Shown one piece after another: positions 1 through 64,000 of a stretch of 64,000 nt of DNA. The notes beneath the pieces were generated by a model. That model was not told the origin of the DNA, ran no database searches, and saw only the letters and a list, made by a program, of their open reading frames with translations. This stretch comes from Candidatus Woesearchaeota archaeon (lineage in GTDB: Archaea > Nanobdellota > Nanobdellia > Woesearchaeales > ARS49). The DNA is taken from assembly GCA_038850615.1 (NCBI GenBank), contig JAWCLR010000003.1, positions 1,506 through 65,505 on the forward strand, in the 5' to 3' direction. How positions within the stretch are numbered: the stretch's first letter is position 1; each line of letters opens with the position of its first letter. The translations under genes were made by a program, and so were the position numbers.

Positions 1-105
1 CGCCCGGATTTGAACCGGGATGCCCGTAAGGGCGCGGTTTGCACGACACCTGGTTCGAGATTCAGCACTTTGTTCCGCTGCACTACCAGGTTATGCGACG
101 CCGGC
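1..105 (-). tRNA. tRNA-Ser, probable anticodon CGA, with intervening sequence; 3' acceptor strand cut by the window edge
   Basis: The reverse complement gives acceptor GCCGGCG, a GCA/TGC D-stem, long variable arm GCCCTTACGGGCA and T-arm TCCCGGTTCAAATCCGGG. The body is near-identical to the tRNA-Ser at 3353-3435. 45 nt sit where a 17-nt anticodon arm is expected. Confidence 0.75.
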
Positions 106-715
106 AAGAGAATTTATTAGCTTTTCTTGCTTTGCAGGATGATTAAACCCCACACGATTTAAAAAGTTTTGCCTATCATATTTACGATTAATTGAGAGAA
201 TGTGATTTGTGTTCCAATTCTTTTGTTTTCTATGATAAACATACAATCTGCTTTGGATTCCCAGCTCCCTCAAGAAGTCCTTGCACCTGCCTGAGACCAA
301 TCTCATTTACGCTATTAACAACAATAGTATTGCGCCCAACATATGCTTCTGAATCAAAGAAAGCCCTCAACCATTCTATTTTGCATTCTAAGTTATCCAG
401 AACAGGATACGGCAATCTCCATGCAAGTCCTTGAAAACTTTGCCAACGAGCTTAATTCTGTTCCTACAGTCTTATGCACAATTCTGACCCTATAATGATT
501 CGGCTCATTGGTTATTGTGGGTTTCCGGCCATAAAGCTTTTGAAAAGTATCAGCTATTAAGTGTGCAACTTCTAAATTATCTGGATAGAAGACAATATCA
601 TAACGAACATTATTTCTTTGTTTACGGATTACAAGAGACCCATCTCCTTGTAAGTAAGTAATAATTCTTGATAGAAATTTATTGTGCGCGCTTATATCTT
701 TAATTGATGATTCAT
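91..715 (-). pseudogene. Double-motif LAGLIDADG homing endonuclease, frame-disrupted
   Basis: Minus-strand translation gives ...ITYLQGDGSLVIRKQRNNVRYDIVFYPDNLEVAHLIADTF... (motif 1) and ...KIEWLRAFFDSEAYVGRNTIVVNS... (motif 2). The tail reads ...RELGIQSRLYVYHRKQKNWNTNHILSINRKYDRQNFLNRVGFNHPAKQEKL. These pieces lie in three different frames. The only ATG (715-713) hits a stop after 7 codons. Confidence 0.6.
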
Positions 716-880
716 GTTCGTGGACTGCTTGTTTTTCCCCATCTCACAAGCACCCTTTGGCGTTGAAGTTCAGATGAAAAATCCATCACCAAAACAAGAT
801 TGAACAATAATATAAATGCCACGCAAGCACGACCAGTGACCAGTGAAGCATTTTTAAACCTTGCCTTAATTACTGCACAC

Positions 881-1291
881 ATGGTAAGAGTCTGGCTTGT
901 CCCGCCCGAATGCCTTGATGACCAGCGCCTGCTTGGCGAACACCTCGAAATCCACATAATCATCGGCGCAATCGCAAAAAGACATCAGGGAAAAAAAGGC
1001 GGGTGGGTAAATCATCCTGAAACAATAAGGTATGAAAACAGGGTAAAAGCGCTCATCAAAAGACACCAAAAACTGATTGAGGAAATGAAAAAGCGCGGCT
1101 GGAACGCAGGAAAAATCCACAAGACACCGCTTCCAACAAAAGGAATCCCAAAAAGCGCATTCAAGGACTTCAAGCCAACAAAACAAATGATTCTAAAGGA
1201 CATTTCTGACCTGAAAAAGCGCTGGAAAAAAGAAGGAAAGAAAGGCGGAAGAGTGCCTTTGAGTTCCTATAACGCCCCCGACGGACAATGA
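881..1291 (+). CDS. Pyrimidine-dimer DNA glycosylase (T4 endonuclease V / DenV-like)
   Basis: The N-terminus MVRVWLVPPECLDDQRLLGEHLEIHIIIGAI matches the phage T4 endoV pattern MTRINL..SEL.DQHL.AE.REL. Start placed at the internal ATG at 881 rather than the ORF-track start at 800. Confidence 0.7.
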   Translation: MVRVWLVPPECLDDQRLLGEHLEIHIIIGAIAKRHQGKKGGWVNHPETIRYENRVKALIKRHQKLIEEMKKRGWNAGKIHKTPLPTKGIPKSAFKDFKPTKQMILKDISDLKKRWKKEGKKGGRVPLSSYNAPDGQ

Positions 1292-1368
1292 AAATCCCGA
1301 TTCGCAAGCTCATCAGGAATTTTCAAACCCGCGTGTGCGTTCTCACTACGTTCGAACGCCCCCGACGG
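1271..1368 (-). repeat. 14-nt direct repeat of the tRNA-Glu(CTC) 3' end flanking a ~70-nt hairpin element
   Basis: AACGCCCCCGACGG occurs at 1271-1284 and at 1355-1368. Inverted repeat TGAAAATCCC (1289-1298) / GGAATTTTCA (1316-1325). The spacer is homologous to that at 39770-39827. Confidence 0.8.
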
Positions 1369-1429
1369 GATTTGAACCCGTGTCAAAGCCGCGAGAGGGC
1401 TTTATCCTTGGCCGCTAGACGACAGGGGC
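1357..1429 (-). tRNA. tRNA-Glu(CTC)
   Basis: 73-nt cloverleaf: acceptor GCCCCTG/CGGGGGC, anticodon stem AAGCC/GGCTT with loop CTCTCGC, T-arm CGGGTTCAAATCCCG. Confidence 0.9.
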
Positions 1430-1466
1430 ATCACTACGACGAAAAACCAAGCGTGGCTTTTAAAGT

Positions 1467-2297
1467 TTATGTCTGCCTCTGAAACCGCTTCAGCACGAAA
1501 GGAATCATGTCAACCAAGTCGCTCGCAAGATAACCAAAGCCCTTTTTCTTGTAAAGAATGTCCGCCGCCTTGCCGTTTACGAAAGCAGCGGCGCAGGCAG
1601 CCCTGAAAGCGTCATTGCCCTGCGCCATCAAGCCAGCAACAATGCCTGCAAGAACATCGCCCGTGCCTCCATGCGTCATTCCGGCATTGCCTGTTGAATT
1701 CACTGCAATTTTGTCCATTGAAATGATTTCTGTTTTTGGATGCCCTTTCTTGACGAGCACGTTTGACCCCAGATGCTTTTGCAAATCCCCGGCCGCAATA
1801 TTGCTGTTCTCAAGCAAAGCCTCAAACTCCTTCGCGTGAGGCAAGAACACAGCACCCGACACATCCTGCAACCTTACCACGCGCAATGCCGCTGCGTCAA
1901 GCACAAGAGGCCTGTGGACTCGAGTGGCAACCTTCCAGATGAACTCTGCGACTCCGGGTGTGAATGAAATGCCGTTCCCGATTTCAACAACATCCGCCTT
2001 TTCTGCAAGCGCAAGGATTTCAGGAATGTTTTTCGGCGTGAAGTTGTTGCACTTTATTTTCTTAGTTATAAGGTCAGGGGCGATGCTGTTAATTGTCCAG
2101 GCAACCTTTTCAGGGGCTGCGACGGTGACAAGGTCTGCGCCGCTTCGCAAAACAGCCATTGCGGCCATTCCGACAAGCGCAGGCGCGCCGATGTAGTCCT
2201 CGCTTCCGCCAACCACAAGCACCGTGCCATTGTCTCCCTTATGCGAGTCTTTCCTTCTCGGCTTCAGAACAATGTCGCGACTAGTGAGACTCCTCAT
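1467..2297 (-). CDS. nnrD: ADP/ATP-dependent NAD(P)HX dehydratase (YjeF C-terminal, carbohydrate-kinase-like)
   Basis: HKGDNGTVLVVGGSEDYIGAPALVGMAAMAVLRSGADLVTV ... THGGTGDVLAGIVAGLMAQG are typical family motifs. Confidence 0.8.
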   Translation of the reverse strand: MRSLTSRDIVLKPRRKDSHKGDNGTVLVVGGSEDYIGAPALVGMAAMAVLRSGADLVTVAAPEKVAWTINSIAPDLITKKIKCNNFTPKNIPEILALAEKADVVEIGNGISFTPGVAEFIWKVATRVHRPLVLDAAALRVVRLQDVSGAVFLPHAKEFEALLENSNIAAGDLQKHLGSNVLVKKGHPKTEIISMDKIAVNSTGNAGMTHGGTGDVLAGIVAGLMAQGNDAFRAACAAAFVNGKAADILYKKKGFGYLASDLVDMIPFVLKRFQRQT

Positions 2298-3313
2298 GGG
2301 TTTAGCGGCTTAACCAAATTTTGAGGTGACTTTTTCAGAAACGACTCAATGTTGCTGATTGTTGTGTCAAGAATTCTCTCCAACGCTTCCTTGGAATAGA
2401 AAGCACAATGTGGCGTAACGTAAACATTGGGCTGCTCAAAAAGCACGTGCTCTGCAAGAAGGGTTTGGATGTCGCGAGCTTTCTTAAAGCCCTTCGAGAG
2501 AAACTCCAATTCCTCCTTTATTGCACATTCCTCCTCAAGAACATCAAGCCCCACTCCGGAGAATATCTTTCTTGATATGCCCTCCAGGATTGCTCCTGTT
2601 TCAATAACAGCGCCGCGCGATGTGTTTATCAGTATTGCACCCTTCTTGACCTTGTTCAGGTTCTTTTTGTTGAGCATATGGGTTGTTTCCTTCGTAAGAG
2701 GCACATGGAATGTTATCACATCGGACTCTGAAAGCAATTTCTCAAAAGGCACGTACTTGAACCCGCATTCCTTTGCGAGCTCTTCATTTGGATAAACGTC
2801 GTATGCAATAACTTTCATGCCGAAGCCGCAACTGCCGATGTGAGCGACATTCCTGCCAATTCTTCCTGTGCCGACAACGCCAAGGGTTTTGCCTTTCAGG
2901 TCAAAGCCACACAACCCCTCAATCTCAAAGTGGGCTTTGCGCGTGCGCTCCACAGCGTCAACAATCTTCCGAGAAATGGCAAGAATCAGCCCGAATGTGT
3001 GTTCTGCAACGGTGATATCACCGTACGCTGGCACATTGCTGACAGCAATCTTCCTTTTTGCGCATTCCTTGAGGTCGATATGGTCAAAGCCGGTGCTCCT
3101 GGTCGTCACCAGCTTCACCTTTGGCAGAAGGTTAAGCACCTTTTTGTCTATTTTGGAATGGATGAATACCGCGAGAATGTCAGCGCCTTTTGCCTTTGCT
3201 GCATTCTCGGGCTTGAGGGCGTCATCAATAAAAACAAGGTTGTGCTTACTCAGCCGTTTCCTGATGTATCTCTTCTGCCAAGGCTCCAGCTCAAAAAATG
3301 CTATCGTTGCCAC
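2294..3313 (-). CDS. D-isomer-specific 2-hydroxyacid dehydrogenase (D-lactate / phosphoglycerate dehydrogenase family)
   Basis: NAD-binding GVVGTGRIGRNVAHI, the catalytic-domain layout, and a 4-nt overlap with the downstream gene. Confidence 0.75.
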   Translation of the reverse strand: MATIAFFELEPWQKRYIRKRLSKHNLVFIDDALKPENAAKAKGADILAVFIHSKIDKKVLNLLPKVKLVTTRSTGFDHIDLKECAKRKIAVSNVPAYGDITVAEHTFGLILAISRKIVDAVERTRKAHFEIEGLCGFDLKGKTLGVVGTGRIGRNVAHIGSCGFGMKVIAYDVYPNEELAKECGFKYVPFEKLLSESDVITFHVPLTKETTHMLNKKNLNKVKKGAILINTSRGAVIETGAILEGISRKIFSGVGLDVLEEECAIKEELEFLSKGFKKARDIQTLLAEHVLFEQPNVYVTPHCAFYSKEALERILDTTISNIESFLKKSPQNLVKPLNP

Positions 3314-3352
3314 AGCACAAAACGCCTAACAATTAGTATTTAAATATTACGA

Positions 3353-3435
3353 CGCCGCAGCCCGGATTTGAACCGGGATGCCCTTGCGGGCCAGGCTCTC
3401 CAGGCCTGTGCAATACCAGGTTATGCGACTGCGGC
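3353..3435 (-). tRNA. tRNA-Ser(GGA)
   Basis: Acceptor GCCGCAG/CTGCGGC plus G, anticodon stem CAGGC/GCCTG with loop CTGGAGA, long variable arm GCCCGCAAGGGCA, T-arm TCCCGGTTCAAATCCGGG. Confidence 0.9.
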
Positions 3436-3470
3436 ATTCGCCTTTTCGCGATACCTCTTGTAGAACTGCA

Positions 3471-3488
3471 AGGTTATGCGACGGCGGC
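3471..3488 (-). repeat. Decayed copy of the first 18 nt of tRNA-Ser(GGA), 53 nt upstream of the real 5' end
   Basis: Plus strand AGGTTATGCGACGGCGGC (3471-3488) versus AGGTTATGCGACTGCGGC (3418-3435), one mismatch. Confidence 0.7.
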
Positions 3489-3510
3489 AAACAAAAATTG
3501 AGAATAATAT

Positions 3511-3519
3511 CTTATAAAG
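3511..3519 (-). promoter_or_regulatory. TATA-like box (CTTTATAAG on the minus strand)
   Basis: Lies 23-31 nt upstream of the duplicated tRNA-Ser 5' fragment, not at promoter distance from the mature tRNA 5' end. Confidence 0.4.
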
Positions 3520-3548
3520 CTTTCTTACAAAAAAAGAAAAAATTGCGC

Positions 3549-3707
3549 TTACCTGTGCTTTTCCTTTGTTGTCAGGTGGTGGTAGCCGGAGATAAGCAAT
3601 GACAGCGCCAGTGCAAGCAAAGCCCACTTCGTGTTGCCTATCCAAACGAGATAGCCTGCAACAAGCGCAATTATCACGTAAAGCCAGCCTCTTGTCTTTG
3701 CATCCAT
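3549..3707 (-). CDS. Small membrane protein (52 aa), hypothetical
   Basis: Below the ORF-track size cut-off. MDAKTRGWLYVIIALVAGYLVWIGNTKWALLALALSLLISGYHHLTTKEKHR has two hydrophobic helices and is preceded by GAGGTGAT. Confidence 0.45.
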   Translation of the reverse strand: MDAKTRGWLYVIIALVAGYLVWIGNTKWALLALALSLLISGYHHLTTKEKHR

Positions 3708-3754
3708 TAGTATCACCTCAACGCAGGAATTAACAAATCAGTATATAAACATTA

Positions 3755-3828
3755 TGGCGGTGACGAGATTTGAACTCGTGACCCACGGCTTATGAAACCG
3801 TTGCTCTGCCAGGCTGAGCTACACCGCC
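3755..3828 (-). tRNA. tRNA-Met(CAT), elongator type
   Basis: GGCGGTG acceptor with a G1:C72 pair, anticodon stem ACGGT/GCCGT with loop TTCATAA, T-arm ACGAGTTCAAATCTCGT. Confidence 0.85.
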
Positions 3829-3868
3829 TTAAAAAAGAACAGGAAAGAAGTTTGTTTAAAAAGCTTGC

Positions 3869-4276
3869 TCACAGGTTTGCTTTAATTGCTTCCTGCACTT
3901 TTTTCATTTCATCATCAGAAAGCGTCTTGTGCGGCCAATGCCTCAATCCGTCATTCCTGAACCTCGGCATTATGTGCAGGTGGGTGTGGAACACCGCCTG
4001 GCCTGCTGCCGGCTTTGTGTTTATGCCAACATTGAAGCCGTCAGCATTGACCGCCTTCATAACTGCCGTTGCGATTTTCTTTGTCCTTGTTATCATATCG
4101 CTCAACACGTCATCAGGAGTTTCAAGAAGGTCAGCATGATGGGCTCGCGGCACAACAAGGGTGTGACCGGGATTCACGGGCATGATGTCAAGGAATGCCA
4201 AAATTTTGTCATTCTCGTAAACCTTCATTGACGGTATTTTTCCCGCAATGATTTTGCAAAAAATGCAGTCGTCCAT
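3869..4276 (-). CDS. HIT-family (histidine triad) nucleotide hydrolase
   Basis: MDDCIFCKII... and the triad HTHLHIMPR. Start moved to the ATG preceded by GAGGTGAT. Confidence 0.8.
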   Translation of the reverse strand: MDDCIFCKIIAGKIPSMKVYENDKILAFLDIMPVNPGHTLVVPRAHHADLLETPDDVLSDMITRTKKIATAVMKAVNADGFNVGINTKPAAGQAVFHTHLHIMPRFRNDGLRHWPHKTLSDDEMKKVQEAIKANL

Positions 4277-4286
4277 CCCAATCACC

Positions 4287-4940
4287 TCAAAGGAATTTTT
4301 CAATCTCGGCAAGGTTTTTTATCTTGTTGGCATACGCCCGCGTGCCCTTGCGGTCAACCAGCACTGCCAGCACACCCGCCTTTTCAGCTCCTGCAATATC
4401 ACTCTCAAGGCTGTCGCCAACCATTACGGCGTCGTCCTTGCCCACGCCGAGCTTCCGAAGCGCAATGTCAAACATTTCAGGATCCGTCTTAAGAAAGCCG
4501 GTCTCATATGAGAAACACACTGCATCAAAGAGCTTGTCAAAACCGAACTTCTCAAGCAGTCCTTCCACGGATAATTTCGGGGTATTTGAAACAATGGCAA
4601 TCTTTATTCCTCTTGATTTCAGCATTTCCAATGCCTGCAGTGTGTCGGGATAAAGCCTTGCAAGGAGCTTGTTCTTGTTCCATATGCCAATCAATCTCTC
4701 AATCACCCAGTCAGGAGCCTTAATCCCAAATGCCTCAAAAGCGTCCTTGAACATCTGCGCTTGGTCGTCATACGGCTTTGTCATTGTAAAGCGCTCAAAT
4801 TTCTCAACAAAATCGCCAAAATGCATTTTTGGACGCATGAACTTGTAAGTCTGCTTCAAAGGCGAATAAGCGCCCTGCTGTACAAGCGTGCCCCAAAAGT
4901 CAAACAAAACAGCTTTTTTCATTCTGCCCCTTTGATTCAA
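4287..4940 (-). CDS. HAD-superfamily hydrolase
   Basis: Motif I VLFDFWGTLV, motif II VSNT, motif IV MVGDSLESDIAGA. Confidence 0.75.
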   Translation of the reverse strand: MNQRGRMKKAVLFDFWGTLVQQGAYSPLKQTYKFMRPKMHFGDFVEKFERFTMTKPYDDQAQMFKDAFEAFGIKAPDWVIERLIGIWNKNKLLARLYPDTLQALEMLKSRGIKIAIVSNTPKLSVEGLLEKFGFDKLFDAVCFSYETGFLKTDPEMFDIALRKLGVGKDDAVMVGDSLESDIAGAEKAGVLAVLVDRKGTRAYANKIKNLAEIEKFL

Positions 4941-4971
4941 ACGCCTCCCTGTTTAAAAGATTATGGTAATA

Positions 4972-5045
4972 TGGACCAGCCGAGATTTGAACTCGGAGCC
5001 TCACCGCTGCCAGCGGCGCGTTCTGCCGGATTGAACTACTGGCCC
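4972..5045 (-). tRNA. tRNA-Ala(GGC)
   Basis: GGGCCAG/CTGGTCC acceptor with G3:U70, anticodon loop CTGGCAG. Confidence 0.9.
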
Positions 5046-5048
5046 GAC

Positions 5049-5120
5049 TGGACCTGCCGGGAATTGAACCCGGCGCCTCACCCGTGCGAGGGGTGCGTTC
5101 TACCGATGAACTACAGGCCC
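5049..5120 (-). tRNA. tRNA-Ala(CGC)
   Basis: GGGCCTG/CAGGTCC acceptor with G3:U70, anticodon stem CACCC/GGGTG with loop CTCGCAC. Only 3 nt separate it from the previous tRNA. Confidence 0.9.
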
Positions 5121-5280
5121 TGATGTGTTAAATAATTGTCGTCTTAACCGCTTTAAAAAACTTCTTATTAGAATGGCGCCTGATTAAAAAATAAGGGCGT
5201 CAGAAGAAAAATAACGCCCCTTTGGTCTTTGACAGATGCAATGAGCAGGATTTGGTTTAAAAGCTTTGTTGTTTTGCAGT

Positions 5281-5529
5281 TCAGTCTTTGAGTTTTAGCG
5301 CCTTTTTAAGCTTCTCGCGGTCAAAACCCACAATAACTATCTTGTCGTCGAGAATTATTACCGGAACGCCCATTTGCCCGCTTTTCTCAACCATTTCATT
5401 AGCGGCATCCTTGTCTTCTGCAACATTGACGTCCTCAAACTCAACCCCGTGCTCTTTCAAATAATCCTTTACCATATGGCAGTAAGGGCATGTTGGCGTT
5501 GAGTAAACTTTTACCTTGTGCTTTGGCAT
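5281..5529 (-). CDS. Glutaredoxin-like small redox protein
   Basis: 82 aa with VKVYSTPTCPYCHMVKDYL (CPYC active site) and GVPVIILDDKIVIVGFD. Confidence 0.8.
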   Translation of the reverse strand: MPKHKVKVYSTPTCPYCHMVKDYLKEHGVEFEDVNVAEDKDAANEMVEKSGQMGVPVIILDDKIVIVGFDREKLKKALKLKD

Positions 5530-5538
5530 AAAAACACC

Positions 5539-5871
5539 TCATTGCTTGATGTACACGTATTTTGTCTCCCCTTCTGCAATGGAAACCGGCTCAGTGGTCC
5601 ACCCGCTTTTCACGGCCTGCGTTGTTGAGTTAGCAGGCACGGATTTCGGCCTTACAGCAACAGTTGATTTGTTCTGCTCAGGCAACGGCGCCAACGGGTT
5701 CAAAACAGTCTTGTTTACGACCGGCTTTGGCTCAGGCGCGGCAACCGGCTGGGAAACAATCTGAGCAGGTTCGGGCTCGTAAATGCTTTCAGCAACAGGC
5801 TTCTCATCCGCAAATTCCACGCAGCCGGCAAGAAACGCAAGAAGCAACAAGACCGTGGTTGTTTTCTTCAT
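5539..5871 (-). CDS. Putative lipoprotein, hypothetical
   Basis: Signal peptide MKKTTTVLLLLAFLAGC with lipobox LAGC, followed by a Pro/Val-rich linker. Confidence 0.6.
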   Translation of the reverse strand: MKKTTTVLLLLAFLAGCVEFADEKPVAESIYEPEPAQIVSQPVAAPEPKPVVNKTVLNPLAPLPEQNKSTVAVRPKSVPANSTTQAVKSGWTTEPVSIAEGETKYVYIKQ

Positions 5872-5898
5872 ATGGGTGCAAAAGCGCTTTAGAGATAT

Positions 5899-6654
5899 TT
5901 AAACCTTTCTCGCAATCCAGAAAAACAAGACAATCCCCGCGATAAACATAGGGATATTAAGCGCTTGTCCAAGGGTCAGCGGTCCGACAAATGCGGTTGG
6001 CTCGCGGAAATACTCGGCTATGAAGCGGAACACTGAATAAAGCACAAGAAAGAGGGCAAGGAGCGAGCCGTTTGCCATCTTTTTATTCCTCAAGCATAGC
6101 AAGACAAAGAAGATAATCACGTCATAAGCAGCTTCGTACAACTGCGACGGGTGCCTGTAACCCTCTGCACCGGGAAACTTCACAGCCCACGGCACATTTG
6201 TAATCCTCCCAAAAAGCTCGCCGTTGATGAAATTGCCAATCCTTCCAAGCGCCTGTCCAAGGGCAATTGGAACAACACACACGTCGCAGAGGTTTAGGAA
6301 GCGGATTTTCCTGCGCCGCGCAAATAAGTACCCCGCAATAAGTCCGCCAAGAAGCCCGCCGTGAAAACTCAACCCGCCGTGCCATATCGCAATAATCTCG
6401 CCCGGATTGGCGAAATAATACGCCGGCTCCCATACCAAGACCTCAAGCAGGCGCGCGCCAATAATCACTCCCGCAACGAGCCACACCATCAGCCAGTCAA
6501 CATCATCCTGCGTCAGATTTATCATCCCTGTGCGCACAGAACGCCTCACATAAAAATAAACAAAAAGGAAGCTTAATGCCCACATCACGCCATACCATCT
6601 CACCTGCAACGGACCAAGCTCAATCAGGACGGGGTTAATCGCGTGCTCAAACAT
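5899..6654 (-). CDS. lgt: Prolipoprotein diacylglyceryl transferase (bacterial Lgt family)
   Basis: LGPLQVRWYGVMWALSF, HGGLSFHGGLLGG, GRIGNFINGELFG, HPSQLYEA; polytopic membrane protein of 251 aa. Confidence 0.85.
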   Translation of the reverse strand: MFEHAINPVLIELGPLQVRWYGVMWALSFLFVYFYVRRSVRTGMINLTQDDVDWLMVWLVAGVIIGARLLEVLVWEPAYYFANPGEIIAIWHGGLSFHGGLLGGLIAGYLFARRRKIRFLNLCDVCVVPIALGQALGRIGNFINGELFGRITNVPWAVKFPGAEGYRHPSQLYEAAYDVIIFFVLLCLRNKKMANGSLLALFLVLYSVFRFIAEYFREPTAFVGPLTLGQALNIPMFIAGIVLFFWIARKV

Positions 6655-7450
6655 CCGGCAATCCCCTCACGACAAAAGTGATGTATGCGCGCGACCATGC
6701 AAGAAGCATCAGCAAAATTATTGCGCCCATCACAAGCGCAGCTGTTTTGCTGATTCCCGCAACCAGCTTAAGGACAGCATTGCCAACAAAAAACTGGGCA
6801 ATGACAATGGCAACTGCTGGAACCAGCACCAATGCATTCCTGGCTCCTGACACAAATGCTTTTCTCAAATTAAGCAAAGGATATGAAATAATTGCAAAAT
6901 AGGCAACAAGCCCAAGAATCACGTACATTACTGCACCCGGCGGAGTCCTGCCTGCGCCGATAAAAATGCTCCTAAGCTCAAGAGCTATGCTGATGCAGTG
7001 CCAGAGGCAATAAAGCCCGAACCAAAACAGGTTAATTCTAGCAAAGCGCAAAAGAAACAAGCGCCAGTGCGTTTTCAGCCCAGAAAGTATTCCTGCAATG
7101 CGCCAAGCAAGCCCCTGAAAAATGCAATAAAGCATGAATACAGCCAACGCAAGCACCAAAAGCAACACAACACACTGCAAGGTGTACCTGCTCACAGGAG
7201 GGCTGAAAAGCACGTTCGCCACAGCAGGCCTTGCGCTGCCCTCCACAACGCGCATCTGGACAGAAAGCATGACCCCAATTGCAATTATGTGCTCTGAAAT
7301 CCTAGCCAGCAATGGCGCTGTCATAAAGCCATACAGGACAAGGAAAGCAAAATCAAGCGCTGCGCTGAAAGGCAAATACCATTTTGCTGAAAAAACAGCC
7401 TTCCATGAATGAATCCATTCAATTGCAAACGCAGGTTTTGACCTCTTCAT
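6647..7450 (-). CDS. Polytopic membrane protein, hypothetical
   Basis: At least 6 hydrophobic segments and an 8-nt overlap with lgt. Start placed at MKRSKPAF. Confidence 0.55.
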   Translation of the reverse strand: MKRSKPAFAIEWIHSWKAVFSAKWYLPFSAALDFAFLVLYGFMTAPLLARISEHIIAIGVMLSVQMRVVEGSARPAVANVLFSPPVSRYTLQCVVLLLVLALAVFMLYCIFQGLAWRIAGILSGLKTHWRLFLLRFARINLFWFGLYCLWHCISIALELRSIFIGAGRTPPGAVMYVILGLVAYFAIISYPLLNLRKAFVSGARNALVLVPAVAIVIAQFFVGNAVLKLVAGISKTAALVMGAIILLMLLAWSRAYITFVVRGLPDV

Positions 7451-7451
7451 T

Positions 7452-7577
7452 TTATGGCGCAGGAATAAGCGACTGCGGCGCTGGCACTGGAAACAGCGTG
7501 TGAGCATTCAATACAACAAAAAGCAGTCCAAGAAAGACAATCAGGACAACGATAACAAACCAAAAATTCTCGTTCAT
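7452..7577 (-). CDS. 41-aa single-pass membrane peptide, hypothetical
   Basis: MNENFWFVIVVLIVFLGLLFVVLN... is packed tightly between its two neighbours. Confidence 0.3.
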   Translation of the reverse strand: MNENFWFVIVVLIVFLGLLFVVLNAHTLFPVPAPQSLIPAP

Positions 7578-7585
7578 CAGCGCCT

Positions 7586-7897
7586 TTACGGCCACCAGCA
7601 GCACTTTATGTATGGAAGCAGGCCCTGTTCGCAAACCCCGCCGGCAGCAATAAACTGGTTGGCAGTCCTCAAGTCAGTCACCGCATTGCCACGCGGGCAT
7701 GCATTTTGCACAGGAACCAGCGTGACTTCGCCTGTCATTGACGGCAGGTTGCCAGTAAAGAACATCACAAGTATCACTATAACGAAAATCGCAACAATAC
7801 CCCACGTGGCAAGCCAAATATCCTTTGATGTCCCTCGTGTGTCTTCTTCAAGCTGAACAGGTGCTGTTGGGCGGAACTCAAGTTTTTTCTTAACCAT
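7586..7897 (-). CDS. Small signal-anchored Cys-containing protein, hypothetical
   Basis: Transmembrane helix WLATWGIVAIFVIVILVMFF followed by ...SMTGEV... and a 4-Cys tail. Loosely resembles the 31.1-33.1 kb family. Confidence 0.5.
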   Translation of the reverse strand: MVKKKLEFRPTAPVQLEEDTRGTSKDIWLATWGIVAIFVIVILVMFFTGNLPSMTGEVTLVPVQNACPRGNAVTDLRTANQFIAAGGVCEQGLLPYIKCCWWP

Positions 7898-7973
7898 TAA
7901 GGTTTCACCCCTTTTAAGCTTTAATGCTTGGTTTCAGGGCGACATTAGGGTATATATAGTTTTCGCTTGTTGG

Positions 7974-8405
7974 TCAGGAAAGGTCTGTGAACTCGCCGTA
8001 AGGGCTTATCAGCTTCCAGCCGTTGTCCTTCAGCCTGAGCGTAAGGGTCTGGTTTGACAGCAAAAACCTGCCATCAAGAGTTTCAACCTCAACGGCTGCT
8101 GAAACCGTTGACTGGCTTCCTGTGTTTGACTGCTCTGAGGCAAAAACCAGCCTTATGCTCTTAGCGCTCTTGTAAAACCCGTTCAGGTATTTTGCAAAGC
8201 TTTCTTCTGTGTGCGCAGTTGGCTCAACTGCCTTCCAGCCGTCAGACACGAGAGTGTACATCGTCTTGTAGTCCTTGGCGCCCCATGCGGCATAATACTT
8301 CTGCACAATCTCAACAGGGGTGCCTTCAACAAAAGGCGTCGGCTCCCTTGGCGCGCATGCAGCCAAGAGGGCAAGCAAAAGCAAAACTGCAATGATTTTT
8401 TTCAT
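7974..8405 (-). CDS. Putative lipoprotein, NTF2/SnoaL-like fold
   Basis: MKKIIAVLLLLALLAAC (lipobox LAAC), then VEIVQKYYAAWGAKDYKTMYTLV. Confidence 0.55.
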   Translation of the reverse strand: MKKIIAVLLLLALLAACAPREPTPFVEGTPVEIVQKYYAAWGAKDYKTMYTLVSDGWKAVEPTAHTEESFAKYLNGFYKSAKSIRLVFASEQSNTGSQSTVSAAVEVETLDGRFLLSNQTLTLRLKDNGWKLISPYGEFTDLS

Positions 8406-8438
8406 TTTATAAGCAAATAAGGCGATTGGTATTTAATC

Positions 8439-11051
8439 TTATCGCTTAATCATCTTGACAATCTCGCCGAACACGAGCACGCTTGCTGAGACTCCCACTG
8501 CAATAAGCCAGTCCTTAACACCAAGGCTGACAGTGCCGAACAGGTGCTGGAAGAAAGGCACGTAAACAACGGCAAACTGCAGTCCGACTGATAGCATTAT
8601 TGCAAGCCACAACCACCTGTTCTTGAAAAATCCAACAACAAACAATGATTCTGTTTCAGAACGCTGGTTTAAAACATTGAACATCTGGAACAGCATCAGT
8701 GTCGTGAATGCCATTGTCTGCGCCTTTGCCAACTGCAGCTCAGGCTCGTAAAGGTCAAACACAAACAATGTGCCAAGCATCATTATCAAGCCAATAAGCA
8801 AAATCATCGTTCCCCTTGACTTGTTGACTATGTTTTCCTCAATCTTTCTTGGCTGCCGCTTCATCACGCCCGGCTCTGCAGGGTCAATTCCGAGTGCAAG
8901 TGCTGGCGCACCATCAGTAACAAGATTAATCCACAAAATCATCAATGCTGTTACGGGCAAGGGCCAACCAAGAAGTATCCCAGTGAACAACGTAAGCACC
9001 TCACCCATGTTGCTTGAAAGCAAGTACTCAACAAACTTCTTGATATTGTCAAAAATCACCCTTCCCTCCTCAACAGCCCTCACGATTGTTGCAAAATTGT
9101 CATCAGCCAAAACCATTGCGCTCGCTTCCTTAGCCACGTCAGTGCCCGTGATGCCCATCGCAATGCCAAGGTCTGCCTTCTTTAATGCAGGCGCGTCATT
9201 CACGCCATCACCGGTCATTGCAACAACATGACCTTTTTTTTGCAGTGCTTCCACAATGCGAATCTTGTGAGCAGGATTAACCCTTGCATAAACATTGATT
9301 TCCTCAACAAGGGGCTCAAGGTCTGTGATGTGGTCAAGCTCAACGCCAGTGATTGCCTTTCCAGTTATGCCTAGCTCTTTTGCAATTGCCTTTGCGGTTG
9401 TCAAATGGTCTCCTGTTATCATCACCACTTTAATTCCTGCAATCTCGCATTTTTGTATTGCCTCCTTGACTTCAGTTCTTGGAGGATCAATCATTGCCTG
9501 CAATCCGACAAATATCATGTCAGACTCAAGCTTTTCCTTGCTTCCCGGAACGACCTGCTTGTACGCAAACCCAAGAACCCTTAATGCCCTGTTCGCATAC
9601 GCCTCGTTCATTGCGAGCACTTTCTCCGCATCGCTTCTTGAGAACCTGACAATCTTTCCATTAACCAATTGCCTTGTGCAGAGCTTCACTATGACTTCTG
9701 GCGCACCTTTTGTGCAAACAAGCATTTTTGCACCCATCCTGTGCACAGTAGTCATTATTTTTCGTTCGCTCGTGAACTCAATTTCCCGCAGCCGGGGATA
9801 AGTTATGTTCAATTGTTCAACATTAATCCCTGCCTTTCTGGCACTCACAATCAATGCTGCTTCTGTAGGGTCGCCGATGACTTTCCACTCATTGTTTTCT
9901 TGCTCAACCTTTGCATTGTTGTTCAGGGCTCCAATCTTGAGAAGCATGCCGAACTGGTCAGGATTTTTTGCAAACCTCCCGATAGGGCTATAGCCAGAGC
10001 CAGACACAGGTATTGATTCCTGGTTTGCAAAAACATACTTTACTGTCATCTGATTGTGCGTCATTGTGCCTGTCTTGTCAGCACAAATCACAGAACAAGT
10101 ACCCAGCGTTTCAACAGAAGGCAGTTTCCGGACAAGGGCCTTGCACTTTGCCATCCTCTGCACGCCAAGAGCCAACGCAACAGTTACCACTGCAGGCAAG
10201 CCCTCCGGAATTGCGGCAACAGCCAACGCAATTGCCGCAAGGAACATCTCGAAAACAGGCAACCCATAAAACACGCCAGCACCAAAAACAACAAGCGCAA
10301 TAATTATCACGAGGACTCCGAGCATTTTGCTGAGGCTTGCAAGCTTTTTCTGCAAAGGAGTCGGCTCTGCCTTTGTTTCCTTGATCATTTTAGCAATCTT
10401 GCCTATTTCGGTTGCTACCCCTGTGCTCACAACAACAGCCTTGCCTCTTCCGCTCGTGACAATCGTGCCCGAAAAGACCATATTGTGCTGGTCTGCAACA
10501 GAAACATGGTCATGCAACGTTTCTGTGTTCTTCAGCACAGGGGTTGATTCACCAGTGAGTGTAGCTTCCTGCGTGGAAAGGTTGACTGTTTCAATCAGCC
10601 TTGCATCAGCAGGCACCTTGTCGCCTGTCTCGAGCAAAATAATGTCGCCAGGCACGATTTCAGAAGCATCAATCTCAACAACCTTGCCTTCCCTGAGCAC
10701 TTTTGCCTTCAGGCTTACCATTTTTTTCAATGCCTCAATGGCTTCCTCTGCACGATATTCCTGCAAACAACCAAGAATTGCATTCAATATCACTATTGCC
10801 GCAATCACCCAGAAATCAGTCCATTCAGGAATCAATGCGCAAATCAGCATTGCAGCAAGCAAAATCCACACAATCGGGCTCGCAAACTGGTTAAGGAATA
10901 TCTTAATCAACGAAATCTTGTGCGCTTCCTCAATGCTGTTCTTGCCATACTTCTCAAGCCTCGACTTTGCCTCTCCATCAGAAAGCCCTTTTGTGGGAGA
11001 AACACCCAATTCCCTCAAGACAGCAGGCACAGACTGGTCAAACCAAGCCAT
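8439..11051 (-). CDS. P-type cation-transporting ATPase (P2, Ca2+-ATPase-like)
   Basis: ICADKTGTMTHNQM (phosphorylation site), TGES, MTGDGVNDAPALKKADLGIAMG, and 10 predicted transmembrane segments. Confidence 0.9.
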   Translation of the reverse strand: MAWFDQSVPAVLRELGVSPTKGLSDGEAKSRLEKYGKNSIEEAHKISLIKIFLNQFASPIVWILLAAMLICALIPEWTDFWVIAAIVILNAILGCLQEYRAEEAIEALKKMVSLKAKVLREGKVVEIDASEIVPGDIILLETGDKVPADARLIETVNLSTQEATLTGESTPVLKNTETLHDHVSVADQHNMVFSGTIVTSGRGKAVVVSTGVATEIGKIAKMIKETKAEPTPLQKKLASLSKMLGVLVIIIALVVFGAGVFYGLPVFEMFLAAIALAVAAIPEGLPAVVTVALALGVQRMAKCKALVRKLPSVETLGTCSVICADKTGTMTHNQMTVKYVFANQESIPVSGSGYSPIGRFAKNPDQFGMLLKIGALNNNAKVEQENNEWKVIGDPTEAALIVSARKAGINVEQLNITYPRLREIEFTSERKIMTTVHRMGAKMLVCTKGAPEVIVKLCTRQLVNGKIVRFSRSDAEKVLAMNEAYANRALRVLGFAYKQVVPGSKEKLESDMIFVGLQAMIDPPRTEVKEAIQKCEIAGIKVVMITGDHLTTAKAIAKELGITGKAITGVELDHITDLEPLVEEINVYARVNPAHKIRIVEALQKKGHVVAMTGDGVNDAPALKKADLGIAMGITGTDVAKEASAMVLADDNFATIVRAVEEGRVIFDNIKKFVEYLLSSNMGEVLTLFTGILLGWPLPVTALMILWINLVTDGAPALALGIDPAEPGVMKRQPRKIEENIVNKSRGTMILLIGLIMMLGTLFVFDLYEPELQLAKAQTMAFTTLMLFQMFNVLNQRSETESLFVVGFFKNRWLWLAIMLSVGLQFAVVYVPFFQHLFGTVSLGVKDWLIAVGVSASVLVFGEIVKMIKR

Positions 11052-11139
11052 GACGTGCTTACGTTGCTTAATTCTATATAAATATTACCTGAACGGCGCG
11101 GTTATCAGTAATGTTTATATAATGCCCTTTTATTAAGAT

Positions 11140-12018
11140 ATGCGAAAAAAGATGGTAACTGCATCTGACATTGCACGGACAGACTTCATTATTGCTGACA
11201 TTAATGACACAGTTTCCTCGCTGATTGGGCAGATGGAAAGGCACAAGGAATGCTACGCAGTGGTTTTTGAGGACAGTAATTACAAGGGGATTGTTGCAAA
11301 AAAATGGCTTTTGTCATCAAGGATTGACCCTGCAGAAATGAAACTGAAAAACCTATTCAAGCATCGCTCAAAAAGCAAAACACCTTTCTTTGTCCCAAAA
11401 CTTTCGCCAGACACTGAACTGAGAGAAATTGCGCGATTGATGGCAACGGCAGACGTGCACGCACTGCCAGTCATAATCACAGAGCATAAAAAAGAACACG
11501 TAATTGGGATGGTGCACTCGCTGGATTTGATAGCAAACCTGAGAAATTTCTATTCAAGGGTAAGGGCAGACGAACTTGCAAGCATGAAACTTGTCACGAT
11601 ACACCAAAATGAAAAAGTCAGCAAGGCAATGAACCTGATGAGCAAACAAGGAATCAGTAAAATCGTCGTGGTTGACAGCCAAAACAAGCTAATAGGCATA
11701 CTCGGTTTAACAGACATACTCATTGATGTCCACGCGTTCCCACGAACAAGAATGCGCATACCAAAGGCAGCAAGCCACCAAATGGGAAAACACACTGGCT
11801 TTGGAGTGGGAGAAAAAACAAACCTGCTCGAACTGCCAGTGCATAATGTCATAACTCACGTGCCAAACTGCATAACAGCAACACCAGAAGAATCAATGGC
11901 AAGCATCATTGACATTATGGTAAACAACAACGTAAGCTCAGTGGTGCTTGTCAAGAAGGAAATACCAGTAGGAATAATAACAATAAAGGACATTCTTGAA
12001 GATTTCTCAAAAGAATAA
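11140..12018 (+). CDS. CBS-domain protein (four CBS repeats)
   Basis: Repeated pattern: ..HALPVI.., ..ISKIVVVDSQNKLIGILGLTDIL.., ..VSSVVLVKKEIPVGIITIKDIL.. Confidence 0.75.
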   Translation: MRKKMVTASDIARTDFIIADINDTVSSLIGQMERHKECYAVVFEDSNYKGIVAKKWLLSSRIDPAEMKLKNLFKHRSKSKTPFFVPKLSPDTELREIARLMATADVHALPVIITEHKKEHVIGMVHSLDLIANLRNFYSRVRADELASMKLVTIHQNEKVSKAMNLMSKQGISKIVVVDSQNKLIGILGLTDILIDVHAFPRTRMRIPKAASHQMGKHTGFGVGEKTNLLELPVHNVITHVPNCITATPEESMASIIDIMVNNNVSSVVLVKKEIPVGIITIKDILEDFSKE

Positions 12019-12188
12019 TCACATACCTGCAAGAAAACAGAAATCTCACCACGTGTTAATTCCAATCAACAAATACAAACCAAGCTTTCAAACTTACTTA
12101 AACATATCTTCTTATTAAAAAAAGAAATATTTAAATATAAAGTATTAAACAAGTATACAAAAATCACCACTAGTGGCGCAGAGGCAGG

Positions 12189-12449
12189 ATGTTTCCACCA
12201 ACACAGAGAAACCCCAAGCGAACTTTCAAAGAACTAAGGCACGACATCCTATCTGACCTTCTAAAAGGACGCAAGACAGTCAACCAGCTCGCAAAAGACA
12301 CAGGAATAAACTGGAAAACCGTAGACAACCACTTAATCTGGCTCAAAGGCAGAGGATTTGTCCGAGAAGTATTTGCAAGCTCTTACGTCAAGATTTACGA
12401 ACTAAGCGAGGAAGGAAGAAAATTCCTCGGCGTGGAGGCAGAACAATGA
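12189..12449 (+). CDS. Winged helix-turn-helix DNA-binding protein
   Basis: 86 aa, ...RKTVNQLAKDTGINWKTVDNHLIWLKGRGFV.... Its stop overlaps the start of the next gene (ATGA). Confidence 0.6.
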   Translation: MFPPTQRNPKRTFKELRHDILSDLLKGRKTVNQLAKDTGINWKTVDNHLIWLKGRGFVREVFASSYVKIYELSEEGRKFLGVEAEQ

Positions 12450-13663
12450 AAAAGCCCCTGCGCGTGCTCATGTTCGGATGGGAATTCCCACCCTTCAAGA
12501 CCGGAGGGCTTGGAACTGCCTGCTACGGGCTCACAAAAGGGCTGGCAAGAAACGGCGTGCAAGTCACGTTCGTCATGCCTATCGCTCCCGAAGGCGCAAA
12601 AGCAGAATTCGTAAAGCTCGTTGGGGCAAACAATTTCGCGAAAAACATCAAGACAATCCCCGTACACTCAATGCTTGCACCATACCAAACAGCAGAACAA
12701 TACGAAGAAGACTATGCGCCATTAAGCACCAAAGGGTTCTATGGAAAAAACATTTATGCAGAAGCAAGAAGGTTTGCAAGAATAGGCAGGGCAATTGCGA
12801 AAAAAGAACACCACGACGTCATCCACGCACACGACTGGATGACATACGAGGCAGGAATCGAGGCAAGGAAAGCATCCGGAAAGCCGCTGGTCATCCACAT
12901 CCACGCAACAGAATTTGACCGCACAGCAGACAACCCAAACCACTACATAGCGCACAAGGAATACGAAGGGCTCAAGGCAGCAGACATCATCATTGCAAAC
13001 AGCAACTTCACAAAAAACAATGTGATAAGACACTACAAGATCCCGGAGCACAAAATCAAGGTTGTGCACTGGGGAATTGAGGAAGACAACCCTGATTATC
13101 ACACCAACTACAAGTCGCCGCTGAACAAAAAAAGCAAGGTCGTTCTTTTCCTCGGCAGGGTAACAATACAAAAAGGACCTGACTATTTCATAGAGGTTGC
13201 GAAAAAAGTCAGCGAGTTCGAGCCAGACGCCCTGTTCGTGATTGCTGGCGACGGAGACATGATGCCAAGAATAATCAACAGGGCTCACGAGCTCGGCATT
13301 GCTGACAAAACAATATTCACCGGCTTCCTGCAGGGCCCTGAGGTGCACAAGGCATTCCAGATGGCAGATGTGTACGTGATGCCGAGCGTTTCAGAACCAT
13401 TCGGGCTTGTTGCCTTGGAGAGCCTGAAGAACAAGACACCAATAATCGTTAGCAAGCAAAGCGGAGTTTCAGAAGTGCTCAATCACTGCCTGAAGACAGA
13501 CTTCTGGGACATAAACAAAATGACAGACATGATAGTAAGCGTGCTCAGGCACAAGGAGCTTCAGGAGGAACTGAGGGAGAATGGGCACGCGGAATCAAAA
13601 AAATTCAACCTTGACGAACCAGCAAAAAAAGTCAAGGCAATATACGAAGAGGTGACAAGATGA
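12446..13663 (+). CDS. glgA: Glycogen synthase-like glycosyltransferase (GT-B)
   Basis: LRVLMFGWEFPPFKTGGLGTACYGLTKGLARNGVQVTFVMP and the C-terminal ...MPSVSEPFGLVALES motif. Confidence 0.75.
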   Translation: MKKPLRVLMFGWEFPPFKTGGLGTACYGLTKGLARNGVQVTFVMPIAPEGAKAEFVKLVGANNFAKNIKTIPVHSMLAPYQTAEQYEEDYAPLSTKGFYGKNIYAEARRFARIGRAIAKKEHHDVIHAHDWMTYEAGIEARKASGKPLVIHIHATEFDRTADNPNHYIAHKEYEGLKAADIIIANSNFTKNNVIRHYKIPEHKIKVVHWGIEEDNPDYHTNYKSPLNKKSKVVLFLGRVTIQKGPDYFIEVAKKVSEFEPDALFVIAGDGDMMPRIINRAHELGIADKTIFTGFLQGPEVHKAFQMADVYVMPSVSEPFGLVALESLKNKTPIIVSKQSGVSEVLNHCLKTDFWDINKMTDMIVSVLRHKELQEELRENGHAESKKFNLDEPAKKVKAIYEEVTR

Positions 13664-14874
13664 CAAACATTTGCTTGTATTTCCAAGTGCACCAGCCATT
13701 CCGGATGAGAAAATACAACGTGTTTGACATAGGCCACAACACGAACTATTTTGACGAAAACAAAAACAAGGAAGTAATGCAGAAGGTCGCGAAAAAATGC
13801 TACATTCCAGCAAACAGGATAATAAGGAACTTGATTGCAAGGCATGACGACTTCAAAGTCGCGTTCAGTATTACAGGAACAGCAATGGAACAGTTCGCAA
13901 AATACGCGCCAGCGGTCATTGACAGCTTTGAAGAACTCGCGGCAACAGGCGCTGTGGAGTTCCTCAACGAGACATATTACCACTCCCTTGCATTCCTGCA
14001 CGACAAAAACGAGTTTGCTGATCAAGTGAGGATGCACCAGCGCATGATAAAAGAAATGTTCAAGCAAAAGCCGGTTGTCTTCAGGAACACAGAGCTTATT
14101 TACAATAATTACCTCGCAAAAACAGCAGAAGAAATGGGCTACAAGGCAATACTTGCGGAAGGCGCAGATCACATCCTTGGCTGGAAATCGCCAAACTACG
14201 TCTACAAGCCAAAAACAACAAAACGAATGCGGCTTTTGCTCAAGAACTACAAGCTCTCTGACGATGTCGCGTTCAGGTTCGGAGATAAAAGCTGGCAGGG
14301 ACACCCATTGACCGCATCAAAGTATGCTGACTGGATTGCACCAATCCTCGGCGACACAATCAACCTGTTTATGGACTATGAAACATTTGGCGAACACCAG
14401 TGGGAGGACACGGGCATATTCAAGTTCTTAGAACACTTGCCGGCAGAATTAAAGAAAAGAAACATTTCATTCCACTGGCCCTCTGAACTCATAAAAGTTG
14501 AGCCAAAGGACGAGCTTGACATCCACGCGCCAATAAGCTGGGCAGACATTGAAAGAGACACTTCTGCATGGCTTGGCAATAGAATGCAAAACTCAGCAGC
14601 ACAAAGACTCTACTCGCTCAGAAAAGAAGTGGTTGCGAGCAGGGACGAGGCGCTCATTGATGCTTGGAGAAAGCTCAGCACAAGCGACCACTTTTACTAC
14701 ATGTGCACAAAATGGTTCAATGACGGAGACGTGCACAAGTACTTCAACCCATACGACAGCCCTTATGAAGCATTCATTGCATACATGAACATACTTAACG
14801 ATATAATCCTCAGGGTAAAGTCAGAAGAGCGAAGCTCGGTAGGCTTTGCCCTCAGGAGGCTCATGCAAATCTAA
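13660..14874 (+). CDS. Glycoside hydrolase family 57 enzyme (alpha-amylase / branching-enzyme type)
   Basis: ICLYFQVHQPFRMRKY..., ...DYETFGEHQWE... Confidence 0.8.
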   Translation: MTNICLYFQVHQPFRMRKYNVFDIGHNTNYFDENKNKEVMQKVAKKCYIPANRIIRNLIARHDDFKVAFSITGTAMEQFAKYAPAVIDSFEELAATGAVEFLNETYYHSLAFLHDKNEFADQVRMHQRMIKEMFKQKPVVFRNTELIYNNYLAKTAEEMGYKAILAEGADHILGWKSPNYVYKPKTTKRMRLLLKNYKLSDDVAFRFGDKSWQGHPLTASKYADWIAPILGDTINLFMDYETFGEHQWEDTGIFKFLEHLPAELKKRNISFHWPSELIKVEPKDELDIHAPISWADIERDTSAWLGNRMQNSAAQRLYSLRKEVVASRDEALIDAWRKLSTSDHFYYMCTKWFNDGDVHKYFNPYDSPYEAFIAYMNILNDIILRVKSEERSSVGFALRRLMQI

Positions 14875-14892
14875 AAAAGGAGGGAACAAACA

Positions 14893-15174
14893 ATGAAAAA
14901 ACAAACAAACAAGAAAAACACGAGCGCTCTGGCGCCGGAAAAGTGCTTTTACGTAAGCGACGGAAGCGTCTATGCAACACTTGCACAACTCGCAAAAGGA
15001 TTGCGGAAGATGCATCCTGACACGTATGCATACCACGCAAACGAGCAGAAGAACGACTTCCACAACTGGGTAAGGGACGTCTTTGGTGAACAAAAACTTG
15101 CACAAAAACTCCTAACAGCAAAAAACCAGTTTGACAGTGCAAAGGCAGTGGAAGCATTCCTGAAAAAGAAATAA
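14893..15174 (+). CDS. Small protein with KNDFxxW domain (paralogue A)
   Basis: ...FYVSDGSVYATLAQLAKGLRKMHPDTYAYHANEQKNDFHNWVRDVFGEQKLAQKL... Confidence 0.7.
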   Translation: MKKQTNKKNTSALAPEKCFYVSDGSVYATLAQLAKGLRKMHPDTYAYHANEQKNDFHNWVRDVFGEQKLAQKLLTAKNQFDSAKAVEAFLKKK

Positions 15175-15237
15175 AGCGGTTTAGGACGTAATATTTAAAA
15201 ACAAGATATTACTCTGAAACCTGACAGAGGTGGGTTT

Positions 15238-15702
15238 ATGGTAAAAAAGAGGAAGCTTAAAACCAGAAAGGTGCATGCTGCGAGAAAGCCAGCAAAAGTC
15301 GTCAAGGCAGAGCCAACAACAAGGCTTGAGGTGTTTTACAGGAAGAAAGAATTCGGAAAAGCGCCTGTAGAAAAACACTTCGTGCTACAAGACGGCAGGA
15401 AAATAGAAAGTCTCTTCCAACTGATTGACGAACTTGAAACAATGGCAGAAGAAACATTCAAAAGCCACGTCAACGAGTGGAAGAACGACTTTGCAAACTG
15501 GATAAGAGACGTGTTTGAAGCACCAAGCCTTGCAGAGGAAATCCAGAAAATCAGGGACAGAATTGAAACCCAACGCGCAATAATGAAACACCTCTTAAGA
15601 GAGGTTGCGCAGCTCGCAAGCAAAGAGCACCGCGAAGAAGTCAAAAAGGAAATTGAAAAGGAAAAGAAAACCACAAAGGCAGTAAAGTGCGTAATACGCT
15701 GA
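15238..15702 (+). CDS. Small protein with KNDFxxW domain (paralogue B), basic N-terminus and charged C-terminus
   Basis: ...FVLQDGRKIESLFQLIDELETMAEETFKSHVNEWKNDFANWIRDVFEAPSLAEEI... Confidence 0.7.
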   Translation: MVKKRKLKTRKVHAARKPAKVVKAEPTTRLEVFYRKKEFGKAPVEKHFVLQDGRKIESLFQLIDELETMAEETFKSHVNEWKNDFANWIRDVFEAPSLAEEIQKIRDRIETQRAIMKHLLREVAQLASKEHREEVKKEIEKEKKTTKAVKCVIR

Positions 15703-15703
15703 A

Positions 15704-16078
15704 ATGAGCTTTTTGAAAGATGTTCATCCAGACCACGTGTTCCATTTAAAGAGCGGAAGCACCATAAAAAACCTGTACGAACTGGCAAACGAGCTCGCAA
15801 CAATGGACGAGGAGGTCTTCAGGCACCACGTCAATGACGAAAAGAATGACTTCCACAACTGGATACTCCACATCATCCGCGACGACCACCTCGCAAACGT
15901 CTTTTCGGAAATCAAGGACAGACGCCTGATGCTCGCAGCAGTCGAGAAAAGAATCCAAGAACTTGAAAACCCTCCAAAGCCCTTGCACAAGCTGCCATTC
16001 CACATAACAGCAAAAGAATACCTCTTAGGCATAGTCATTGGCGCAGTGGCAATGCTGATGATAACAAGATTATTGTAA
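15704..16078 (+). CDS. Small protein with KNDFxxW domain (paralogue C) and a C-terminal transmembrane helix
   Basis: ...FHLKSGSTIKNLYELANELATMDEEVFRHHVNDEKNDFHNWILHIIRDDHLANVF... followed by LLGIVIGAVAMLMITRLL. Confidence 0.7.
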   Translation: MSFLKDVHPDHVFHLKSGSTIKNLYELANELATMDEEVFRHHVNDEKNDFHNWILHIIRDDHLANVFSEIKDRRLMLAAVEKRIQELENPPKPLHKLPFHITAKEYLLGIVIGAVAMLMITRLL

Positions 16079-16128
16079 GAAATATTTATATACGCTAACG
16101 GCTCGTTCTTTCACAAAAAGAGGCAAAA

Positions 16129-17094
16129 ATGTACGACGTAATCACACTTGGCTCTGGAACAATAGACGTGTTCGTAAAAACAAAAAAACCAGAAATAATC
16201 AGGCACAAAGGGCACGAGGACGTTTGTTATGCAATAGGAGAAAAAATCCTTGTCGAAGACATCCATGTTGACACTGGCGGAGGAGGAACAAACACTGCAG
16301 TCGCTTTTTCCAGACTCGGGCTAAAAACAGCATGGATTGGCGAAGTCGGCACAGACCTGCACGCAAAAACACTCCTTGACGAAATGAAGCGAGAAAAAGT
16401 AGACTTCCTCGGCGGAAAAGCCAGAGGAATGACCGGTTACAGCGTAATACTGACAGGGCTTGAGCACGACAGAAGCATACTCGCATTCAAGGGAGTTAAT
16501 GACAAGCTCGCACCGTATGAGGTCCCATGGAAAAAACTCAGGACAAAATGGTTTTATTTCAGCGCAATGATGAACCAAAGCTTTGAAACACTTAAAAAAA
16601 TGGCAATGTTTGCAAAGAAAAAAGGAATCAGCTACGCATTCAACCCAAGCATGTACATCGCAAAGATGGGCACAAAAGCGCTCAAGCCAATAATTGACGG
16701 CTGCGACCTGCTCGTAATGAACAAGGAGGAAGCGCAAGCACTTACAGGAATGCATACAGCAGGCTGCAAGGAATTGCTTTCTGAACTGCAAAAACACGCA
16801 AAAATCGCAGTAATAACAGACGGACCAAGAATTGTGCACGCATACAACGGATTTGAGCACTATCAATTGATACCCCCGCACATCAAGGTTGTGGAAACAA
16901 CAGGCGCAGGAGACGCTTTTGCAGCAGGAATGCTGGCAGGAATAATCATCAAGAAAAACCTGAAAGAAGCAATGCAGTGGGGAATGGCAGAAGCAGCAGC
17001 AGTCATCCAACAAGTTGGCGCAAAACAAAACCTCCTCACAAGAAGGCAAATTGAGAAGGCGCCAAAGGCAAAAGTAATCGTGACGAGGCTATAA
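16129..17094 (+). CDS. PfkB-family carbohydrate kinase
   Basis: DTGGGGTNTAVAFSRLG near the N-terminus and TTGAGDAFAAGMLAG near the C-terminus. Confidence 0.8.
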   Translation: MYDVITLGSGTIDVFVKTKKPEIIRHKGHEDVCYAIGEKILVEDIHVDTGGGGTNTAVAFSRLGLKTAWIGEVGTDLHAKTLLDEMKREKVDFLGGKARGMTGYSVILTGLEHDRSILAFKGVNDKLAPYEVPWKKLRTKWFYFSAMMNQSFETLKKMAMFAKKKGISYAFNPSMYIAKMGTKALKPIIDGCDLLVMNKEEAQALTGMHTAGCKELLSELQKHAKIAVITDGPRIVHAYNGFEHYQLIPPHIKVVETTGAGDAFAAGMLAGIIIKKNLKEAMQWGMAEAAAVIQQVGAKQNLLTRRQIEKAPKAKVIVTRL

Positions 17095-17098
17095 AAAA

Positions 17099-18016
17099 AT
17101 GCTTGCAACGCTCAAACAAGTTCTATCAAAAGCGCAAAAAGAAAAATACGCTGTCGGAGCATTCAACATAAACAACCTTGAAATAATGCAGGCAATAGTC
17201 AATGCGGCTGCAAAACTAAAATCCCCAGTGATTCTGCAAACAAGCGAGGGCGCAATAGCGTACGCAGGAATCAAATACCTTAAATGCCTTGTTGCGCAGG
17301 CAGCACAAGACAACAAAATACCAATGGTCCTGCACCTTGACCATGGCAGAAACACTGAAATCATCAAAGAGGCAATAAAAACAGGATACACAAGCATAAT
17401 GTACGACGGCTCACACCTACCATTTGAGGAAAACATCTCAAACACAAAAAAAGTCGTTTCAATGGCTCACGCAAAAGGGATTTCTGTAGAAGGAGAACTC
17501 GGCACGATAGGCGGAGCAGAAGAAAAAATAATTGCCAGAAAAATCATTTACACAGACCCAAACGCGGCAAAAGAATTTGTTGACAGAACAGGGGTTGATG
17601 CGCTGGCTGTCGCAATCGGAACATCACACGGCGCTTACAAGTTCGCAGGAGCAGCAAAGCTCGACATAAAAAGGCTAGGAGAAATCAGGCAAAAAGTGAA
17701 AGTTCCCCTTGTACTGCACGGCGCAAGCGGAGTTCCGGACTGGGTTGTCAGGACAGCAGAGCATTACGGCGCAAAGCTCGGAAAGCCAGAAGGGGTGCCG
17801 GACGAACAAATCAAGGAGGCAATAAAGAATGGCATTTGCAAGGTAAACACAGACACTGACTTAAGGCTAGCATTTGACGCAGGAATCAGGGAATTCCTGT
17901 CAAAAATGCCTGAAGACTTTGACCCAAGGCACATTCTTGGAAGAGCCCGCGAACTAATGCAGGAAGTTGTTGAGCACCGCATAAAACTCTTTGGAAGCGC
18001 AGGAAAATCACGATGA
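17099..18016 (+). CDS. fba: Class II fructose/tagatose-bisphosphate aldolase
   Basis: YAVGAFNINNLEIMQAIVNAA...PVILQTSEGA...LHLDHG...GTSHGAYKF...LVLHGASG. Confidence 0.85.
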   Translation: MLATLKQVLSKAQKEKYAVGAFNINNLEIMQAIVNAAAKLKSPVILQTSEGAIAYAGIKYLKCLVAQAAQDNKIPMVLHLDHGRNTEIIKEAIKTGYTSIMYDGSHLPFEENISNTKKVVSMAHAKGISVEGELGTIGGAEEKIIARKIIYTDPNAAKEFVDRTGVDALAVAIGTSHGAYKFAGAAKLDIKRLGEIRQKVKVPLVLHGASGVPDWVVRTAEHYGAKLGKPEGVPDEQIKEAIKNGICKVNTDTDLRLAFDAGIREFLSKMPEDFDPRHILGRARELMQEVVEHRIKLFGSAGKSR

Positions 18017-18471
18017 AAACAGTCCACATCGGCGCAGACCATGCAGGATTCAAGCTCAAGCAGGAACTGAAAAAATTCCTTGACCACGCAGGATACCGCG
18101 TTGTTGACGAAGGCGCATTTGAACTAAACCCACAGGATGACTATCCTGTTTATGCGTACAAGGTAGCAAAGGCGGTTTCAAAAGGGAAAGGCATGGGAAT
18201 CCTTATTTGCGGAAGCGCAGAAGGAGTAAGCATTGCGGCAAACAAGGTCAAGGGAATACGTGCAGTCGCGGTGTGGACCCTCTGCAATGCCCGACTAAGC
18301 AGGCAACACAATGACGCAAACGTCCTCTGCCTCTCAGGATGGGAATTATCCCTGAATCACGCAAAAAAAATCGCAAAGTTATGGCTGGAAACAAAATTCT
18401 CAGGCGAAGAAAGACACAAAAGAAGACTGGAAGAAATAAAGAGGATAGAAAATGGAAAAGCGCCAAGTTGA
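18013..18471 (+). CDS. rpiB: Ribose-5-phosphate isomerase B
   Basis: IGADHAGFKLKQELKKFL...GILICGSAEGVSIAANKVKGIRA...RQHNDANVLCL. Confidence 0.85.
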   Translation: MKTVHIGADHAGFKLKQELKKFLDHAGYRVVDEGAFELNPQDDYPVYAYKVAKAVSKGKGMGILICGSAEGVSIAANKVKGIRAVAVWTLCNARLSRQHNDANVLCLSGWELSLNHAKKIAKLWLETKFSGEERHKRRLEEIKRIENGKAPS

Positions 18472-19102
18472 GATAGTTCCCTCACTATTGTGCAAGACAA
18501 AAAAAGAATTCCTCGCAAAACTCAGGAGGATTGAGCCGTACGTAAAAAGAGCCCAGTTTGACATAATGGACAACAAATTCGTGCCAAACAAGACAGTCCA
18601 GCCAAAAGAATTCAAGGGGCTAAAAACAAGCGTTGAAATAGAATGCCAATTAATGGTCAAGAACCCTGCAGAATACCTGTCAGACTGCCTTAACATGAAC
18701 GCAAAAAGAATAATCTTCCATTACGAATCACTAAAAGACACCAAAAAAATCCTTGCCCTCATCAACCAGCTAATAACAAGAGGCTTGCAGGCAGGAATAG
18801 CAATAAACCCAAAAACACCAGCAACAAAAATCAAGCGATTCCTCAAGCTCGTTGACGTGGTACTCGTGATGACTGTCAAGCCAGGCTTCGGCGGACAAAA
18901 ACTAATCCCAAGCACCCTCAAAAAAGTCACGCAAATCCGAAAATGGGCTCCAAAACTGGACATAGAAGTTGACGGCGGAATAAACAAGGACACAGCACCC
19001 CTTGCAGTAAAAGCAGGCGCAAACATCCTCGTAGCAGGCAATGCAATACACAAGGCAAAAACAGTGCCAGAAGGACTTGAGGCAATAAGAAGCAAGATTT
19101 AA
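18452..19102 (+). CDS. rpe: Ribulose-phosphate 3-epimerase
   Basis: IVPSLL...FDIMDNKFVPN...MTVKPGFGGQK...DGGIN...AGANILVAG. Confidence 0.85.
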   Translation: MEKRQVEIVPSLLCKTKKEFLAKLRRIEPYVKRAQFDIMDNKFVPNKTVQPKEFKGLKTSVEIECQLMVKNPAEYLSDCLNMNAKRIIFHYESLKDTKKILALINQLITRGLQAGIAINPKTPATKIKRFLKLVDVVLVMTVKPGFGGQKLIPSTLKKVTQIRKWAPKLDIEVDGGINKDTAPLAVKAGANILVAGNAIHKAKTVPEGLEAIRSKI

Positions 19103-19148
19103 ATAATCAACAACCGAAAGTTCTTGACGGAAAAAGAGGTTAAAAAAA

Positions 19149-20000
19149 ATGCAGTTCAAGAAAATCAAAGACATCAAGAAACTAAACATTATTGCAAACA
19201 CGCTCAGGCAGGACATAATAAAGATGATTTCTACCGCAGGCTCCGGACATCCTGCAGGCTCGCTTGGAATGGCAGACGTCTTCACCGCGCTATACTTCAA
19301 TGTCCTAAAGCACGACCCGAAAAAGCCAGACTGGCCAGAAAGAGACATTCTTGTACTTAGTAACGGACATATTTGCCCAGCAAGATACGCAGCAATGGCC
19401 CACTCAGGATACTTTCCTGTAAAGGAACTAATGACGCTGAGGAAATTCGGCTCAAGGCTGCAAGGACACCCTCACAGGAATGCACTGCCTGGACTGGAAA
19501 CAACATCAGGACCACTCGGCTGCGGAATCTCACAAGCAGCAGGAATGGCGCTCGCATTGAGAATGGACAAAAAACCAAACCACGTTTACTGCATAACAAG
19601 CGACGGGGAGCACGACGAAGGAAACACGTGGGAAGGAATAATGTTTGCGAACAAAATGCAGTTAAGCAACCTCACAGTAATCATTGACCGCAACAACATA
19701 CAGATTGACGGCCACACTGAAGAAGTAATGCCATTGGAACCATTAAGGGAGAAATACGAGGCATTTGGCTGGCACGTCATTGAAATAGACGGGCATAACA
19801 TGCAGGAAATCATTGACGCCCTTGAAAACAGCAAAGAACACGACTTACCCACCTGCATAATCGCGCACACAACGCCAGGTAAGGGAGTCTCATTCATGGA
19901 AAACGACCCTGAATGGCACGGAAAAGCGCCAAACGAGGAACAAACCAAGAAAGCGCTTCAGGAGCTTGAAGCAGAACGCAAAAAACTCGAGAAAAAATGA
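19149..20000 (+). CDS. Transketolase, N-terminal (thiamine-diphosphate-binding) subunit
   Basis: GSGHPAGSLGMADVF...LSNGH...GPLGCGISQAAGMA...SDGEHDEGNTWE. Confidence 0.9.
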   Translation: MQFKKIKDIKKLNIIANTLRQDIIKMISTAGSGHPAGSLGMADVFTALYFNVLKHDPKKPDWPERDILVLSNGHICPARYAAMAHSGYFPVKELMTLRKFGSRLQGHPHRNALPGLETTSGPLGCGISQAAGMALALRMDKKPNHVYCITSDGEHDEGNTWEGIMFANKMQLSNLTVIIDRNNIQIDGHTEEVMPLEPLREKYEAFGWHVIEIDGHNMQEIIDALENSKEHDLPTCIIAHTTPGKGVSFMENDPEWHGKAPNEEQTKKALQELEAERKKLEKK

Positions 20001-21274
20001 CAGACTCAATCATGTTCACAAAGCCAGAACTTAAGGCAACCAGAACAGGATTCGGAGAAGGAATAGTTATTGCCGCAGAAAAAAACAAAAACATTGTTGC
20101 TCTCTGCGCAGACCTTACAGAAAGCACACGCCTGACAGAATTCAAAAAAAGATTCCCTGAAAGATTTATTGAAGTGGGTGTTGCAGAACAAAACCTTGCA
20201 ACAATAGCAGCAGGAATGGCAGCAATGGGAAAAATACCATTTATCGCATCATTTGCAGTATTCAATCCAGGCAGGAACTGGGAGCAAATAAGGACAACGA
20301 TATGCTACAATGACGTCCCTGTCAAGATTGTCGGATCGCACGCAGGACTAGCAACAGGCGAGGACGGCGCAACACATCAAGGAACAGAAGACATTGCCCT
20401 GATGCGCTCGCTGCCTAACATGACGGTGATTGTTCCTTGCGATGCAATAGAAGCAAGAAAAGCAACAATTGCAGCAGCAAAAACAAAAGGACCCGTCTAC
20501 CTGAGGCTTGCAAGGGACAAAACACCAACAATAACTGAAGAAGAAACAGGTTTTGAGATTGGCAAAGCGCAAACACTAAAGGAAGGAAAGGACGTCACAA
20601 TAATCGCCTGCGGACCAGTTGTTTATCAGGCATTGATTGCCGCGCAAATGCTTGAAAAACAAGGAATAAGCGCACAAGTAATCAACAACCACACGATAAA
20701 ACCAATTGACAAAAAAACCCTGATAAGCGCAGCAAGAAAAACAGGCGCTTTCGTCACAGTAGAAGACCACCAAATAATTGGCGGGTTGGGAAGCGCTGTT
20801 GCAGAAGCAGTTTCAGAAGCATTCCCAATCCCAATAAAGCGCCTGGGAGTGCAGGACTCATTTGGCGAAAGCGGCAAATCAATAGAATTATGGGAAAAAC
20901 ACGGCATGACAGCAAAACACATTGCAAGGGCAGCAGAAGAGACAATTATGCTGAAAGAATCCTGCGCAGGAAGACACCCAATGACATTTGAGCCACAAGA
21001 AGCAGGAAGATTACTTTCAGAAATCGCGCCAGAACAATACTTCAGACTATGGGGCGGAGAAATAATCAAGACAGTGCCAGAACTTGAGAAAGCGCTGGAA
21101 AAAATGCCACAAGAAACATTCCACCACCACGTCAACAAGAACAAGAACGACTTCAGCCAATGGATTCAAGACTGCTTTGGCGACAAAATCCTTGCAGAAG
21201 AACTAAAGAAAAGAAACAGCAAGGAAGCAATGGCTGAAATCATCAAAAAAAGGCTGAAGGAAGCAAAAAAATAA
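19997..21274 (+). CDS. Transketolase C-terminal subunit fused to a ~95-aa KNDFxxW domain
   Basis: FGEGIV...ERFIEVGVAEQNLATIAAGMA...THQGTEDIALMR, then the extra tail ...YFRLWGGEIIKTVPELEKALEKMPQETFHHHVNKNKNDFSQWIQDCFGDKILAEEL... Confidence 0.85.
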   Translation: MTDSIMFTKPELKATRTGFGEGIVIAAEKNKNIVALCADLTESTRLTEFKKRFPERFIEVGVAEQNLATIAAGMAAMGKIPFIASFAVFNPGRNWEQIRTTICYNDVPVKIVGSHAGLATGEDGATHQGTEDIALMRSLPNMTVIVPCDAIEARKATIAAAKTKGPVYLRLARDKTPTITEEETGFEIGKAQTLKEGKDVTIIACGPVVYQALIAAQMLEKQGISAQVINNHTIKPIDKKTLISAARKTGAFVTVEDHQIIGGLGSAVAEAVSEAFPIPIKRLGVQDSFGESGKSIELWEKHGMTAKHIARAAEETIMLKESCAGRHPMTFEPQEAGRLLSEIAPEQYFRLWGGEIIKTVPELEKALEKMPQETFHHHVNKNKNDFSQWIQDCFGDKILAEELKKRNSKEAMAEIIKKRLKEAKK

Positions 21275-21496
21275 TCACAATTTTCCTTCATTAACTGCTT
21301 TCTTTAGCGCCTTCCGGAGCATTTCCAACTGCTTTTTGTTCATATCCGCAATCTTCTTCCACATAACTACAAAATCATGATGCCCGCACTTCTTGGCATC
21401 CTTTATGTATTGCTCAAAACGCCACAAATCATCCGTGACACGCGCTAAGTGATGCACGATATCGTGCTCGCAGTCAGGGATACAATACTTCTTCAT
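21275..21496 (-). CDS. Hypothetical small His/Cys-containing protein
   Basis: 73-aa ORF MKKYCIPDCEHDIVHHLARVTDDLWRFEQYIKDAKKCGHHDF...; sits next to the VIT1 gene on the same strand. Confidence 0.45.
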   Translation of the reverse strand: MKKYCIPDCEHDIVHHLARVTDDLWRFEQYIKDAKKCGHHDFVVMWKKIADMNKKQLEMLRKALKKAVNEGKL

Positions 21497-21509
21497 ATTC
21501 TCACCTCAT

Positions 21510-22235
21510 TCATATTGTTACTCCAAGAAACATTCCAATCGCATAACTAACTATTGCAGCAGCCATTCCAATGCAGGCAAGCTCAAGCCCAGACTTCCAC
21601 CAAACACCCACTGTTATTTTTGCTTTTATTGCTCCAACAATGAACAATGCAAGAGTGCAAACCGCCAGCGAAACCCACACAGATGCAAATGCAGAAAGGA
21701 AAAAGAACGGAAGCAAAGGAATTAATGAACCAACAATGCTTGCAACACCAACAACAACACCCGCCCTCAAAGGGTCGTGGTATTCCTCAGGAAAAACTTT
21801 CAACTCCTCAGCCATCATGGTATCAAGCCACAATCTTCTTGAGGATGTTATCCTGTTGACAATCCTGTTGAGCAATCTCCCCCTAAAGCCCTTGTGGTAA
21901 TAAATGTCAGCAATCTCCTTTTTTTCCTGAGCTGGCGTCTTCCGGATTTCAATAAGTTCCTTTTTCCTGAGGCTCAAATAGTATTCCTTCGCAGCCTTTG
22001 TGCTCGTGTAAGCAACAGCACCCATGGAAATGCTTTCCGCAAAAGTGGCTGCAAGACCTGAAATAATGACAATCCTTGTGCTCATTGTCGCAGCAGCCAC
22101 GCCAAGCACAATACCCAGCACGTTGACTAAGCCATCCTGCCCGCCAAGAATGATTTCGCTCAGCCTTGAACCCCAACCGTTATGCACTGGTTCAGGACCA
22201 AGCACGTGCTCGTGACTCACCATCTTTTCCAACAC
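21510..22235 (-). CDS. VIT1/CCC1-family iron/manganese transporter
   Basis: LSEIILGGQDGLVNVLGIVLGVA and five transmembrane helices in the family's usual layout. Confidence 0.75.
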   Translation of the reverse strand: MLEKMVSHEHVLGPEPVHNGWGSRLSEIILGGQDGLVNVLGIVLGVAAATMSTRIVIISGLAATFAESISMGAVAYTSTKAAKEYYLSLRKKELIEIRKTPAQEKKEIADIYYHKGFRGRLLNRIVNRITSSRRLWLDTMMAEELKVFPEEYHDPLRAGVVVGVASIVGSLIPLLPFFFLSAFASVWVSLAVCTLALFIVGAIKAKITVGVWWKSGLELACIGMAAAIVSYAIGMFLGVTI

Positions 22236-22324
22236 AAATAATTAACAATGCGTATTTAAACATTGCTTAAAAACGCAGGGTTTTTATACCCATTTTTACA
22301 TCCCACGCAAAAAAGAGTGAGTAG

Positions 22325-22888
22325 ATGAAAAAGCTTGCAGTGTTGTTGCTGGCATTGTTTGTTGTGCCTTGTGTTCTTGCTGAGGTTGTGAAAGAGTCGC
22401 GCACTGTTGCAATGCAAAGCACACTCATAACTCCAGGATACGAATATGCTGTTGTCACAGGGGTTAACAGCCTTGACAGGCCGATAAGCATCCAGCAGTG
22501 GAATATGAAGGCGATCCTGGGTCCGTCATACGCATTCTGCGAATTCCAGCCCACAATACTGCCACCAGGGGCTTTTGCAGTGAACGTGGCGATCCAGTGC
22601 CAGACAAGGTCAGGATTCACAACAATGTTCACGAAAGGCACAATGGTTGCCATAGAAACATATGTCCCTGAAGACGTTCCAGCAGGCTCATTCAGCATCG
22701 ACACAATAACCGTTGAGACAAAGCCCAGACTGCTTACCACCGCATTCCCGATTGTAGCAGTATCAGGCACATATGTCCTTCAGGCGCAACCAAGCAACGC
22801 AGGCTCGTTCATATTCCTTGCAGGAATCGGCGCAATAATCACACTGGCAATAACAGTAATTCTGTTCTCATTGTTGCGAAGAGAATAA
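22325..22888 (+). CDS. Secreted protein with a C-terminal membrane anchor, hypothetical
   Basis: Signal peptide MKKLAVLLLALFVVPCVLA and the C-terminal FIFLAGIGAIITLAITVILFSLLRRE. Confidence 0.55.
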   Translation: MKKLAVLLLALFVVPCVLAEVVKESRTVAMQSTLITPGYEYAVVTGVNSLDRPISIQQWNMKAILGPSYAFCEFQPTILPPGAFAVNVAIQCQTRSGFTTMFTKGTMVAIETYVPEDVPAGSFSIDTITVETKPRLLTTAFPIVAVSGTYVLQAQPSNAGSFIFLAGIGAIITLAITVILFSLLRRE

Positions 22889-23054
22889 ATAATGCAACAA
22901 CAACCAATTACAGTGACGTCACCAACGGTAATGGCATCTCTTCATTATTTATTCCGAGCTGGTGAATAAGCTGACGAGCAAGCAGAACCGCCCCAGAGGC
23001 ATGCAGGCAGCGAGGCCGCTGTCCGCAGGATGACCACCACGATCGATAAAGAAG

Positions 23055-23666
23055 TTACTGCCTTTCGTATGAGTAGCCAGTCATCTGCTTCTCGCCAAGA
23101 ATTGGGGAAGGCATATAGTACGCCTGCTTTGTAATCTTGCCAATAAGCACAGTATCACCAGAAGGCCTTGGGTCCTTGTCATCCCGGGGCTCTCGCGTAA
23201 CAACAACAAAGTCAAACGGGTCAAAATACTTCTGCATACTGAATTGCATGCTTCCAACACCGCCTCCAATAGTATCAAACACACCAAGGCTCAAATAATA
23301 TCCTGATTCAGGGTCATAAAGCCACGCCTGATACATGCTGTTGTCATAATCAGAAGGCCTCAAGTCCTTAACCTTAAGCAGGATATTGCCCAGAGGAACA
23401 TACGGGCTGCGCTGGCTCTGGATCCTCGCAGTGCCGCGCGGATAGTAATGCGGCTGCCCTGTTGCGAAAACAGGCGGCTCTGGTGGCTCAAGATAAACCC
23501 ATGTGTCCTGCTTGAATGTCTGGACGCGCGGGTCGTAAAAGTACTCATTAAACCTCTGAACCCCGCCCTCGCGGAACTTGATGTCCTCTGGCTTGATATA
23601 AACATAGCCTATCACAAAAGGGGCCAACAGCAGGAATGCGATTCCGATGGCAACAAGCTTCCTCAC
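23055..23666 (-). CDS. Secreted protein with an RskA-like (anti-sigma-K C-terminal) domain, paralogue 1
   Basis: N-terminal signal/anchor, then ...YQAWLYDPESGYYLSLGVFDT...FDFVVVTREPRDDKDPRPSGDTVLIG. Confidence 0.5.
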   Translation of the reverse strand: MRKLVAIGIAFLLLAPFVIGYVYIKPEDIKFREGGVQRFNEYFYDPRVQTFKQDTWVYLEPPEPPVFATGQPHYYPRGTARIQSQRSPYVPLGNILLKVKDLRPSDYDNSMYQAWLYDPESGYYLSLGVFDTIGGGVGSMQFSMQKYFDPFDFVVVTREPRDDKDPRPSGDTVLIGKITKQAYYMPSPILGEKQMTGYSYERQ

Positions 23667-24397
23667 GGCAGCCTCACCCCTTCTTTAAGCAGGCCTGACA
23701 AAATCACCTGGCCTGGCATCGGGTTGTCATCAGGGAAAGGCTCTATAGTGACCATCATTGAGTCAAAAGGCCAGAGAGGGACTACAGATTTATAATCAAG
23801 CGATGCCACCCTGCCGATGTTCGCGGGCTGGAAAAGCCCAAGACTCATTGAGTATCCTGTATCCTCATCCACAAGCCACAGTTCATAAAGAAACTCAGGG
23901 GCCAATGGTGGCAAATCCTTTGTCCTGAAAAAGACGGTTGCCAGAGGGAATCCGACGCCGTTGTCCTTTATGTTCACCACGCGGGCATACCCCTTTGGTG
24001 TGCCGTTGATTTGGGGTCGTGAAACAAGCCCAAGCCCAACAGGCTCAAGCTCAACGTATTTGTTGACAATGTGATACCCCCGCGCGCTCGCGTAATAATT
24101 GCTTATCGCGGAAGGGTCGCTTCCGCGCGGTATGAAGTCGTTATAAGGCAGGTTTGAGGCGCCCTCTTCCTCACCCTTCATTCCAAAACTGCCCCTGCTT
24201 GCAGCCTTTGCGCCATAACCGCCATAAGGCTTGACATAATTCATCCAATATCTGTTTGACGAAAATACAATATCCCTTGGCACAATCGTTGATTGGTACC
24301 ACGAATACCGCGTCTCAGCAGTGTAGCCTGTCTGGGTGGCAATAACCACTGCGCTCATCACGAGAAGGATAACAATGCCCAAAACAAGCTTCTGCAT
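23663..24397 (-). CDS. Secreted protein with an RskA-like domain, paralogue 2
   Basis: ...LYELWLVDEDTGYSMSLGLFQP...FDSMMVTIEPFPDDNPMPGQVILSG. Overlaps paralogue 1 by 4 nt. Confidence 0.5.
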   Translation of the reverse strand: MQKLVLGIVILLVMSAVVIATQTGYTAETRYSWYQSTIVPRDIVFSSNRYWMNYVKPYGGYGAKAASRGSFGMKGEEEGASNLPYNDFIPRGSDPSAISNYYASARGYHIVNKYVELEPVGLGLVSRPQINGTPKGYARVVNIKDNGVGFPLATVFFRTKDLPPLAPEFLYELWLVDEDTGYSMSLGLFQPANIGRVASLDYKSVVPLWPFDSMMVTIEPFPDDNPMPGQVILSGLLKEGVRLP

Positions 24398-24440
24398 TTT
24401 AAGTAATCACCTTTTTGTCACAAAACAGCGATATTCAGGT

Positions 24441-24923
24441 TTATAAACTTTGTGTTTGCGAAGGCGATGATGGATTATTCTCTGCAAGCGACCGGGCAGC
24501 ATTCTCAAGCGAAACACAGATGTAATTCACAGGAACAGCTGGCTCTTTTTTAACAATGCTCCGCCCTTTTCTCAATTGTTGCAAATCCCCAAGACTCAAA
24601 TGAATGTCATAAGTCCGCCTGTTCCAATAAACCGCATTTGAAGGCAAGCCCTCAAACCTGAACATTCCACGCAAGTAAGCTGTGAAAACGCATTTGTTGG
24701 GCTTGAGCCCTGAGCCTGATGTTTTTTTGCATTTTCTCCCTGATATTACTATTGAATTTTTGTCATACAAGCGTTCATCGCCAGCATCTTCCTGCGATTG
24801 CGGCTGGACAACCGGCTTTTCCATAATACCCTTAATCGACCTCTCGCGCTCTAGCGCCTCAACGTCCTCAACAGTAAGCGTTACATAAACTTCAAGGTTC
24901 TTGTCAATACGCCCCTTAAGCAT
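24441..24923 (-). CDS. Hypothetical protein
   Basis: 160-aa ORF with no recognisable motif and no signal peptide. Confidence 0.4.
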   Translation of the reverse strand: MLKGRIDKNLEVYVTLTVEDVEALERERSIKGIMEKPVVQPQSQEDAGDERLYDKNSIVISGRKCKKTSGSGLKPNKCVFTAYLRGMFRFEGLPSNAVYWNRRTYDIHLSLGDLQQLRKGRSIVKKEPAVPVNYICVSLENAARSLAENNPSSPSQTQSL

Positions 24924-24969
24924 AACACGGCAGAAACAATTTTTTGTTTTTAAAAGTAACTAGACAGGA

Positions 24970-25941
24970 TTAAATCCTTGCCCAAGGCATTGGCTTCTCC
25001 CGATTTACCACACCCGGGAAAAAGTTCTGGCCAGTGCACCTTCCTGCAATGCACGCGCAAGAACCGCCACAGTCCAAGGTCCCAGGCATGCATTCCATCG
25101 TGCACATTATCCTGCTGCAATCAGGCGCCTTTTCCTTAATCACGCAGTCAGCAGCATGGCAGCACTGCGCCTTTACACAGTCAGAATCCTCATCACACTC
25201 CGGAGGGAAAAGCTCTGGAAGAACACCCACTGTTGCAGGCATGGAAACAAGACTGCCGAGGGTAAAAGTCACGTTGTAAGTTCCTGGCTTTTCATACCTG
25301 TGAATTGCTGAGTATCTTGTTGGAACCTCTGCTTCAGGAAACCAAGGAACACAGCTTGGTGACAAAAATTCATCTTTGCCATCACCAAAACTCCACTTCA
25401 TAGGGACGCAGTAAAACCTTGCATCATTTGGTTCTGCATTCCTCAGAATTGCAGTAAGGTTAACAAGCAAGGGCGCCTCGCCAATCCGCGGGTTTGTCAT
25501 AACTTCTATTGAGGGACCAACAGGCAGGGGCGTTTCAAGCTTCACAATCACGCACCTGTTCTCAACACACTTGACACCCCTGTCGCCTGCGATGCCCGTA
25601 CAAAAATCAGGACAATCTCTTTCCTTGTCAACAAAAACATCATAATACTTCCTGTTGCCAACAAAGCACTGCCCTGTCCTTGGGTCAAAGCCGTCGCAAA
25701 TGCAGTCATCGTCAGCCTCGCAATAATCACTCCCTCTTTCAGGGCACGGTGCGAATTCACAATTGGGACCGACTCTTCCAACAACACTGCCGTCAGGACA
25801 GATTTTTGCCTCCTCTGTGCATGCACCAGGCTTCCGAAGCACCCCTTTAGGAGGAACAACAGCGCACGAACTTAAAAAAACAAATAAAAAAAGAAAAACA
25901 AGAAACTTATTCAATCTCAAACACCACCTGCACGCTTGCAC
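24970..25941 (-). CDS. Cys-rich secreted putative lipoprotein with a PKD-like domain
   Basis: FLFLFVFLSSC (lipobox LSSC), many Cys residues, and WSFGDGKDEF...HRYEKPGTYNVTFTL (PKD signature). Confidence 0.6.
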   Translation of the reverse strand: MQACRWCLRLNKFLVFLFLFVFLSSCAVVPPKGVLRKPGACTEEAKICPDGSVVGRVGPNCEFAPCPERGSDYCEADDDCICDGFDPRTGQCFVGNRKYYDVFVDKERDCPDFCTGIAGDRGVKCVENRCVIVKLETPLPVGPSIEVMTNPRIGEAPLLVNLTAILRNAEPNDARFYCVPMKWSFGDGKDEFLSPSCVPWFPEAEVPTRYSAIHRYEKPGTYNVTFTLGSLVSMPATVGVLPELFPPECDEDSDCVKAQCCHAADCVIKEKAPDCSRIMCTMECMPGTLDCGGSCACIAGRCTGQNFFPGVVNREKPMPWARI

Positions 25942-26632
25942 TCACGTCAAGCTCCTGAGGCATAATCGGCGGAGGAACTGCAGAATCCTTTGCAGCCATA
26001 ACCTCTGCCCCTGCGCGCATTATCGGGTACGCATAATACTCATTGATGCTCACGCTCACAACCTTTCCAAGACGCTTGCCAATGCCGTCAGCCAAAGCCT
26101 CTGCCTTGCTCTTTGCGTCCTGAACAGCGCGCTTCAGTGCCTCATTCTTAGCGTCCTTCTCAGCAACCTTGCTCAATTCAAAACTGATGCTGTTAACGCT
26201 TGTTGCGCCAGCATCAATGCCAACCTGTATGTAAGTGCCGACCTTCTTTATGTCATTAGTAGTTATTTTCAGCGAGTGGGATGCCTTGTAGCCAGCCTCA
26301 ACCTGGCGCTGCTTCTCATAATCCCAGTAAGTGTAGGGATAAACATTGTAATACGTCGTTTCCATGTCGCGCGAATCAAGCCCTGCACGCAATAACGCAT
26401 TCTGTACCGCGTCCATTATCCTGCTGTTCTTGTCCTGGGCCTCCTTTGCAGTCGTGCCATTTGTCTCAACCTGCAAATAAACAGTTGCCTGGTCAGGAAC
26501 TGCCTTGAACTGGCTTGAACCAGTTACAGTAATAACATCTTGCCTTTCTGTCGGCTGCTGCACCGTAATTGTGCACGCAGACAAAAGCAGTACTGCCAAA
26601 ACCATTCCGAAAATCATTGATAGTTTGTTCAT
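25907..26632 (-). CDS. SIMPL/DUF541-family putative lipoprotein
   Basis: MVLAVLLLSAC (lipobox), then ITVTGSSQFKAVPDQATVYLQVETNGTTAKEAQDKNSRIMDAVQNAL... Confidence 0.7.
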   Translation of the reverse strand: MNKLSMIFGMVLAVLLLSACTITVQQPTERQDVITVTGSSQFKAVPDQATVYLQVETNGTTAKEAQDKNSRIMDAVQNALLRAGLDSRDMETTYYNVYPYTYWDYEKQRQVEAGYKASHSLKITTNDIKKVGTYIQVGIDAGATSVNSISFELSKVAEKDAKNEALKRAVQDAKSKAEALADGIGKRLGKVVSVSINEYYAYPIMRAGAEVMAAKDSAVPPPIMPQELDVSASVQVVFEIE

Positions 26633-26668
26633 TTTTGCATCACCACTATGCGTATAGGAAAAGGACGC

Positions 26669-27241
26669 TTATATATTCTTTTTGTTGCTTAGGGATTTAC
26701 CTAACCAACCGTGCTTCTTCAGAAGCATTATCAAAACAACCAGCAACACAAGCGCCGCAGCTCCAAATAATATTAGCCAGACGGGTGAAGCAGCCTTAGC
26801 AATAGCTTCTGGGGCAGCGGCCAGCATCGGCGCAGACTCAGCAGCATCTTTTGCAACCATAAGCCTCTGAGCTCCTGCACCATAAGCAGCTCCTGCCCCA
26901 AAGAACTTAATCGCACTAATCACAGTTGCCGCAGCACTGAAAAGGAACAAACCAAGCACAAACCAAATAGCGGTGGTGTTGGGATGCAAAAGCATTCTCG
27001 CCTTTTGCGTGAGAGAATAATACTTCCACTTCCTTGCAGTCTCCTCCTTTTCAACAAGCTCTGCATCAACCAATGCCTTCAAGTGCTCGACAACAGTCGG
27101 CAGGCTCATTTTCAGCTCAGAAGCAATATCAGAAGGAGTCATCTGCTTCTTGTCAAGCAATTTCAAAATCCTCACCCTTGTCTCCCCAGCCAGTGCCTTC
27201 AGCGTCGGCTGGTCAAGGCAGATACGTTCCATAAGAACCAC
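26669..27241 (-). CDS. ArsR-type winged-helix regulator fused to C-terminal transmembrane helices
   Basis: LKALAGETRVRILKLLDKKQMTPSDIASELKMSLPTVVEHLKALVDAELV, then two hydrophobic helices. Confidence 0.65.
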   Translation of the reverse strand: MVLMERICLDQPTLKALAGETRVRILKLLDKKQMTPSDIASELKMSLPTVVEHLKALVDAELVEKEETARKWKYYSLTQKARMLLHPNTTAIWFVLGLFLFSAAATVISAIKFFGAGAAYGAGAQRLMVAKDAAESAPMLAAAPEAIAKAASPVWLILFGAAALVLLVVLIMLLKKHGWLGKSLSNKKNI

Positions 27242-27268
27242 GAAAAAAACCAGAGGGGTTTATAAGAC

Positions 27269-27706
27269 TTATCTGAAAAACATTTCTTTCTCAGCGCGTT
27301 CCCTAAGCCGGTCCTTGTAGCTATGCGAATTGAAATACTCGCACATCGCCCTTAATTTTGCGCGCAATGGAGCAGGCATTTCACAAAACTCAATTCCTGC
27401 GTAAATCCTGCCCTCTTTCGGGTTCTCAAAACACCTGCGCACAACACCCTCCAAAGGAATCACTTCATCATACTTTTGAATTGTCAGCGCCAAACGCACT
27501 TTTGTCTTGACCTTTATTCGTTCAGCAACATTAATGCATACTCCTCCAACTGACAAGTCAACAACAGAAGCCTCACGCTCATTCAAACGCCTAAGAAAAG
27601 GAAAATACGAAAGCAAGCCTGTGCTGTACACAACACTTGCTTCTTCAGGCTTGCACCGTTCATACCTGCGCCTGTCAGGAACAACAACAGTCTGGTCAAT
27701 GCTCAT
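27269..27706 (-). CDS. PilZ-domain protein
   Basis: DRRRYER (RRxxxR) and VVDLSVGGV (DxSxxG), spaced as in c-di-GMP-binding PilZ domains. Confidence 0.65.
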   Translation of the reverse strand: MSIDQTVVVPDRRRYERCKPEEASVVYSTGLLSYFPFLRRLNEREASVVDLSVGGVCINVAERIKVKTKVRLALTIQKYDEVIPLEGVVRRCFENPKEGRIYAGIEFCEMPAPLRAKLRAMCEYFNSHSYKDRLRERAEKEMFFR

Positions 27707-27863
27707 GAAGCACGTAAGAAGACACGTAAAATATAAATTTTACTCACAATAATCAGAACAATTCATTGAACTATGCAATGAAACAAGATTAGTTAGAAAA
27801 AATGAGTTCTGCAAAATACAAAAAATTATATACCCAATCGAATAAGCACTGTTATGGGACTTT

Positions 27864-28331
27864 TTGGATTCGGAAAGAAAAAAATCAAAGGCAGAGACTG
27901 CTTTGGAAAAAGTCAGGGCGCTTTTTTTGAATATTTATGATGCCACAATGCATTTCTATGAAACGCCTCAAATCACAACCCGGCAATTATCTGAAATGCT
28001 AAGGACCGCAGCAACTTATGAAGGCGCACTTATTGATCAAATCGATGCATTGGAAAAAGAGCTTAAGCAATTAGGGGCTGTCAGAGAGTGGCGCGAACTT
28101 ACCGAGGAAGAACAGTCAGCAATAGCATTTTGTGCAGACATGGCGGGTGAAACACAAAAACTCGTCAAGAAGGTTGTCCAGTTAAAAGCGTTGGTACTCT
28201 CAGGGAAAGAATATAAAAATTTATTAAGCGAGATCAAGGAAACAATTTCCACAATAATTAAGCATCTGGAAGTGCTGAACAGACTGGTTAAACAGATCGA
28301 AAGCATTAAGGCAAGAAGAAGCGCTGCCTGA
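27864..28331 (+). CDS. Coiled-coil protein, hypothetical; N-terminus probably disrupted at an A7 run
   Basis: The ORF starts at TTG. An ATG at 27854 in another frame encodes MGLFGFGKKK and joins this frame if one A of the run at 27878-27884 is removed. Confidence 0.5.
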   Translation: MDSERKKSKAETALEKVRALFLNIYDATMHFYETPQITTRQLSEMLRTAATYEGALIDQIDALEKELKQLGAVREWRELTEEEQSAIAFCADMAGETQKLVKKVVQLKALVLSGKEYKNLLSEIKETISTIIKHLEVLNRLVKQIESIKARRSAA

Positions 28332-28333
28332 AA

Positions 28334-30061
28334 TCAGAACAATTCATTGCACAATTCTATAAACATTGCCGAGCTCCATGCCTGCGAGACGCAACCGTGG
28401 CTTGACAACGCCCGTGCCGAGCTCAGTTCTGCGTGGTGACCTATTGCGCCAAGCTCAAGGATTTCGTGCGAGCTTGCCTCAACAATTTGCTCAATGAAAT
28501 GCTTGTACTTTGCTGCATTCGTCCTGTACAAAACAAGCGCAGCTAGGTTATTTAGCCAGAACCAGCTGTCTCCGCGGTGATAGCTCACATTGTCCTGGCC
28601 CGTATAATGGTCCGTGAATAATTCATGATTAATATCAATGCTTGAAATTCCACCCCACCGAAGCCAGAGCCGAGGCAAAACAGTATCAAAGCATTTTTCC
28701 CATTGCTCCCTTGACAATAATTCAGGATAAGCATAAGCAGCAATGAAAACATTAGGCCTTATCGTCGGATCGTTAAGCCCGTCGTGCAGCACGCTGCCGT
28801 CCCAGAAAGTGTCGCGGACACGCTGGACAAGGTCTTTTTCAAACTCATTTTCGCCAAGCGCAGAGGCAAGAGCAAGAGTCAATGCCTGGATTTCAATGCG
28901 CGCGCCATCCCGCACATCCTTACCATCAACGGAAGTGTCCATCCACGTCTCAAGAGGACCATTCATAACAAGACCATTCTGCATCCTTGCCTTAAGCGCA
29001 TTCAAGGCATTGCGCAGTTTTTTCTCTGCCTCTGACTGCTCCCTTTTCGAGAATAAATCCCTGCTTTGCGAATACCTCAAGCCAACCCAGCCAGGACCGT
29101 CAGCAGCGCAAAGACCGTAATCAGCAAAGGCATACGGCAAATGCCTGCCAGCAAATGAACCTACATGTCTCTTCAGGATGTTTTTCACCAGCTTTTTCCT
29201 GCCAAGCAGCTTCAATGCGTTGCAACTTACTGCCTCATCACGAAGCCAAAACTGGTAAAACCAAGGAACGCCTGCATAAAGCCCCTCATCGCCAACAGCC
29301 AACGAGTCAAGCGCATTACAGGCGCACTGGTAAGCCAAAGAGATTTTTTTGGGCATCGGCGCCCTCGGCTGCGAAATTGCTGACACAGCCTTCATCTGCC
29401 TGTGGATAAGGAGCATGCGCGAATTCAGCACGCGCCTTGCTTCTGCAACAGCCTCTTTTTTTGTGCGGGCGGCGGCAATCACAAAGCGCTGCGCGTTGAT
29501 TGTGCCTGCATTGTAGACCCATCGTGAATACGGTGGGCTCTTCCTCTGCTCATCAAATGAGTAATGCTGCTCAACCCATTTCGCCAACGGAACAAAGCCA
29601 AGGTTGTTTCCTGCAATGGCAACAAACAAGTCATACTCAACATTACATTTGCTGTTGTCATCGCGGTTATCATTCCGTTTTTGGAATTTTATGACAATGC
29701 ACCCTTTTTCCTGGCTTACCACTTCGTAATTCCTCCCCCACTCGCGGTTGTCATCTATCATTTTGCAGTCAAGTAGGATGTCTGCACTTGCAGACGAAGA
29801 AAACTCAACAATCAAGGCATTCCTGCCGTAAGGCATTGTCAGGCGCTGGTTTACTGACGCGTAATCGCGCTGGACACCCCAAAGCATGTTTGTCAGACTG
29901 TGCAGGGGCTCGCCAACGTAAATGTCCGCAACAGTCTTGAAAACAGAACCCCCTATCCTGAAAAACAAACCCTGATACCTTGATTCGGGACGTGTTCCGA
30001 GCCAGGCAAAGCCGCCGCGCCTGTTTGCCAGCAATGCGCTTGCAGATTCCTCCATTGTCAC
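28334..30061 (-). CDS. Amylo-alpha-1,6-glucosidase / glycogen-debranching-type six-hairpin glycosidase
   Basis: 575 aa with ...VPWFYQFWLRDEAVS... and ...YHRGDSWFWLNN..., as in the GDE C-terminal family. Confidence 0.7.
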   Translation of the reverse strand: MTMEESASALLANRRGGFAWLGTRPESRYQGLFFRIGGSVFKTVADIYVGEPLHSLTNMLWGVQRDYASVNQRLTMPYGRNALIVEFSSSASADILLDCKMIDDNREWGRNYEVVSQEKGCIVIKFQKRNDNRDDNSKCNVEYDLFVAIAGNNLGFVPLAKWVEQHYSFDEQRKSPPYSRWVYNAGTINAQRFVIAAARTKKEAVAEARRVLNSRMLLIHRQMKAVSAISQPRAPMPKKISLAYQCACNALDSLAVGDEGLYAGVPWFYQFWLRDEAVSCNALKLLGRKKLVKNILKRHVGSFAGRHLPYAFADYGLCAADGPGWVGLRYSQSRDLFSKREQSEAEKKLRNALNALKARMQNGLVMNGPLETWMDTSVDGKDVRDGARIEIQALTLALASALGENEFEKDLVQRVRDTFWDGSVLHDGLNDPTIRPNVFIAAYAYPELLSREQWEKCFDTVLPRLWLRWGGISSIDINHELFTDHYTGQDNVSYHRGDSWFWLNNLAALVLYRTNAAKYKHFIEQIVEASSHEILELGAIGHHAELSSARALSSHGCVSQAWSSAMFIELCNELF

Positions 30062-30996
30062 TGCTCTCCGCGATAGAATTTTGCAGCAAGCTCAGGCAAG
30101 ACGGAGTTTATGACCGCTCCTGAGCCGCGCTCAAACCCCCCGTAAACCGCAATCTGCGGCATAACGCTGATGTGTAAATGCAAATCCTCGCCCGGAGGCG
30201 AATACGTCAGGTAAAAATTGTAGTCAACATTTAGTGTTGCTAGACGCGAAAGAACGCTCCTCAGCATATCGGCAAGCCCCTGCAGATCAGCATCAGCAAG
30301 CGCGCCAATGTGCTGTTTTGGAAAAATCCAAACTTCATAATTGTACATTGACGCATAAGGGCAGAATGCAAGCCAGCCGTCATTTTCAAAACATTTTCGC
30401 TCGCTGTTTTTCTCGATGGCAACAATACCGCAATAAGGGCAACTGATGAACCTTCTGACTGCAACAACCTTTTCCCTTACTGCAGGAGGAACAAATGCTG
30501 TTGCAAAAACCTGGGTATGCGTGTGGACAAGGGATGTCCCGCCGTGGTAGCCGTGGTTCTTTATTATGCTGACATACTTTATTTTCGGCTTTTTCAGCAA
30601 AGCCTCGATTCTTTCCCGATAAACCCCAAGGACTGCTGCAATCTCTCCTGCGCTCAAGTCAGAGAGCTGCCTGGAATGGTCGGGTGTTTCGACAATTATT
30701 TCATGATATCCGTAATTGCCTGCAAAAGTGAAAAACCTGTTGTCCGTGCGCGGTTCTGCCTGCCCTTCTGGGACAAGAGCAGGGAACTTGTTTTCAAACC
30801 AGCGGACCTGCCATTTGTTCTTTGTGCCTAGCCTCCCTATTTCAGGAGGAGTCATATACTCATTGCCGGGACAGAAACAGCACTTATCGTTTGCCACTTT
30901 CTCTGTTGCGTGCCTGAATTCCCTTGGCCTTGCACTACGGCCTGCGGAATAAACAACCCACTTATCAAGAATGTAATCCTTGCGAAGCTCCCCCAC
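30058..30996 (-). CDS. galT: Galactose-1-phosphate uridylyltransferase
   Basis: ELRKDYILDKWVV, CCFCPGNE, HGGTSLVHTHTQV (HxHxQ). Start assigned to a GTG preceded by AAGGTGA; the ORF-track start at 31113 adds an implausible N-terminal extension. Confidence 0.75.
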   Translation of the reverse strand: MGELRKDYILDKWVVYSAGRSARPREFRHATEKVANDKCCFCPGNEYMTPPEIGRLGTKNKWQVRWFENKFPALVPEGQAEPRTDNRFFTFAGNYGYHEIIVETPDHSRQLSDLSAGEIAAVLGVYRERIEALLKKPKIKYVSIIKNHGYHGGTSLVHTHTQVFATAFVPPAVREKVVAVRRFISCPYCGIVAIEKNSERKCFENDGWLAFCPYASMYNYEVWIFPKQHIGALADADLQGLADMLRSVLSRLATLNVDYNFYLTYSPPGEDLHLHISVMPQIAVYGGFERGSGAVINSVLPELAAKFYRGEQ

Positions 30997-31128
30997 ATCA
31001 TTCACCTTTTCGTACAGGTCCAGTGATAACCTGCTATATAAGCATTTCCCTACACCCCCAACAGAAAGATATTTATAGTCCCAGTATACACAAAGGTATA
31101 TTGAAATCAGCAAAAAAGGTGATAACCA

Positions 31129-31446
31129 ATGGTTGAGGTTGAAGAAGGAAAGGGAGTAGCATTAGTCATTCTTGGCATAGTTGCAGTAATCGCTGTCGTG
31201 GGTCTTGTACTGCTTTTCAGCAAGGCAAGCACAACAGGTAAATACGTTGAAGCAGGGACATTCGTACAATTTGAGCCTAAAGAGGCGTGTGAGCGCGCGG
31301 GATGCATACTGAAAGGCATTGAAGGCGGAATAAACTACGCCTCACAAGGACCGCTTATGGCAGTCTGCGATTGTATGGGCCGCGAAATGGTCACACCAAT
31401 AGTCAGGCCATTTGACTGGCGCGAAGAATACTATCCAGCAGGATAA
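31129..31446 (+). CDS. Small signal-anchored CX4C...CXC protein, array member 1
   Basis: GVALVILGIVAVIAVVGLVLLF-SKASTTG-...ACERAGC...VCDC; AAGGTGAT ribosome-binding site. Confidence 0.7.
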   Translation: MVEVEEGKGVALVILGIVAVIAVVGLVLLFSKASTTGKYVEAGTFVQFEPKEACERAGCILKGIEGGINYASQGPLMAVCDCMGREMVTPIVRPFDWREEYYPAG

Positions 31447-31452
31447 ATAAGA

Positions 31453-31557
31453 ATGCAGAGAAACAGAATAGGCCTCGTAGTACTGGCAATCGTAGGAATA
31501 ATGGGCCTTGTTGCACTCGTGCTTTTGTCAAAGCACGCGCAGATAGCCCTTAAGTAA
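31453..31557 (+). CDS. 34-aa peptide carrying only the family's N-terminal helix, array member 2 (truncated)
   Basis: MQRNRIGLVVLAIVGIMGLVALVLLSKHAQIALK; below the ORF-track size cut-off. Confidence 0.35.
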   Translation: MQRNRIGLVVLAIVGIMGLVALVLLSKHAQIALK

Positions 31558-31574
31558 AAAAGAGGTGAATGATT

Positions 31575-31949
31575 ATGGCAGGAGGCAAGGAAATTGCTCT
31601 GGCAATCCTGGGCATCGTTGTAATAATTGCCGTTGTCGGAATGATTCTCCTATTCAAGGGAGGCACAGGACAAGCGACATATAGCTATGCGAAGCCCTTC
31701 ACAATGATAGCACCCACTGCTGAAAAGGCATGTAGCATTCTTGACTGCCAGAATGGCGTTGGCGCAGTTGTTATTGGGGAAGAAACCCGCCTTGACGGCG
31801 AATATTGGGTTTGCGGATGCCCTACGCAGTTCAAGGACCAAAGAATAACAGACTGGTCAAACCAGTGGAAAGGCGACAAGGCCCGTGACGGCCTTGATTT
31901 TGGCAATTACGAGTTTATCTGGCGCGTGCGCAAGATAAGGGAGTACTGA
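31575..31949 (+). CDS. Small signal-anchored CX4C...CXC protein, array member 3
   Basis: MAGGKEIALAILGIVVIIAVVGMILLF-KGGTGQ-...ACSILDC...VCGC; GAGGTGA lies 7 nt upstream of this ATG. Confidence 0.7.
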   Translation: MAGGKEIALAILGIVVIIAVVGMILLFKGGTGQATYSYAKPFTMIAPTAEKACSILDCQNGVGAVVIGEETRLDGEYWVCGCPTQFKDQRITDWSNQWKGDKARDGLDFGNYEFIWRVRKIREY

Positions 31950-32272
31950 TGGAAACCGAACAAAACGACTCACTCGGGCTCAAGCTTGTGAGCCTAGGCT
32001 TTGTGGCAATCATTGCCATTGCAGGGCTTGTGATATTGTTCACGCAGACGTCTGTCACTGGAAACCTTGCCGGAATGCAAAAACTCGGCACAGCAGGAGT
32101 GATTGAGCGCACGCCGTACGAGGCGTGCAGAAGCGTCAGGATACAAGGGCAACAGTTTGTCTGGAGCGGTTTTGTGGACCCGTGGAACCAATTGGCAGAA
32201 TGCGTTGATCCGCTTGACCCAACAAACCCGAACCGGGTATTTTACGCAGAGCTAAAGCTTGCATACGGGTGA
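31949..32272 (+). CDS. Small signal-anchored protein, array member 4 (retains 2 of the 4 Cys)
   Basis: LKLVSLGFVAIIAIAGLVILF-TQTSVTG-...EACRSVRI...AECVD. Confidence 0.65.
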   Translation: METEQNDSLGLKLVSLGFVAIIAIAGLVILFTQTSVTGNLAGMQKLGTAGVIERTPYEACRSVRIQGQQFVWSGFVDPWNQLAECVDPLDPTNPNRVFYAELKLAYG

Positions 32273-32275
32273 AAG

Positions 32276-32611
32276 ATGGAAGAAAAAACAACAGCCATAA
32301 CGGTCCTTGCAATTGTCGCGGTTATTGCGGTATGCGGCTGCGTGCTGCTTTACAAAAGCTTAACAACCCTTGCGGTATATGAGCAGCCCGCAAACAATAA
32401 GCCACCATTCTTATTGACAAGCTCGTACATGAAGGACTTTGACCTCTGCCGACAGTTCCTCTGCGGATACTACACTCCAGGATATTACGGCGAAAGCGAG
32501 CCCGCAACTGTTGTTGGATACGAAGTAATAACAAACAACCTTGTCTGCAGGTGCCCTGATGGAAGGACATTTCAGGTAAGACCTGACAGGATTGAAGTGG
32601 AGACGTACTAA
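32276..32611 (+). CDS. Small signal-anchored CX4C...CXC protein, array member 5
   Basis: ITVLAIVAVIAVCGCVLLY...LCRQFLC...VCRC. Confidence 0.7.
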   Translation: MEEKTTAITVLAIVAVIAVCGCVLLYKSLTTLAVYEQPANNKPPFLLTSSYMKDFDLCRQFLCGYYTPGYYGESEPATVVGYEVITNNLVCRCPDGRTFQVRPDRIEVETY

Positions 32612-32877
32612 TGAACGAAAGGTTTGGCTTCGCACTGGTCTTGATTGTTGCAGCAGCGTCTGTAGCCAGCATGCTGTTTCTCGCAGGCGCAAGCACGACA
32701 GGCTATGTGGCAAGCAAGCAACTGCTCTCATACGGCCGCACCGTTGATTTTGGCACGGATGAATGCAGGCACGTTTTGTGCCCTGCGCACGCGCCAGCAA
32801 CACCGCTGGTTGACCAGTACGGCAGGATCGTCTATCAGGACAATGGAAGACCAGTATGCCTATGCCCGCTGAGGTAA
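32611..32877 (+). CDS. Small signal-anchored CX4C...CXC protein, array member 6
   Basis: FALVLIVAAASVASMLFLAG-ASTTG-...ECRHVLC...VCLC. Confidence 0.7.
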   Translation: MNERFGFALVLIVAAASVASMLFLAGASTTGYVASKQLLSYGRTVDFGTDECRHVLCPAHAPATPLVDQYGRIVYQDNGRPVCLCPLR

Positions 32878-32880
32878 GCC

Positions 32881-33147
32881 ATGCCGAATTTCAAGATAGA
32901 CTCTGAATTTGCCCTCGCCCTGCTCGGCATTTTCGCAGTCATCCTGATCGTTACAATAATACTTTTCATCAGCCGCCAACTCGGAATACAGACATACAGT
33001 GTGCTTAAGGTCGGAACGCCCTGCCACAAAATTTATTGCGGCAATGAACGGCTTCCAGCCAAGGAAATAGGCAGGGACTGGGAGCGCGGCATAGTTTACT
33101 GCCAGTGCAGGGACGGCCCAATAAGGCAGGAAAGGCTGTTTTCGTAA
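32881..33147 (+). CDS. Small signal-anchored CX4C...CXC protein, array member 7
   Basis: FALALLGIFAVILIVTIILF...PCHKIYC...YCQC. Confidence 0.7.
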   Translation: MPNFKIDSEFALALLGIFAVILIVTIILFISRQLGIQTYSVLKVGTPCHKIYCGNERLPAKEIGRDWERGIVYCQCRDGPIRQERLFS

Positions 33148-33158
33148 AAACAATTCTG

Positions 33159-34691
33159 TCAGCCTATTGATGCATAGAGCGCTCTAAAGCATTCTGTGTA
33201 TTCCTCATCATGCAGCTTTTCGCATTCCTTGCGCTTCAAATCAAACTCATTACTTCTCAGGCAGTCGTCGCGGTAGCCTCCTTCAAGTATATCGCATGCT
33301 TGTTCTGCCAAGTCAATCCTGCCATTGCTAAAGAAATTTGGCCGCACGCCTGCAATGCACAACTCGGGTTGCCATGCCTGCCTGCATAATTCTATCGCGA
33401 TTGCATCGTTTCGCTTTGCTATGTTTTCTGCCACTTGAATCAGACACCTGTCCTTCGTGCTACTTGCTCCGCCCAAAATATTGCATATTTCAAGGGCGCG
33501 CCCAGTATCTTCCACCTGATTCGATACCCCGACATAACACATATTTTTCCCGTCCAAAACCCATTCGTTATCTGAAGGAATAGCATCACAAAAAGCCAGC
33601 GCGTCATCAATCTTGCCTTTCCTTGCGAAAACATATCCTGCGCGTTCAAAGCAGCTTCTCGGGAATGGCAGAAGTTCACCATTCACTATTTCAGGCGGAC
33701 AGTTCTTCTGCAATTTCTCTATCAAACTGGCTGTGCTTTGACCACTTTCAAAAATCACGTATGCAATATCTGCCAGGCACAAAACAGCATCATCAGACAC
33801 CTTACAGGCCTCTAGTGCAACATCAGGATTGCTGGCCGATATTGCTTCTGCAACTCTTTGCACACACTCCCCATACGAACTGCTCTGATTTTCAAACGAT
33901 TCTGAACACAACCGCAAGGCTCTCTGATGGTCCCACATTGAGATTTTTTCAGCTACTTGTATCCTGCACAACCAGTCCTCGACTGGCACAGCATCACATT
34001 CTGCAATAACAGCTTGCAGTTCAGCCTCTGTTGTTTTTGGCGACAATTCTATTTTTGACAGCACATCTTTTGCCCGCAGGTGCTTTGGCTGAGGTTCTTG
34101 CATTCCACCAAACATTGCATTTAAAGCAAACCCATAAATAACGCCAAAAATAATGAACGCTATGAAAGAAAGTAACACAATCCATCCAAAAACCATCCAT
34201 GCACTGGTGGAATGCAGTTCCGCAAGTATCTTAACATAACTGATCATAAGCCACACAATTACAACCGTAAAAAGCAAAAATAGAATCGTTCCGAAAATTA
34301 CCAGTATCCACACCGATGTCAAAAATCCAATTCCTACAAAAAGCAAATAAAGAAGGCTGAGTATGCCGTAAATTGGCAGCGAATACGCCGAATAAGCAAA
34401 GTTGACCTGAAATACTTCGCCCCAAGTGACATGTTTGGTTTTGAATGGAGCATTAATTATCAAGATAAACAGGAAAGGTGAAATAACAGACAATGCCACG
34501 ATCGCGAGTGTAACCATGCCCATTTTGCCAAAAAAAGAAACCAAAATCTGAGGCAATAATAACAACAGGTTAACTCCAACAACAATAAGCGCATACGCCC
34601 ACCACGGCCAGCCATCAGTTAACTTGTCATTTGCAAAATCGGCTGGGTGAAAAAACAGATTTTTGTAATGCTCAAAAACCTCCATAGGCAT
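33159..34691 (-). CDS. Polytopic (Yip1-like) membrane protein with about 8 C-terminal Cys-pair repeats
   Basis: The N-terminal ~200 aa contain about 5 transmembrane helices. The C-terminal ~300 aa repeat the pattern A(L/I)xxC...xC(L/I)xxVAExI, e.g. ALEICNILGGASSTKDRCLIQVAENIA. Confidence 0.6.
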   Translation of the reverse strand: MPMEVFEHYKNLFFHPADFANDKLTDGWPWWAYALIVVGVNLLLLLPQILVSFFGKMGMVTLAIVALSVISPFLFILIINAPFKTKHVTWGEVFQVNFAYSAYSLPIYGILSLLYLLFVGIGFLTSVWILVIFGTILFLLFTVVIVWLMISYVKILAELHSTSAWMVFGWIVLLSFIAFIIFGVIYGFALNAMFGGMQEPQPKHLRAKDVLSKIELSPKTTEAELQAVIAECDAVPVEDWLCRIQVAEKISMWDHQRALRLCSESFENQSSSYGECVQRVAEAISASNPDVALEACKVSDDAVLCLADIAYVIFESGQSTASLIEKLQKNCPPEIVNGELLPFPRSCFERAGYVFARKGKIDDALAFCDAIPSDNEWVLDGKNMCYVGVSNQVEDTGRALEICNILGGASSTKDRCLIQVAENIAKRNDAIAIELCRQAWQPELCIAGVRPNFFSNGRIDLAEQACDILEGGYRDDCLRSNEFDLKRKECEKLHDEEYTECFRALYASIG

Positions 34692-34820
34692 CCCTCAAAG
34701 CAAACAATGTGCCTGCTTAATTTAAAACTTGTTTTTTCAGACCTTGCTGAAAGCACTCTTTGGGGATTGTTTTTGTGAAAAAGCAAATTCTTTATAATCC
34801 GCAATTTGCTTGCATAGCTT

Positions 34821-35471
34821 ATGCACGATGCACTGCCTAAGCAGATAAGGGAAGTCCTTGCAAAGCTGAACATTACAGAATTCCGTCCTGCCCAGATAAA
34901 AGCAATTGATGCAGGGCTGCTGGAGGGCAGAAATTTGCTTGTGTGCACGCCGACAGCATCAGGAAAGACGCTCATTGCGGAAATGGCTGCCGGCAAGTCC
35001 ATCCTCGAAGGAAAGGGAAAAACAGTCTATATTGTGCCGCTTGTTGCCCTTGCAAACGAAAAGGCAAAGGACTTCAAGAAGAGGTATGGGCATTTGTTCA
35101 AGGTCGCGCTTTCTGTCGGAGACTTTGACTCGTCAGACCCGCACCTGATGGACTATGACTTAATCATCTGCACTGCTGAAAAGCTAGACTCTTTAATAAG
35201 ACACCAAGCGCCCTGGCTCAAATTCGTCAGCGTTGTAATAGTCGATGAAGTGCATTTGCTCAATGATGTCTCAAGAGGACCAACGCTTGAAATCCTGATA
35301 ACGCTGCTGAAGAAAATACTGCCCAAAGCACAGATTATTGCCTTGTCTGCAACAATCGGCAATCCTGAAGAGCTTGCAAAATGGCTTGACGCAAATCTTG
35401 TGAAGGATGACTGGCGCCCTGTGCCACTGCATAAGGGTGTTTATTTTGACAACACAATAGAATTTGAGTAA
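34821..35471 (+). CDS. Hel308/Ski2-like helicase, N-terminal RecA1 fragment only (truncated)
   Basis: FRPAQ (Q motif), TPTASGKT (I), DEVH (II), SAT (III). The ORF stops 216 aa in, just after ...DWRPVPLHKGVYF. Confidence 0.65.
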   Translation: MHDALPKQIREVLAKLNITEFRPAQIKAIDAGLLEGRNLLVCTPTASGKTLIAEMAAGKSILEGKGKTVYIVPLVALANEKAKDFKKRYGHLFKVALSVGDFDSSDPHLMDYDLIICTAEKLDSLIRHQAPWLKFVSVVIVDEVHLLNDVSRGPTLEILITLLKKILPKAQIIALSATIGNPEELAKWLDANLVKDDWRPVPLHKGVYFDNTIEFE

Positions 35472-35510
35472 AAATTTTATACCCCCATTCCTCTCAAAAA
35501 CAACAAGGAG

Positions 35511-35927
35511 GTGTTATTCATGTTTAAGGCACTTGAAAACGCGTATGAATTCGCCGCTCTGCCATTGCGCATTGGCTTGGCTGCCTTGTTCCTAACGGCA
35601 GGGGTCCTCAATGTTATGAACTTTGCAGGCGCAACAGACAATATGGCAAGCCTTGGCCTTCCTGTGCCAATAGTGTTTGCAATAATAATGCTTGTTTCTC
35701 AGCTTATTGGCGGAACCCTGATACTACTTGGCCTGCTGACACGAGTGGCTGCAATCTGGATGACCATAGTTCTGTTATTCCTCGTGATAATGGCTCACGT
35801 TGTGCATTACACCCCTGACAGCCTTATTGAAATAACAAAGTACGTTGCCTGGATTGGCGGAACGCTCTGCCTGATGCTATTAGGACCAGGAAAATTGAGC
35901 CTGGATGAAGCATTTTTGTGGGAATAA
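35511..35927 (+). CDS. DoxX-family membrane protein
   Basis: LPLRIGLAALFLTAGVLNV... and four transmembrane helices in 138 aa. Confidence 0.65.
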   Translation: MLFMFKALENAYEFAALPLRIGLAALFLTAGVLNVMNFAGATDNMASLGLPVPIVFAIIMLVSQLIGGTLILLGLLTRVAAIWMTIVLLFLVIMAHVVHYTPDSLIEITKYVAWIGGTLCLMLLGPGKLSLDEAFLWE

Positions 35928-35938
35928 AAATAAAAAAA

Positions 35939-36262
35939 TCAACCTAACAATGACCTTACGACTTCTGCACTCGCGCAGTAGCCGACGCCATTGTAGTTTA
36001 TTCTTGCTGCGGTGTACGGGCTGAAATCAGGACCGTATTTCTCGCGGCCAGCCTGCCTCAATGCCTCAATACCCTCCGCGCTCAGCAAGACTTCTCCTGC
36101 ATTGCAACCCGCAATAGTCTGGTCGCTGATTCCAGGCCTCATTGCCAGCCCTGTAGTGCTTGTTTCATTGAACATCAGCAAAAGCCCTGCAAAACCAATA
36201 ACCGCGACAAGCACAACTGCGAGTAAGTGTTTTCCGCAGTGGCTCTCCTTGGTCTGCTCCAT
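35939..36262 (-). CDS. Small signal-anchored protein, dispersed member of the STTG family
   Basis: LLAVVLVAVIGFAGLLLMF-NETSTTG-...GCNAG...YCAS. Confidence 0.6.
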   Translation of the reverse strand: MEQTKESHCGKHLLAVVLVAVIGFAGLLLMFNETSTTGLAMRPGISDQTIAGCNAGEVLLSAEGIEALRQAGREKYGPDFSPYTAARINYNGVGYCASAEVVRSLLG

Positions 36263-36280
36263 TCTTTCACCTCAATCGTT

Positions 36281-36616
36281 TTACAATTTCAGCATTTCAC
36301 CATACTTGCCAATAATCGGCAACGGCTTTTCCTTGCCAGTGAGGGCATTAATGACCCCAAAAAGCCATAGTACAAACAGCAGGATTCCTCCAATTGGCAG
36401 GATGATAAACCAGCCAAGGAGGGGTATAACAATCCCCACCAAATAAAGGACAACCCATGCAACAAACAAAACAAGACTTTGCTTTGCATGATACATTGCA
36501 AACTTGTCATCCTTCTTTGCAAGCAGGACAATAATAAAGCCCACAATGTTCAGCAGGTATGCCAAGAAGGCAAACAATTTGCTTTCACCGGACACTTCTT
36601 TTGCCAAAATAATCAC
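36281..36616 (-). CDS. DUF4870-like small membrane protein
   Basis: AFLAYLLNIVGFIIVLLAKKDDKFAMYHAKQSLVLFVAW... Confidence 0.55.
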   Translation of the reverse strand: MIILAKEVSGESKLFAFLAYLLNIVGFIIVLLAKKDDKFAMYHAKQSLVLFVAWVVLYLVGIVIPLLGWFIILPIGGILLFVLWLFGVINALTGKEKPLPIIGKYGEMLKL

Positions 36617-36660
36617 CTCGTGTTTTAGACGATAAAAAAAGCCGCAGTATAAAAGCGTTT

Positions 36661-37944
36661 CTAAAGCCCGATGCTTGCAATGAGCTTGTCCTTGTCAAAA
36701 GCCTGCAGGTCAGCATATTCTTGCCCAACGCCAAGATAGAGAATTGGCTTCTTGGTAACATAACTGACTGATATTGCTGCACCGCCCTTCTCATCAACAT
36801 CTGCCTTTGCAAGAATAATTCCATCAATCCCAATGGCATTGTCAAACTGTCTTGCCTGTTCAATGCAGTCATTACCAGTAATGCTCTCGCCGACAAACAA
36901 TTTTAGGTCGGGCTTTGCAACCCTCATTATCTTCTTCATTTCATCCATCAGGTTTGTGTTTGAGTGCAGTCTTCCTGCGGTGTCAATCAGGACAACATCC
37001 TTCTTGGTGGCTTCTGCGTGCTTGATTGCATCAAAGGCAACAGCCGCAGGGTCAGAACCGTAATCATGCCTTATCAGCTTGACCCCGAGCTTGTCAGCAT
37101 GCAATTGCAACTGGTCAATTGCTGCAGCACGGAATGTGTCAGCAGCAGCAAGCACAACAGAATAACCGTTCTGCTTGAGCAAATGCGCAACTTTCGCTAT
37201 TGAAGTCGTCTTTCCAGAGCCATTCACTCCGACAAAGCATATCACGAAAGGCTTTTTCTTTCCCACCATCTTCAGGAGGTCAGGCGGCTCAACAGGAAAC
37301 AAGTCAGAAATGCTCCTCCTCAATGAACTTACTATTGTGTCCTCAACCCTGCCTCTTGGAATTGGCTTTTCAACAAGCTCTGACTTCAAATCAGACTTTA
37401 TCTTTTCAATGACCTCAACCGCGGCATTGTTCTCAAGCAATGCGAGCTCCATTTCCCAGAACATTTCATCAAACTGCTTTTCGCTGATTTTTTTTGTTGT
37501 TATTGCTTCCTTGATTCTTGCAAAAAAGCCCTTTTTTTCCTCAACAACCTTTTCCTCCTCGACTTTCGGGACAGAAACTTCAGCTTTTTTCTCTTCAACC
37601 TTTGGCTTTTCAACCTCTGCTTTCAGGACTTCTGCTTTTCTCTCCTCAATCCTCGGCTTTTCAGGCATTACTTTTGGTTCTGCAACTTCAACCTTGGGAG
37701 CAACTTCCGGTTTTTTCTCGCCTGCTTTCGGCTTCTTTGCCTTTGATTCTGGCTTCTTCTCAACAACCTTTGGCTTTTCTTCCTTGATAGGCTTCTTTGC
37801 AGGCTTCTCAGCCTTCTTCACCTCCTTGACATGCTTCTTTGCTTCTTTCTCTATCTCAACAATCTCTTCCTTTGCCTCTGTTTCAACCTTTTTAGTGAAT
37901 TTTGAAACAAGGCTCTTAAGCTTGTCCTTCAAGAATCCAAACAT
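36661..37944 (-). CDS. ftsY: Signal recognition particle receptor FtsY
   Basis: Lys/Glu-rich N-terminal domain, then GVNGSGKTTSIAK, DTFRAAAIDQL, DTAGRLH, LAKADVDEKGG. Ends in TAG. Confidence 0.9.
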   Translation of the reverse strand: MFGFLKDKLKSLVSKFTKKVETEAKEEIVEIEKEAKKHVKEVKKAEKPAKKPIKEEKPKVVEKKPESKAKKPKAGEKKPEVAPKVEVAEPKVMPEKPRIEERKAEVLKAEVEKPKVEEKKAEVSVPKVEEEKVVEEKKGFFARIKEAITTKKISEKQFDEMFWEMELALLENNAAVEVIEKIKSDLKSELVEKPIPRGRVEDTIVSSLRRSISDLFPVEPPDLLKMVGKKKPFVICFVGVNGSGKTTSIAKVAHLLKQNGYSVVLAAADTFRAAAIDQLQLHADKLGVKLIRHDYGSDPAAVAFDAIKHAEATKKDVVLIDTAGRLHSNTNLMDEMKKIMRVAKPDLKLFVGESITGNDCIEQARQFDNAIGIDGIILAKADVDEKGGAAISVSYVTKKPILYLGVGQEYADLQAFDKDKLIASIGL

Positions 37945-37946
37945 GC

Positions 37947-38390
37947 TTACTCACCTGTCAGTTCCTGCAATTCGCGCTGCAATTCTGCAGCCCTTTCTGC
38001 CATCTTTTCAAACTGCTCAATCATTTCTGCCTGGAACTTCCTCATATCAACAGCCTGCTCCTCAAGCATCGCCTTTGTCGAAGGAATGTCCTTTTTCACA
38101 ACAGTGCTTCCGCCAACATTGACAGCAAGGCTCTTGTTGTCCTCAAGCCTTGCCTTTACAAATATGCCGTTGCTAATCGGCACAAACATCTCAGAACCCG
38201 TCCTGCTTGCCGCGAGCTCGTCAAGGCTTTTGCGCACTTCCTCTATCTCAGCAACCTGCCTTTCAACAGCTTCAACCTGCTTCTGCACCTGCTTCATCTG
38301 TTGGTCAAGCAATTGCAGTTCAAAGTATTTTTGCTGCAACTTCTTGGCATTCTCTCCCTTCTTCTTGTCTTCCTTCTCCGTCATTTTCAT
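37947..38390 (-). CDS. pfdA: Prefoldin alpha subunit
   Basis: Two coiled-coil arms flank ...MFVPISNGIFVKARLEDNKSLAVNVGGSTVVKKD.... Lies immediately upstream of ftsY, as in many archaea. Confidence 0.8.
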   Translation of the reverse strand: MKMTEKEDKKKGENAKKLQQKYFELQLLDQQMKQVQKQVEAVERQVAEIEEVRKSLDELAASRTGSEMFVPISNGIFVKARLEDNKSLAVNVGGSTVVKKDIPSTKAMLEEQAVDMRKFQAEMIEQFEKMAERAAELQRELQELTGE

Positions 38391-38557
38391 TCCAGCTTTT
38401 TCAACAAATCCTCAAGGAAATGAACATAATCATGCCCGCCCTTTAAGAAACTAAGGGGCAAATCAACAAGCAGCGTCTTCCTGTCACGCTTATAATGCTC
38501 CAATTCCTTCTGCACCACAAATCTCAAAAACTTTTTTTCGTCGCTCGTAAGCGTCAT
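38387..38557 (-). CDS. 56-aa hypothetical protein, translationally coupled on both sides
   Basis: MTLTSDEKKFLRFVVQKELEHYKRDRKTLLVDLPLSFLKGGHDYVHFLEDLLKKLE, with ATGA overlaps to both scpA and pfdA. Below the ORF-track cut-off. Confidence 0.45.
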   Translation of the reverse strand: MTLTSDEKKFLRFVVQKELEHYKRDRKTLLVDLPLSFLKGGHDYVHFLEDLLKKLE

Positions 38558-39303
38558 TTTCCTTCCTCCGGCTGCGAGATTTCAATCTCGCCAAAATGCT
38601 CTTTCTGCCCAAGCTCAACCTTGCTCTCGTTCGCAAGGTGAAGCAACGGGATAAAAGTGTAAACCTTGTCCTCCTTTTTATTTGTCGGCACAAGCGAGGA
38701 AAAAGTGAGCTTTCTTTTCCCGCCTGCAAAAATGCTCAACAGTTTTGCATACAAAGACCTCATTGCCGCAGTAATGTCAAGCTTTTTCTCAGGAACAACA
38801 ACATTCACTTCGTGCAAGGAATTGAACAATCTGCGCTTCTTGACCTCCAACGCCTTTTCCAAAGCCCTGACAAGGTCATAAACAGAAACCTTTCTCTTCC
38901 TCGGCTGCGGCAACCTTGGAATAAGCTCCAAGGTCTGGTCCTGCATTCCTGCCACCTCGCCCTTTGCAAGCGCCTGTTCGAGCTCGTCATAGAACTGCTC
39001 CTCAGAAATATCGCTTGCTGCCAAGAGGCGATCAAACTCGTCCATGTCTTCGCCAACAAGCCTCTTACTCTTGATTTTCAAAAGAATTGCAGCAGCCAGA
39101 AGAACCTTGCCTGAAACTTTCAGGTTTGTTTCCTTCAATTGCTTAATCCTCTCAATATACCTTTGCGTAAGAACTCCTATATCAATATCCCAAGGATTCA
39201 TCTGTTCGCTGTTAACAAGATCCAACAGAATGCTCTTCCAACTAATATCGTCACTCTCAACAATAATCTGGTAAAGCTTTTCCTGCATACTCAAGCTTAA
39301 CAA
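38554..39303 (-). CDS. scpA: Segregation and condensation protein A (kleisin)
   Basis: ...ILLDLVNSEQMNPWDIDIGVLTQRYIERIKQLKETNLKVSGKVLLAAAILLKIKSKRL... Confidence 0.8.
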   Translation of the reverse strand: MLSLSMQEKLYQIIVESDDISWKSILLDLVNSEQMNPWDIDIGVLTQRYIERIKQLKETNLKVSGKVLLAAAILLKIKSKRLVGEDMDEFDRLLAASDISEEQFYDELEQALAKGEVAGMQDQTLELIPRLPQPRKRKVSVYDLVRALEKALEVKKRRLFNSLHEVNVVVPEKKLDITAAMRSLYAKLLSIFAGGKRKLTFSSLVPTNKKEDKVYTFIPLLHLANESKVELGQKEHFGEIEISQPEEGK

Positions 39304-39344
39304 GGATTAGTTATATAAAGGTATTGTGAGAGTATATTGAATAC

Positions 39345-39417
39345 GAGCCCGTAGTTTAGCGGTTATAACGCCTCGTTTACACCGAGGAGGTCGCCAGTTC
39401 GAATCTGGCCGGGCTCA
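39345..39417 (+). tRNA. tRNA-Val(TAC)
   Basis: GAGCCCG/CGGGCTC acceptor, anticodon stem CCTCG/CGAGG with loop TTTACAC, T-arm GCCAGTTCGAATCTGGC. TATA-like TTATATAAAG lies ~28 nt upstream. Confidence 0.9.
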
Positions 39418-39483
39418 TCAAAGCAAAGCATTCTAACACAACATAAGTCTCGAACTGGCGATAGACCAACCTCAGTTGGGCGT

Positions 39484-39512
39484 GTCGCCAGTTCGAATCT
39501 GGCCGGGCTCAT
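39484..39512 (+). repeat. Perfect 29-nt second copy of the tRNA-Val 3' end (T-arm plus acceptor 3' strand)
   Basis: GTCGCCAGTTCGAATCTGGCCGGGCTCAT occurs at 39390-39418 and at 39484-39512. The antisense 12-mer TCGAACTGGCGA at 39450-39461 lies between them. Confidence 0.85.
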
Positions 39513-39698
39513 GAGTTAAGCGAATGGGCACGGACAGGCTCGTCAACCGCAGTTGACCGCTGTCTGGTCGGGCTCGTGAAAACTTTCGGAATAAATGCTA
39601 TAAATTGGGCGGCTCTGCCACAGAGACCAACCATAAACGGGTTTTATAAGAAAACTTAAAAAGCAACCACTATCCAACGAGTGAGTATTATATAGTTC

Positions 39699-39769
39699 GC
39701 GCCTGTGGTTTAGTGGTAGAATACGACCTTGCCAAGGTTGAGACGCGGGTTCGATTCCCGCCAGGCGCA
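39699..39769 (+). tRNA. tRNA-Gly(GCC)
   Basis: GCGCCTG/CAGGCGC acceptor, anticodon stem CGACC/GGTTG with loop TTGCCAA, T-arm GCGGGTTCGATTCCCGC. Confidence 0.9.
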
Positions 39770-39840
39770 TCGGCGCACAGCGGACCTGAAAATCCCAGAC
39801 GAGCAATGCGAGTTGGAATTTTCATTACCTGCCAGGCGCA
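39770..39840 (+). repeat. Second copy of the hairpin element plus a repeat of the tRNA-Gly 3' end
   Basis: TGAAAATCCC (39787-39796) / GGAATTTTCA (39815-39824). GCCAGGCGCA occurs at 39760-39769 and 39831-39840 (13 nt with one mismatch). Confidence 0.8.
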
Positions 39841-39851
39841 CACATCTCTTT

Positions 39852-40283
39852 TTATTCCAATAATGCCTTCAACTTCCTGAACGCATCCTCCTGGGTATCC
39901 CACTCAAGCCGTTTTAGTGCATCATCAAACGAAACCCACTGAAAGTCGTCATGCTCCTTGCAGACATTAACATCAAGGCGCACTTTGGCATCAGGAGTGA
40001 CTTCAAAACAGAAAACGTGCTCTGTAATTGGATTTCCCTTATCAAGCCACGTGAATACATGCACGTTCTCAATAACCCTAATGACGCCCCTTTTTCCAAT
40101 TCCTGTTTCTTCAAGCATTTCACGATACGCTGCATCCTTGATTGAAGCATCGGTGCTTTCAACGCTTCCTGTTATCGGCTGCCAACTGCCACTCCCAATG
40201 CGCTTTAGCAGAAGAAACTCATATTCGTTGTTTTTCTTACGAAAAAGTATGCAGTTGACTTTGGTGTCCTTGCTCATAATCAA
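39852..40283 (-). CDS. NUDIX hydrolase
   Basis: NUDIX box GSVESTDASIKDAAYREMLEETGI. Confidence 0.8.
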   Translation of the reverse strand: MIMSKDTKVNCILFRKKNNEYEFLLLKRIGSGSWQPITGSVESTDASIKDAAYREMLEETGIGKRGVIRVIENVHVFTWLDKGNPITEHVFCFEVTPDAKVRLDVNVCKEHDDFQWVSFDDALKRLEWDTQEDAFRKLKALLE

Positions 40284-40345
40284 TAGGGAAATGCGACCAG
40301 TTAATAAATAATTTTATATAAGCCCCATCAGTTTTATAGCACAAT

Positions 40346-40457
40346 GGCCCTTTAGCTCAGTCCGGTAGAGCAACGGTCTTATATGACCGCTGACGGAACA
40401 AGAAGTCAATGGCTCTAAGAGCACCGTCGGTCGCCGGTTCAAATCCGGCAGGGGCCA
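40346..40457 (+). tRNA. tRNA-Ile(TAT) with a 38-nt intron at 37/38
   Basis: Acceptor GGCCCTT/AGGGGCC, D-arm GCTCAGTCCGGTAGAGC, anticodon stem ACGGT...ACCGT, loop CTTATA|intron|C, T-arm GCCGGTTCAAATCCGGC. The spliced length is 74 nt. Confidence 0.7.
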
Positions 40458-40513
40458 CTTTTATTTTTTTGTGCGATACCTTTTTAAAACAGCCAAGTTC
40501 TTATTGGCATATT

Positions 40514-40607
40514 GCCCCTGTCGTCTAGTCCGGCCAAGGATAAGGGCCTTTCGTGCGGCAAAACGCAAGGAAAGCCTTTGACACGGGTTCAAATCCCGTC
40601 GGGGGCA
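40514..40607 (+). tRNA. tRNA-Glu(TTC) with a 19-nt intron at 37/38
   Basis: The body is near-identical to tRNA-Glu(CTC). Anticodon stem AGGGC...GCCTT, loop CTTTCG|intron|A. Confidence 0.85.
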
Positions 40608-40734
40608 TATGATTGTCCGCGAAGAATTGCTTGGCTACTACACCAAAAGCAAAGCAGAAATCCAAAAAGCAATTGCAAGATACCGCGAACTGAAGGCATT
40701 ATTTGAATAGTATAATGACAAGGAACTTCTTGAA

Positions 40735-41088
40735 ATGCTGCAAGATGTTGTTGACGCATGCAGAAAATACGTCGAGGCAGTCATCAGGATGGAATACAAG
40801 GCGGGAGAAATAAAGAAAAGATACGGCGACAACCCTACAGCGTGGAAACTGGAAATAGAACCGCTTGACGAGGCAAGACGCATAGCACACAACCCACTGA
40901 TTTCACATTTGGTGGCATTCAACCGCAATGCTGCAAAAAAATACAGCTGGCAGCCAAAAGGTAAAATGCCAATAGGCGGAATTTTCACGCTTGAACCGGA
41001 ATTATTATCAAACCCATATTCTACCTTTTCACGCGGAGAAATCGCAAACTGGGCATTTTATCTCTCAATCAGTCTGGGAATGGAGTGA
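40735..41088 (+). CDS. Hypothetical protein (the reading frame continues upstream across one TAG)
   Basis: 117-aa ORF. The same frame is open from the ATG at 40609 apart from a TAG at 40708-40710. Confidence 0.45.
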   Translation: MLQDVVDACRKYVEAVIRMEYKAGEIKKRYGDNPTAWKLEIEPLDEARRIAHNPLISHLVAFNRNAAKKYSWQPKGKMPIGGIFTLEPELLSNPYSTFSRGEIANWAFYLSISLGME

Positions 41089-41123
41089 AGTTTTTTAAAA
41101 TAGGTGGCCAGTTATAATATTCT

Positions 41124-41393
41124 ATGGCAGAAGCAACAAGAGGCAATATTGAGTGGCTGTTGCAGGAAGACCCAAGCCTTTTTTCTGCGCTTGCAGAAAA
41201 GGCAAGCCAACTAATTATGCATCCAGAGCAAAGATTACAGTTGCGTGATGAATTCAGCGACCTGGTTGAGAGATACAACAACATAGCAAAAAAAAAGCAG
41301 GAGAATGCACATATATTCCACCTAATGAACTCGTCCAATTCGCGGCAGACATCTGCGCATACTTCTGGGAAAACCGAAGCAAATAAACAATAA
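41124..41393 (+). CDS. Hypothetical protein
   Basis: 89-aa ORF with no recognisable motif. Confidence 0.35.
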   Translation: MAEATRGNIEWLLQEDPSLFSALAEKASQLIMHPEQRLQLRDEFSDLVERYNNIAKKKQENAHIFHLMNSSNSRQTSAHTSGKTEANKQ

Positions 41394-41467
41394 AATCTGT
41401 TAGCCACCAATCAATAACACAGATTACTCCGCAAGATATATAAATGAAACATTTGCAAGGCATATTT

Positions 41468-41578
41468 ATGAAACGTTCTTCGCGACGCTGGAAGAAAAAA
41501 GGGCAGATGCGCTGGAAATGGCAGAGAAAGCGCATGAAGAAGGAAAAGAGAAAGCGCAAACAAAGAGCAACAGCGTAA
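41468..41578 (+). CDS. rpl41e: Ribosomal protein L41e (eL41)
   Basis: 36 aa, MKRSSRRWKKKGQMRWKWQRKRMKKEKRKRKQRATA, which is the characteristic Arg/Lys/Trp peptide. Below the ORF-track cut-off. Confidence 0.7.
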   Translation: MKRSSRRWKKKGQMRWKWQRKRMKKEKRKRKQRATA

Positions 41579-41619
41579 AATTCTGTGTGTATTCTTTTTC
41601 CCACACCTTTACCAAAAAC

Positions 41620-41629
41620 TTTATAAATA
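41620..41629 (+). promoter_or_regulatory. Candidate rRNA-operon promoter (TATA box TTTATAAATA with an A-rich BRE-like upstream segment)
   Basis: ACCAAAAACTTTATAAATAACC lies ~290 nt upstream of the 16S 5' end, with no ORF in between. Confidence 0.4.
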
Positions 41630-41916
41630 ACCTACTAAATCCTAATTAGCATCAACGCCAAGCGCCGGTAAATCATTCCGGCAAGCTTTCTGTCCTCGGG
41701 AAAACTGAGGATGCCTACCAAAAACACGGTAGGAATGAGTGTCTCAGCTGAGCCTGAGGCATGATGGAGGGCAGCAATAGAACCCAAAAGCCAAATTCCA
41801 TTTTAGTCTGATGCGACCACAAATGTGGGAAGGGTTAACGACGAGGCTCCATTGATTCGTCAATGGTCATATCGTCTTGACATAACTTTCCTCAGGAGAA
41901 AACTCCGACATCACAG

Positions 41917-43382
<1,466 letters not shown>

Positions 43383-43471
43383 AATTTACTTTAAAGGACG
43401 GAGTCCATTGCTGCGAGCAACTTCGAAATTCCATCCGCAGACTCCGAGTGGAGCGAAGCGGAACGAGGTTG

Positions 43472-43496
43472 CCTGCGGATGGATCACCTCCTAATT
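43472..43496 (+). repeat. Perfect 25-nt duplicate of the 16S 3' terminus, including the anti-Shine-Dalgarno sequence
   Basis: CCTGCGGATGGATCACCTCCTAATT occurs at 43362-43386 and at 43472-43496. The antisense TCCATCCGCAG at 43430-43440 lies between them. Confidence 0.85.
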
Positions 43497-43606
43497 CGTT
43501 TACTCGTGTATTCGTACACGCGTTAACTCGGCTGAAGGTTTTGCTGCCCTCCTTTTTTGTTTTCACGGATCCGCTGAGTCGGGTCCTTGAAGAGTGCAAG
43601 ACTTCC

Positions 43607-43699
43607 GGGCCCGTAGCTCAACGGTAGAGCACCTGCCTTGCAGGAAACAAATGTTTCCAGGAGCGCGGGAGGCTTCGGGTTCAAATCCCGACGGGTCCA
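43607..43699 (+). tRNA. tRNA-Ala(TGC) with a 21-nt intron, in the 16S-23S spacer
   Basis: GGGCCCG/CGGGTCC acceptor with G3:U70, anticodon stem CCTGC...GCGGG, loop CTTGCA|intron|C. Confidence 0.85.
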
Positions 43700-43924
43700 T
43701 CCATCCGAGTATCACATTCATCATTTCATTCGATGAACGCAAATCGCGATTCTAACTAATCGCGGTTGAAGGGCAATAGGCTGTAGGAGCGCATAATGCA
43801 AGACGTAAGACGCACGACGCATAAAAAAAGCGGCCGGCGTCAAGCGCAAGGCGTCCTGCGCGCCCAATAACCACACCTACTACATGCTAATGACGGCCGT
43901 GCAAAGATTGAGATCATATCTGGT

Positions 43925-46835
43925 CCTACACTACCCTAACAGGTGGAAGACTTGGTTCGAGACGCCGATGAAGGACGCGGCTAACGGCGAAATGCCCCGG
44001 CGACGTGTATGCAACGGTTGAACCGGGGATATCCGAATGGGACTTCCTCTTGAGCACGAAAGTGCGGGGAACGCGGGGAATTGAAACGTCTTAGTACCCG
44101 CAGGAAAAGAAATCAATCGAGATGCGCTGAGTAAGAGCGACTGAAAAGCGCATAGGGCAAACCGAACGAGGGAATGAAAGTTCTCTCGAATGTGGTGTTT
44201 GGACCCGTGCCAATACCTCGCTGGGAAACGCAAAGTCGCCTGGAACGGCGCGCGACACAGGGTGACAGCCCCGTAGCGGCACCTCAGCAGGTTACGAGCA
44301 TGGAGTTCCAGAGTACTGTTCCTCGGAAATGGAGCAGGAATACGGGGGGCATCAACCTCCAACCCTAAATACGTCTCGAGTCCGATAGCATACAAGTACC
44401 GTGAGGGAACGTTGAAAAGAACCCCTGACCGGGAGTTCAAAGATCCTGAAACCTGTTAGGTATGGATCGCTAGGGCACCACGGTGTTCTAGCGTTCGTTT
44501 AGAATAACGAGCCGGGGAGTGCATCTCAGTGGCAAGGCTAACCTTTATCAGGGAAGCCGAAGCGAAAGCAACAAGCCCGCAGGCAACGAGGGGCGGGGTG
44601 CTAATCCGCCTGGAGTCACTGGGATTCGACCCGAAACCGCTCGATCTTATCCTGAGTAAGGTGAAGTGCGGGTAAAACCGTGCGGAGGCCTGAAGAGGTT
44701 CTATGAGCAAGTGTTCTTCTAACTTGGGATAAGGGGTGAAAAGCCAATCGAGAGCGGTGATAGCTGGTTCCTATCGAAGTAGGCGTCAGTCTAACCTGGG
44801 ACGAGCTGACAGGTGCTGTAGAGCGACGGATTGGGGGTTAAGGCATCGAAAGGTGTCGACCCTCTGTCCAACTCCGAAAGTGCCTGTAGCGTAGACTCCC
44901 GGAGACGGGGTGTCGGCGTAAGGTTGACATCCGAGAGGGGAACAACCCTGACGCTGGTTAAGGTCCCAAAAGACGCATTAAGTGTGAACGGGCATAAGGG
45001 TATCTGCGTCCAGAGACAGCGGGGAGGTTGGCTTAGAAGCAGCCATCCTTTAAAAAGTGCGTAACAGCTTACCCGTCAAGGATGCGGGTCCCTAAAATGG
45101 ACGGGGCTAAATGCGTTACCGATACCAGCGACGCCCCAAAAGGGCGGAGTAGGTAGGCGTACTGCGTGGGCAGAAGCTTCTCCGTAAGGAGGGGTGGACC
45201 GCGTAGTAATGAAAATCCCGGCAGTAGTAGGATCGTAGCAGCGTGAGAATCGCTGCCACCGAAAGGGCAAGGGTTCCTTGGCACTGTCGATCAGCCAAGG
45301 GTCAGTTGGTCCTAACAGAGCTCCCAACAGGAGCCGATGTGGAAAGGGAAACCGGTTAATATTCCGGTACTGTCTGTGTATGCGTGGCAACACAAGCCTC
45401 GTGTCAGACGCTTTTGGCTAGATGGGCGCAGACCGTCGTCTGCGTTAACCCGGATACGCCGCGGGAGTATCATCATGATGAGAACGCGGGGAAACCGGGG
45501 AACAGCATTCCTTTGGAGTGTCCTGTCAATGCCTGGAGCCCATGAAAATGGCACAGGGAAAAATCACAGGCATCCGTACCCAGAACCAGCACTGGTGCCC
45601 CTAGGTGAGAAGCCTAAGGTGTGAAGGACGAACCTAGACAAGGGAACTCGGCAAATTGGTCCCGTAACTTCGGTTTAAGGGATTCCTGCTCCTGTGCGCA
45701 CATGCGTGGTGGGAGCAGGGCGCAGTGACTCGGGGGTCCCGACTGTTTAACAAAAACACAACTGGTTGCAAAGCCGTAAGGCCGTGTACAACCGGTGACG
45801 TCTGCCCAGTGTCGGTATCCGAATCTCGTTTTCAAGCGGGCTAAGGACCGATTAACGGCGGGAGTAACTATAACTCTCTTAAGGTAGCGTAATGCCTTGT
45901 CGTTTGATTGGCGACGTGCATGAAGGGCGTAACGAGGTCCCCACTGTCCCTGTCTGGGAGCCTCCGAATAAATCCTTCTGGTGCAGAGACCAGAGATCTC
46001 CAGTGGGAAGCGAAGACCCCGTGAAACTTTACTGTAGCTTGTCGTTGCGGCGTGAGCTGCGTTGTATAGGGTATGTGGGAGCTGCTTGAGCCCAGTGCCG
46101 TCAGGCGCTGGGTGAGGCGACGATGTAACACCACACTCCGCGACTTGCGTTGCTTACCTTCCGAAAGGAAGGGACACCGGCTGGCGGACAGTTCGGCTGG
46201 GGTGGCACGCAGTTGAAAGGATATCAATTGCGACCAAAGGTCTGCTCAACCCGGTCAGAAATCGGGTGTAGAGTTTAAGGGCAAAAGCAGGCCTGATGGG
46301 ATACTTAATAAGATTGTATCCCAAGGCGAAAGCCTGGCCTAGCGAACCTCAATGTCCTTCTTGATGAGGGCTTGGGATGACCGAAAAGTTACTCCGGGGG
46401 TAACAGAGTCGTCGCGCCTGAGAGTTCACATCGACGGCGCGGCTTGCTACATCGACGTCGGCTCTTCCTATCCTGGGCGTGCAGAAGCGTCCAAGGGTGC
46501 GGGAGTTCACCGTTTAAAAGGGATCGTTAGCTGGGTTCACAACGCTGTGAGGCAGTTGGTTTGATATCTACTGGAGATGCGAGATGTCTGAGGGGAAGGA
46601 AGCTCTAGTACGAGAGGAACGAGCTTTCGGCGCCACTAGTGTACCGGTTATCCGATAGGGTATCACGCCGGGCAGCTACGCGCTGAGGGATAAGTTCTGA
46701 AAGCATCTAAGAATGAAACCCTCCTCGAAAAGAGACATCATAGTGCACGGATACAACATCCGTTTGATGGAAGCGGGGTGTACGCGCGAAGGTAACGACG
46801 CGCTCAGCCTGCGCTCCCCAACGCACATACTTGGA
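43925..46835 (+). rRNA. 23S rRNA (archaeal); ends approximate (about +/-15 nt)
   Basis: 5' ...AGGTGGAAGACTTGGTTCGAGACGCCGATGAAGGACGCGG; internal GGATAACAGAG-like and ...CTGAAAGCATCTAAG... blocks. The flanks ATCTGGTCC (43913-43921) and GGATTAGAT (46833-46841) can pair as a processing stem. Confidence 0.85.
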
Positions 46836-47045
46836 TTAGATGCGATTTCAGTCTTTGCATGGCCATCATTTTTCCTTTTTTTCTTAATTCATTGACTATG
46901 CAGATCCGGAAGTTTCGCAATTCTTCCGCAAAACAATCTATTTTCAGGAATTCTTCCGGCTTAAATGCAAATGTGTTTGGTCAAACCGCAATCGTCACAA
47001 GATTTTCACCAAAATTCACTTTAAGACTGTTGTCTTTTTTTTGCA

Positions 47046-47489
47046 ATGATGCTTTGTGGCAAGTTTGAGTACAAGAAACTTGAGATATATGAGCTTGCTC
47101 ATCAGTTCGTACTGCACATTTATGATTTGTGCGCAAATTTCCCCCAGGAGGAATCAAATAACATCGCATCGCAAATCAAGCGCGCGGCAGTGAGTCTTCC
47201 GCTTAACATAGCTGAGGCAACAGGCTGTATGAGCTTCCGCACATGCCTTAATTTCTTGAGTTTCAGTTTCCGCTCATGCAAGGAGCTTGAGGCTGCTTTG
47301 CGATTATGCAGGGACCTGAAATACTTAAATGACCCGCAGTACCTTGACACTAGCGAACGCCTTGATATGCTGATGAGGAAGCTTTTCAAGTACATGGAAT
47401 ACATCAGCGCTCAGGCTGACAAGCGCAGCGGTTATCGCCGGCAACAGGCGATGAATACGGAATTCATAAAGAAAAGTTCAGGGACTTAA
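47046..47489 (+). CDS. Four-helix-bundle protein (23S rRNA intervening-sequence protein family)
   Basis: ...LEIYELAHQFVLHIYDLCANFPQEESNNIASQIKRAAVSLPLNIAEATG...SCKELEAALRLCRDLKYL... fits the family pattern. Confidence 0.7.
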   Translation: MMLCGKFEYKKLEIYELAHQFVLHIYDLCANFPQEESNNIASQIKRAAVSLPLNIAEATGCMSFRTCLNFLSFSFRSCKELEAALRLCRDLKYLNDPQYLDTSERLDMLMRKLFKYMEYISAQADKRSGYRRQQAMNTEFIKKSSGT

Positions 47490-48571
47490 TATCCAAGGTC
47501 ATTCAGCTCATCTTCTATTTGTTTGCTCACGCGATGGCGCTCCTTGCCATGCTTTATGAATTTGGTCTCAACCTTGCGTTCTGCAACATCAGGCTTTGCA
47601 GAATGGTTTTTACCACGCAAGGTCATAATCTTGGCATGCATCGCGTCCCTGACATGAAGATACTCGTTTGCAAGGTTGAAATGGTTCTTCACAAGAGCAT
47701 AGTAATGAATTGCTGTCTTTCTCCACCTGTCATCACCTGTGTAATCATACAAAGCCTCTGCAAACTTGCCAATGTTTCCACACGTTATTGCCCAATGAGT
47801 CGGGTTTATTTGGCGGACAAGTTCAGCGCCTTTTTTACCAGCCTCAAATGCGTTAATAAGCAGCTCATTTCGCCTGTTAATATCAGCTGTAATCAGGGCG
47901 GCATTGTAAAAATGGTCTGCGGCAAAAGTGTACTGGTAAGCGCTGTGCGACGGGTCAAACTGCTCTGAGCGCCGGCCGCCTTCAAGTAAATCATGTGCTG
48001 CCTCAATCATGAGGGAGCGCTTCTCTTCATCAACACAAATCTCTGCAAGTGCAAGGGCAACTTTTGCCTTGAACATAAACTGGTACGCAGGATGCTCTGC
48101 TTCAACCTGCTGGCTTATGCGTATGCTTTCTGAAATGTGGTTCTTTGCGGCAAAAAGCATCTTTTTCTTTTTATCCAAATCCTGAATTTCCATTGCCAAA
48201 ATCATTTCAAACTCGCCCAGATGAGAGTACAGGTGGCCGTGCATCTTGACAACATCTTCAATCGATAATCTGAGCCCATCCCATACAAACGCGCCTGATT
48301 CAACGCGTTCAATCCCTGCCTTGCAGTATCGTGCTGCAGCCTCAACAACATCCTTGGTGTAATTGATGCCGCTGATAAGCGACATTTCATTATCTACACC
48401 GTGGCTTGCAATCTTGGTCAGGAACTTTATTCGCAGTATGTTCAGGTGCTCATCAATCTCCTCAGGAAAAGGGTATTGTAGCAGAAAATTGCCCACATCA
48501 GAAAGGACCTGGCGGTCGTCGGGCATTTCGTAATTTGTTTTCAGATAGTCCTCAAATGATTGCGGAAACAT
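47486..48571 (-). CDS. Hypothetical protein (all-helical, repeat-like)
   Basis: 361-aa ORF with no recognisable catalytic motif. Confidence 0.45.
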   Translation of the reverse strand: MFPQSFEDYLKTNYEMPDDRQVLSDVGNFLLQYPFPEEIDEHLNILRIKFLTKIASHGVDNEMSLISGINYTKDVVEAAARYCKAGIERVESGAFVWDGLRLSIEDVVKMHGHLYSHLGEFEMILAMEIQDLDKKKKMLFAAKNHISESIRISQQVEAEHPAYQFMFKAKVALALAEICVDEEKRSLMIEAAHDLLEGGRRSEQFDPSHSAYQYTFAADHFYNAALITADINRRNELLINAFEAGKKGAELVRQINPTHWAITCGNIGKFAEALYDYTGDDRWRKTAIHYYALVKNHFNLANEYLHVRDAMHAKIMTLRGKNHSAKPDVAERKVETKFIKHGKERHRVSKQIEDELNDLGY

Positions 48572-48601
48572 GTTAAGTATTAAATAAAACTGCTTTTTTT
48601 A

Positions 48602-48832
48602 TTACTTCGCACAACCCTTTCTGCCCTTGCCCTGCAATAATGCACCAATCACTGCGCCAACAATCCCGCAAACAACCGCAAAGCCAAAAGCCACAGAATA
48701 ACTTATTGTTATGAAATAAGCAGAACCCACACTTAATGCCCTTGTCAAAGCACCAAGCTCGACCATACCAATTGCTTGAACAACAAAACCAAAAACAAAA
48801 CCAATCAATCCGCCGATGACTGCCTTTTTCAT
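48602..48832 (-). CDS. Small Gly-rich membrane protein, paralogue 1
   Basis: MKKAVIGGLIGFVFGFVVQAIG...VVCGIVGAVIGALLQG; start moved to the internal ATG. Confidence 0.5.
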   Translation of the reverse strand: MKKAVIGGLIGFVFGFVVQAIGMVELGALTRALSVGSAYFITISYSVAFGFAVVCGIVGAVIGALLQGKGRKGCAK

Positions 48833-48833
48833 C

Positions 48834-49058
48834 TTAATGCTTGAAGAACACAAACCCCTCTTCCAGCACTGCACCGATAAAAGCGCCGATTATGCCGTAG
48901 GACGAGGCAACAAAAAGCATAGCTACAAAGGAGACTGCAAGGATGTGCGCGCCTTCAGGAGACAATGAAGCTATTTCTGTCACCCAAGGACTGTATGCCT
49001 GGAGTGAAAGCCCTATGAGAAAGCTAATAATGGCACCGATAAGGAGTCCTTTGCACAT
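48834..49058 (-). CDS. Small Gly-rich membrane protein, paralogue 2
   Basis: MCKGLLIGAIISFLIGLSLQAY...YGIIGAFIGAVLEEG. Confidence 0.5.
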   Translation of the reverse strand: MCKGLLIGAIISFLIGLSLQAYSPWVTEIASLSPEGAHILAVSFVAMLFVASSYGIIGAFIGAVLEEGFVFFKH

Positions 49059-49301
49059 AAATTGAGGTTAATTAAGTGGGGTATAAAATGATTGCGAGCC
49101 AGGCAAACCTAATTGTCCGTTCTGCCCCTCCATCTTCGTTATATATTACTTTTCACTACCACAGCAATGCCAGCATAAATAACTATTTTAATAGGAATCG
49201 TGTCAACTAAGTCATAAAATGCTGTGAGATGAGATTGGTTCATGTTTATAAACGCGCTTGTTTTTTGTAGAAACCAATAAATAATTGTTTTTCACTCCAT
49301 T

Positions 49302-49952
49302 TTGCAAATGGCAAGCACTGAGAAAGCAATTGAAGTCCTGCACTTGCTCAAAAAAACATATCCGAACGCCAAATACTATCTTAACTTTAATACACCTCTT
49401 GACTTGCTTGTTGCTGCAATACTCTCTGCGCAGGTAAGGGATGAGGTCGTGAATGCAGCAACAGCAGAGCTTTTCAAGCACTACAAAAAAGCAGAGGATT
49501 ATGCAAAAGCATCAGTCAATGACCTTTTGAAATATGTCGGCAAGGTGACTTTTGCAGGTAACAAGGCAAAAAACATAATCGAGGCATGCAGGATGCTTGT
49601 TGAGAAACACAAGGGGCAAGTGCCAAAAACAATTGAGGAACTTACACAACTGCCCGGCATTGGAAGAAAGACAGCAATAGTGATACTGACAAATGCTTTT
49701 GGCATAGTGCAGGGAGTGGTTGTTGACACGCACGTCATAAGGATTTCTTACAGGCTTGGATGGACCAAACAGAAAGACCCTGAAAAAATAGAGGAAGACC
49801 TAAACAAGCTAATTCCTGAGAAATACTGGAAGGAAGTCCAGTGGCTTCTCAAGGCTCACGGAAGGGCGGTCTGCCAGGCACCAACACCTTACTGCTCAAA
49901 ATGCCCCATTTCTCACCTGTGCCCAAAGATTGGCGTGACAAAAAAATTCTAA
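49302..49952 (+). CDS. nth: Endonuclease III (HhH-GPD DNA glycosylase/lyase with a 4Fe-4S cluster)
   Basis: LVAAILSAQVRDE, LTQLPGIGRKTAIVIL, VVDTHV, and the C-terminal CQAPTPYCSKCPISHLC. Confidence 0.85.
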   Translation: MQMASTEKAIEVLHLLKKTYPNAKYYLNFNTPLDLLVAAILSAQVRDEVVNAATAELFKHYKKAEDYAKASVNDLLKYVGKVTFAGNKAKNIIEACRMLVEKHKGQVPKTIEELTQLPGIGRKTAIVILTNAFGIVQGVVVDTHVIRISYRLGWTKQKDPEKIEEDLNKLIPEKYWKEVQWLLKAHGRAVCQAPTPYCSKCPISHLCPKIGVTKKF

Positions 49953-50473
49953 TGGTTCTCGGTTATTTTGTAAAATTCTGGCTTGTAATGCGCAAATGCC
50001 TTAAAAACAAGGTGTGTTTTTGGATTGTCCGCTCTTATATGTACCTGCTTAAGCTGGTTTTCAAGCCCGACAGATTCAGGCATAAGAAGCAATTCTTTGG
50101 CAGGCCTGTCAAGCTCTAGCCCAAGTATTACACCAACAGGCGGATTTTGAAGGTGTTGCAATGCGGCATTGTAAGTGCCATAAAGCCTTACTGACTTCAG
50201 CCATTCTTCCTCCGACGGCATCTTGTCAGTTTTTATCCTGATATCAACAGGATGCCTTATGCTTGCAACACGCATTGCAAGATCAGAAAGGGTATCGTGG
50301 GGGCGCAAGTATGTTTCAACATAAGTGTCAAAACGTGTTTTCTCATCAGGGTCTTGGCTTTGCTGAAGCCTGAAAAGCCTTCTCAATTCATACAGCCACG
50401 GGCAGAATATCATACCCCTTTCTGCAAGGGCAAGTGCTGTTTCAATTGAGTCAGGATAATAAAAGAGGGTCAT
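49949..50473 (-). CDS. Hypothetical protein
   Basis: The start at MTLFYYPD overlaps the upstream stop (ATGA); no recognisable motif. Confidence 0.45.
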   Translation of the reverse strand: MTLFYYPDSIETALALAERGMIFCPWLYELRRLFRLQQSQDPDEKTRFDTYVETYLRPHDTLSDLAMRVASIRHPVDIRIKTDKMPSEEEWLKSVRLYGTYNAALQHLQNPPVGVILGLELDRPAKELLLMPESVGLENQLKQVHIRADNPKTHLVFKAFAHYKPEFYKITENH

Positions 50474-51462
50474 GCTGCTGCCACCACAAACAAACTCTGA
50501 GCCCAACCCAGAGGCGTGTTCTCGTTGTGCACTGAGGAGTTTGCAAAATACAGTTCTGGAAGCTCGCCCTGCTCGTTCATTGCTGACTTTGTTTTTTCAA
50601 GGAAAAACCTGTATTTGTTCATTATTCCAAGTTGCTTGTAAATGATTGCAAGCCAGGCAAGGCCCATGGTCCATTCAGCCTCGCCATCCTTGTTGTAATA
50701 CTTGTCTCCTGCATAACGGATGACTCCCCTTTCCCTGAGCAGCTTTTCCTCAACATTCTTGAGGATTGCGTCGCGCTGTTTTTCGTCAACAACATTGTAA
50801 GGATAAATCAGTGAAAGCAGTGCAAGGTCGGTTTCCTTAGTGACTGATTCGCGAGGCAGGAGGGCGTTCAAGGCATCTTTTCCCTTCTGTATCAGTTCGT
50901 CTGGGACTTCAACAATTCCTTTTACTGCCTGAAGTCCTGCAACACAAGCTCCAACAGATGAAGCATGGACTTCCTCGTTTTCCTCCCACATTCCGTTGTC
51001 TGCGTCGTGCCAGTACTCAATGGCTGCAAGATACTGCACGAGCTTCTGGATTATTCGCTTGTCATCATCAGAAAGCTGCAATATTCCTTTTTTCACCAAT
51101 TCACCAATCTTGAACAGAATTGCTCCAATTGCGTCGTTCTGCTTATTGCCCCATTCCTCACGGATTTCATCGCCTGTTATTGGGTCATAACGCGCGTGGA
51201 TGTAACGATAAGCTGCCTTTGGCATTGGCTCCTTTATCATCCAGTCAATCTTGTACTCGTGTTTTTTAAGGATTTCAAGAAGTGCTTTGTAAGTCTTGAC
51301 AACTGCGTCATAATTGCCGATAGCCTCCAAGCCCAGGGTTGCATAAACATTGTCCCTGAGCCATGCACGGTTATAGCCGGTTTTGACGGTCTGGGCTGCA
51401 GCTGCAAAAAGCCCTGAAGGATACTGCAATTGCTGCAAAAGCATAACACTATGAGCTATCAT
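50470..51462 (-). CDS. Glycoside hydrolase family 15-like (glucoamylase-type six-hairpin) protein
   Basis: ...GYNRAWLRDNVYATLGL..., ...EEVHASSVGACVAGL..., ...PLGWAQSLFVVA. Confidence 0.65.
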   Translation of the reverse strand: MIAHSVMLLQQLQYPSGLFAAAAQTVKTGYNRAWLRDNVYATLGLEAIGNYDAVVKTYKALLEILKKHEYKIDWMIKEPMPKAAYRYIHARYDPITGDEIREEWGNKQNDAIGAILFKIGELVKKGILQLSDDDKRIIQKLVQYLAAIEYWHDADNGMWEENEEVHASSVGACVAGLQAVKGIVEVPDELIQKGKDALNALLPRESVTKETDLALLSLIYPYNVVDEKQRDAILKNVEEKLLRERGVIRYAGDKYYNKDGEAEWTMGLAWLAIIYKQLGIMNKYRFFLEKTKSAMNEQGELPELYFANSSVHNENTPLGWAQSLFVVAAA

Positions 51463-51587
51463 TTTAGCACCCCCGAGTATAGTAAAGTAGGATTTCAGAA
51501 TTTATAAACTTTTCTATTTTGTAGTCACTCAATAGTGACTACTAATAAGCTTGTTTTCTTCGCCAATAAGGGCTATAAGGCATAATT

Positions 51588-52202
51588 TTAATCCCAGTCT
51601 TTGGCAATAATATGGGCAAAATGCTCATTATTAATCACAAGTTCGTGTATTTCGCGAATCTTTCGCATACCCAGAACGGTTGAAAGCAACCCATCCGTCT
51701 TTTTGAGGAATACTTGGGCTGCATAATTTATTCCAACAAAGGCAGCATATTCTGCCCTATCATCCAAAGGCGCATCCTCCACAGCCCGCCTGCAAATTTC
51801 TGCCTGTTGGTTTGCAGAATGACTATTATGCTTGTGCATAAGGCAAACAAGCCCTGAATAAGCCATTGCCAAGTGCGACCAGAATTTGTACCTTGCAAAC
51901 TCATCGTCAGAAAGCCTCTCACGGTGAAATCCAGCAATACGGATAAGCGGTCTCAAATCCGCATTCTGGTGGTAAAGCATGACAAGACCTGCAGCATTGC
52001 CGTACTTGAATACCTTTCTCCCCCCTGTGTACTCTGAATATGATATTGGAAGCAGGAGTTCCCTTCCATCATATTGCGGCGCGTCTATCTTTGCAAAACG
52101 GATAGAAGGGCTTGGTTTGCAGGCTGTTTCTGCCTTTTTTGCAAGAAAAATTATTGTGTCCTTTGTGGCGCGCTGAATCCTCTCTTCTAATCGCTGTGCC
52201 AT
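51588..52202 (-). CDS. Hypothetical protein
   Basis: 204-aa ORF with no recognisable motif. Confidence 0.4.
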   Translation of the reverse strand: MAQRLEERIQRATKDTIIFLAKKAETACKPSPSIRFAKIDAPQYDGRELLLPISYSEYTGGRKVFKYGNAAGLVMLYHQNADLRPLIRIAGFHRERLSDDEFARYKFWSHLAMAYSGLVCLMHKHNSHSANQQAEICRRAVEDAPLDDRAEYAAFVGINYAAQVFLKKTDGLLSTVLGMRKIREIHELVINNEHFAHIIAKDWD

Positions 52203-52238
52203 AAGCCCTCACTCACAATACCTGCAAAGCACGATGTC

Positions 52239-52246
52239 TTTATAAA
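52239..52246 (+). promoter_or_regulatory. TATA box (TTTATAAA) for kae1, implying a leaderless mRNA
   Basis: Centred ~27 nt upstream of the ATG at 52269, with no ribosome-binding site in between. Confidence 0.4.
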
Positions 52247-52268
52247 GCTTCAGACACACTTGCAAAGT

Positions 52269-53249
52269 ATGACAAAATACTGCCTCGGAATTGAAAGCAC
52301 AGCGCACACGTTTGGAATAGGCATAGTCAGTTTTGACGGCAAGATACTGGCAAATGCCAAGAGCACTTTTACCACTGAAAAAGGAGGCATGATTCCTAAT
52401 GAGGTTGCAAGGCACCACGAACAGGTCAAGGACGCAGTATTGGCTGATGCATTGGCAAAGGCAGGAATAAATCTCGAGCAGGTTTCATTGATTGCTTATT
52501 CACGAGGTCCTGGACTAACCCCTGCAATACTTGGTGTCGGCCAAAAAATGGCTGTTGAGCTCGCAAAAAAACTCAAAGTTCCTCTCATAGGAGTAAACCA
52601 CTCTGTCGCCCACCTGAGCATCGGCAACCTGATAACAGGGGCAAAAGACCCTGTTTACCTCTATGTTTCAGGACCAAACACACAAGTCATTGCGCTTGCC
52701 GGCAAAAGGTACAGGATTTTCGGCGAAACCCTTGACATAGGTCTTGGAAACCTGCTTGACAAGTTTGCACGCGACGCAGGGCTTGGATTTCCCGGCGGTC
52801 CGAAAATAGAAGAGTTAGCAAAAGGGGGAAAATACATCGAGCTCCCTTATGCAGTCAAGGGAATGGACGTAAGCTTCTCAGGCATTTTGACAAAAGCAGA
52901 GCATTTGCTGAAGAAAGGCGCCTCTGTAAATGACCTCTGTTTCTCTTTGCAGGAGACATGTTTTGCAATGCTTGCAGAAGTCGCCGAGCGGGCAATAGCA
53001 CACACGGGCAAAAAAGAATTATTGCTCATCGGTGGGGTGGCAGCAAACAAGCGGCTTAAGGAAATGCTTGAGAAAATGTGCTCTGCGCGGGGAGCCAAGT
53101 TCTTTGCTGTTCCTCTCGAGTATTCAGGGGACCAGGGCGCAATGATCGCGTGGCAGGGAATACTCCAGCAAAAAGAGGCGGTTGCTCCTGAAAAAGCAGG
53201 CATTGCACCGTACGAGAGGATTGATGAAATAGAAGTTAATTGGACATAA
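52269..53249 (+). CDS. kae1: tRNA N6-adenosine threonylcarbamoyltransferase Kae1 (KEOPS catalytic subunit), not fused to Bud32
   Basis: CLGIESTAHTFGIGIV..., ...GVNHSVAHL..., ...GGVAANKRLKEML..., ...SGDQGAMIAW. Confidence 0.85.
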   Translation: MTKYCLGIESTAHTFGIGIVSFDGKILANAKSTFTTEKGGMIPNEVARHHEQVKDAVLADALAKAGINLEQVSLIAYSRGPGLTPAILGVGQKMAVELAKKLKVPLIGVNHSVAHLSIGNLITGAKDPVYLYVSGPNTQVIALAGKRYRIFGETLDIGLGNLLDKFARDAGLGFPGGPKIEELAKGGKYIELPYAVKGMDVSFSGILTKAEHLLKKGASVNDLCFSLQETCFAMLAEVAERAIAHTGKKELLLIGGVAANKRLKEMLEKMCSARGAKFFAVPLEYSGDQGAMIAWQGILQQKEAVAPEKAGIAPYERIDEIEVNWT

Positions 53250-53290
53250 GACAGTGTCGCCTAACAAAAACAAAAAGAGAAAAAATCGTT

Positions 53291-53590
53291 TTACCACCAG
53301 CCCCACTTCTTCTTGGCTGGCTTCCTTGCCTTCTTTTTCGGCTTTGGCTTTTTTGCAGGGCTTATCCTTGCCTTCTTAGGCCTTGCCTTTCGTGCGGCTT
53401 TCTTTTTTGCCTTCCTTGCAGGCATTGCGCGCGGTGCAACCAAGGGCTTTTCTATCGGCGCAAACGGCTCAAAAACCAAGCCACAGTCCTTGCAAATAAC
53501 CTGGTCGCGCATCGTGCTGTGCACGATGTTCTCTGAAGCGCAGTCAGGGCATTCATTTATGCTCTGCAAATGGTCATCTTCGTTCCCCAT
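53291..53590 (-). CDS. Stand-alone TFIIB/TFB-type zinc ribbon with a Lys/Pro/Ala-rich basic tail
   Basis: CPDCASENIVHSTMRDQVICKDCGLVF, followed by ~50 aa of ...ARKAKKKAARKARPKKARISPAKKPKPKKKARKPAKKKWGWW. Confidence 0.6.
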   Translation of the reverse strand: MGNEDDHLQSINECPDCASENIVHSTMRDQVICKDCGLVFEPFAPIEKPLVAPRAMPARKAKKKAARKARPKKARISPAKKPKPKKKARKPAKKKWGWW

Positions 53591-53641
53591 AAGGCGGCGG
53601 GCTGACTAGAGAGTATAAAAAGATTATGGAATTATTGCGCA

Positions 53642-55498
53642 TTATCGCTTGCTGATTTTGCCAGCCAGAGCCTCCTCAAGCACTTCAGAAATTGTTTCCA
53701 CAGGGATTACCTTGATTTTTTCAAGACGCTTCTTGTCAACAACAATGTCCTGCAAGTTGCTCTTGGGAACAATAACGCGCTTCAGGCCCGCCTCAATTGC
53801 CGCCTCTACCTTGGCACTGACTCCGCCGATTGGCAGGACTTCGCCCCTGACTGACAATGAACCAGTCATAGCAGTATCCTGCCTGACAGGAACCCTTGTC
53901 AGTGCAGAGATTATTGACGTGGCAACAGCAATGCTTGCACTGTCGCCCTCAACACCCTCATAAGTCTGCAAGAACTGCACGTGAATGTCATAATTCTTTA
54001 TGTCCTTTCCAAAGCGCCTCTTTATTATTGCAGAAACATTCTTTACTGCCTCTTTTGCTATCTCGCCAAGCTTTCCTGTTGCCACGATTTCCTTTTCCTT
54101 GCCACCCGGCGTCACCTCTGACTCTATCGGAAGAATAATCCCTGAGTAAGAGCCACCTCCGCCAATGACCGCCAGCCCGTTGACCCTGCCGACCTGCTTT
54201 CCGTCTGTAACTATAACGTCGTATTCCTTCTTGCGCTCAATGAACTTGTCAGCAATCTGCTGTTCAAGAGTTCTTGCAATCTTCTTTGCCTCCTTGACGT
54301 GCTCCACATCAACAAACTTGGCTTTTTGCTCAAGCGCCAGGTCTCCAGCAGCCCTAATAAGCCCGCCAAGCTCCCTAAAACGCAACGTAAGGGAATTCTT
54401 CCTGTTAGCCATCTTCCTTGCTTCTTCAAGGATCACGTCAACAGCGGCTCTTGTGAAGTGCGGTATTTTCTTGTCCTTGACGACCTCTTGCGCCACAAAC
54501 CGCGCAATCTTGAGCCGGTTCTCAGGGGTATCAGGCATTGTGTCCTTCATGAAAACCTCATAACCATAACCCCTTATCCTTGAGCGAAGCGCAGGATGCA
54601 TGTGGCTTATTGTTTCCACATTTCCTGCCGCAACAAGGATGAAGTTGCACGGCACTGGCTCTGTCCTCACCATTGCGCCAGAGCTCCTTTCTGACTGTCC
54701 TGTTATTGAATACTTGCCCTCCTGCAGTGCTGTCAAAAGCTCTTGCTGGGTGGAGGGCTGCAAAGTGGCTATCTCGTCAATAAACAACACACCCATGTTT
54801 GCCTTGTGAATCATTCCCGCAACCACACGCTCGTGAGCAGGAGTGCCCAGGCCACCGGATTGCAAGGGGTCGTGGAGCACGTCGCCAAGCAGTGCTCCTG
54901 CGTGTGCGCCTGTCGCGTCCCAGAAAGGCGCGGTCTTCCTGCCAAAATTATCAACAATTATTTTCGGAATCTCAATCCTCCGCTGAGGGTTTATACGGCA
55001 GCTAAGACTCGTGATAAGCGCAATGCCAAGCACAAAAACCATGCCGGTAATCATTGAGGCAGCATAAACAACAGGGTTGTCAAAAGGAAACATCTTTCTT
55101 GCATAAAGGTAATAAGGAATGAGCGAGATAACAATTGCGAGCGCAAGAAGGAACCAATTCATGCCACCCAAAGACCCAATTGAATGCATCCTGCTTCTTG
55201 CAACAATGTCCCTCCCCTTTCCTGCAGGAACAACCCTTATCAACGGCTGGTTCTCGTCATTTGGATTTGGCAGGGCAAGGACATCAACGAGCTTTTCCCT
55301 TGGCAGTAATTCTGCAAGAGCCAGGCCGAGCATTGACTTCCCTGTGCCGGGCTCTCCGATAAGCAACACGTGCCTTCTCTGCAACGCTGCTTTCCTGATG
55401 ACCTCTACAGCATCCTCCTGCCCAATAACCTGCTCCACAATACGTTCAGGGACTTTCAGGTCTGCAGTTGTTCGGAATTCAGCAGAACCCTTTGCCAT
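53642..55498 (-). CDS. lonB: Archaeal membrane-bound Lon protease (LonB)
   Basis: Walker A GEPGTGKS, two transmembrane helices inserted in the AAA+ domain, ...GVLFIDEI..., and the protease domain ...[18 protein letters not shown]... / ...[10 protein letters not shown]. Confidence 0.9.
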
Positions 55499-55607
55499 GC
55501 ATTGCCAGAACCGTCGGTGGTTTATAAAGGTTTACACGACAATAATTAACCTCTTTTAAGTAGTAAAAATGAAAAAGTTTATATATTCCAAATGACAATG
55601 AATTGGA

Positions 55608-56327
55608 ATGGGGGTTACTAACATGGCTGAAAACATTGAAGAGGAAGCCAAGAAAACAAGCGAGGAACTGAAAAGGATTGCTCCAACAGTCAAGGGGCTG
55701 GAGCTCGAGAAAATAATCAAAAAGCGCAAGCCAATGGAGCCAAACCCTGAAATCCTGATTTTTGTGCCGTTTGCTGAAAAAACAGACCTCAAGCCAGCTG
55801 ATGCGTACAAGAAATATGTTGAGGAAATAGCAAAGAAGGGAATAGACGAAAAATACCTCCTGCTCGCGTCCATAAGGAAGCTTTCTGAAAAGTACAATTC
55901 AGCAACAATCCTTGATTTGAAGCACTACACGCACACCGGGCTGACAGAGGACATCATAAAGGACAAGGAAAAGACTAAAGAATTCCTCAAGAACAGATTT
56001 GAGGAAAACAAGGAAACACTTGAAAAAATAGTCAAGAATGCAGACAAGGCATGGGAAGACCCTGAAACGCCTGCGGTGGTGACGCCGCCTCACGCAAGGG
56101 AAGCATACGAGGACGCAACAAACACCCTGCCTGACGATGAAGGGACTTTTCTGCAGAAGTCAGGAGTCCTACAGCGATTCATTGCAGAAAACGGCTCAAA
56201 GAAGGACCAAAGGCATTGCATTGAGGGAAGCCGCTTCTACGTCGCCCATTACAAAAAAGCCAAGAATGACGAGGGAGAGGAAAGGCTTGTGCTTGACTAT
56301 GTTGAAGTCTGGAAGAAAAAAGAGTAA
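55608..56327 (+). CDS. Hypothetical charged (Lys/Glu-rich) protein
   Basis: 239-aa ORF with no recognisable motif. Confidence 0.45.
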   Translation: MGVTNMAENIEEEAKKTSEELKRIAPTVKGLELEKIIKKRKPMEPNPEILIFVPFAEKTDLKPADAYKKYVEEIAKKGIDEKYLLLASIRKLSEKYNSATILDLKHYTHTGLTEDIIKDKEKTKEFLKNRFEENKETLEKIVKNADKAWEDPETPAVVTPPHAREAYEDATNTLPDDEGTFLQKSGVLQRFIAENGSKKDQRHCIEGSRFYVAHYKKAKNDEGEERLVLDYVEVWKKKE

Positions 56328-56903
56328 TTATTCTTCCAGGAGAGGCGTCCTGCCTTTTATTATCTTTGATTTCTCAATCCCTGGCACTTCCTCTGGCTTC
56401 TGCCTTGCTTTGGGCGGCTTTTCAGCTTTCTGTTCAAGCACCCAATAAACAATGGCTATGGCAATGTAGACCGCAATCATCAACGGCAGTATCACCCTGT
56501 AAGCAGTGTCAGGATAAAGCACGTCAGCCATCACCAAAACCTTGAGGAAAACAAAGGAAAGCAGGACAAGCGAGACATACATGAAAATCGTGTGATAACG
56601 CCCCTTCAGCCCGAGGAATGAAAACAAGATTCCGAGGAAAACAAAGGCAAGGAGCAAAAGCGCAATGTAGCGGACCAACCATGTCACAACCTTCAAGGTC
56701 TGCATCATCACAAGCACAAAAAATGCGAGCACAAAAGCAACCATTGCATTATAATTTGCCTTTGGCTTGCCTTTTGCATCAGTGCCAAGCACCTTGCTCT
56801 TTTGCAATACAGCAAAAACAACAGTAAAGACAAGGATAAAAGGCAGAATCACGTCAGTAAGCCCGATCTGCTCCATCGCCAGCAAAGCATCTTTCAGCGC
56901 CAT
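56328..56903 (-). CDS. Polytopic membrane protein, hypothetical
   Basis: Five hydrophobic helices; start placed at MALKDALLAMEQIGL. Confidence 0.5.
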   Translation of the reverse strand: MALKDALLAMEQIGLTDVILPFILVFTVVFAVLQKSKVLGTDAKGKPKANYNAMVAFVLAFFVLVMMQTLKVVTWLVRYIALLLLAFVFLGILFSFLGLKGRYHTIFMYVSLVLLSFVFLKVLVMADVLYPDTAYRVILPLMIAVYIAIAIVYWVLEQKAEKPPKARQKPEEVPGIEKSKIIKGRTPLLEE

Positions 56904-57022
56904 ACACTCACGGGCAAATATTTGAGTATAAAAATAATACTGATCAGGACCCAAACAAACCGCATTAAACAACAACCGCTAAAATGGCTCCCTCCGGTCG
57001 CGTTACTAATAATAAGACGCAG

Positions 57023-57874
57023 TTATTCTTCTGCCTTCTTGACCAAAGAAGCTTCACTTACGAAAGTCTCCTCCGGGTGCTCGTCAAAAGGCTTGCATAT
57101 GTCAAAGAAGTCGCACTGTCCTGTTGACCACTTGCACAACTTGCCCGGCTTTTTCGGATAATCATTGATGTTTGTTGTTTTCGTCAGGCTATGCATTAAG
57201 GAAATCTCCTTCTTTGCAAGCTCAAGAAGGGATTCGTCAACATCAATGAACTTCGGCCTGTCCTTGAGGAAATAAATACCCGCCTTATCAGGGAGCCTTC
57301 CGTGCTTTTCGTGATAAAGCAAGGTATAAATTGCAAGCTGCAGCCTGTATTCTTCTTCATCACTGTGACTGCTTGTCTTGTAGTCCATAATCCTTACTTG
57401 TCCGTCATAGTTCTCAATGGCATCAATTATGCCCTTTGCCTGCAATGCATCGCTCCTTATGAGCTCCTCGCGTATGGGCGTGAGCTTTGCAAAGCGCTCT
57501 GGAAATGAGCCTTCTATCGTGTAAACCTTCCTCACAAAGTGGTTCAGCCAGTTCAGAAGCATCAGCAAGGTGTCCTCGAAATAAAACTGCCTCTGCGCAG
57601 GCGTTAAACCCAATGACTTTAGCTTTGCGTCTGCCTTGTTCCACTCCCGCAAGAGCAAATCCTGCATCAATTCCATCAGGCCAAGCTCAAAACTGTCCAA
57701 GGTCAGCTTTGAGACATCCTGGTCAAAGAAGGTTTCAAGGACAGAATGCGCAATATTGCCCCTTACTTGGTGGATATTTGGTTTTGTCTCAAGCTGTTCA
57801 ATGTACTGGTAATAATACTTTCTTGGGCACTGCTTGAAGCAACTTATTGAGCTTGGACTCTCCACACGAGGCAT
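57023..57874 (-). CDS. PD-(D/E)XK nuclease with Cas4/AddB-type Cys cluster
   Basis: N-terminal ...FKQCPRKYYYQYI..., central ...IDAIENYDGQVRIMDYKTS..., C-terminal ...CKWSTGQCDFFDIC. Confidence 0.65.
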   Translation of the reverse strand: MPRVESPSSISCFKQCPRKYYYQYIEQLETKPNIHQVRGNIAHSVLETFFDQDVSKLTLDSFELGLMELMQDLLLREWNKADAKLKSLGLTPAQRQFYFEDTLLMLLNWLNHFVRKVYTIEGSFPERFAKLTPIREELIRSDALQAKGIIDAIENYDGQVRIMDYKTSSHSDEEEYRLQLAIYTLLYHEKHGRLPDKAGIYFLKDRPKFIDVDESLLELAKKEISLMHSLTKTTNINDYPKKPGKLCKWSTGQCDFFDICKPFDEHPEETFVSEASLVKKAEE

Positions 57875-57929
57875 TCACAAAAGGCTTGCTCAGGGATTTA
57901 TATGCTTTGTGCAAGAATGTCCAGTGCGG

Positions 57930-58640
57930 TCAGCCTACTGAAGTGAGGTTCTCAATCGCTTCCTCCATTCCAGGAGAAAGCCCGTAATTAAGCCAGAGGA
58001 ACCTTCCAATAAGCAAGAGAAGAATGACAACAAGCGAAACCGCAATAACCTTCCTGATTATTGCCCTAATCCTTTGCCTGCGCTCGTAAAACGCATCCTC
58101 CCTTGTCCTGACCCTGAACAGCCTGACAGGATACTTCAGCCCCCTCAGCTGTTGCCAGCCAAGACTAACAAATGGAATCTCGTTCTTGTTCATTGCAGAA
58201 AACACTGCATCAGAAAAAACCACCTGGCCGGGCTTGGCGATGGACTCAATCCTTGAGGCAGTATTTACAGCATCGCCAAAAACATCATTGTCGCGCTTCA
58301 AAACCTCACCTGAATGAATTGCAACACGAATCCTTAAGGGGTTGCGCAGCCTGTTCGTGATATTATAGCGCCTGAAGGCGTGCTGCAACGCAATGCCGCA
58401 AAGCACTGCATCTGTGGGAGACCTGAACGTGACAAGGAGGGCGTCACCAATCTTCTTCACAAGGGTTCCGCCATATCTCGCAATGACAGGCATTGGTATG
58501 CTCTCAAAGGCATTCAGAAGCTGGTCTATGTGCTCCCTTGTGAGGGTTGTGGTTGTCTTGGTGTACTCAACAAGGTCGACAAACATTACCGTAAGTGTTT
58601 CAGAAACAACCCTTCTCCTTGATTGCTGAAGATTCTGCAT
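57930..58640 (-). CDS. Class III adenylate/guanylate cyclase domain with a C-terminal transmembrane anchor
   Basis: TVMFVDLVEYT, KKIGDALLVTF, RVAIHSGEV, VFGDAVNTASRIES, then VIAVSLVVILLLLIGRFLWL. Confidence 0.75.
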   Translation of the reverse strand: MQNLQQSRRRVVSETLTVMFVDLVEYTKTTTTLTREHIDQLLNAFESIPMPVIARYGGTLVKKIGDALLVTFRSPTDAVLCGIALQHAFRRYNITNRLRNPLRIRVAIHSGEVLKRDNDVFGDAVNTASRIESIAKPGQVVFSDAVFSAMNKNEIPFVSLGWQQLRGLKYPVRLFRVRTREDAFYERRQRIRAIIRKVIAVSLVVILLLLIGRFLWLNYGLSPGMEEAIENLTSVG

Positions 58641-58901
58641 ATAATCAACCTTCGCTGAGTGTCTTATAATATTGGCCTACGCCTGTACGAAAAAAGGTAC
58701 AACCCCTATATAAATTTTTTGTTTTTCGCTACTTTAAAGTGGCTACAAACTCTTGTTTAAAAAGCTTGATTCAGCCGGAAACATTTCTCGTAACGCATAT
58801 AAAGAAACTCGAATTTGAAAAAGACTTTACGATAGACCTGTTATTTTCGGAAACCCTACGAAAAATCCGAAAACTTTCCCGATAATTAGCGTGAGCGCTG
58901 A

Positions 58902-60083
58902 ATGATAACCGCATTCCTCCTCGGCATTGCGTTTGGCGCAATTGCAGGACTGGTGCCAGGAATCCACATAAACCTGATTTCCTCGGCAATACTGGCAGGA
59001 AGCGCTTATTTGCTTGGCCATTTTTCTGCAACAGAGCTTGGGGTATTCATTGTTGCAATGGGAATAACCCACGCATTTGTGGAAACAGTTCCGTCAATAT
59101 TCCTCGGAGCCCCTGATGACAGCACCGCCCTGATAATGCTTCCAGGCCACAAAATGCTCCACGAGGGATTGGGTTATGATGCAGTAAGGTTTGCCACAAT
59201 CGGCGCGCTCGGCTGCCTCGTCTCAACACTTGCCTTGTTCCCAGTCCTCCTCATCATCTTTCCGCCAATCTTCAGAATTCTCAAGCACTTCATCGGCTGG
59301 CTTCTCCTTGCACTCGTCATAATATTAATCGCCAAAGAAAAACAGGATTGGTGGAAAGCATTAATCGTGTTCTCATTAACAGGACTGCTTGGGTTTATAG
59401 TGCTGAAAAAAATGACACTCCAACAACCCCTCCTGCCATTATTGTCAGGCCTCTTTGGCGCGAGCTCCTTGGCATTGTCATTGTTTGAGCGCACAAAAAT
59501 ACCAGTCCAAATAGGCAGGTTCGCCCGGCTTGACAAAAAAGAAGGCTTAAAAGGAATCATTGGCGGTCTTATCAGTGGAACACTCGTAACGCTGTTTCCA
59601 GGACTTGGACCAGGCCACGCAGGAACATTAGCCACGACGATATTCAGGTCAACAGGCAGAACATACCTCGTGCTCATCGGCGGGCTGCACACAGCAGACT
59701 TCCTGGCATCAATAACGACCCTCGTGGCCATCGGCAAGGCAAGGAACGGAGCAATAGCAACCCTTGAACAACTGATGAAAGTGACTGCCAAGGACCTCTG
59801 GCTTTTCGGAATAACCGCACTGATTGCAGGAATCATTGCAGCAGCACTTGCATTACTTTGCGCAAAGGGATTTTCAGAAATAGTTGAGAGAATCAATTAC
59901 CCTACCCTGAGCTTATCAGTGCTTGTTTTCCTTGTTATTCTTGTCGCATTGATTGCTGGATGGAAAGCCATAATCGTTCTAATAGTCAGTTCGCTAATCG
60001 GCCTCTTGGCGCCCTGGCTGAAGGTCAGCAGGGCCCACGCAATGGGTTGTTTGCTCGTTCCAACACTAACTTATTATTTATGA
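58902..60083 (+). CDS. TctA/DUF112-family membrane transporter subunit
   Basis: MITAFLLGIAFGAIAGLVPGIHINLISS... and at least 10 transmembrane helices. Confidence 0.6.
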   Translation: MITAFLLGIAFGAIAGLVPGIHINLISSAILAGSAYLLGHFSATELGVFIVAMGITHAFVETVPSIFLGAPDDSTALIMLPGHKMLHEGLGYDAVRFATIGALGCLVSTLALFPVLLIIFPPIFRILKHFIGWLLLALVIILIAKEKQDWWKALIVFSLTGLLGFIVLKKMTLQQPLLPLLSGLFGASSLALSLFERTKIPVQIGRFARLDKKEGLKGIIGGLISGTLVTLFPGLGPGHAGTLATTIFRSTGRTYLVLIGGLHTADFLASITTLVAIGKARNGAIATLEQLMKVTAKDLWLFGITALIAGIIAAALALLCAKGFSEIVERINYPTLSLSVLVFLVILVALIAGWKAIIVLIVSSLIGLLAPWLKVSRAHAMGCLLVPTLTYYL

Positions 60084-60128
60084 TTAAATTCCGAAATATT
60101 TAAATATTTGGAATAATATTCCATTTTT

Positions 60129-60578
60129 ATGGATAAACTGGATGAAAATGACGATAAGTTATTGCAACTTCTTCAGTCAAATTCAAAATCATCTGTTCAA
60201 GAGCTTGCCAAAGAAACAAGCATTCCACCAACAACAGTGCACAACAGAATCAAGCGGCTGGAAAAGCTCGGAATAATCAAGAAATACACTGCAGAAATTG
60301 ACTGGAAAAAAGCAGGAAAACAAGTCCTTGCATACGTACTTGTTTCTGTTGAATACATCCTACCAACAGGCGGAAAAGTCCAGCAGGAAGATGCTGCAAA
60401 AGAAATAAAGCAAATGGAAGGCGTTGAGGAAGTAAGCATTCTGACAGGCGGCGCAGACATCCTCATAAAAGTCCGCACAAAAGACCTCGACGACCTGAAC
60501 AACTTTGTCGTCAGAAAGCTCAGAAACGTGCAGGGAGTTGACAAAACACAAACAATGATAGTGCTGTCATCATACTAA
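60129..60578 (+). CDS. Lrp/AsnC-family transcriptional regulator
   Basis: LDENDDKLLQLLQSNSKSSVQELAKETSIPPTTVHNRIKRLEKLGIIKKY plus a C-terminal RAM-type domain. Confidence 0.85.
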   Translation: MDKLDENDDKLLQLLQSNSKSSVQELAKETSIPPTTVHNRIKRLEKLGIIKKYTAEIDWKKAGKQVLAYVLVSVEYILPTGGKVQQEDAAKEIKQMEGVEEVSILTGGADILIKVRTKDLDDLNNFVVRKLRNVQGVDKTQTMIVLSSY

Positions 60579-60617
60579 CACAAGCTTTTTAAACAAACCA
60601 CTGATTTTGGCACAATC

Positions 60618-60881
60618 ATGGAAGGAAGAATCAGCGCATTCCGAGGAACTTTCAGGAGAAAGTCAGGAAACCAGATGATAATAGTCATTGACGGCGTTGA
60701 CAACAAAGAAAAGGCAAAAGCACTAATCGGAAAAACAGTCATCTGGACAGCCCCCGGAAAGAACAAAAAGCAATTGAAAGGAAAGATTTCTGCAATACAC
60801 GGCAGCAAAGGAGCAGTCAGGGCAATCTTCGAGACAGGAATGCCAGGACAAAGCCTTGGCGAAGTTGTAAAGATTGAATAA
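60618..60881 (+). CDS. rpl35ae: Ribosomal protein L35Ae (eL33)
   Basis: 87 aa, ...QMIIVIDGVDNKEKAKALIGKTVIW...GKISAIHGSKGAVRAIF... Confidence 0.75.
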   Translation: MEGRISAFRGTFRRKSGNQMIIVIDGVDNKEKAKALIGKTVIWTAPGKNKKQLKGKISAIHGSKGAVRAIFETGMPGQSLGEVVKIE

Positions 60882-60904
60882 ACAAAAGTCTCAATCTAGA
60901 AAAA

Positions 60905-61324
60905 TCACTGCATCCAAGCAGGCAGGACAGGAGCTATCAAGGGCCACACATAAGGCGCTGCAACAACAAGCGCTCCAATAAGCAAGCTGTGGAACCAAGT
61001 TTCTCTCATACCAACACTAATGCCCATTCCAGTGGTCTTGATTGCAGCACTCACGCCGTGAATCTTAATCATTGTTATCACTCCCACAAGAATCTGCAGC
61101 GTCAGGGCAGACATCAAAGGAATGCCCTCAAGAAAAGTAAAATTTGCCAACACCCACTCAGCATTCATTGTGACAAAACAAGCAATGACCGCATAAACAA
61201 GTGCGTGAATGCCATGACCAAAACGATGCATAGGCACAGTAACGTCCCTGTGCAGAAGAATAATCTCATAAAGCCCTATAACCAATCCTACAATAAGTGG
61301 TGGCACGACTAAAAATTCTGTCAT
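60905..61324 (-). CDS. Membrane protein, hypothetical
   Basis: 139 aa, four hydrophobic helices, His-rich loop HRFGHGIH. Confidence 0.45.
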   Translation of the reverse strand: MTEFLVVPPLIVGLVIGLYEIILLHRDVTVPMHRFGHGIHALVYAVIACFVTMNAEWVLANFTFLEGIPLMSALTLQILVGVITMIKIHGVSAAIKTTGMGISVGMRETWFHSLLIGALVVAAPYVWPLIAPVLPAWMQ

Positions 61325-61434
61325 AACTTTCCAAGCGAATGACTAGTATTTAAACATTTCTTTACGCATCCAGTAACTGCCAAAAATTATTTATATACAA
61401 GTTGCAGAAGGTAGAGCAAAAGAGCTGGTAGACT

Positions 61435-63729
61435 ATGGCAATAACTGACATCGCCAACATTCCTGTTCTGGGCGCGCTTCCAAACATACCAAAGCTCTAT
61501 TCCAGCAATCCAAGCCTGAGCTTCATCATTGACATGGTTTTGCTTTCTGTCGTGTTCGGAAGCTTGCTCGCGCCGCTTGGGCACCGCGTTGTGAGGGACA
61601 AGCCCCTTGGCAGAAGGTTTGGAGCAGTGCTCGGCCTCGTGTTCGGAGTCACATCTGCATTCGCACTGCACAACGCAGGAGTCACACTGTTCACTTACTG
61701 GCTGACAAGCTTCGCAGTTGTGGTAGTAATCAGCGTTGTCATTTTCAAAATAATGAGAGCGCTGGGCATGAACAAGGTTTGGTCAAGCGTCGGATTAGTA
61801 GCAGCCGCATATGCGCTTTCATTACTCTGGTTTTCTCAGTCTGGTTTGTGGAGTGAAAATGTAGTGGTTGGCTTTAATTACGGCTTGCTCTTGGTTATTC
61901 CAATACTAATCGTCATCCTGATTTTAGTTCTTTTCCACATATTCGCGACAGGACCAGCAGCCGGCCTGCTTGGCAGGATTTTTGGGCGCGGACCACCACC
62001 AGCAGCACCAACCCCGCCAGGACCTGCACCACCAGGAGCACCGCCATCAGAAGGACCCACTCCACCAGAACCTGCACCACCAGGAGCACCACCTTCAGGA
62101 AAAAGGCGCAGCCTGATTAGCAAAATAGTCGAAAAACGCAGACCAACCCCTCCAGGAGCACCGCCAGAAGGACCAACAACGCCTGAAAGAACAGCAGAAG
62201 CAGCAACAGAAGCAACCAAAACAGCAGAGGACGCAGGAGACGCTGCAGTTGCAAGCGAAAAAGAAAAGGAAAAAGTGGCAGAAGAAGGGATTGAACTAAC
62301 AGACAGGTTCAAAAACGCCCTGATGAAGCTCCTTGTAAAAATTGACGAGCTTCTCGACAAAACAACAGCAATAAACAAGTACGATGTAGGATATGTAAAA
62401 AAGCTGGTTGACGAAATCATTCCGCTGTATGATGCCTTAAGCAAGCTATTGGGCAACCTGCAGAGGCACGTAAAAACACTGCAGGATTATGAACAGGCGC
62501 TAAATGCAGCAATGGCCTGGCACGGCACGCTGGAGCGTGACATTGAAAAATGGAAGCAGAGAGTACGCGAGTTTGAAGCAGGCATACGCGCACTCGCGGA
62601 TGAAACAGTAAAAGCACGGCTTCTTTGGACAGCGGAACAGATAGAAAATAAAGTAACAGCCCTGGGCAACATTGTTAATACGCTTAATCCTGTGATTGCC
62701 CGCATTAATTCGCGGCATTTGCCAATGCTGCAGAGAATAAAAGTTGACAATAGATATGCGGTTCTTTACGACCTGCTGACAGCAAGGCCTGAACGGCTAA
62801 AGCAGCCATTGAAATACGCAAGCAGCGCCCTTGCCAAACTTGCCGGCACTGCAGAAGTGCCCAAGGAAGAAATAAGAGAAATTCTGGAAGGCATCAAGAA
62901 AATGCTTACGCCGCTCGTAACTGTTGACGCGCCAAAACTAAGGAATGCCTGGGAAGGGATAAGCGCAACGTACGAAACAGAACTGAAACAAATACAGAAG
63001 GATGTCACGTACTTAAACAATCAATACAAATTCATACCAGCAAAGCTGAACGAAATAAGAAGACTCCAAAATAAGCTTGTTGAGAAATTCCAGGCGCAAA
63101 AGGCGCGCGAGGAAGCAGAGGAAAAAGCAGAATTTGAAGTGCTAACAATTAACACAGAAGCAAATCTCGCGGAAATAAAAAATGAACTGCAGAGGGAGAA
63201 AATAAATCTTAGGTCACTGGTGAAAAGCGTAACGGTTCTTGTTGAAGAAATGAACAAGGAAATAGAAAAGACTTGGAATAGCTTTAAAATGGATGAGAAG
63301 AAGAACTTTTTGGAAAGAGCATTTGATGCTGCAAAAACAAAAACACAATACACGGAAGCGCCAGCAGACACAGTGACGAGCGCGCTGGAAAGCATATCGC
63401 TTCAGCATCGCAGGGTACAAGGGCTAATTACATCATTGCCTACCAACACCCCTGAACTCGCGCAGCTGACAAAAATCAATGCAAACCTTGAAACGTTCAT
63501 GCGCGCAAAGCAAGCGCTTGTTGCACTTCTGACAAATACAAGGAATGAATTGGTTGCAGCAGGACTTAATGCCCTATCAGGCCCTCGCCCAAACCTGCAG
63601 CAAATCGTAAAAGAAATGCTGAGGGATGTGGCCAACAACGCAATACAACTTCTTACCCTGCTGGAGCCACCAACACACCAATCCACCACGCCAGCAGGAC
63701 CGCAGGCTTATCCTGGGGCAGGTAGTTAA
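61435..63729 (+). CDS. Large membrane-anchored protein with Pro-rich repeats and a long coiled coil, hypothetical
   Basis: About 5 N-terminal transmembrane helices, PPGAPP-type repeats (aa ~190-250), then ~500 aa of heptad-like Lys/Glu/Leu-rich sequence. Confidence 0.6.
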   Translation: MAITDIANIPVLGALPNIPKLYSSNPSLSFIIDMVLLSVVFGSLLAPLGHRVVRDKPLGRRFGAVLGLVFGVTSAFALHNAGVTLFTYWLTSFAVVVVISVVIFKIMRALGMNKVWSSVGLVAAAYALSLLWFSQSGLWSENVVVGFNYGLLLVIPILIVILILVLFHIFATGPAAGLLGRIFGRGPPPAAPTPPGPAPPGAPPSEGPTPPEPAPPGAPPSGKRRSLISKIVEKRRPTPPGAPPEGPTTPERTAEAATEATKTAEDAGDAAVASEKEKEKVAEEGIELTDRFKNALMKLLVKIDELLDKTTAINKYDVGYVKKLVDEIIPLYDALSKLLGNLQRHVKTLQDYEQALNAAMAWHGTLERDIEKWKQRVREFEAGIRALADETVKARLLWTAEQIENKVTALGNIVNTLNPVIARINSRHLPMLQRIKVDNRYAVLYDLLTARPERLKQPLKYASSALAKLAGTAEVPKEEIREILEGIKKMLTPLVTVDAPKLRNAWEGISATYETELKQIQKDVTYLNNQYKFIPAKLNEIRRLQNKLVEKFQAQKAREEAEEKAEFEVLTINTEANLAEIKNELQREKINLRSLVKSVTVLVEEMNKEIEKTWNSFKMDEKKNFLERAFDAAKTKTQYTEAPADTVTSALESISLQHRRVQGLITSLPTNTPELAQLTKINANLETFMRAKQALVALLTNTRNELVAAGLNALSGPRPNLQQIVKEMLRDVANNAIQLLTLLEPPTHQSTTPAGPQAYPGAGS

Positions 63730-63764
63730 AGAAATTCTCCAATAAGCCTAAAAACCAGCGCTTC

Positions 63765-64000
63765 TTATATTGACTCCTGGTTCATAATATTGTCCGGCGG
63801 GGGAGTTGGAGAACCTTGCTGATCTGCGCATGGGGACGCAAAAGGCTGTGTGAACAGTGGTTTAATGCCAAGCTGAACCTTGCAGTGAGCCATACGCTCT
63901 CTGGCGCCATAATCACAAATGCCTTTTTCATACGCCTTAAGAGCCTTGCGGTAATACTCAAGGCGATTGGTGTCTTCTGTTTCGTCTGCTTTTCTTGCCA
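63765..64000 (-). CDS. Hypothetical protein, C-terminal part only (the 5' end lies beyond the window)
   Basis: Open minus-strand frame ...NRLEYYRKALKAYEKGICDYGARERMAHCKVQLGIKPLF...PPPDNIMNQESI, stop at 63765-63767. Confidence 0.3.
   Translation of the reverse strand, partial: ARKADETEDTNRLEYYRKALKAYEKGICDYGARERMAHCKVQLGIKPLFTQPFASPCADQQGSPTPPPDNIMNQESI

Follow-up and report, generated by a model that had tools for sequence, protein, structure and literature searches.

Miniature hairpin insertions that duplicate the ends of tRNA and rRNA genes in one Woesearchaeota clade

Introduction

CTXphi-type elements carry no recombinase of their own and integrate as folded single strands by means of host Xer recombinases; two inverted, target-like copies in the single strand fold so as to imitate the duplex target, the reaction is not readily reversible and tandem arrays are common. 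Folded integron attC sites and CTXphi attP recombine with their targets to leave the same order of copies as that described here. Integrons have been reported in Nanoarchaeota (PMC9668308). At tRNA genes, the casposase of A. boonei generates a 15-bp duplication overlapping the 3' end of tRNA-Pro, depends on the T-psi-C-loop segment next to it and is also able to insert short DNA (PMC5137440), and partial tRNA copies derived from tRNA-integrating elements are well documented in archaea (PMC9897764, PMC3293823).

We analysed a 64,000-nt stretch of a Candidatus Woesearchaeota archaeon assembly (GCA_038850615.1, JAWCLR010000003.1:1506-65505; hereafter the window), in which an initial annotation had drawn attention to a tRNA-Glu(CTC) 3' end duplicated across a hairpin-bearing spacer. 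The finding is real and more general than first reported. The locus belongs to a set of elements that, like CTXphi-type elements, present a target copy, the element, an inverted copy, a loop and a second target copy, stack in tandem and carry no recombinase. They resemble attC-bearing cassettes in being short, gene-less or gene-poor units with an imperfect hairpin, in which structure is conserved over sequence, bases are left unpaired and one strand is favoured, and in their order (core repeat, cassette, inverted core, loop, core repeat), with the newest unit nearest the insertion site. In common with MITEs, REP/BIME sequences and IS200/IS605-derived palindromes, they are non-autonomous hairpins of tens of bases in multi-copy families. 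With tRNA-integrating viruses, plasmids and islands they share a tRNA 3' duplication that restores the gene, a variable repeat reaching past the gene end and tandem accumulation (PMC9897764, PMC3293823), and with casposons, at some sites, a duplication of approximately 14-15 bp over a tRNA 3' end, together with a T-psi-C loop upstream and the insertion of short DNA (PMC5137440).

Results

The duplicated tRNA-Glu(CTC) end and its spacer

The 14-mer AACGCCCCCGACGG was located, as the initial annotation had claimed, at both 1271-1284 and 1355-1368, so that the tRNA-Glu(CTC) 3' end recurs 84 nt downstream across a 70-nt spacer. When up to two mismatches are allowed, the 14-mer is matched 4 times in the window, where shuffled sequence would give 0.08, the third being the 3' end of the other tRNA-Glu gene and the fourth lying at 63794-63807. 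Read in the sense of the RNA, the locus comprises the following features, where X denotes the copied RNA-gene end and X' its inverted copy:

1357-1429, minus strand: tRNA-Glu(CTC), the intact target gene (ARAGORN; Rfam tRNA 54.8 bits; identical in four relatives)
1355-1368, minus strand: proximal X, sense CCGTCGGGGGCGTT, which spans tRNA positions 62-73 and 2 bases of the trailer
1342-1354, minus strand: linker, sense CGAACGTAGTGAG, with the CGTAGTGAG motif
1328-1341, minus strand: X' (sense AACGCACACGCGGG), which repeats the tRNA 3' end imperfectly in inverted orientation and pairs with distal X in the predicted fold
1289-1325, minus strand: family-A core hairpin, whose 10-bp arms (1316-1325 and 1289-1298) are extended by 3 bp and capped by an apical loop
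1285-1288, minus strand: TTGT junction from core to distal X (TTRY in 5/5 family-A copies)
1271-1284, minus strand: distal X, whose plus strand encodes a new C-terminus of the Pyr_excise ORF

The proximal copy is indeed the tRNA end: it takes in the acceptor 3' strand and the discriminator, preceded by 4 bases from the 3' strand of the T-stem and followed by 2 trailer bases. The 10-bp inverted repeat described between the copies, TGAAAATCCC (1289-1298) and GGAATTTTCA (1316-1325), is also present; 9/10 positions pair on the plus strand and, on the tRNA-sense strand, the odd position is a G.U wobble. The earlier reading overlooked the inverted tRNA-end copy in the spacer, which pairs with the distal repeat; a perfect complement would read AACGCCCCCGACGGG, whereas the actual X' is AACGCACACGCGGG. 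The linker and the end of X together form a 12-nt palindrome (GCGTTC-GAACGC). The pattern TGAAAATYCC-N14-22-GGRATTTTCA has exactly two matches in the window (1289-1325 and 39787-39824) against 0 expected.

The 70 nt between the repeats contain no ORF of their own. The ORF at 800-1291 is a pyrimidine-dimer DNA glycosylase (Pfam PF03013/Pyr_excise, E=3.5e-22) that, as had been proposed, reads through the distal repeat, gaining six codons (N-A-P-D-G-Q) before it ends at a TGA in the hairpin arm.

Across the window, exact local direct repeats of at least 11 nt numbered 17, compared with 3.35 in shuffles. Three of the four longest lie at RNA-gene 3' ends (tRNA-Val, 29 nt; 16S rRNA, 25 nt; and tRNA-Glu, 14 nt, the last tied in length with one other repeat), and the remaining long repeat (21 nt) is internal to a long ORF at 61435-63729.

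Empty sites and insertion polymorphism

The window is archaeal (16S rRNA at 41916-43382, 23S rRNA at 43919-46840 and at least 11 tRNA genes). Among the genomes of the collection, those most closely related to it are metagenome-assembled genomes of Woesearchaeota. One of these, PGS172224_bin_2 (loci L045 and L120), is syntenic with the window, with 98% identical 16S rRNA and approximately 81% identical coding DNA.

Comparison with orthologous tRNA-Glu loci, collected via the neighbouring NAD(P)HX dehydratase gene, bore out the initial annotation: four related Woesearchaeota genomes lack exactly the 84-bp block. In these loci (L120, L121, L123 and L124) the tRNA-Glu(CTC) is identical and its end, ...GGGGGCGTT, runs straight into downstream DNA, which in L121 and L123 is the same glycosylase (Pyr_excise) gene with its stop codon abutting the tRNA end. 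The window locus is this L121/L123 arrangement plus one 84-bp block. The four empty loci thus mark the block as an insertion in which 14 bp from the end of the tRNA are duplicated, and 1271-1368 is best read as an 84-bp insertion made up of a 70-nt non-coding hairpin element and a 14-bp target duplication. Given the genome relationships, a single gain in the window lineage would be the simplest history; some of the empty sites could be secondary, precise (and repeated) losses instead of ancestral states. An exact-protein match for the neighbouring gene returned only one 1.4-kb contig, which ends before the tRNA.

The polymorphism also runs in the other direction. An 84-nt family-A element follows the rRNA-spacer tRNA-Ala in L045, where the window is empty, and family-B elements (described below) follow tRNA-Ala(CGC) or tRNA-Ala(GGC) in L120, L121, L123 and L124, where the window has none.

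Further insertions in the window and in related genomes

Four further insertions of this kind were found at RNA-gene ends of the window:

39758-39840, plus strand: second family-A element, after tRNA-Gly(GCC), with an orthologous copy in L045
39390-39512, plus strand: recent insertion after tRNA-Val, with a perfect 29-nt duplication and 65-nt filler, absent from L045
39513-39576, plus strand: older family-B element after tRNA-Val, core GGCTCGTCAACCGCAGTTGACCGCTGTC at 39537-39564, common to L045
43362-43496, plus strand: analogous structure at the 16S rRNA 3' end, with a perfect 25-nt duplication and 85-nt filler

The first of these was the basis on which a recurring element had been claimed, and the claim holds: the same core follows tRNA-Gly, again between two copies of a tRNA 3' end. 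The gene (39699-39769) ends in X at 39758-39769 (CCGCCAGGCGCA); the body of the element spans 39770-39828, with arms at 39787-39796 and 39815-39824, and the distal X at 39829-39840 (CTGCCAGGCGCA) has one mismatch to the proximal copy. The insertions at the tRNA-Val and 16S rRNA 3' ends had escaped the earlier reading. The tRNA-Val duplication (39390-39418 and 39484-39512) encloses a filler holding a perfect 12-nt antisense segment, TCGAACTGGCGA, and its predicted fold has z = -4.76. The older family-B element beyond it is closed by a decayed copy, TGGTCGGGCTCG, at 39565-39576, so that the younger, perfect-repeat unit is stacked on the tRNA side and the older, L045-shared unit is distal. At the 16S rRNA gene the 3' end, CCTGCGGATGGATCACCTCCTAATT, is repeated 110 nt downstream (copies at 43362-43386 and 43472-43496), and the filler includes an antisense segment, TCCATCCGCAG (43430-43440); in L045 this place is taken by an insert that is related but not the same. 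At 3471-3489 in the window, a tRNA-Ser gene has direct, inverted and direct copies of its 5' end upstream, and three upstream copies of a tRNA-Ser 5' end in the same pattern were seen in locus L234.

In a search of one genome per species, the strict family-A core pattern occurred only in L045 (two copies, after tRNA-Gly and tRNA-Ala) and in L181 (one copy, after tRNA-Leu, with a perfect 16-nt duplication). All three of these copies sit between duplicated tRNA 3' ends. Viewing every tRNA in the related loci revealed a second core family, B (GGG-CTSG, a 6-bp hairpin and CGCTGT), after tRNA-Val, Ala(CGC), Ala(GGC), Ser(GGA), Ser(CGA) and Glu(UUC), as well as fillers seen only once each, at tRNA-Val, Met and Ser. 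In loci of this clade, 16 of 53 tRNAs have an exact 10-mer of their 3' end repeated downstream, compared with none of 55 in unrelated loci; two further loci of clade genomes contributed 4 more such recurrences. In this Woesearchaeota clade, elements occur at the 3' ends of roughly one third or more of the sampled tRNA genes and at that of the 16S rRNA gene. Among the matches listed for a loose hairpin pattern and for the family-B pattern, most were bacterial chance matches, and copy numbers across genomes are lower bounds.

Elsewhere, a metagenome scan for the family-A core pattern gave one match, which was unrelated; a scan of viral contigs gave no match for family A and, for the family-B pattern, a single match resembling unrelated GC-rich DNA. 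Rfam 15, at the gathering threshold and at E up to 10, returned tRNA-related matches only and no family for the elements. Pfam assigned approximately 40 ORFs of the window to housekeeping genes, with no candidate enzyme, and the 64 kb encode no recombinase, integrase, transposase, reverse transcriptase or Cas1. In the literature searched, no account of elements like these came up.

Architecture, folding and covariation

Each unit has the order, in the RNA sense, X (the RNA 3' end), linker, X', core hairpin, X and original downstream DNA. A 4-bp mini-hairpin, either TCAC-GNA/GNNA-GTGA or GC-GAA-GC in type, often opens the linker. Pairing of X' with the distal X makes the outer stem, and the whole unit folds as one long imperfect hairpin; such a fold was predicted for 21/21 elements (z from -2.4 to -4.8). 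The CGTAGTGAG motif in the linker of the Glu element also occurs in family-B elements of relatives (L123 elements start TCACGTAGTGAGG), and its presence in both the family-A Glu element of the window and the family-B Ala elements of L123 argues that modules have been shuffled between families.

For family A and B elements, the first base of the distal X almost always corresponds to tRNA position 61/62 and its last lies 0-4 nt beyond the discriminator, giving duplications mostly of 11-16 bp (Glu 14, Leu 16, Gly 12, Ala 12-13 and Val 12). Overall the duplication length ranges over 8-32 nt, with 8, 19, 25, 26, 29 and 32 nt also occurring, and after tRNA-Ala and tRNA-Met in L124 it reaches 16-18 nt beyond the tRNA, into the trailer.

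When X' was tested as a duplex against about 16 tRNA ends, the cognate end was the best in 9/17 cases and among the top two in 13/17; for the Glu element the cognate tRNA-Glu came only 4th of 16. At G.U pairs of the tRNA, X' in most cases complements the 3' strand by Watson-Crick pairing (three Ala elements have A opposite U70), and it also extends into trailer bases. Both properties identify X' as an inverted copy of the gene 3' end, and the former led us to reject a minihelix copy of the tRNA 5' strand and leader. In two old L120 copies X' looks 5'-like. Outside X', the filler sequence has no source in the 3 kb around it, and a purely local templated insertion was rejected on this ground. 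Reverse transcription of mature tRNA was likewise rejected, since the repeats hold genomic trailer bases and no CCA, as was mutagenesis of the type carried out by diversity-generating retroelements, since the differences between X' and X are not adenine-specific.

Changes within the hairpins preserve pairing. Among 14 family-B cores, 96.4% of cells pair and double-sided changes occur in 3/6 pairs, with arm variants GTCAAC/GTTGAC, GCCAGC/GCTGGC, GTCAGC/GCTGAC and GCCAAC/GTTGGC; one-sided changes are U.G and never A.C, and the covariation score was reached by 0/500 shuffles. Family A also has a compensatory change, GAC/GUC in other copies having become GAU/AUC in the Glu element. The sense strand is predicted to be more stable than the antisense strand in 17/21 elements (mean 3.9 kcal/mol), which would fit selection on one single strand, whether RNA or DNA, but could come in part from G-rich tRNA 3' strands.

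As for known structured RNAs, a hammerhead ribozyme was considered because of CUGAUGAG...CGAA in the loop of the Glu element, and was rejected because these letters are not kept in other copies and Rfam gives no match; C/D-box and H/ACA guide RNAs were rejected because box motifs are absent.

Turnover and rearrangement

Several copies record events after insertion. The acceptor stem of tRNA-Gly in L045 has changed from CAGGCGCA to TGGGCGCA and the distal copy retains the old sequence, which argues that distal copies are not functional exons. At tRNA-Ala(CGC) of L123 the distal copy matches the changed tRNA and X' matches the older sequence, a mismatch that, on the sequences compared, points to re-insertion or gene conversion. 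Young copies have a perfect X duplication while their X' is imperfect. In L234 a Val-type X-linker-X' segment lies between two family-B cores inside a Ser unit, as expected from a circularly permuted unit recombining at the core; a circular or permuted intermediate is possible. An orphan unit, away from any tRNA, was observed in L243.

Discussion

It is well supported that the units are insertions, that they form families, aim at stable-RNA ends and duplicate their target, and that their hairpin is constrained. Of the three origins offered by the initial annotation, a miniature insertion with a long target duplication stands, with four empty sites at tRNA-Glu and a core present or absent elsewhere; an intron is not supported and a plain integration scar is unlikely. 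We see an even chance that the Glu feature is a member of a lineage-specific group of miniature, gene-less insertion elements at stable-RNA gene ends, which are mobilised in trans, probably as a folded single strand.

The mechanism that we infer has the following steps. An element would be mobilised in trans and would integrate as a folded single strand, its X'.X stem imitating the duplex target; one strand exchange inside X would then yield the order X, rest of the element, X', loop, X. Replication would fix the inserted copy, which might later decay or be lost by recombination between the two X copies. Integration of this kind would be expected to produce an imperfect stem, strand bias, a gene-less unit, array growth on the tRNA-proximal side and an accumulation of decayed copies. 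It requires that the X and X' of the element already match the target, and taken alone it leaves unaccounted for the occurrence of one core family with matching arms at Glu, Gly, Ala and Leu. The varying duplication length (8-32 nt, some reaching 16-18 nt past the tRNA) fits no single fixed cleavage geometry.

The elements also differ from each of the systems that they resemble. By eye they lack the RYYYAAC (R'') and GTTRRRY (R') core sites, and this absence of attC-defining motifs is a point against the analogy with folded-strand integration. Their outer stems are tRNA-specific X'/X, the family-A arms read TGAAAATYCC/GGRATTTTCA, and the 7-nt attC consensus is not matched by the inner arms of family B, for example GTCAAC/GTTGAC and the variants GCCAGC/GCTGGC and GTCGGC. 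The duplication comprises 8-32 nt of an RNA gene, compared with approximately 7 nt in integrons; the elements lie at many tRNA and rRNA ends, whereas integrons have one attI beside intI; and there are no cassette ORFs between the repeats and no tyrosine recombinase in the window. CTXphi-type elements are kilobase-sized phages at the dimer-resolution site, in contrast to units of 30-110 nt at RNA-gene 3' ends, for which a role of archaeal XerA would be hypothetical. MITEs, REP sequences and related palindromes have fixed short target duplications or none and simple sequence targets, unlike the variable duplications and target-derived arms seen here, and we found no parent IS for the elements. 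To our knowledge, no MITE- or REP-type element has arms matching an adjacent RNA gene or is confined to RNA-gene ends. Set against tRNA-integrating viruses, plasmids and islands, the elements retain no integrase or other gene and are distinguished by uniform miniature size, an internal inverted target copy and a conserved hairpin. We would file them among small non-autonomous insertion elements and tRNA-targeting integration, with a real possibility that the mechanism behind them is new. A more specific proposal, which we regard as rather unlikely, is that the elements are a class new to description: miniature elements that would home to stable-RNA ends through an internal X' placed in a conserved mini-hairpin and core scaffold, be retargeted by changing or re-copying X', grow arrays on the gene-proximal side and be handled by an enzyme acting on folded single strands.

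Two other ways of inserting DNA at these sites have to be weighed, each of which we judge unlikely. In the first, a casposase/Cas1-like or other integrase acting in trans would recognise the T-loop and make cuts staggered by 12-16 bp, gap repair would duplicate X, and X' would have pre-existed in the element. The start of the family A and B duplications right after the T-loop (61/62), their prevailing 11-16 bp and the perfection of X but not X' in young copies agree with such cutting, for which the A. boonei casposase at the tRNA-Pro 3' end is a precedent (PMC5137440). Duplications outside that range (8, 19, 25, 26, 29 and 32 nt) speak against it, as do the lack, by eye, of terminal inverted repeats abutting the duplications and of Cas1 within the window, and it leaves the match of X' to the local tRNA unaccounted for. 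In the comparison with casposons, neither Cas1 nor PolB is encoded in the window; the target duplication, 14-15 bp in casposons, is 14 bp at Glu, 16 at Leu and 12-13 at many sites but ranges over 8-32, and it includes 12 nt of the tRNA against 5; and, by eye, the left ends (TCACG.., CGAACG.., TGAGCG..) are not inverted copies of the right ends (..CGCTGT, ..CATTGT).

In the second, the units would be replication or repair by-products at heavily transcribed RNA genes, where template switching at stalled forks would give X' by snap-back and the second X by upstream re-priming, and the cores would spread between loci through T-loop-like microhomology common to all tRNAs. The direct-inverted-direct pattern (X, X', X) is general, being found at tRNA-Ser 5' ends as well; one-off fillers contain short palindromes, such as GGGGATATCCCC (L123 tRNA-Met) and GCGTTCGAACGC (the Glu junction); and core junctions lie in sequence resembling the T-loop and T-stem. 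Yet the fillers other than X' do not derive from the 3 kb on either hand, X' shows imperfections that X lacks, and different loci and genomes retain the cores and the linker motif, with compensatory changes, which argues for descent and selection on structure and not for repeated accidents.

It is quite improbable that the features are scars of integrase-carrying viruses or plasmids at tRNA 3' ends, mostly deleted down to attL, a remnant and attR. The part of the initial suggestion of an att scar that fits is the att-like duplication itself, and a tRNA 3' repeat of variable length running past the gene end, with the newest unit stacked proximally, is classic for tRNA-integrating elements. But the approximately 20 instances share one compact architecture, all being 30-110 nt long with the same modules at the same distances from X, so that independent deletions of larger elements are an unlikely source; the sampled loci (approximately 20 sites) hold no longer version, the hairpin stems covary and two scans of viral contigs found no related copy.

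Very unlikely as a sufficient account, though compatible with a mobile origin, is that the units are functional 3'-trailer RNA modules co-transcribed with the tRNA or rRNA, which might mimic the acceptor/T-arm minihelix (in 3' processing, stability or termination) or act as an X'/X antisense switch. The modelled folds lend it something, the sense fold being favoured in 17/21 elements with more G.U pairs, one-sided core-stem changes being U.G and never A.C, and the X'.X stem of approximately 12 bp ending at the discriminator as in a tRNA minihelix; native T-runs often follow the distal X. It is opposed by the presence or absence of units at the same tRNA in close relatives, by the decay of distal copies, which do not follow changes in the tRNA (L045 Gly), and by the lack of any Rfam match, even in permissive searches. 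The remaining suggestion, an intron-like segment cut out by the archaeal splicing endonuclease so that the distal copy is the true tRNA 3' end, is extremely improbable: removal of one repeat and the spacer would regenerate the same tRNA and three other tRNAs in the window have canonical introns, but tRNA-Glu is complete with a normal score without splicing, no bulge-helix-bulge was seen by eye at the boundaries (the folds showing one long hairpin), and L045 distal copies, outdated at Gly, differ from the tRNA and their use would break the acceptor stem.

Whatever the route of insertion, the elements leave partial tRNA and rRNA copies that can confuse gene callers and alter the ends of neighbouring genes, here giving a DNA-repair glycosylase a new C-terminus, and they may mark rearrangement points (L234 and L243). 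The duplicated 16S rRNA 3' end includes the anti-Shine-Dalgarno sequence and could matter for rRNA maturation. If these elements are active, no smaller units are known to insert specifically at the ends of tRNA and rRNA genes, each with an inverted target copy; they would be a natural case of repeat-spacer arrays growing at a set place in the genome independently of CRISPR, and would suggest that DPANN archaea have a recombination or repair activity that has gone unrecognised.

Duplications at the ends of RNA genes

Duplication in the window also affected a ribosomal RNA gene and the 5' end of a tRNA gene, at the following positions:

43362-43496, 16S rRNA 3'-end duplication with its spacer
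3471-3489, duplication of the tRNA-Ser(GGA) 5' end, 53 nt upstream

A 25-nt segment (CCTGCGGATGGATCACCTCCTAATT) made up of the 3' terminus of the 16S rRNA gene and its trailer, with the anti-Shine-Dalgarno sequence in it, occurs in a second perfect copy 110 nt downstream; the spacer between the copies carries an 11-nt antisense segment, and the rRNA processing stem encloses both copies. At the same position, the locus of the syntenic relative PGS172224_bin_2 (L045) has a different insert, which ends in GATCACCTCCT. The two copies of the tRNA-Ser(GGA) 5' end agree at 18 of 19 bases, and a degenerate antisense copy lies between them. L234, one of the related loci, has three copies of the tRNA-Ser(UGA) leader together with the 5' end (minus strand, about 2950-3110). 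The duplication phenomenon therefore extends beyond 3' ends.

Gene content and spacing around the units

39390-39576, two stacked units (miniature hairpin insertions) behind tRNA-Val
39852-40283, minus strand, NUDIX hydrolase gene separating the tRNA-Gly unit from the following tRNA
91-415 (perhaps extending to about 700), minus strand, frameshifted LAGLIDADG endonuclease pseudogene (Pfam LAGLIDADG_3)

The older of the tRNA-Val units belongs to family B, one of two families defined by the core hairpin, and is common to the window and L045; the recent unit, with a perfect 29-nt duplication, is absent from L045. Only ~20 nt separate the tRNA-Gly unit from the next tRNA in L045, in contrast to the NUDIX gene at this place in the window, so that a gene-sized insertion or deletion adjoins the unit. 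The LAGLIDADG pseudogene consists of two fragments (E about 2e-4 to 4e-4, slightly below the curated cut-off) and lies between a tRNA-Ser truncated by the window edge and the pyrimidine-dimer DNA glycosylase gene; the related loci L121 and L123 have just ~50 nt at this position.

Three tRNAs of the window carry introns, and the isotypes called for these by ARAGORN were inconsistent or unresolved:

40346-40458, Ile(TAT) as called
40513-40608, Glu(TTC), read from the L045 orthologue
43607-43699, tRNA-Ala(TGC) of the rRNA spacer

Further copies and atypical units

In more distant Woesearchaeota (MAGs Yap2000.bin4.8 and YT1_182), a repeat made of two hairpins (aaatcYgatttttgc...gcaaaaatcatc, then gaTGAAAATTCCttt...aaaGGAATTTTCAgattt) recurs at several intergenic positions; its second hairpin has the core arms of family A (TGAAAATYCC/GGRATTTTCA). 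Six copies were inspected (L001, L021, L027, L062, L064 and L070, leaving out other pattern-matched loci of these MAGs, e.g. L085-L117); five adjoin no called tRNA, and the L001 copy has one at a distance of about 125 nt. Within the 23S rRNA gene, but antisense to it, a 13-nt stretch (45207-45220) is identical to the family-A arm and its junction (GGATTTTCATTGT); this is probably a chance match (BLAST E about 0.2).

In L234 (minus strand, about 3190-3340), Ser arms enclose a Val-type segment with two cores, giving a chimeric nested unit. The related locus L243 (minus strand, about 590-650) has an orphan family-B unit bordered by a 3' end that resembles that of a tRNA-Ser; no tRNA lies in the vicinity. 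Both units may be sites where the elements underwent recombination or rearrangement.

Follow-up and report, generated by a model that had tools for sequence, protein, structure and literature searches.

The question raised by this locus is what a run of small, helix-bearing paralogues is for: a shifting set of proteins with which a host-dependent archaeon meets its hosts, or a fixed part of the cell surface. The window, a 64,000-nucleotide stretch of DNA from a Candidatus Woesearchaeota archaeon, contains seven co-oriented, tightly packed genes at 31129-33147 (m1-m7) and an eighth, m8, nearby on the reverse strand (Table 1). An ORF check recovered all seven genes of the initial annotation on the forward strand. 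The members follow one plan: a short N-terminus, then a single hydrophobic helix of 21 residues, then a small tail with Cys.

Table 1. Coordinates of the array members and associated features in the window.
Feature	Position	Strand	Description
Upstream element	31092-31123	+	A/T-rich TATA-like AAAGGTATATT at 31092-31102 and Shine-Dalgarno GGTGAT at 31118-31123, ahead of m1
m1	31129-31446	+	105 aa; MVEVEEGKG, helix 10-30, S-T-T-G linker, four-Cys head (C54, C59, C80, C82)
m2	31453-31557	+	34 aa; helix-only micro-protein MQRNRIG-LVVLAIVGIMGLVALVLL-SKHAQIALK
m3	31569-31949	+	126 aa, probable true start 31575 (124 aa); helix, G-T-G linker, four-Cys head (C55, C60, C82, C84), conserved C-terminal extension
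m4	31949-32272	+	107 aa; helix, T-Q-T-S-V-T-G, two-Cys head
m5	32276-32611	+	111 aa; helix, linker, four-Cys head LCRQFLC...VCRCPDG
m6	32611-32877	+	88 aa; helix, A-S-T-T-G, four-Cys head ECRHVLC...VCLCP
m7	32881-33147	+	88 aa; helix, four-Cys head PCHKIYC...YCQCRDG
DoxX/MauE-family membrane protein	35511-35927	+	Pfam PF07681 at 7e-14
m8 (dispersed member)	35939-36262	-	107 aa; helix, N-E-T-S-T-T-G, two-Cys head

Intergenic gaps in the array range from -1 to 11 nt, and a clear Shine-Dalgarno-like GGAG/GGTGA is located 5-9 nt upstream of seven of the eight genes, m2 having a weak AGGA only. The most likely start of m3 is the ATG at 31575, because it gives normal Shine-Dalgarno spacing and agrees with the orthologues. 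The upstream element is predicted to be an archaeal promoter; the block AGTATACA.AAAGGTATATT...AAGGTGAT is kept in the window, in the related Woesearchaeota MAGs L001 and L004, and in L002 despite the different upstream gene there. A bacterial promoter and terminator scan was uninformative, the organism being an archaeon.

Orthologues of m1-m8 occur in identical order in L001, L002, L004/L005, L019 and L020, with one orthologue for each paralogue (47-95% identity). In every relative examined, the DoxX/MauE gene separates m8 from the array, m8 being placed after DoxX in L001, L002, L004, L019 and L020 as it is here. In m1, residues K8, G9, T36, G37 and all four Cys are invariant among 31 orthologues of 60-91% identity. 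Four tail Cys are likewise invariant in m3 (20 orthologues), m5, m6 (10 orthologues) and m7 (16 orthologues), and two in m8 (13 orthologues) and in m4, the most conserved member, which is 95% identical to its counterpart in L001 and 90% identical to that in L004. The helix-only m2 is kept at the same position in L001/L009, L002/L003, L004/L005, L019 and L020, its orthologues being 31-35 aa long and left unannotated in two of the three relatives checked (L001 and L004). Values of dN/dS are 0.09-0.11 for m1, 0.13-0.41 for m2, 0.04-0.11 for m4, 0.05-0.15 for m7 and 0.09-0.24 for m8; the overall range for the array is 0.04-0.36 (m2 reaching 0.41), compared with 0.06-0.18 for the flanking GalT, GDE, DoxX and helicase fragment. 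No pseudogenes, repeats or recombination signals were found, and copy number within the array does not change between relatives. The ordered orthologues and low dN/dS, together with the module-profile scores, tail profile links and filled Cys columns described below, place these genes far above chance and mark them as real.

On these comparisons of sequence, the array is an old conserved operon under purifying, not diversifying, selection. The proposal in the initial annotation of a diversifying host-interaction family, in its fullest form a rapidly changing surface or pilin-like repertoire of a host-dependent archaeon faced with changing hosts, is not borne out. Head sequences differ widely among the paralogues (identity about 25%, those of m4 and m8 being unalignable), and the superfamily to which they belong is large, as such a repertoire would have it. 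The divergence is old, however: each paralogue has its own orthologue in a fixed order, dN/dS is about that of the housekeeping neighbours, m4 differs little between species, and signs of gene loss, duplication or recombination are missing from the array. A diversifying repertoire is thus very improbable.

The N-terminal helix belongs to a module with the consensus M-A-E-E-G-K-G-[VIL]-A-L-x-I-L-G-I-V-A-V-I-A-V-V-G-L-V-L-L-F, which stands at the head of no fewer than 413 protein clusters (50% identity), all of them small proteins that carry it at residues 1-37. Within species-representative genomes the module is found in 201 genes at 73 loci, nearly always in tandem arrays, and the three best-sampled genomes each contain at least 13-17 such genes, a lower bound. 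Members m1 to m5 score 72, 17, 54, 33.5 and 33 bits against the module profile. Ten module positions are 85-93% identical across the 201 genes, whose tails are unalignable, and the helix residues that m1 and m3 have in common are encoded by different codons. Neighbouring paralogues of a different array, L007, have 5' ends that hardly differ in DNA sequence; the module uniformity there is owed partly to gene conversion and not to selection, an observation that runs against reading the m1-m8 array as a fixed assembly. None of 132 superfamily representatives has the module fused to a Pfam domain, and because it is never so attached, the module is not a general export signal. The Sec and lipoprotein signals of the same genome differ from it, consisting of MKK and a hydrophobic region of 12-15 residues. 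The near-invariant positions, the codon differences between m1 and m3, the retention of m2, the fixed placement and the lack of Pfam fusions together argue that the helix is functional in itself, and its conservation goes far beyond what anchoring in lipid needs.

No relative of the module was found in viral contigs, and the helix superfamily is Woesearchaeales-wide, undescribed and confined to this group of archaea. The commonest neighbour of its arrays is signal peptidase II (LspA), at 34 of 73 loci. A role for LspA as the processing enzyme was rejected, since the module has no lipobox Cys, and the proximity is read as shared synteny with glycogen synthase, iPGM and enolase. Also rejected was a double-glycine leader reading of the K.YGG motif of other arrays, such leaders not being transmembrane helices.

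The tails are distinguished by their Cys content. All 201 genes of the 73 loci have even tail Cys counts (p = 6e-61), as do 132 of 137 cluster representatives, whereas the soluble ORFs in the window comprise 19 with even and 22 with odd counts. Four Cys is the commonest number in the superfamily, two-, six- and ten-Cys tails are common, and no Cys-to-His variation is seen. G, Y, P, T and S are abundant in the tails and K, L and I scarce, a composition typical of extracellular proteins. Because the parity is even throughout, unlike that of the soluble ORFs, the tails are exported and disulfide-bonded, in agreement with the disulfides that had been proposed in preference to a metal site. A zinc-ribbon-like Cys4 site, whose four ligands would stay together in the cytoplasm and show Cys/His interchange, was rejected given the common two-, six- and ten-Cys tails, the complete parity and the lack of such a bias in soluble proteins. 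The same observations bear on an inverted topology, with the N-terminus outside, the tail in the cytoplasm and the four Cys binding metal. The mean flank charges (N-flank -0.39, C-flank +0.85) would favour N-out by the positive-inside rule, and four is the commonest Cys count, but the parity, the missing Cys-to-His swaps and the extracellular-like composition leave this topology with hardly any probability. The flank charges are nonetheless opposite to those expected for an N-in protein and, as such, stand against the fixed-assembly reading.

Within the window the first Cys motif reads CX4C, as originally described, but across the m1 orthologues it is CX4-5C. Every one of 58 tails brought into a merged alignment fills all four Cys columns. 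Tail-only profile comparison with hhalign links m5 with m7 (probability 88.5%, E 2.7e-6), m1 with m3 (E 1e-4) and m1/m5 with m6 (E about 1e-3), and a tail-only search with a profile of the four-Cys heads returned array orthologues only, with no module-less relatives. The module profile, these tail links and the ordered orthologues uphold the view that the array is one family with a signal-anchor-like helix. For m4 and m8, no homology of the tails to the four-Cys tails is detectable (hhalign probability <4%). These two members may, as suggested earlier, have lost the second Cys of each motif, a plausible reading of the local context P-x-E-A-C and of C-x-D-P compared with C-x-C-P.

AF2 models of m1 (pLDDT 74.6) and m3 (pLDDT 68), of moderate confidence, consist of a helix (residues 5-33 in m1 and 6-31 in m3), a low-confidence S/T-G linker (residues 36-41 in m1, pLDDT <50) and a small domain, which in m1 is alpha+beta. 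As modeled, C1 is in a short helix with C2 just after it, C3 is in the next β-strand, and C4 is in or just after that strand. A head packed on the N-terminal helix in the manner of a pilin "lollipop" is not seen in these moderate-confidence models; the low-confidence linker is found instead.

Our preferred reading, held with moderate confidence, is that the array encodes helix-anchored subunits of a fixed cell-surface assembly and not a fast-evolving host-interaction repertoire. The eight products would be bitopic proteins, each crossing the membrane by one helix, with a short cytoplasmic N-terminus and a small extracellular head; we infer this N-in/C-out topology and the surface location of the products. 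Each head would be held by one or two disulfides, the four-Cys staple joining the short helix (CX4-5C) to the β-strand (CXC). The near-invariant 21-residue helix would be the functional core, serving both anchoring and assembly, such that eight different subunits, the helix-only m2 included, would unite through it in fixed composition at the cell surface, the divergent heads providing the exposed surface. Helix-mediated hetero-assembly is suggested by just two features of the sequences, co-conservation and helix invariance.

Alternatively, the proteins may be type IV filament subunits, as the initial annotation had raised in suggesting class III, pilin-like precursors. M-A-E-E-G-K-G would then be a class III leader, cut after Gly by a prepilin peptidase, and the helix would be the core of a pilus-like filament. 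The array would be a fixed pilin set like the GspG-K and minor-pilin operons, with m2, which lacks a head, as a counterpart of Flp or EpdE and the assembly machinery encoded elsewhere in the genome. Similar to archaeal class III or type IV pilin-like proteins, array members have a short leader, in some of them ending in K/R-G, directly followed by about 21 hydrophobic residues, an N-terminus much more conserved than the heads (a pilin hallmark), heads that are exported, and an ordered tandem arrangement of paralogues with 1:1 orthologues, a head-less one among them; that no enzyme or binding protein is ever fused to the module also suits a filament. K/R-G precedes the helix in all 32 m1 sequences, where K-G is invariant, and in 20 of 21 aligned m3 sequences. 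The Gly or Ala initially noted before the helix is thus a constant feature of m1 and of most m3 orthologues, but not of the array: window m3 has K-E where its orthologues have K-G, m3 of L002, from its upstream start, has H-K-I, and neither Gly nor Ala is found in m5, m7 (nor in the m7 orthologues, which lack the Gly) or m8. In m2, m4 and m6 the Gly is kept without K/R at -2. Of the 201 superfamily genes, 93% have K/R at -2 and 70% have Gly at -1, where the remaining 30% have S, N, T or other residues.

Canonical class-III-looking N-termini, MK[KR]GQ[IV]T..., are present in the same lineage, and a processing enzyme therefore probably exists there. Some type IV filament systems are present in DPANN archaea (10.64898/2026.04.22.720090). 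Pilin N-terminal models (PF07790 Pilin_N, PF04021 Class_IIIsignal and the NCBIfam archaeal flagellin N-terminal-like model) did not match m1-m8 at E <= 10 or any of the 132 representatives at E <= 0.01, a weak test in that the lineage's canonical MKKGQIT... proteins fail it too. The search for pilus genes covered proximity only, that is, the window and flanks of up to 10 kb around loci. A Pfam scan of 30 window ORFs found no pilus ATPase, platform or peptidase gene, and the two window ORFs of at least 400 aa outside that scan were judged, from their N-termini alone, to be a P-type ATPase and a transketolase. Neither the secretion-ATPase Walker motif G.TGSGK[ST]T nor the A24 peptidase motif G.GD.K occurs in the window or in 885 kb around 83 loci, in line with the original remark that no pilus ATPase or platform gene is nearby.

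Unlike archaeal type IV pilin-like proteins, the array members do not have an obligatory Gly at -1, their leader carries a net negative charge, the models have a flexible linker after the helix in place of a packed head, the modeled heads match no solved pilin, and the assembly genes are not nearby. Their disulfide-stapled heads would be unusual for archaeal pilins outside hyperthermophiles, and a mature m2 of 27 residues would fall below the length of any known pilin. Bacterial pseudopilin and minor-pilin operons (GspG-H-I-J-K, FimU-PilVWXE and ComGC-GG) are likewise fixed-order operons of five to seven small paralogues, each with its own orthologues, a common N-terminal hydrophobic helix and differing heads. 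Bacterial pilin heads often have a C-terminal disulfide. In contrast to the array, those operons are located in or near secretion or pilus machinery clusters and encode proteins with an invariant Gly at -1, usually Glu at +5, and heads packed on the helix; there is no sequence or fold similarity between the two. The class III idea is suggestive from its basic and Gly residues, and weakened by the missing Gly and the modeled linker; as an account of the array we regard type IV filament subunits as possible, though doubtful. With the same reserve, the superfamily could comprise the subunits of a previously unrecognised Woesearchaeales filament or surface lattice, possibly the "missing" pilins of DPANN type IV machineries. 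The operon would then encode its ordered distinct subunits, including a helix-only core, with disulfide-stapled heads in place of the Ig-like heads of archaeal pilins.

A further possibility is that the proteins are ordinary Sec substrates, the helix being a long conserved signal peptide cut by signal peptidase I (S-K-A|S, T-T-G|K, G-Q-A|T). The products would then be free small disulfide-rich secreted proteins, such as antimicrobial or signalling peptides, with conserved signals like those of conotoxins or defensins. A Sec signal peptide has a positive N-region, a hydrophobic region of about 7-15 residues and small residues at -3 and -1. Most members do have small residues at -3 and -1 after the helix (G-A-x-x-T-G; S/T-T-G), which suit signal peptidase I and in that respect tell against the fixed-assembly reading. 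The heads are small, their CX4C...CXC helix-to-strand staple recalls cysteine-stabilised alpha/beta peptides, and the DNA-level near-identity of the L007 modules is as seen with conserved signal exons. However, neither the 21-residue stretch nor the acidic N-region resembles the Sec and lipoprotein signals of this genome, m2 as a signal peptide would have no cargo and is yet conserved under purifying selection, invariance of residues all round the helix across an archaeal order is unneeded for a cleaved signal, and the heads do not diversify between orthologues. A Sec origin is therefore unlikely.

Searches for known relatives bear out the initial statement that the family could not be placed. 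Pfam and NCBIfam searches with m1-m8 at E <= 10 gave transmembrane-segment noise only, and Pfam searches with the 132 representatives gave no family match, apart from one marginal AtDEF-like hit (E 0.002). Module and m1 profiles searched against PDB sequences retrieved PsbJ only (E 0.05-0.4), and this best match, non-significant at E = 0.05, reflects transmembrane composition only. Foldseek comparison of the m1 and m3 models with the PDB gave nothing at E <1, and no pilin or defensin match. No well-characterised domain was matched by these profile and structure searches, and in the papers searched the helix sequence is unreported and no link of Woesearchaeota to such proteins was found. The neighbouring DoxX/MauE protein was considered as a thiol oxidase for the heads; it is syntenic with this array type only and has no conserved CxxC, and such a role is a speculative lead.

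Two comparisons with known proteins are nevertheless useful. In CS-alpha-beta peptides such as defensins and scorpion toxins, a helix CX3C is bonded to a strand CXC within a fold of 35-50 residues held by three or four disulfides. The predicted two-disulfide staple of the array heads similarly connects a short helix (C1, possibly C2) to a β-strand (C3-x-C4), and the Cys of the two-Cys members may correspond to C1 and C3, fitting the Ci-Cj, Ci+4-Cj+2 pattern. This is an analogy only: array heads have CX4-5C and two disulfides at most, and are larger and membrane-tethered. Small single-pass subunits such as PsbJ resemble the array in including helix-only proteins of 30-40 residues, like m2, and single-helix partners conserved residue by residue, a pattern to be expected of helices packed inside a protein assembly. 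In contrast to these subunits, the array has no known partner complex.

Few uncultured archaea are as widespread as the Woesearchaeota, and to our knowledge nothing is known of their cell surface. The helix family is without a Pfam or NCBIfam model, a solved structure or a mention in the papers searched. Proteomics, cryo-ET and heterologous expression can take advantage of its near-invariant 21-residue helix and strictly paired Cys. Should the helix be a class III signal, the family would close a gap that the 2016 census of archaeal pili had pointed out; if it is not, the family would represent a new kind of helix-mediated surface assembly.

The genes m1–m7, a tandem array of small genes, and m8, a dispersed member on the opposite strand, lie in a window that is archaeal by its 16S and 23S rRNA genes, and the closest homologs of the array genes carry the name 'Candidatus Woesearchaeota archaeon'. 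ORF calling reproduced the seven co-oriented genes of the initial annotation to the nucleotide and recovered the eighth. Spacing within the array is −1 to 11 nt. A Shine-Dalgarno-like (SD) motif is clear for seven of the eight genes, with m2 having only a weak AGGA, and SD spacing places the true start of m3 probably at 31575. A TATA-like block and SD sequence 5′ of m1 are kept in four genomes, one of which has a different upstream gene. Among other window features, three over-long tRNA genes (93–112 nt) probably contain introns; one lies in the 16S–23S spacer, and ARAGORN assigned no anticodon to one.

Coordinates of array genes, neighbors, and other features in the window and in relatives' loci (L numbers)
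Feature	Locus	Coordinates	Strand	Remarks
m1	window	31129-31446	+	ORF, 105 aa; 31 orthologs collected
m2	window	31453-31557	+	ORF, 34 aa
m3	window	31569-31949	+	ORF, 126 aa; 20 orthologs collected
m4	window	31949-32272	+	ORF, 107 aa; 5 orthologs collected
m5	window	32276-32611	+	ORF, 111 aa; 4 orthologs collected
m6	window	32611-32877	+	ORF, 88 aa; 10 orthologs collected
m7	window	32881-33147	+	ORF, 88 aa; 16 orthologs collected
m8	window	35939-36262	-	ORF, 107 aa; 13 orthologs collected
GDE_C (debranching enzyme)	window	28334-30061	-	
GalT	window	30058-31113	-	
Cys-rich multi-pass orphan	window	33159-34691	-	510 aa; relatives without gene at this position
DEAD-box fragment	window	34821-35471	+	216 aa
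DoxX	window	35511-35927	+	
DUF4870	window	36281-36616	-	
FtsY	window	36661-37944	-	
16S rRNA	window	41916-43382		
23S rRNA	window	43919-46840		
Over-long tRNA genes	window	40346-40457; 40513-40608; 43607-43699		
Lgt	window	5899-6654	-	PF01790, E 2e-76
ORFs with lipobox-like N termini	window	5539-5871; 7974-8405; 24970-25941; 25907-26632	-	
PilZ-domain protein	window	27269-27706	-	PF07238, E 2e-11
First RskA_C-like protein	window	23663-24397	-	weak match
Second RskA_C-like protein	window	23055-23666	-	weak match
Multi-pass ORF, 121-125 aa	L001; L002; L004	9076-9453; 9521-9886; 9486-9863	-	
Proteins of 715-728 aa	L060; L070; L071; L075; L082	9316-11481; 8917-11067; 3807-5954; 8589-10751; 8709-10895		
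Second array type	L007; L008	10001-13243; 9416-12984		

Four independent assemblies or metagenome contigs (L001, L002, L004, and L005), as well as L019 and L020, carry the complete set with its order unchanged. The gene order in relatives is m1 through m7, the DEAD-box fragment, DoxX, m8 (reverse strand), DUF4870, and FtsY. Even m2 (31–35 aa) is conserved in relatives in which annotation left it uncalled. Each paralog has its own orthologs, among which every Cys is invariant. Nei-Gojobori comparison of the window with three relatives gives dN/dS values of 0.04–0.36 for m1–m8 versus 0.06–0.18 for the flanking GalT, debranching enzyme, DEAD fragment, DoxX, and DUF4870 genes. The array genes are therefore real, old, and under purifying selection, and the differences between paralogs are ancient; these values and the per-paralog orthologs contradict the proposal that the array is a diversifying host-interaction module. 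The DEAD/ResIII protein is a stand-alone RecA1 half of a Hel308/Ski2-like helicase; its relatives are equal in length and 81–93% identical, and it is therefore a conserved split or truncated gene rather than a pseudogene. Between m7 and this gene, the window genome alone has an inserted orphan whose N-terminal half is multi-pass and whose C-terminal half has 18 Cys and repeated C-x2-4-[QR]-[VI]-A-E motifs; it has no Pfam match. Relatives have a multi-pass membrane ORF between m8 and DUF4870 that the window lacks.

Genes with metabolic or housekeeping roles flank the array. In relatives, arrays of other types adjoin LspA, glycogen synthase, iPGM, and enolase, an adjacency read as conserved synteny and not as a functional link. 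LspA (Peptidase_A8) is the commonest module-array neighbor in relatives (34 of 73 loci), and this archaeon has a bacterial-type lipoprotein pathway, with Lgt and four ORFs bearing lipobox-like N termini (LAGC, LAAC, LSSC, LSAC). It also encodes a PilZ-domain protein, the gene for which is conserved in L001, L002, and L004, a short distance upstream of the array; in L006, a GGDEF protein adjoins a module gene.

Many database matches to m1 cover only residues 5–40, at 70–89% identity, in otherwise unrelated small proteins. This near-invariant segment, the module, comprises a short leader and a 21-residue hydrophobic helix. A 38-position module profile, which recognizes m1–m5, was searched against 1.84 billion representatives and matched 413 clusters at E <= 1e-3, of which 124 reached E <= 1e-10. 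In nearly all clusters the match spans residues 1–37, and the listed proteins are 37–348 aa long. Among GTDB species-representative genomes, Woesearchaeota/Nanoarchaeia MAGs carry the module, at several loci each, with one genome labeled Aenigmatarchaeota and some labeled 'uncultured Methanosarcinales'; it is absent from the viral contigs searched. An HMM scan of these loci yielded 201 module genes across 73 loci, nearly always in co-oriented tandem arrays of two to seven. Ten helix positions (L13, G14, V16, A17, A20, G23, L24, V25, L26, and F28) are 85–93% identical across the 201 genes, and where m1 and m3 share residues their codons differ, a sign of selection at the protein level. No Pfam domain was found in any of 132 superfamily representatives, so the module does not serve as a general export signal on assorted enzymes. 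With Foldseek searches of PDB structures also returning nothing at E < 1 for the AlphaFold2 (AF2) models, the family remains unplaceable, as it was at first reading. Two proteins encoded side by side in the window are secreted or anchored and match RskA_C weakly. In the first, T-Q-T-G follows a transmembrane helix and resembles the S/T-T-G of the array, but the module profile does not detect this protein. A second conserved array type (L007, L008, L012, L013, L018, L023, and L026) comprises five or six module genes (130–180 aa), each with its own intergenic region, encoding proteins with four Cys and a K-x-Y-G-G motif 10–20 residues C-terminal to the helix. In the L007 array, the paralog 5′ ends are nearly identical as DNA, which points to concerted evolution; the near identity covers the first ~100 nt of neighboring paralogs, the tails being unalignable, and suggests gene conversion of the module.

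The tail is the Cys-bearing part C-terminal to the helix. In tail-only profile comparisons, the four-Cys tails are connected (m5–m7, E 2.7e-6; m1–m3, E 1e-4; m1/m5–m6, ~1e-3), and in an alignment merging 58 of them all four Cys columns are preserved, along with a central Gly and, often, a Pro following CXC. The two-Cys tails, those of m4 and m8, could not be aligned with the remaining ones; local sequence context makes it plausible that they lost the second and fourth Cys (C2 and C4). The tail Cys count is even in 201/201 module genes (p = 6e-61; 0, 2, 4, 6, 8, and 10 Cys in 8, 35, 142, 14, 1, and 1 genes, respectively) and in 132/137 cluster representatives, versus 19 even and 22 odd among 41 soluble window ORFs. 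Parity and a Gly/Tyr/Pro/Thr-rich composition place the tails, from sequence, outside the cell as probable disulfide-bonded domains. The same two features rule out a Cys4 metal site, and the original preference for disulfides holds. The mean flank charge (N-flank −0.39, C-flank +0.85) opposes the positive-inside rule for a tail-out orientation.

AF2 models of m1 and m3 were built with ortholog alignments. The m1 model (pLDDT 74.6) has a helix at residues 5–33, a linker at 36–41 with pLDDT < 50, a short strand, a helix at 50–56 bearing C54, and then C59, followed by strands 60–65 and 77–82, the latter bearing C80 and C82, two further strands, and a short helix. The m3 model (pLDDT 68) has the same core. 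Because C3 and C4 are two residues apart on one predicted strand, facing C1 and C2 at the helix end, the models suggest a double staple, C1–C3 and C2–C4, which resembles the cysteine-stabilized α/β motif by analogy only.

The reading ranked first, with about an even chance of being correct, is that the helix anchors the eight proteins as subunits of a fixed assembly at the cell surface. Ranked second, and rather unlikely, is a role in type IV filaments. The short leader ends in K/R-G directly before the helix (K/R 93%, Gly 70%; invariant in m1), the helix is hyper-conserved and the tails variable, and the subunits occur in ordered sets that include a head-less member. Canonical class-III-like N termini, MK[KR]GQ[IV]T, are present in the same lineage. 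According to published work, cognate pilins were never identified for one pilus-ATPase clade also found in nanoarchaea (PMC4858521), and some type IV filament systems are carried by DPANN archaea (10.64898/2026.04.22.720090). However, the Gly before the helix is dispensable (K-E in window m3; no Gly there in m5, m7, and m8), the leader is acidic, and a flexible linker is predicted directly after the helix. Consistent with the first observation that no pilus ATPase or platform gene is nearby, the window contains no pilus genes, and neither do 885 kb of sequence surrounding 83 loci. Pilin N-terminal models are also unmatched, a weak test that canonical KGQ proteins fail likewise. Proteins of 715–728 aa with class-III-looking N termini, MK[KR]GQ[IV]T[IV]FIIIG..., lie ~2 kb from module arrays and have no confident Pfam match. 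Cleavage by signal peptidase I, releasing secreted peptides, is ranked third and is improbable. What is new here is how widespread and how invariant the N-terminal module is across Woesearchaeales.

Follow-up and report, generated by a model that had tools for sequence, protein, structure and literature searches.

Structure of the tRNA trailers

The window (the whole 64-kb stretch of DNA analysed here) belongs to a Woesearchaeota (DPANN) chromosome. On its plus strand, a tRNA-Gly(GCC) gene is followed by a short spacer, an imperfect hairpin (HP), a 3-nt tail and a second copy of the tRNA 3′ end (Table 1). This second copy comprises the T-stem 3′ strand, the acceptor 3′ strand and the discriminator base, with one mismatch. 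The hairpin reads TGAAAATCCC-A-GAC-GA-GC-AAT-GC-GA-GTT-GGAATTTTCA (inverted-repeat arms at 39787-39797 and 39814-39824), its irregularities being one C.A mismatch, one G.U pair and a bulged A, and the element folds better than shuffled sequences (z = -2.6). The T5 run downstream is likely the native terminator of tRNA-Gly, shifted downstream by the insertion; T-runs come after the distal copy at other loci too, and a consensus terminator scan returned no match at the window copies, the T5 region included. Aligned with the orthologous trailers of the relatives L036 and L041, the 17-nt spacer is a degenerate homologue of a mini tandem-GA hairpin present in the relatives, and the alignment with L036 shows that an inverted copy of the tRNA end is missing from this unit in the window through deletion. 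Pairing of the spacer with the downstream repeat is not significant by itself (p = 0.12); complementarity between spacer and distal repeat is significant in L001, L019 and L028c.

Table 1. Features of the tRNA trailers in the window
Feature	Position	Strand	Evidence or description
tRNA-Gly(GCC)	39699..39769	+	ARAGORN and Rfam tRNA, 70.9 bits; complete without the element
Gly direct repeat, copy 1, CCCGCCAGGCGCA	39757-39769	+	last 13 nt of tRNA-Gly; repeat family D2
Gly spacer, 17 nt, TCGGCGCACAGCGGACC	39770..39786	+	alignment with orthologous L036 and L041 trailers
HP hairpin, Gly copy, 38 nt, imperfect	39787..39824	+	inverted repeat I3; fold; model R1
Gly hairpin tip, GAGCAATGCGA	39801..39811	+	GA facing GA over a 2-bp GC/GC stem, AAT loop
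Gly unit tail, TTA	39825..39827	+	alignment A3; family consensus WTTRY, 3-5 nt
Gly direct repeat, copy 2, CCTGCCAGGCGCA	39828-39840	+	12/13 match to copy 1
T5 run	39849..39853	+	sequence
tRNA-Glu(CTC)	1357..1429	-	tRNA predictions
Glu repeat, copy 1, CCGTCGGGGGCGTT	1355-1368	-	last 12 nt of tRNA-Glu and next 2 nt
Mini tandem-GA hairpin, TTC-GA-AC-GTA-GT-GA-GAA, intact	1340..1356	-	directly 3′ of the discriminator base
Degenerate inverted copy of tRNA-Glu 3′ end, CGCACACGCGGG	1328..1339	-	read by hand
HP hairpin, Glu copy	1289..1325	-	R1, 64.6 bits, E = 1.4e-13
Glu unit tail, TTGT	1285-1288	-	precedes repeat copy 2
Glu repeat, copy 2, CCGTCGGGGGCGTT	1271-1284	-	exact 14-nt match to copy 1
tRNA-Val younger unit	39418..39512	+	repeats D1, I1, I2; same architecture, other hairpin
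tRNA-Val older unit	39510..39581	+	repeats D3, D4; orthologous unit in L036

The second copy lies 38 kb away on the opposite strand, behind tRNA-Glu(CTC), with no skew switch between the two. Each copy sits behind its own tRNA, and both tRNAs are complete upstream of the element (55-71 bits unspliced). The Glu hairpin reads TGAAAATTCC-T-GAT-GA-GC-TT-GC-GA-ATC-GGGATTTTCA; the element interior aligns with that of the Gly copy, and it is not better folded than its shuffles (z = -0.9). Directly behind the discriminator base lies an intact mini tandem-GA hairpin that the initial annotation had overlooked, followed by a degenerate inverted copy of the tRNA-Glu 3′ end. This inverted copy begins with the complement of the discriminator base and, taken one base longer (CGCACACGCGGGT), is a 9/13 reverse-complement match; the best inverted 11-mer at this trailer has four mismatches, and the pairing test is non-significant (p = 0.16). 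Clearer inverted copies occur in L037, L040 and L039. A further candidate remnant, ATTGTCCG, found after tRNA-Glu(TTC) near 40615, was rejected as a coincidence, being the start of a small conserved ORF that reads ATGATTGTCCGCGAAGAA in the window and ATGGTCATCCGAGAAGAA in L036.

Behind tRNA-Val, two units of the same general kind are stacked. In the younger unit, 32 nt of spacer lead to an inverted tRNA-end copy (TCGAACTGGCGA, 39450-39461), after which come a hairpin of different sequence (ACCAAC-CTC-AGTTGG) and a perfect repeat of the tRNA-Val 3′ end over 29 nt (39484-39512). A unit of this younger type is also found in L039, where both copies match that genome's own, differing tRNA-Val. The older unit opens with the mini hairpin CAT-GA-GT-TAA-GC-GA-ATG (39510-39526); the hairpin GTCAAC-CGCA-GTTGAC comes next, and a third tRNA-end copy, now degenerate, closes the unit (39563-39581). 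The initial annotation had noted a weaker relative of the element after tRNA-Val; a relative does exist there, but it is a distinct module, namely the mini hairpin of the older unit, and not the same element.

A dispersed hairpin family

A covariance model (R1), trained on 14 copies of the hairpin (two from the window and 12 from elsewhere), scores the Gly copy at 61.1 bits (E = 1.1e-12) and the Glu copy as listed in Table 1. The model is strand-specific: the window copies score about 12 bits on the opposite strand, and family copies reach 61-72 bits on the strand that matches, compared with 12-18 on its complement. The R1 scan of the 64 kb returned no copy beyond these two. The window shows no enrichment of the short tip pattern taken by itself (seven matches against 3.8 expected), so significance comes from the whole hairpin together with the repeats. 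One genome scan and one metagenome scan yielded 11 distinct true loci, at all of which the orientation is that of the upstream gene, and relatives of the window contain three further hairpin copies. The element therefore constitutes a dispersed family. The pair of copies with aligning interiors described in the initial annotation, their tRNA-specific flanking repeats and their fixed orientation relative to the tRNA are all confirmed, the family as a whole always pointing in the tRNA sense.

Within Woesearchaeota, the hairpin occurs behind at least eight different tRNA genes and in tandem arrays, as well as inside two T-loops (L015 and L021) and a MetRS reading frame (L018); at L028b, 53 nt are inserted in the hairpin loop. 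A full unit has the order tRNA end, mini tandem-GA hairpin, inverted tRNA-end copy, 37-38-nt hairpin, WTTRY, direct copy and native T-run. The repeats are separated by 58-88 nt in more than 12 cases; 17-47 nt separate the hairpin from the left border, and 3-5 nt separate it from the distal repeat on the right. Duplication length varies from 10 to 33 nt, mostly 12-16 nt, the others being 10, 17-21 and 27-33 nt. The mini hairpin module also occurs behind other tRNAs in L036, L037, L038 and L039, where its stems covary, and inverted copies begin exactly at the complement of the discriminator base behind the spacer tRNAs of L037 and L036 and behind tRNA-Glu of L040.

The 38 tRNA genes of the window and L036-L041 were scanned for duplicates of their own last 11 nt (up to two mismatches, within 200 nt downstream), which 13 of them possess, one of the 13 being a neighbouring paralogue, against three in upstream controls; about a third of the tRNA genes in the sampled clade thus have an own-end duplicate. 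An uncompensated G.G mismatch (AATCGC/GGGATT) is common to six loci, at six different sites in two related samples, which points to recent spread.

Searches beyond the family were negative. Rfam, at gathering as well as permissive thresholds, returned only tRNAs and chance-level matches, the family itself being absent. Two scans of viral contigs (IMG/VR) gave nine chance matches without a 5′ arm and then none, with no true copy. The window has no separate hairpin half-sites of the kind that could mark where a longer parent element begins and ends, and no such parent element was seen. A protein search for other in-frame insertions with the hairpin translated in five frames found nothing at E ≤ 10, and the NUDIX neighbour, looked up as an exact protein, had no match other than the identical sequence.

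Stem pairing and the tandem-GA tip

The stem bears the compensatory changes for which the initial annotation had proposed a covariance model: 96 % of stem cells pair and four pairs have changed on both sides, compared with 36-52 % pairing in slid controls. In the set of 27 tandem-GA modules, pairing holds for 130 of the 133 stem cells, and G.U exceeds A.C by 9:1, indicating that the tRNA-sense single strand, in its folded form, is what is constrained.

The GAGC...GCGA tip, described as conserved in the initial annotation, is recurrent without being invariant. The GA..GA arrangement is present in 22 of the 27 modules, both window copies included, in a Y-GA-R context that would allow tandem sheared G.A/A.G pairs, but one GA has been lost in 5 of the 18 copies recovered by searches that did not require GA; much of its apparent invariance stemmed from search patterns that demanded it. 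Each tRNA-Gly orthologue has lost one of the two (AA..GA in L036, GA..AA in L041). The 6-8 nt between the two GA dinucleotides might be taken for a loop but form a 1-2-bp stem, and the two base pairs above the G.A pairs covary (GC/GC in 18 modules, AC/GU in three, and GU/AC, CC/GG and C/G), suggesting that the apex is helical rather than an open loop. On one side the G.A pairs abut GAY/RUC pairs, on the other the 2-bp stem, with no 3-nt bulge; the one bulged base, an A, lies three base pairs off and is missing in four copies.

A K-turn, as one account outlines it, has a 3-nt bulge 5′ of the G.A pairs, between a canonical and a non-canonical stem (PMC1874613), and L7Ae also accepts K-loops, in which loop nucleotides take the place of stem I (PMC1865073). 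The tip resembles both in its two facing GA dinucleotides, its Y-GA-R context and its position near a short apical structure. It differs in lacking the 3-nt bulge, which makes it no canonical K-turn, and in its regular helices on both sides, its covarying apex and the failure of orthologues to keep the GA pair. The K-loop and L7Ae reading put forward in the initial annotation is accordingly not supported.

Two further RNA classes were rejected. Box C/D sRNAs have an RUGAUGA C box and a CUGA D box at their ends, inner C′/D′ boxes and 10-12-nt guides; UGAUGA is found only in the Glu copy (AGACGA in Gly), there is no Rfam family, and the best nearby Rfam C/D-box match reaches 17 bits (E = 0.39) against a gathering score of 40. 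Hammerhead ribozymes have a CUGAUGA ... GAAA core and three stems; CUGAUGA is likewise confined to the Glu copy, stem I and GAAA are absent, and there is no Rfam match.

Filled and empty sites in relatives

Comparison with relatives marks the element as an insertion, the same site being filled in some genomes and empty in others. L036 carries a unit at the tRNA-Ala site of the rRNA spacer, where the window has none, and the sequence downstream is the same in both; the tRNA-Val site is empty in L035 and L037 and holds one unit in L036 and two in the window; and the tRNA-Glu site is filled in L040 and empty in L041. The MetRS linker of L018 contains an in-frame 60-nt unit that is absent from the homologues P0004 and P0002, P0004 reading GCCAAACTT/AACCT where L018 has the unit. 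Here the duplication is at most 4 nt, with ACTY on both sides; a 20-codon frame would stay open without selection with a chance of about 38 %.

Old copies decay. The tRNA-Gly copy is common to the window and two relatives (L036 and L041); the distal copy in L036 keeps the ancestral CAGGCGCA, the tRNA of L036 itself having changed to TGGGCGCA. In the window, the tRNA-Gly copy is old and drifting, its inverted copy and mini hairpin lost. The initial annotation had favoured an RNA-level function over a DNA scar; for the Gly copy, the filled and empty sites, the decaying duplicate of the tRNA end and the MetRS copy argue instead for an insertion. An RNA role may still apply to the small hairpin found directly behind the tRNA in several lineages.

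Interpretation of the trailer units

With a probability that we put at about 50 %, 39758-39840 is a copy of a small hairpin insertion element of Woesearchaeota that is non-autonomous and strand-specific. The Gly trailer looks like an undescribed selfish DNA insertion rather than a working RNA. Such an element would land at the 3′ end of a tRNA gene, at the boundary of the T-loop and the T-stem 3′ strand, and a second copy of the last 10-16 nt of the tRNA (sometimes 27-33) would end up beyond it, the tRNA being left intact and its native T-run displaced downstream. A putative enzyme may recognise the facing GA dinucleotides (Y-GA-R) and the bulged A on folded single-stranded DNA, by analogy with the recognition of irregularities in IS200/IS605 ends, REP-RAYT pairs and integron attC sites. 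The inverted target copy at the hairpin foot might help to choose or copy the target, and new insertions would adjoin the tRNA, pushing older units outward.

Several observations weigh against this reading. The duplication is of variable length and there are no terminal inverted repeats; the inverted copy is weak in both window copies; and the units of L015 and L021 lie within the T-loop, with no splice-out route found. Five lineages have kept the mini hairpin behind tRNA-Gly while it underwent compensatory changes, a pattern that resembles selection for a host role. Neither near any copy nor among the 30 window ORFs tested was a transposase, integrase, Cas1 or HUH gene found, and no known transposition chemistry fits cleanly.

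The first alternative, which we hold to be rather unlikely, is that the tandem-GA hairpins are working parts of tRNA 3′ trailer RNAs, the tRNA-end copies being side products; the hairpin could be a protein-binding module (for L7Ae or another protein) or, together with the T-run, a signal for termination or 3′-end protection. The constant tRNA-sense orientation, in a layout that would be co-transcribed, is consistent with this, as are the G.U excess, the covariation of both stems and the acceptance of K-loops by L7Ae. So too is the mini hairpin right behind the discriminator, kept at the Gly site in L036, L038 and L039 with inner stems GU/AC and GC/GC and, in L039, directly followed by a T6 run, and hairpins with T-runs stand behind tRNAs in L013, L025 and L028 where no tRNA-end copy is present. 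Set against these are the missing 3-nt bulge and helical apex, the loss of one GA in unbiased modules, including both orthologues of the window tRNA-Gly copy, and the lack of an Rfam family or of a terminator match at the window copies. Empty sites in close relatives, moreover, imply that the element is dispensable, and one copy lies within the MetRS frame.

An origin without any dedicated enzyme seems to us unlikely. Here the replicating strand would fold back and switch template several times in succession at quasi-palindromes within the trailer. Each hairpin would lengthen its stem by copying the 5′ flank, and gene conversion across the near-identical T-arm sequence would carry hairpins from one tRNA gene to another. 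Two successive fold-backs predict the start points seen, the inverted copy beginning at the discriminator complement after the mini hairpin and the direct copy a few nucleotides past the second hairpin, and L038, with a mini hairpin and an inverted copy, would lack the second step. The same architecture is built around at least four unrelated central hairpins, the 3′ arm and tail of the hairpin resemble the T-loop (TTCATTA vs TTCGATT), and an enzyme gene was not found near the copies. Fold-back cannot, however, make the conserved 38-nt hairpin, which different genomes share behind unrelated tRNAs and which also occurs in MetRS, where T-arm homology is absent. At tRNA-Val, the perfect copies of 29-33 nt exceed the 12-nt inverted copy supposed to be their template, and the younger unit adds 32 nt of unrelated spacer.

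A more specific version of the insertion-element reading, about which we are quite doubtful, is that the units represent a new target-guided single-strand mobile element whose inverted copy (the last 9-13 nt of the tRNA) is a DNA guide. This guide would be a longer version of the 4-nt guide of IS608, placed at the foot of a tandem-GA hairpin, and it would both select the tRNA 3′ end for integration and set the element's own right-end cleavage site. Such a guide would explain why inverted and direct copies always match the host tRNA, also when that tRNA is not the same in two genomes, as in the tRNA-Val units of the window and L039. In a variant, the trailer may fold as an acceptor-stem-like minihelix and be excised as a discrete RNA by tRNA-processing enzymes.

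It is very improbable that the units are scars of integrase-type plasmids or viruses, which recombine into the 3′ portion of a tRNA gene and supply a copy of that portion themselves; the body of the element would since have disappeared, so that only attL, a remnant and attR persist. In keeping with such an origin, the tRNA 3′ end is directly repeated from a point in or beside the T-arm, similarity just left of the identity block is imperfect (as for a flank derived from attP) and successive events are stacked outward at tRNA-Val. Random deletions, however, would not leave just 58-88 nt between the repeats in all of more than 12 cases, with the hairpin always intact and 3-5 nt from the distal repeat. 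Neither an integrase nor fragments of one were found in the ORFs tested, no copy lies on IMG/VR viral contigs, and the duplication at the MetRS copy is 4 nt or less.

Archaeal bulge-helix-bulge motifs consist of two 3-nt bulges separated by a 4-bp helix at exon-intron borders. That the unit is all or part of a non-canonical tRNA intron removed at such a motif, with the distal copy as the true 3′ exon, is scarcely credible: in L015 and L021 the complete tRNA 3′ end does lie only downstream of the unit (T-loop position 59/60), beside which a small bulge-helix-bulge motif has a covarying central helix (UUCG/CGAA vs UUCA/UGAA), and true T-loop introns exist in the group (L025 and L028), but the window tRNAs score as complete without splicing, use of the distal copy would give a T-loop without A58, and enumeration of motifs in Gly, Glu, L015 and L021 found none that removes the element, the small L015/L021 motif leaving the unit in place.

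Comparison with known mobile systems

The hairpins are reminiscent of IS200/IS605 ends, PATEs and REP/RAYT systems, which likewise have short, strand-specific imperfect hairpins with conserved irregular bases, lack terminal inverted repeats and are non-autonomous, intergenic and often arranged in tandem arrays. In IS608, a short guide 5′ of the hairpin foot base-pairs with the cleavage site and the target (PMC3201880), an arrangement that the inverted tRNA-end copy at the hairpin foot resembles. IS200/IS605 elements, in contrast, make no target duplication and use 4-5-nt targets, whereas here the target occurs in two copies of 10-33 nt and a 'guide' would have to span 9-13 nt; only the MetRS copy, with ACTY on both sides, fits a target of that type. 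No Y1/HUH gene was found among 30 window and 10 locus ORFs, again unlike IS200/IS605. REPs have a conserved 5′ GTAG-type tetranucleotide, which was not seen in the hairpin family. To our knowledge, the IS200/IS605, PATE and REP-RAYT systems are all bacterial or found in larger archaeal IS elements.

For the casposase of A. boonei, a T-loop segment of 18 bp from tRNA-Pro is required and the neighbouring 15 bp, which overlap the tRNA by only 5 bp, are duplicated, and oligonucleotide duplexes and mini-casposons integrate at the same site (PMC5137440). Most duplications here are similarly 12-16 bp and start right after the T-loop, and new units stack beside the tRNA as spacers do beside a CRISPR leader. 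Unlike casposons, the units have no terminal inverted repeats, the left end (TTCGAAC.. or TCGGCG..) not being the reverse complement of the right end (..TTTTCATTGT); their duplications span 10-33 nt, and an inverted copy of the target is present. No cas1 was found among the window and locus ORFs tested. The absence of terminal inverted repeats and of a fixed duplication length also separates the units from classical MITEs.

The direct repeats of the tRNA 3′ part (13 nt for Gly, 14 nt for Glu and 29 nt for Val) and the intact tRNA recall the att duplications of archaeal integrative plasmids and viruses. The 58-88-nt insert and the fixed distance between the hairpin and the distal repeat do not, nor does the absence of integrase domains (0/30 window and 0/10 locus ORFs tested). 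Rickettsia palindromic elements and other small palindromic elements insert in frame, and the present hairpin is similarly found both between genes and in frame in a conserved protein gene, the MetRS of L018; unlike in Rickettsia, the in-frame case is a single one, and the sequences are unrelated.

Implications

Genomes of DPANN archaea are tiny, and little is known of the mobile DNA in them. In the sampled clade, approximately one tRNA gene in three is followed by a small structured insertion that duplicates the tRNA end in direct and inverted form, an arrangement that none of the known transposition or integration schemes fully explains. One long-standing idea is that archaeal tRNA genes are shaped by, and defend themselves against, elements that integrate in their 3′ halves. 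If an enzyme stands behind the units, it would bear on this idea and would follow a new rule for target selection in tRNA genes, possibly base pairing with the target. If there is none, the trailers would offer a clear natural case of palindrome growth by fold-back template switching. In metagenome-assembled genomes, the hairpins and pseudo 3′ ends can be a source of error for tRNA annotation, for the calling of introns and for the prediction of attachment sites.

Hairpins with repeated tRNA ends in the window

Two tRNA genes of the window, tRNA-Gly(GCC) and tRNA-Glu(CTC), are each followed by the same hairpin and by a repeat of the tRNA's own 3′ end (see the table), as the initial annotation had noted. 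Scored with a covariance model of 14 copies, the two hairpins reach 61 and 65 bits against 12 bits on the opposite strand, which confirms this observation far beyond chance. The model returned no further copies in the window, and the 10-nt tip pattern by itself was not enriched there.

Coordinates of the hairpin units and associated features in the window
Feature	Position	Strand	Remarks
tRNA-Gly(GCC)	39699-39769		
Segment directly 3′ of tRNA-Gly(GCC)			TCGGCGCACAGCGGACC; precedes the hairpin
38-nt imperfect hairpin behind tRNA-Gly	39787-39824		then TTA
Repeat of tRNA-Gly end	39828-39840		CCTGCCAGGCGCA; last 13 nt of tRNA, one mismatch
T5 run downstream of tRNA-Gly repeat	39849-39853		
Same hairpin behind tRNA-Glu(CTC)	1289-1325	minus	
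Repeat of tRNA-Glu(CTC) end	1271-1284		exact, 14 nt
Mini tandem-GA hairpin	1340-1356	minus	TTC-GA-AC-GTA-GT-GA-GAA; directly past tRNA-Glu(CTC) discriminator base
tRNA-Val trailer	39418-39581		two nested units, same architecture, different hairpin family (ACCAAC-CTC-AGTTGG and GTCAAC-CGCA-GTTGAC)

The window comes from an archaeal chromosome and contains an rRNA operon (41916-46840), intron-bearing tRNAs and housekeeping genes; all organism-named related sequences belong to the DPANN archaea, as Candidatus Woesearchaeota or Nanoarchaeota. Three tRNA genes contain introns (40346-40457, 40514-40607 and 43607-43699), the 16S-23S spacer tRNA among them; ARAGORN misread two of these, calling one Ser and leaving the other unidentified with a 4-nt anticodon, and Rfam scores all three as tRNA. 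A short ORF (40609-40720), conserved in the syntenic relative L036, begins 3 nt past tRNA-Glu(TTC) with ATGATTGTCCGCGAAGAA; the likeness of its opening bases to the Glu element's tail and repeat is coincidental. In the relative L039 (1324-1629), the 23S rRNA gene is approximately 3.6 kb long and contains a LAGLIDADG-type ORF, indicating an rRNA intron that the window 23S gene lacks.

Unit architecture, filled and empty sites

In its fuller form, the unit runs from the tRNA end (Y) through a mini tandem-GA hairpin, an inverted copy of Y whose first base complements the discriminator, the central hairpin, 3-5 nt and a direct copy of Y to the native trailer. Examples are the spacer tRNAs of L037 and L036, L036 Gly, L040 Glu and window Glu, L035-L041 being syntenic relatives of the window. 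The mini hairpin, which the initial annotation had not noted behind tRNA-Glu(CTC), also lies behind tRNA-Gly in L036, L038 and L039 and behind the rRNA-spacer tRNA in L037, and at least four unrelated central hairpins occupy the same frame. Across the window and six relatives, 13 of 38 tRNA genes (one of the 13 a neighbouring paralogue) have a copy of their own last 11 nt within 200 nt downstream at up to two mismatches, against three in the upstream control. The duplication is mostly 12-16 nt long and starts directly past the T-loop. The tRNA-Ala CGC and GGC genes stand in tandem, 3 nt apart (4972-5120, minus strand); in this count, the first is falsely credited with a downstream copy that is in fact the second gene.

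The ScpA gene beside tRNA-Val has orthologues of 80-95 % identity, and seven syntenic loci were retrieved. At the tRNA-Val site, a T-run directly follows the tRNA in L035 and L037, one unit is present in L036 and two are nested in the window; in the younger of these two, the direct copy of the tRNA end (29 nt) and the inverted one (12 nt) are both perfect. A tRNA-Val unit is common to the window and L039, and its inverted (12-nt) and direct (29-33-nt) copies match each genome's own, different tRNA. At the rRNA-spacer tRNA-Ala, L036 has a full hairpin unit and the window none, with the same downstream sequence; the tRNA-Glu site is filled in L040, by a hairpin of yet another type, and empty in L041. 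Behind one intron-bearing tRNA in L039 (8417-8516) and L040 (8615-8739), a second whole T-arm and acceptor 3′ strand occur within 100 nt. A 56-nt double hairpin splits the T-loop of this copy past TTCA, which gives the copy the look of a pseudo 3′ half with an intron.

Dispersal to unrelated sites

A pattern scan of 185,579 species genomes gave matches in two Woesearchaeota genomes; of the 19 stretches from a scan of metagenome contigs, 10 had a matching 5′ arm (one duplicating a genome match) and 9 were chance matches. At least eight different tRNA genes have a copy behind them, invariably in tRNA sense, and tandem arrays of three or four hairpins follow tRNAs in L025 and L028. An identical 60-nt two-hairpin unit sits within the T-loops (around position 59/60) of two different tRNAs (L015, 11-58; L021, 836-883, minus strand), directly following a small bulge-helix-bulge motif that is intron-like and shows covariation between its central helix and the T-loop. 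In L018 (149-196), a 60-nt, 20-codon hairpin unit lies in frame in the linker of methionyl-tRNA synthetase (MetRS), ahead of the tRNA-binding domain PF01588; MetRS homologues lack it, and the DNA of one of them (P0004) reads uninterrupted across the site, GCCAAACTT|AACCT. No matching family was found in Rfam, no copy in viral contigs and no description of such units in a narrow literature search.

Six loci at six different sites, from two related samples, share one uncompensated G.G mismatch, which indicates recent spread of the hairpin. Serial fold-back template switching at trailer hairpins offers an enzyme-free alternative; it accounts well for the direct-inverted-direct order, but not for the same 38-nt hairpin reaching unrelated tRNAs and MetRS.

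In L028, a family hairpin (6359-6440) carries 53 nt inserted in the apical loop between GC and GC, the only indication that the element may also have a longer form. An OapC-domain gene (PF09845; 6514-6909, minus strand) adjoins the array of three hairpins at this locus. OapC recognises a kink-turn in OLE RNA in bacteria (PMC9723947); this proximity may be coincidence.

Structural constraint and RNA-motif readings

The hairpin consensus is GAAAAT-NCC-(A)-GAY-GA-[1-2 bp]-loop-[1-2 bp]-GA-RUC-GGN-ATTTTC. Stem cells are paired in 96 % of cases with both-sided changes at four pairs, against 36-52 % when the partner is slid by 1-3 columns, bearing out the prediction that the stem is kept by compensatory change. 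In several tRNAs, a small-scale version of the tandem-GA module immediately follows the discriminator base. Among 27 such modules, with inner stems GC/GC, AC/GU, GU/AC and CC/GG, 130 of 133 stem cells pair and G.U outnumbers A.C by 9 to 1, so that the constrained form is a folded single strand of tRNA sense, either RNA or DNA. That the GA dinucleotides were invariant in the initial data set is an artefact of the pattern used in the search; GA..GA is intact in 13 of 18 copies found without a GA-requiring pattern.

An RNA role is possible, chiefly for the mini hairpin, which is retained behind tRNA-Gly with compensatory changes in several lineages and, in L039, is directly followed by a T6 run. 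The tRNA-Gly hairpin, common to the window, L036 and L041, shows the pattern of an old, drifting insertion rather than that of a conserved functional RNA. The tip has become AA..GA in L036 and GA..AA in L041. The distal tRNA-end copy of L036 retains the ancestral CAGGCGCA, from which the acceptor stem of that genome's tRNA has diverged to TGGGCGCA. In the window unit, the inverted segment is gone, as is most of the mini hairpin.

These orthologous tips also lend no support to the conserved, K-loop-like and L7Ae-binding tip proposed in the initial annotation, and neither does the anatomy of the hairpin. A K-turn requires a 3-nt bulge beside the G.A pairs (PMC1874613); here, regular helices flank these pairs on both sides, and the sole bulge is one A, three pairs away and missing in four copies, so this reading is rejected. 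In a K-loop, stem I is replaced by unpaired loop nucleotides (PMC1865073), which is doubtful for an apex that pairs and covaries. Reading the hairpin as a box C/D, hammerhead or bulge-helix-bulge motif fails as well.

Mechanism and classification

The nearest mechanistic models are IS608-type ends, in which a guide at the hairpin foot pairs with both the target and the cleavage site (PMC3201880), and casposase integration, for which the T-loop segment of a tRNA gene is required and in which the 15 bp next to it are duplicated (PMC5137440). Each fits only in part, because the hairpin units lack terminal inverted repeats, their duplication varies in length and is accompanied by an inverted target copy, and no enzyme gene was found among the ORFs around the copies. 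The comparisons demonstrate insertion, dispersal to unrelated sites, structural constraint on a single strand and decay. The unit would be a non-autonomous element whose recognised form is a folded single strand, and we file the hairpin units with small palindromic insertion elements.
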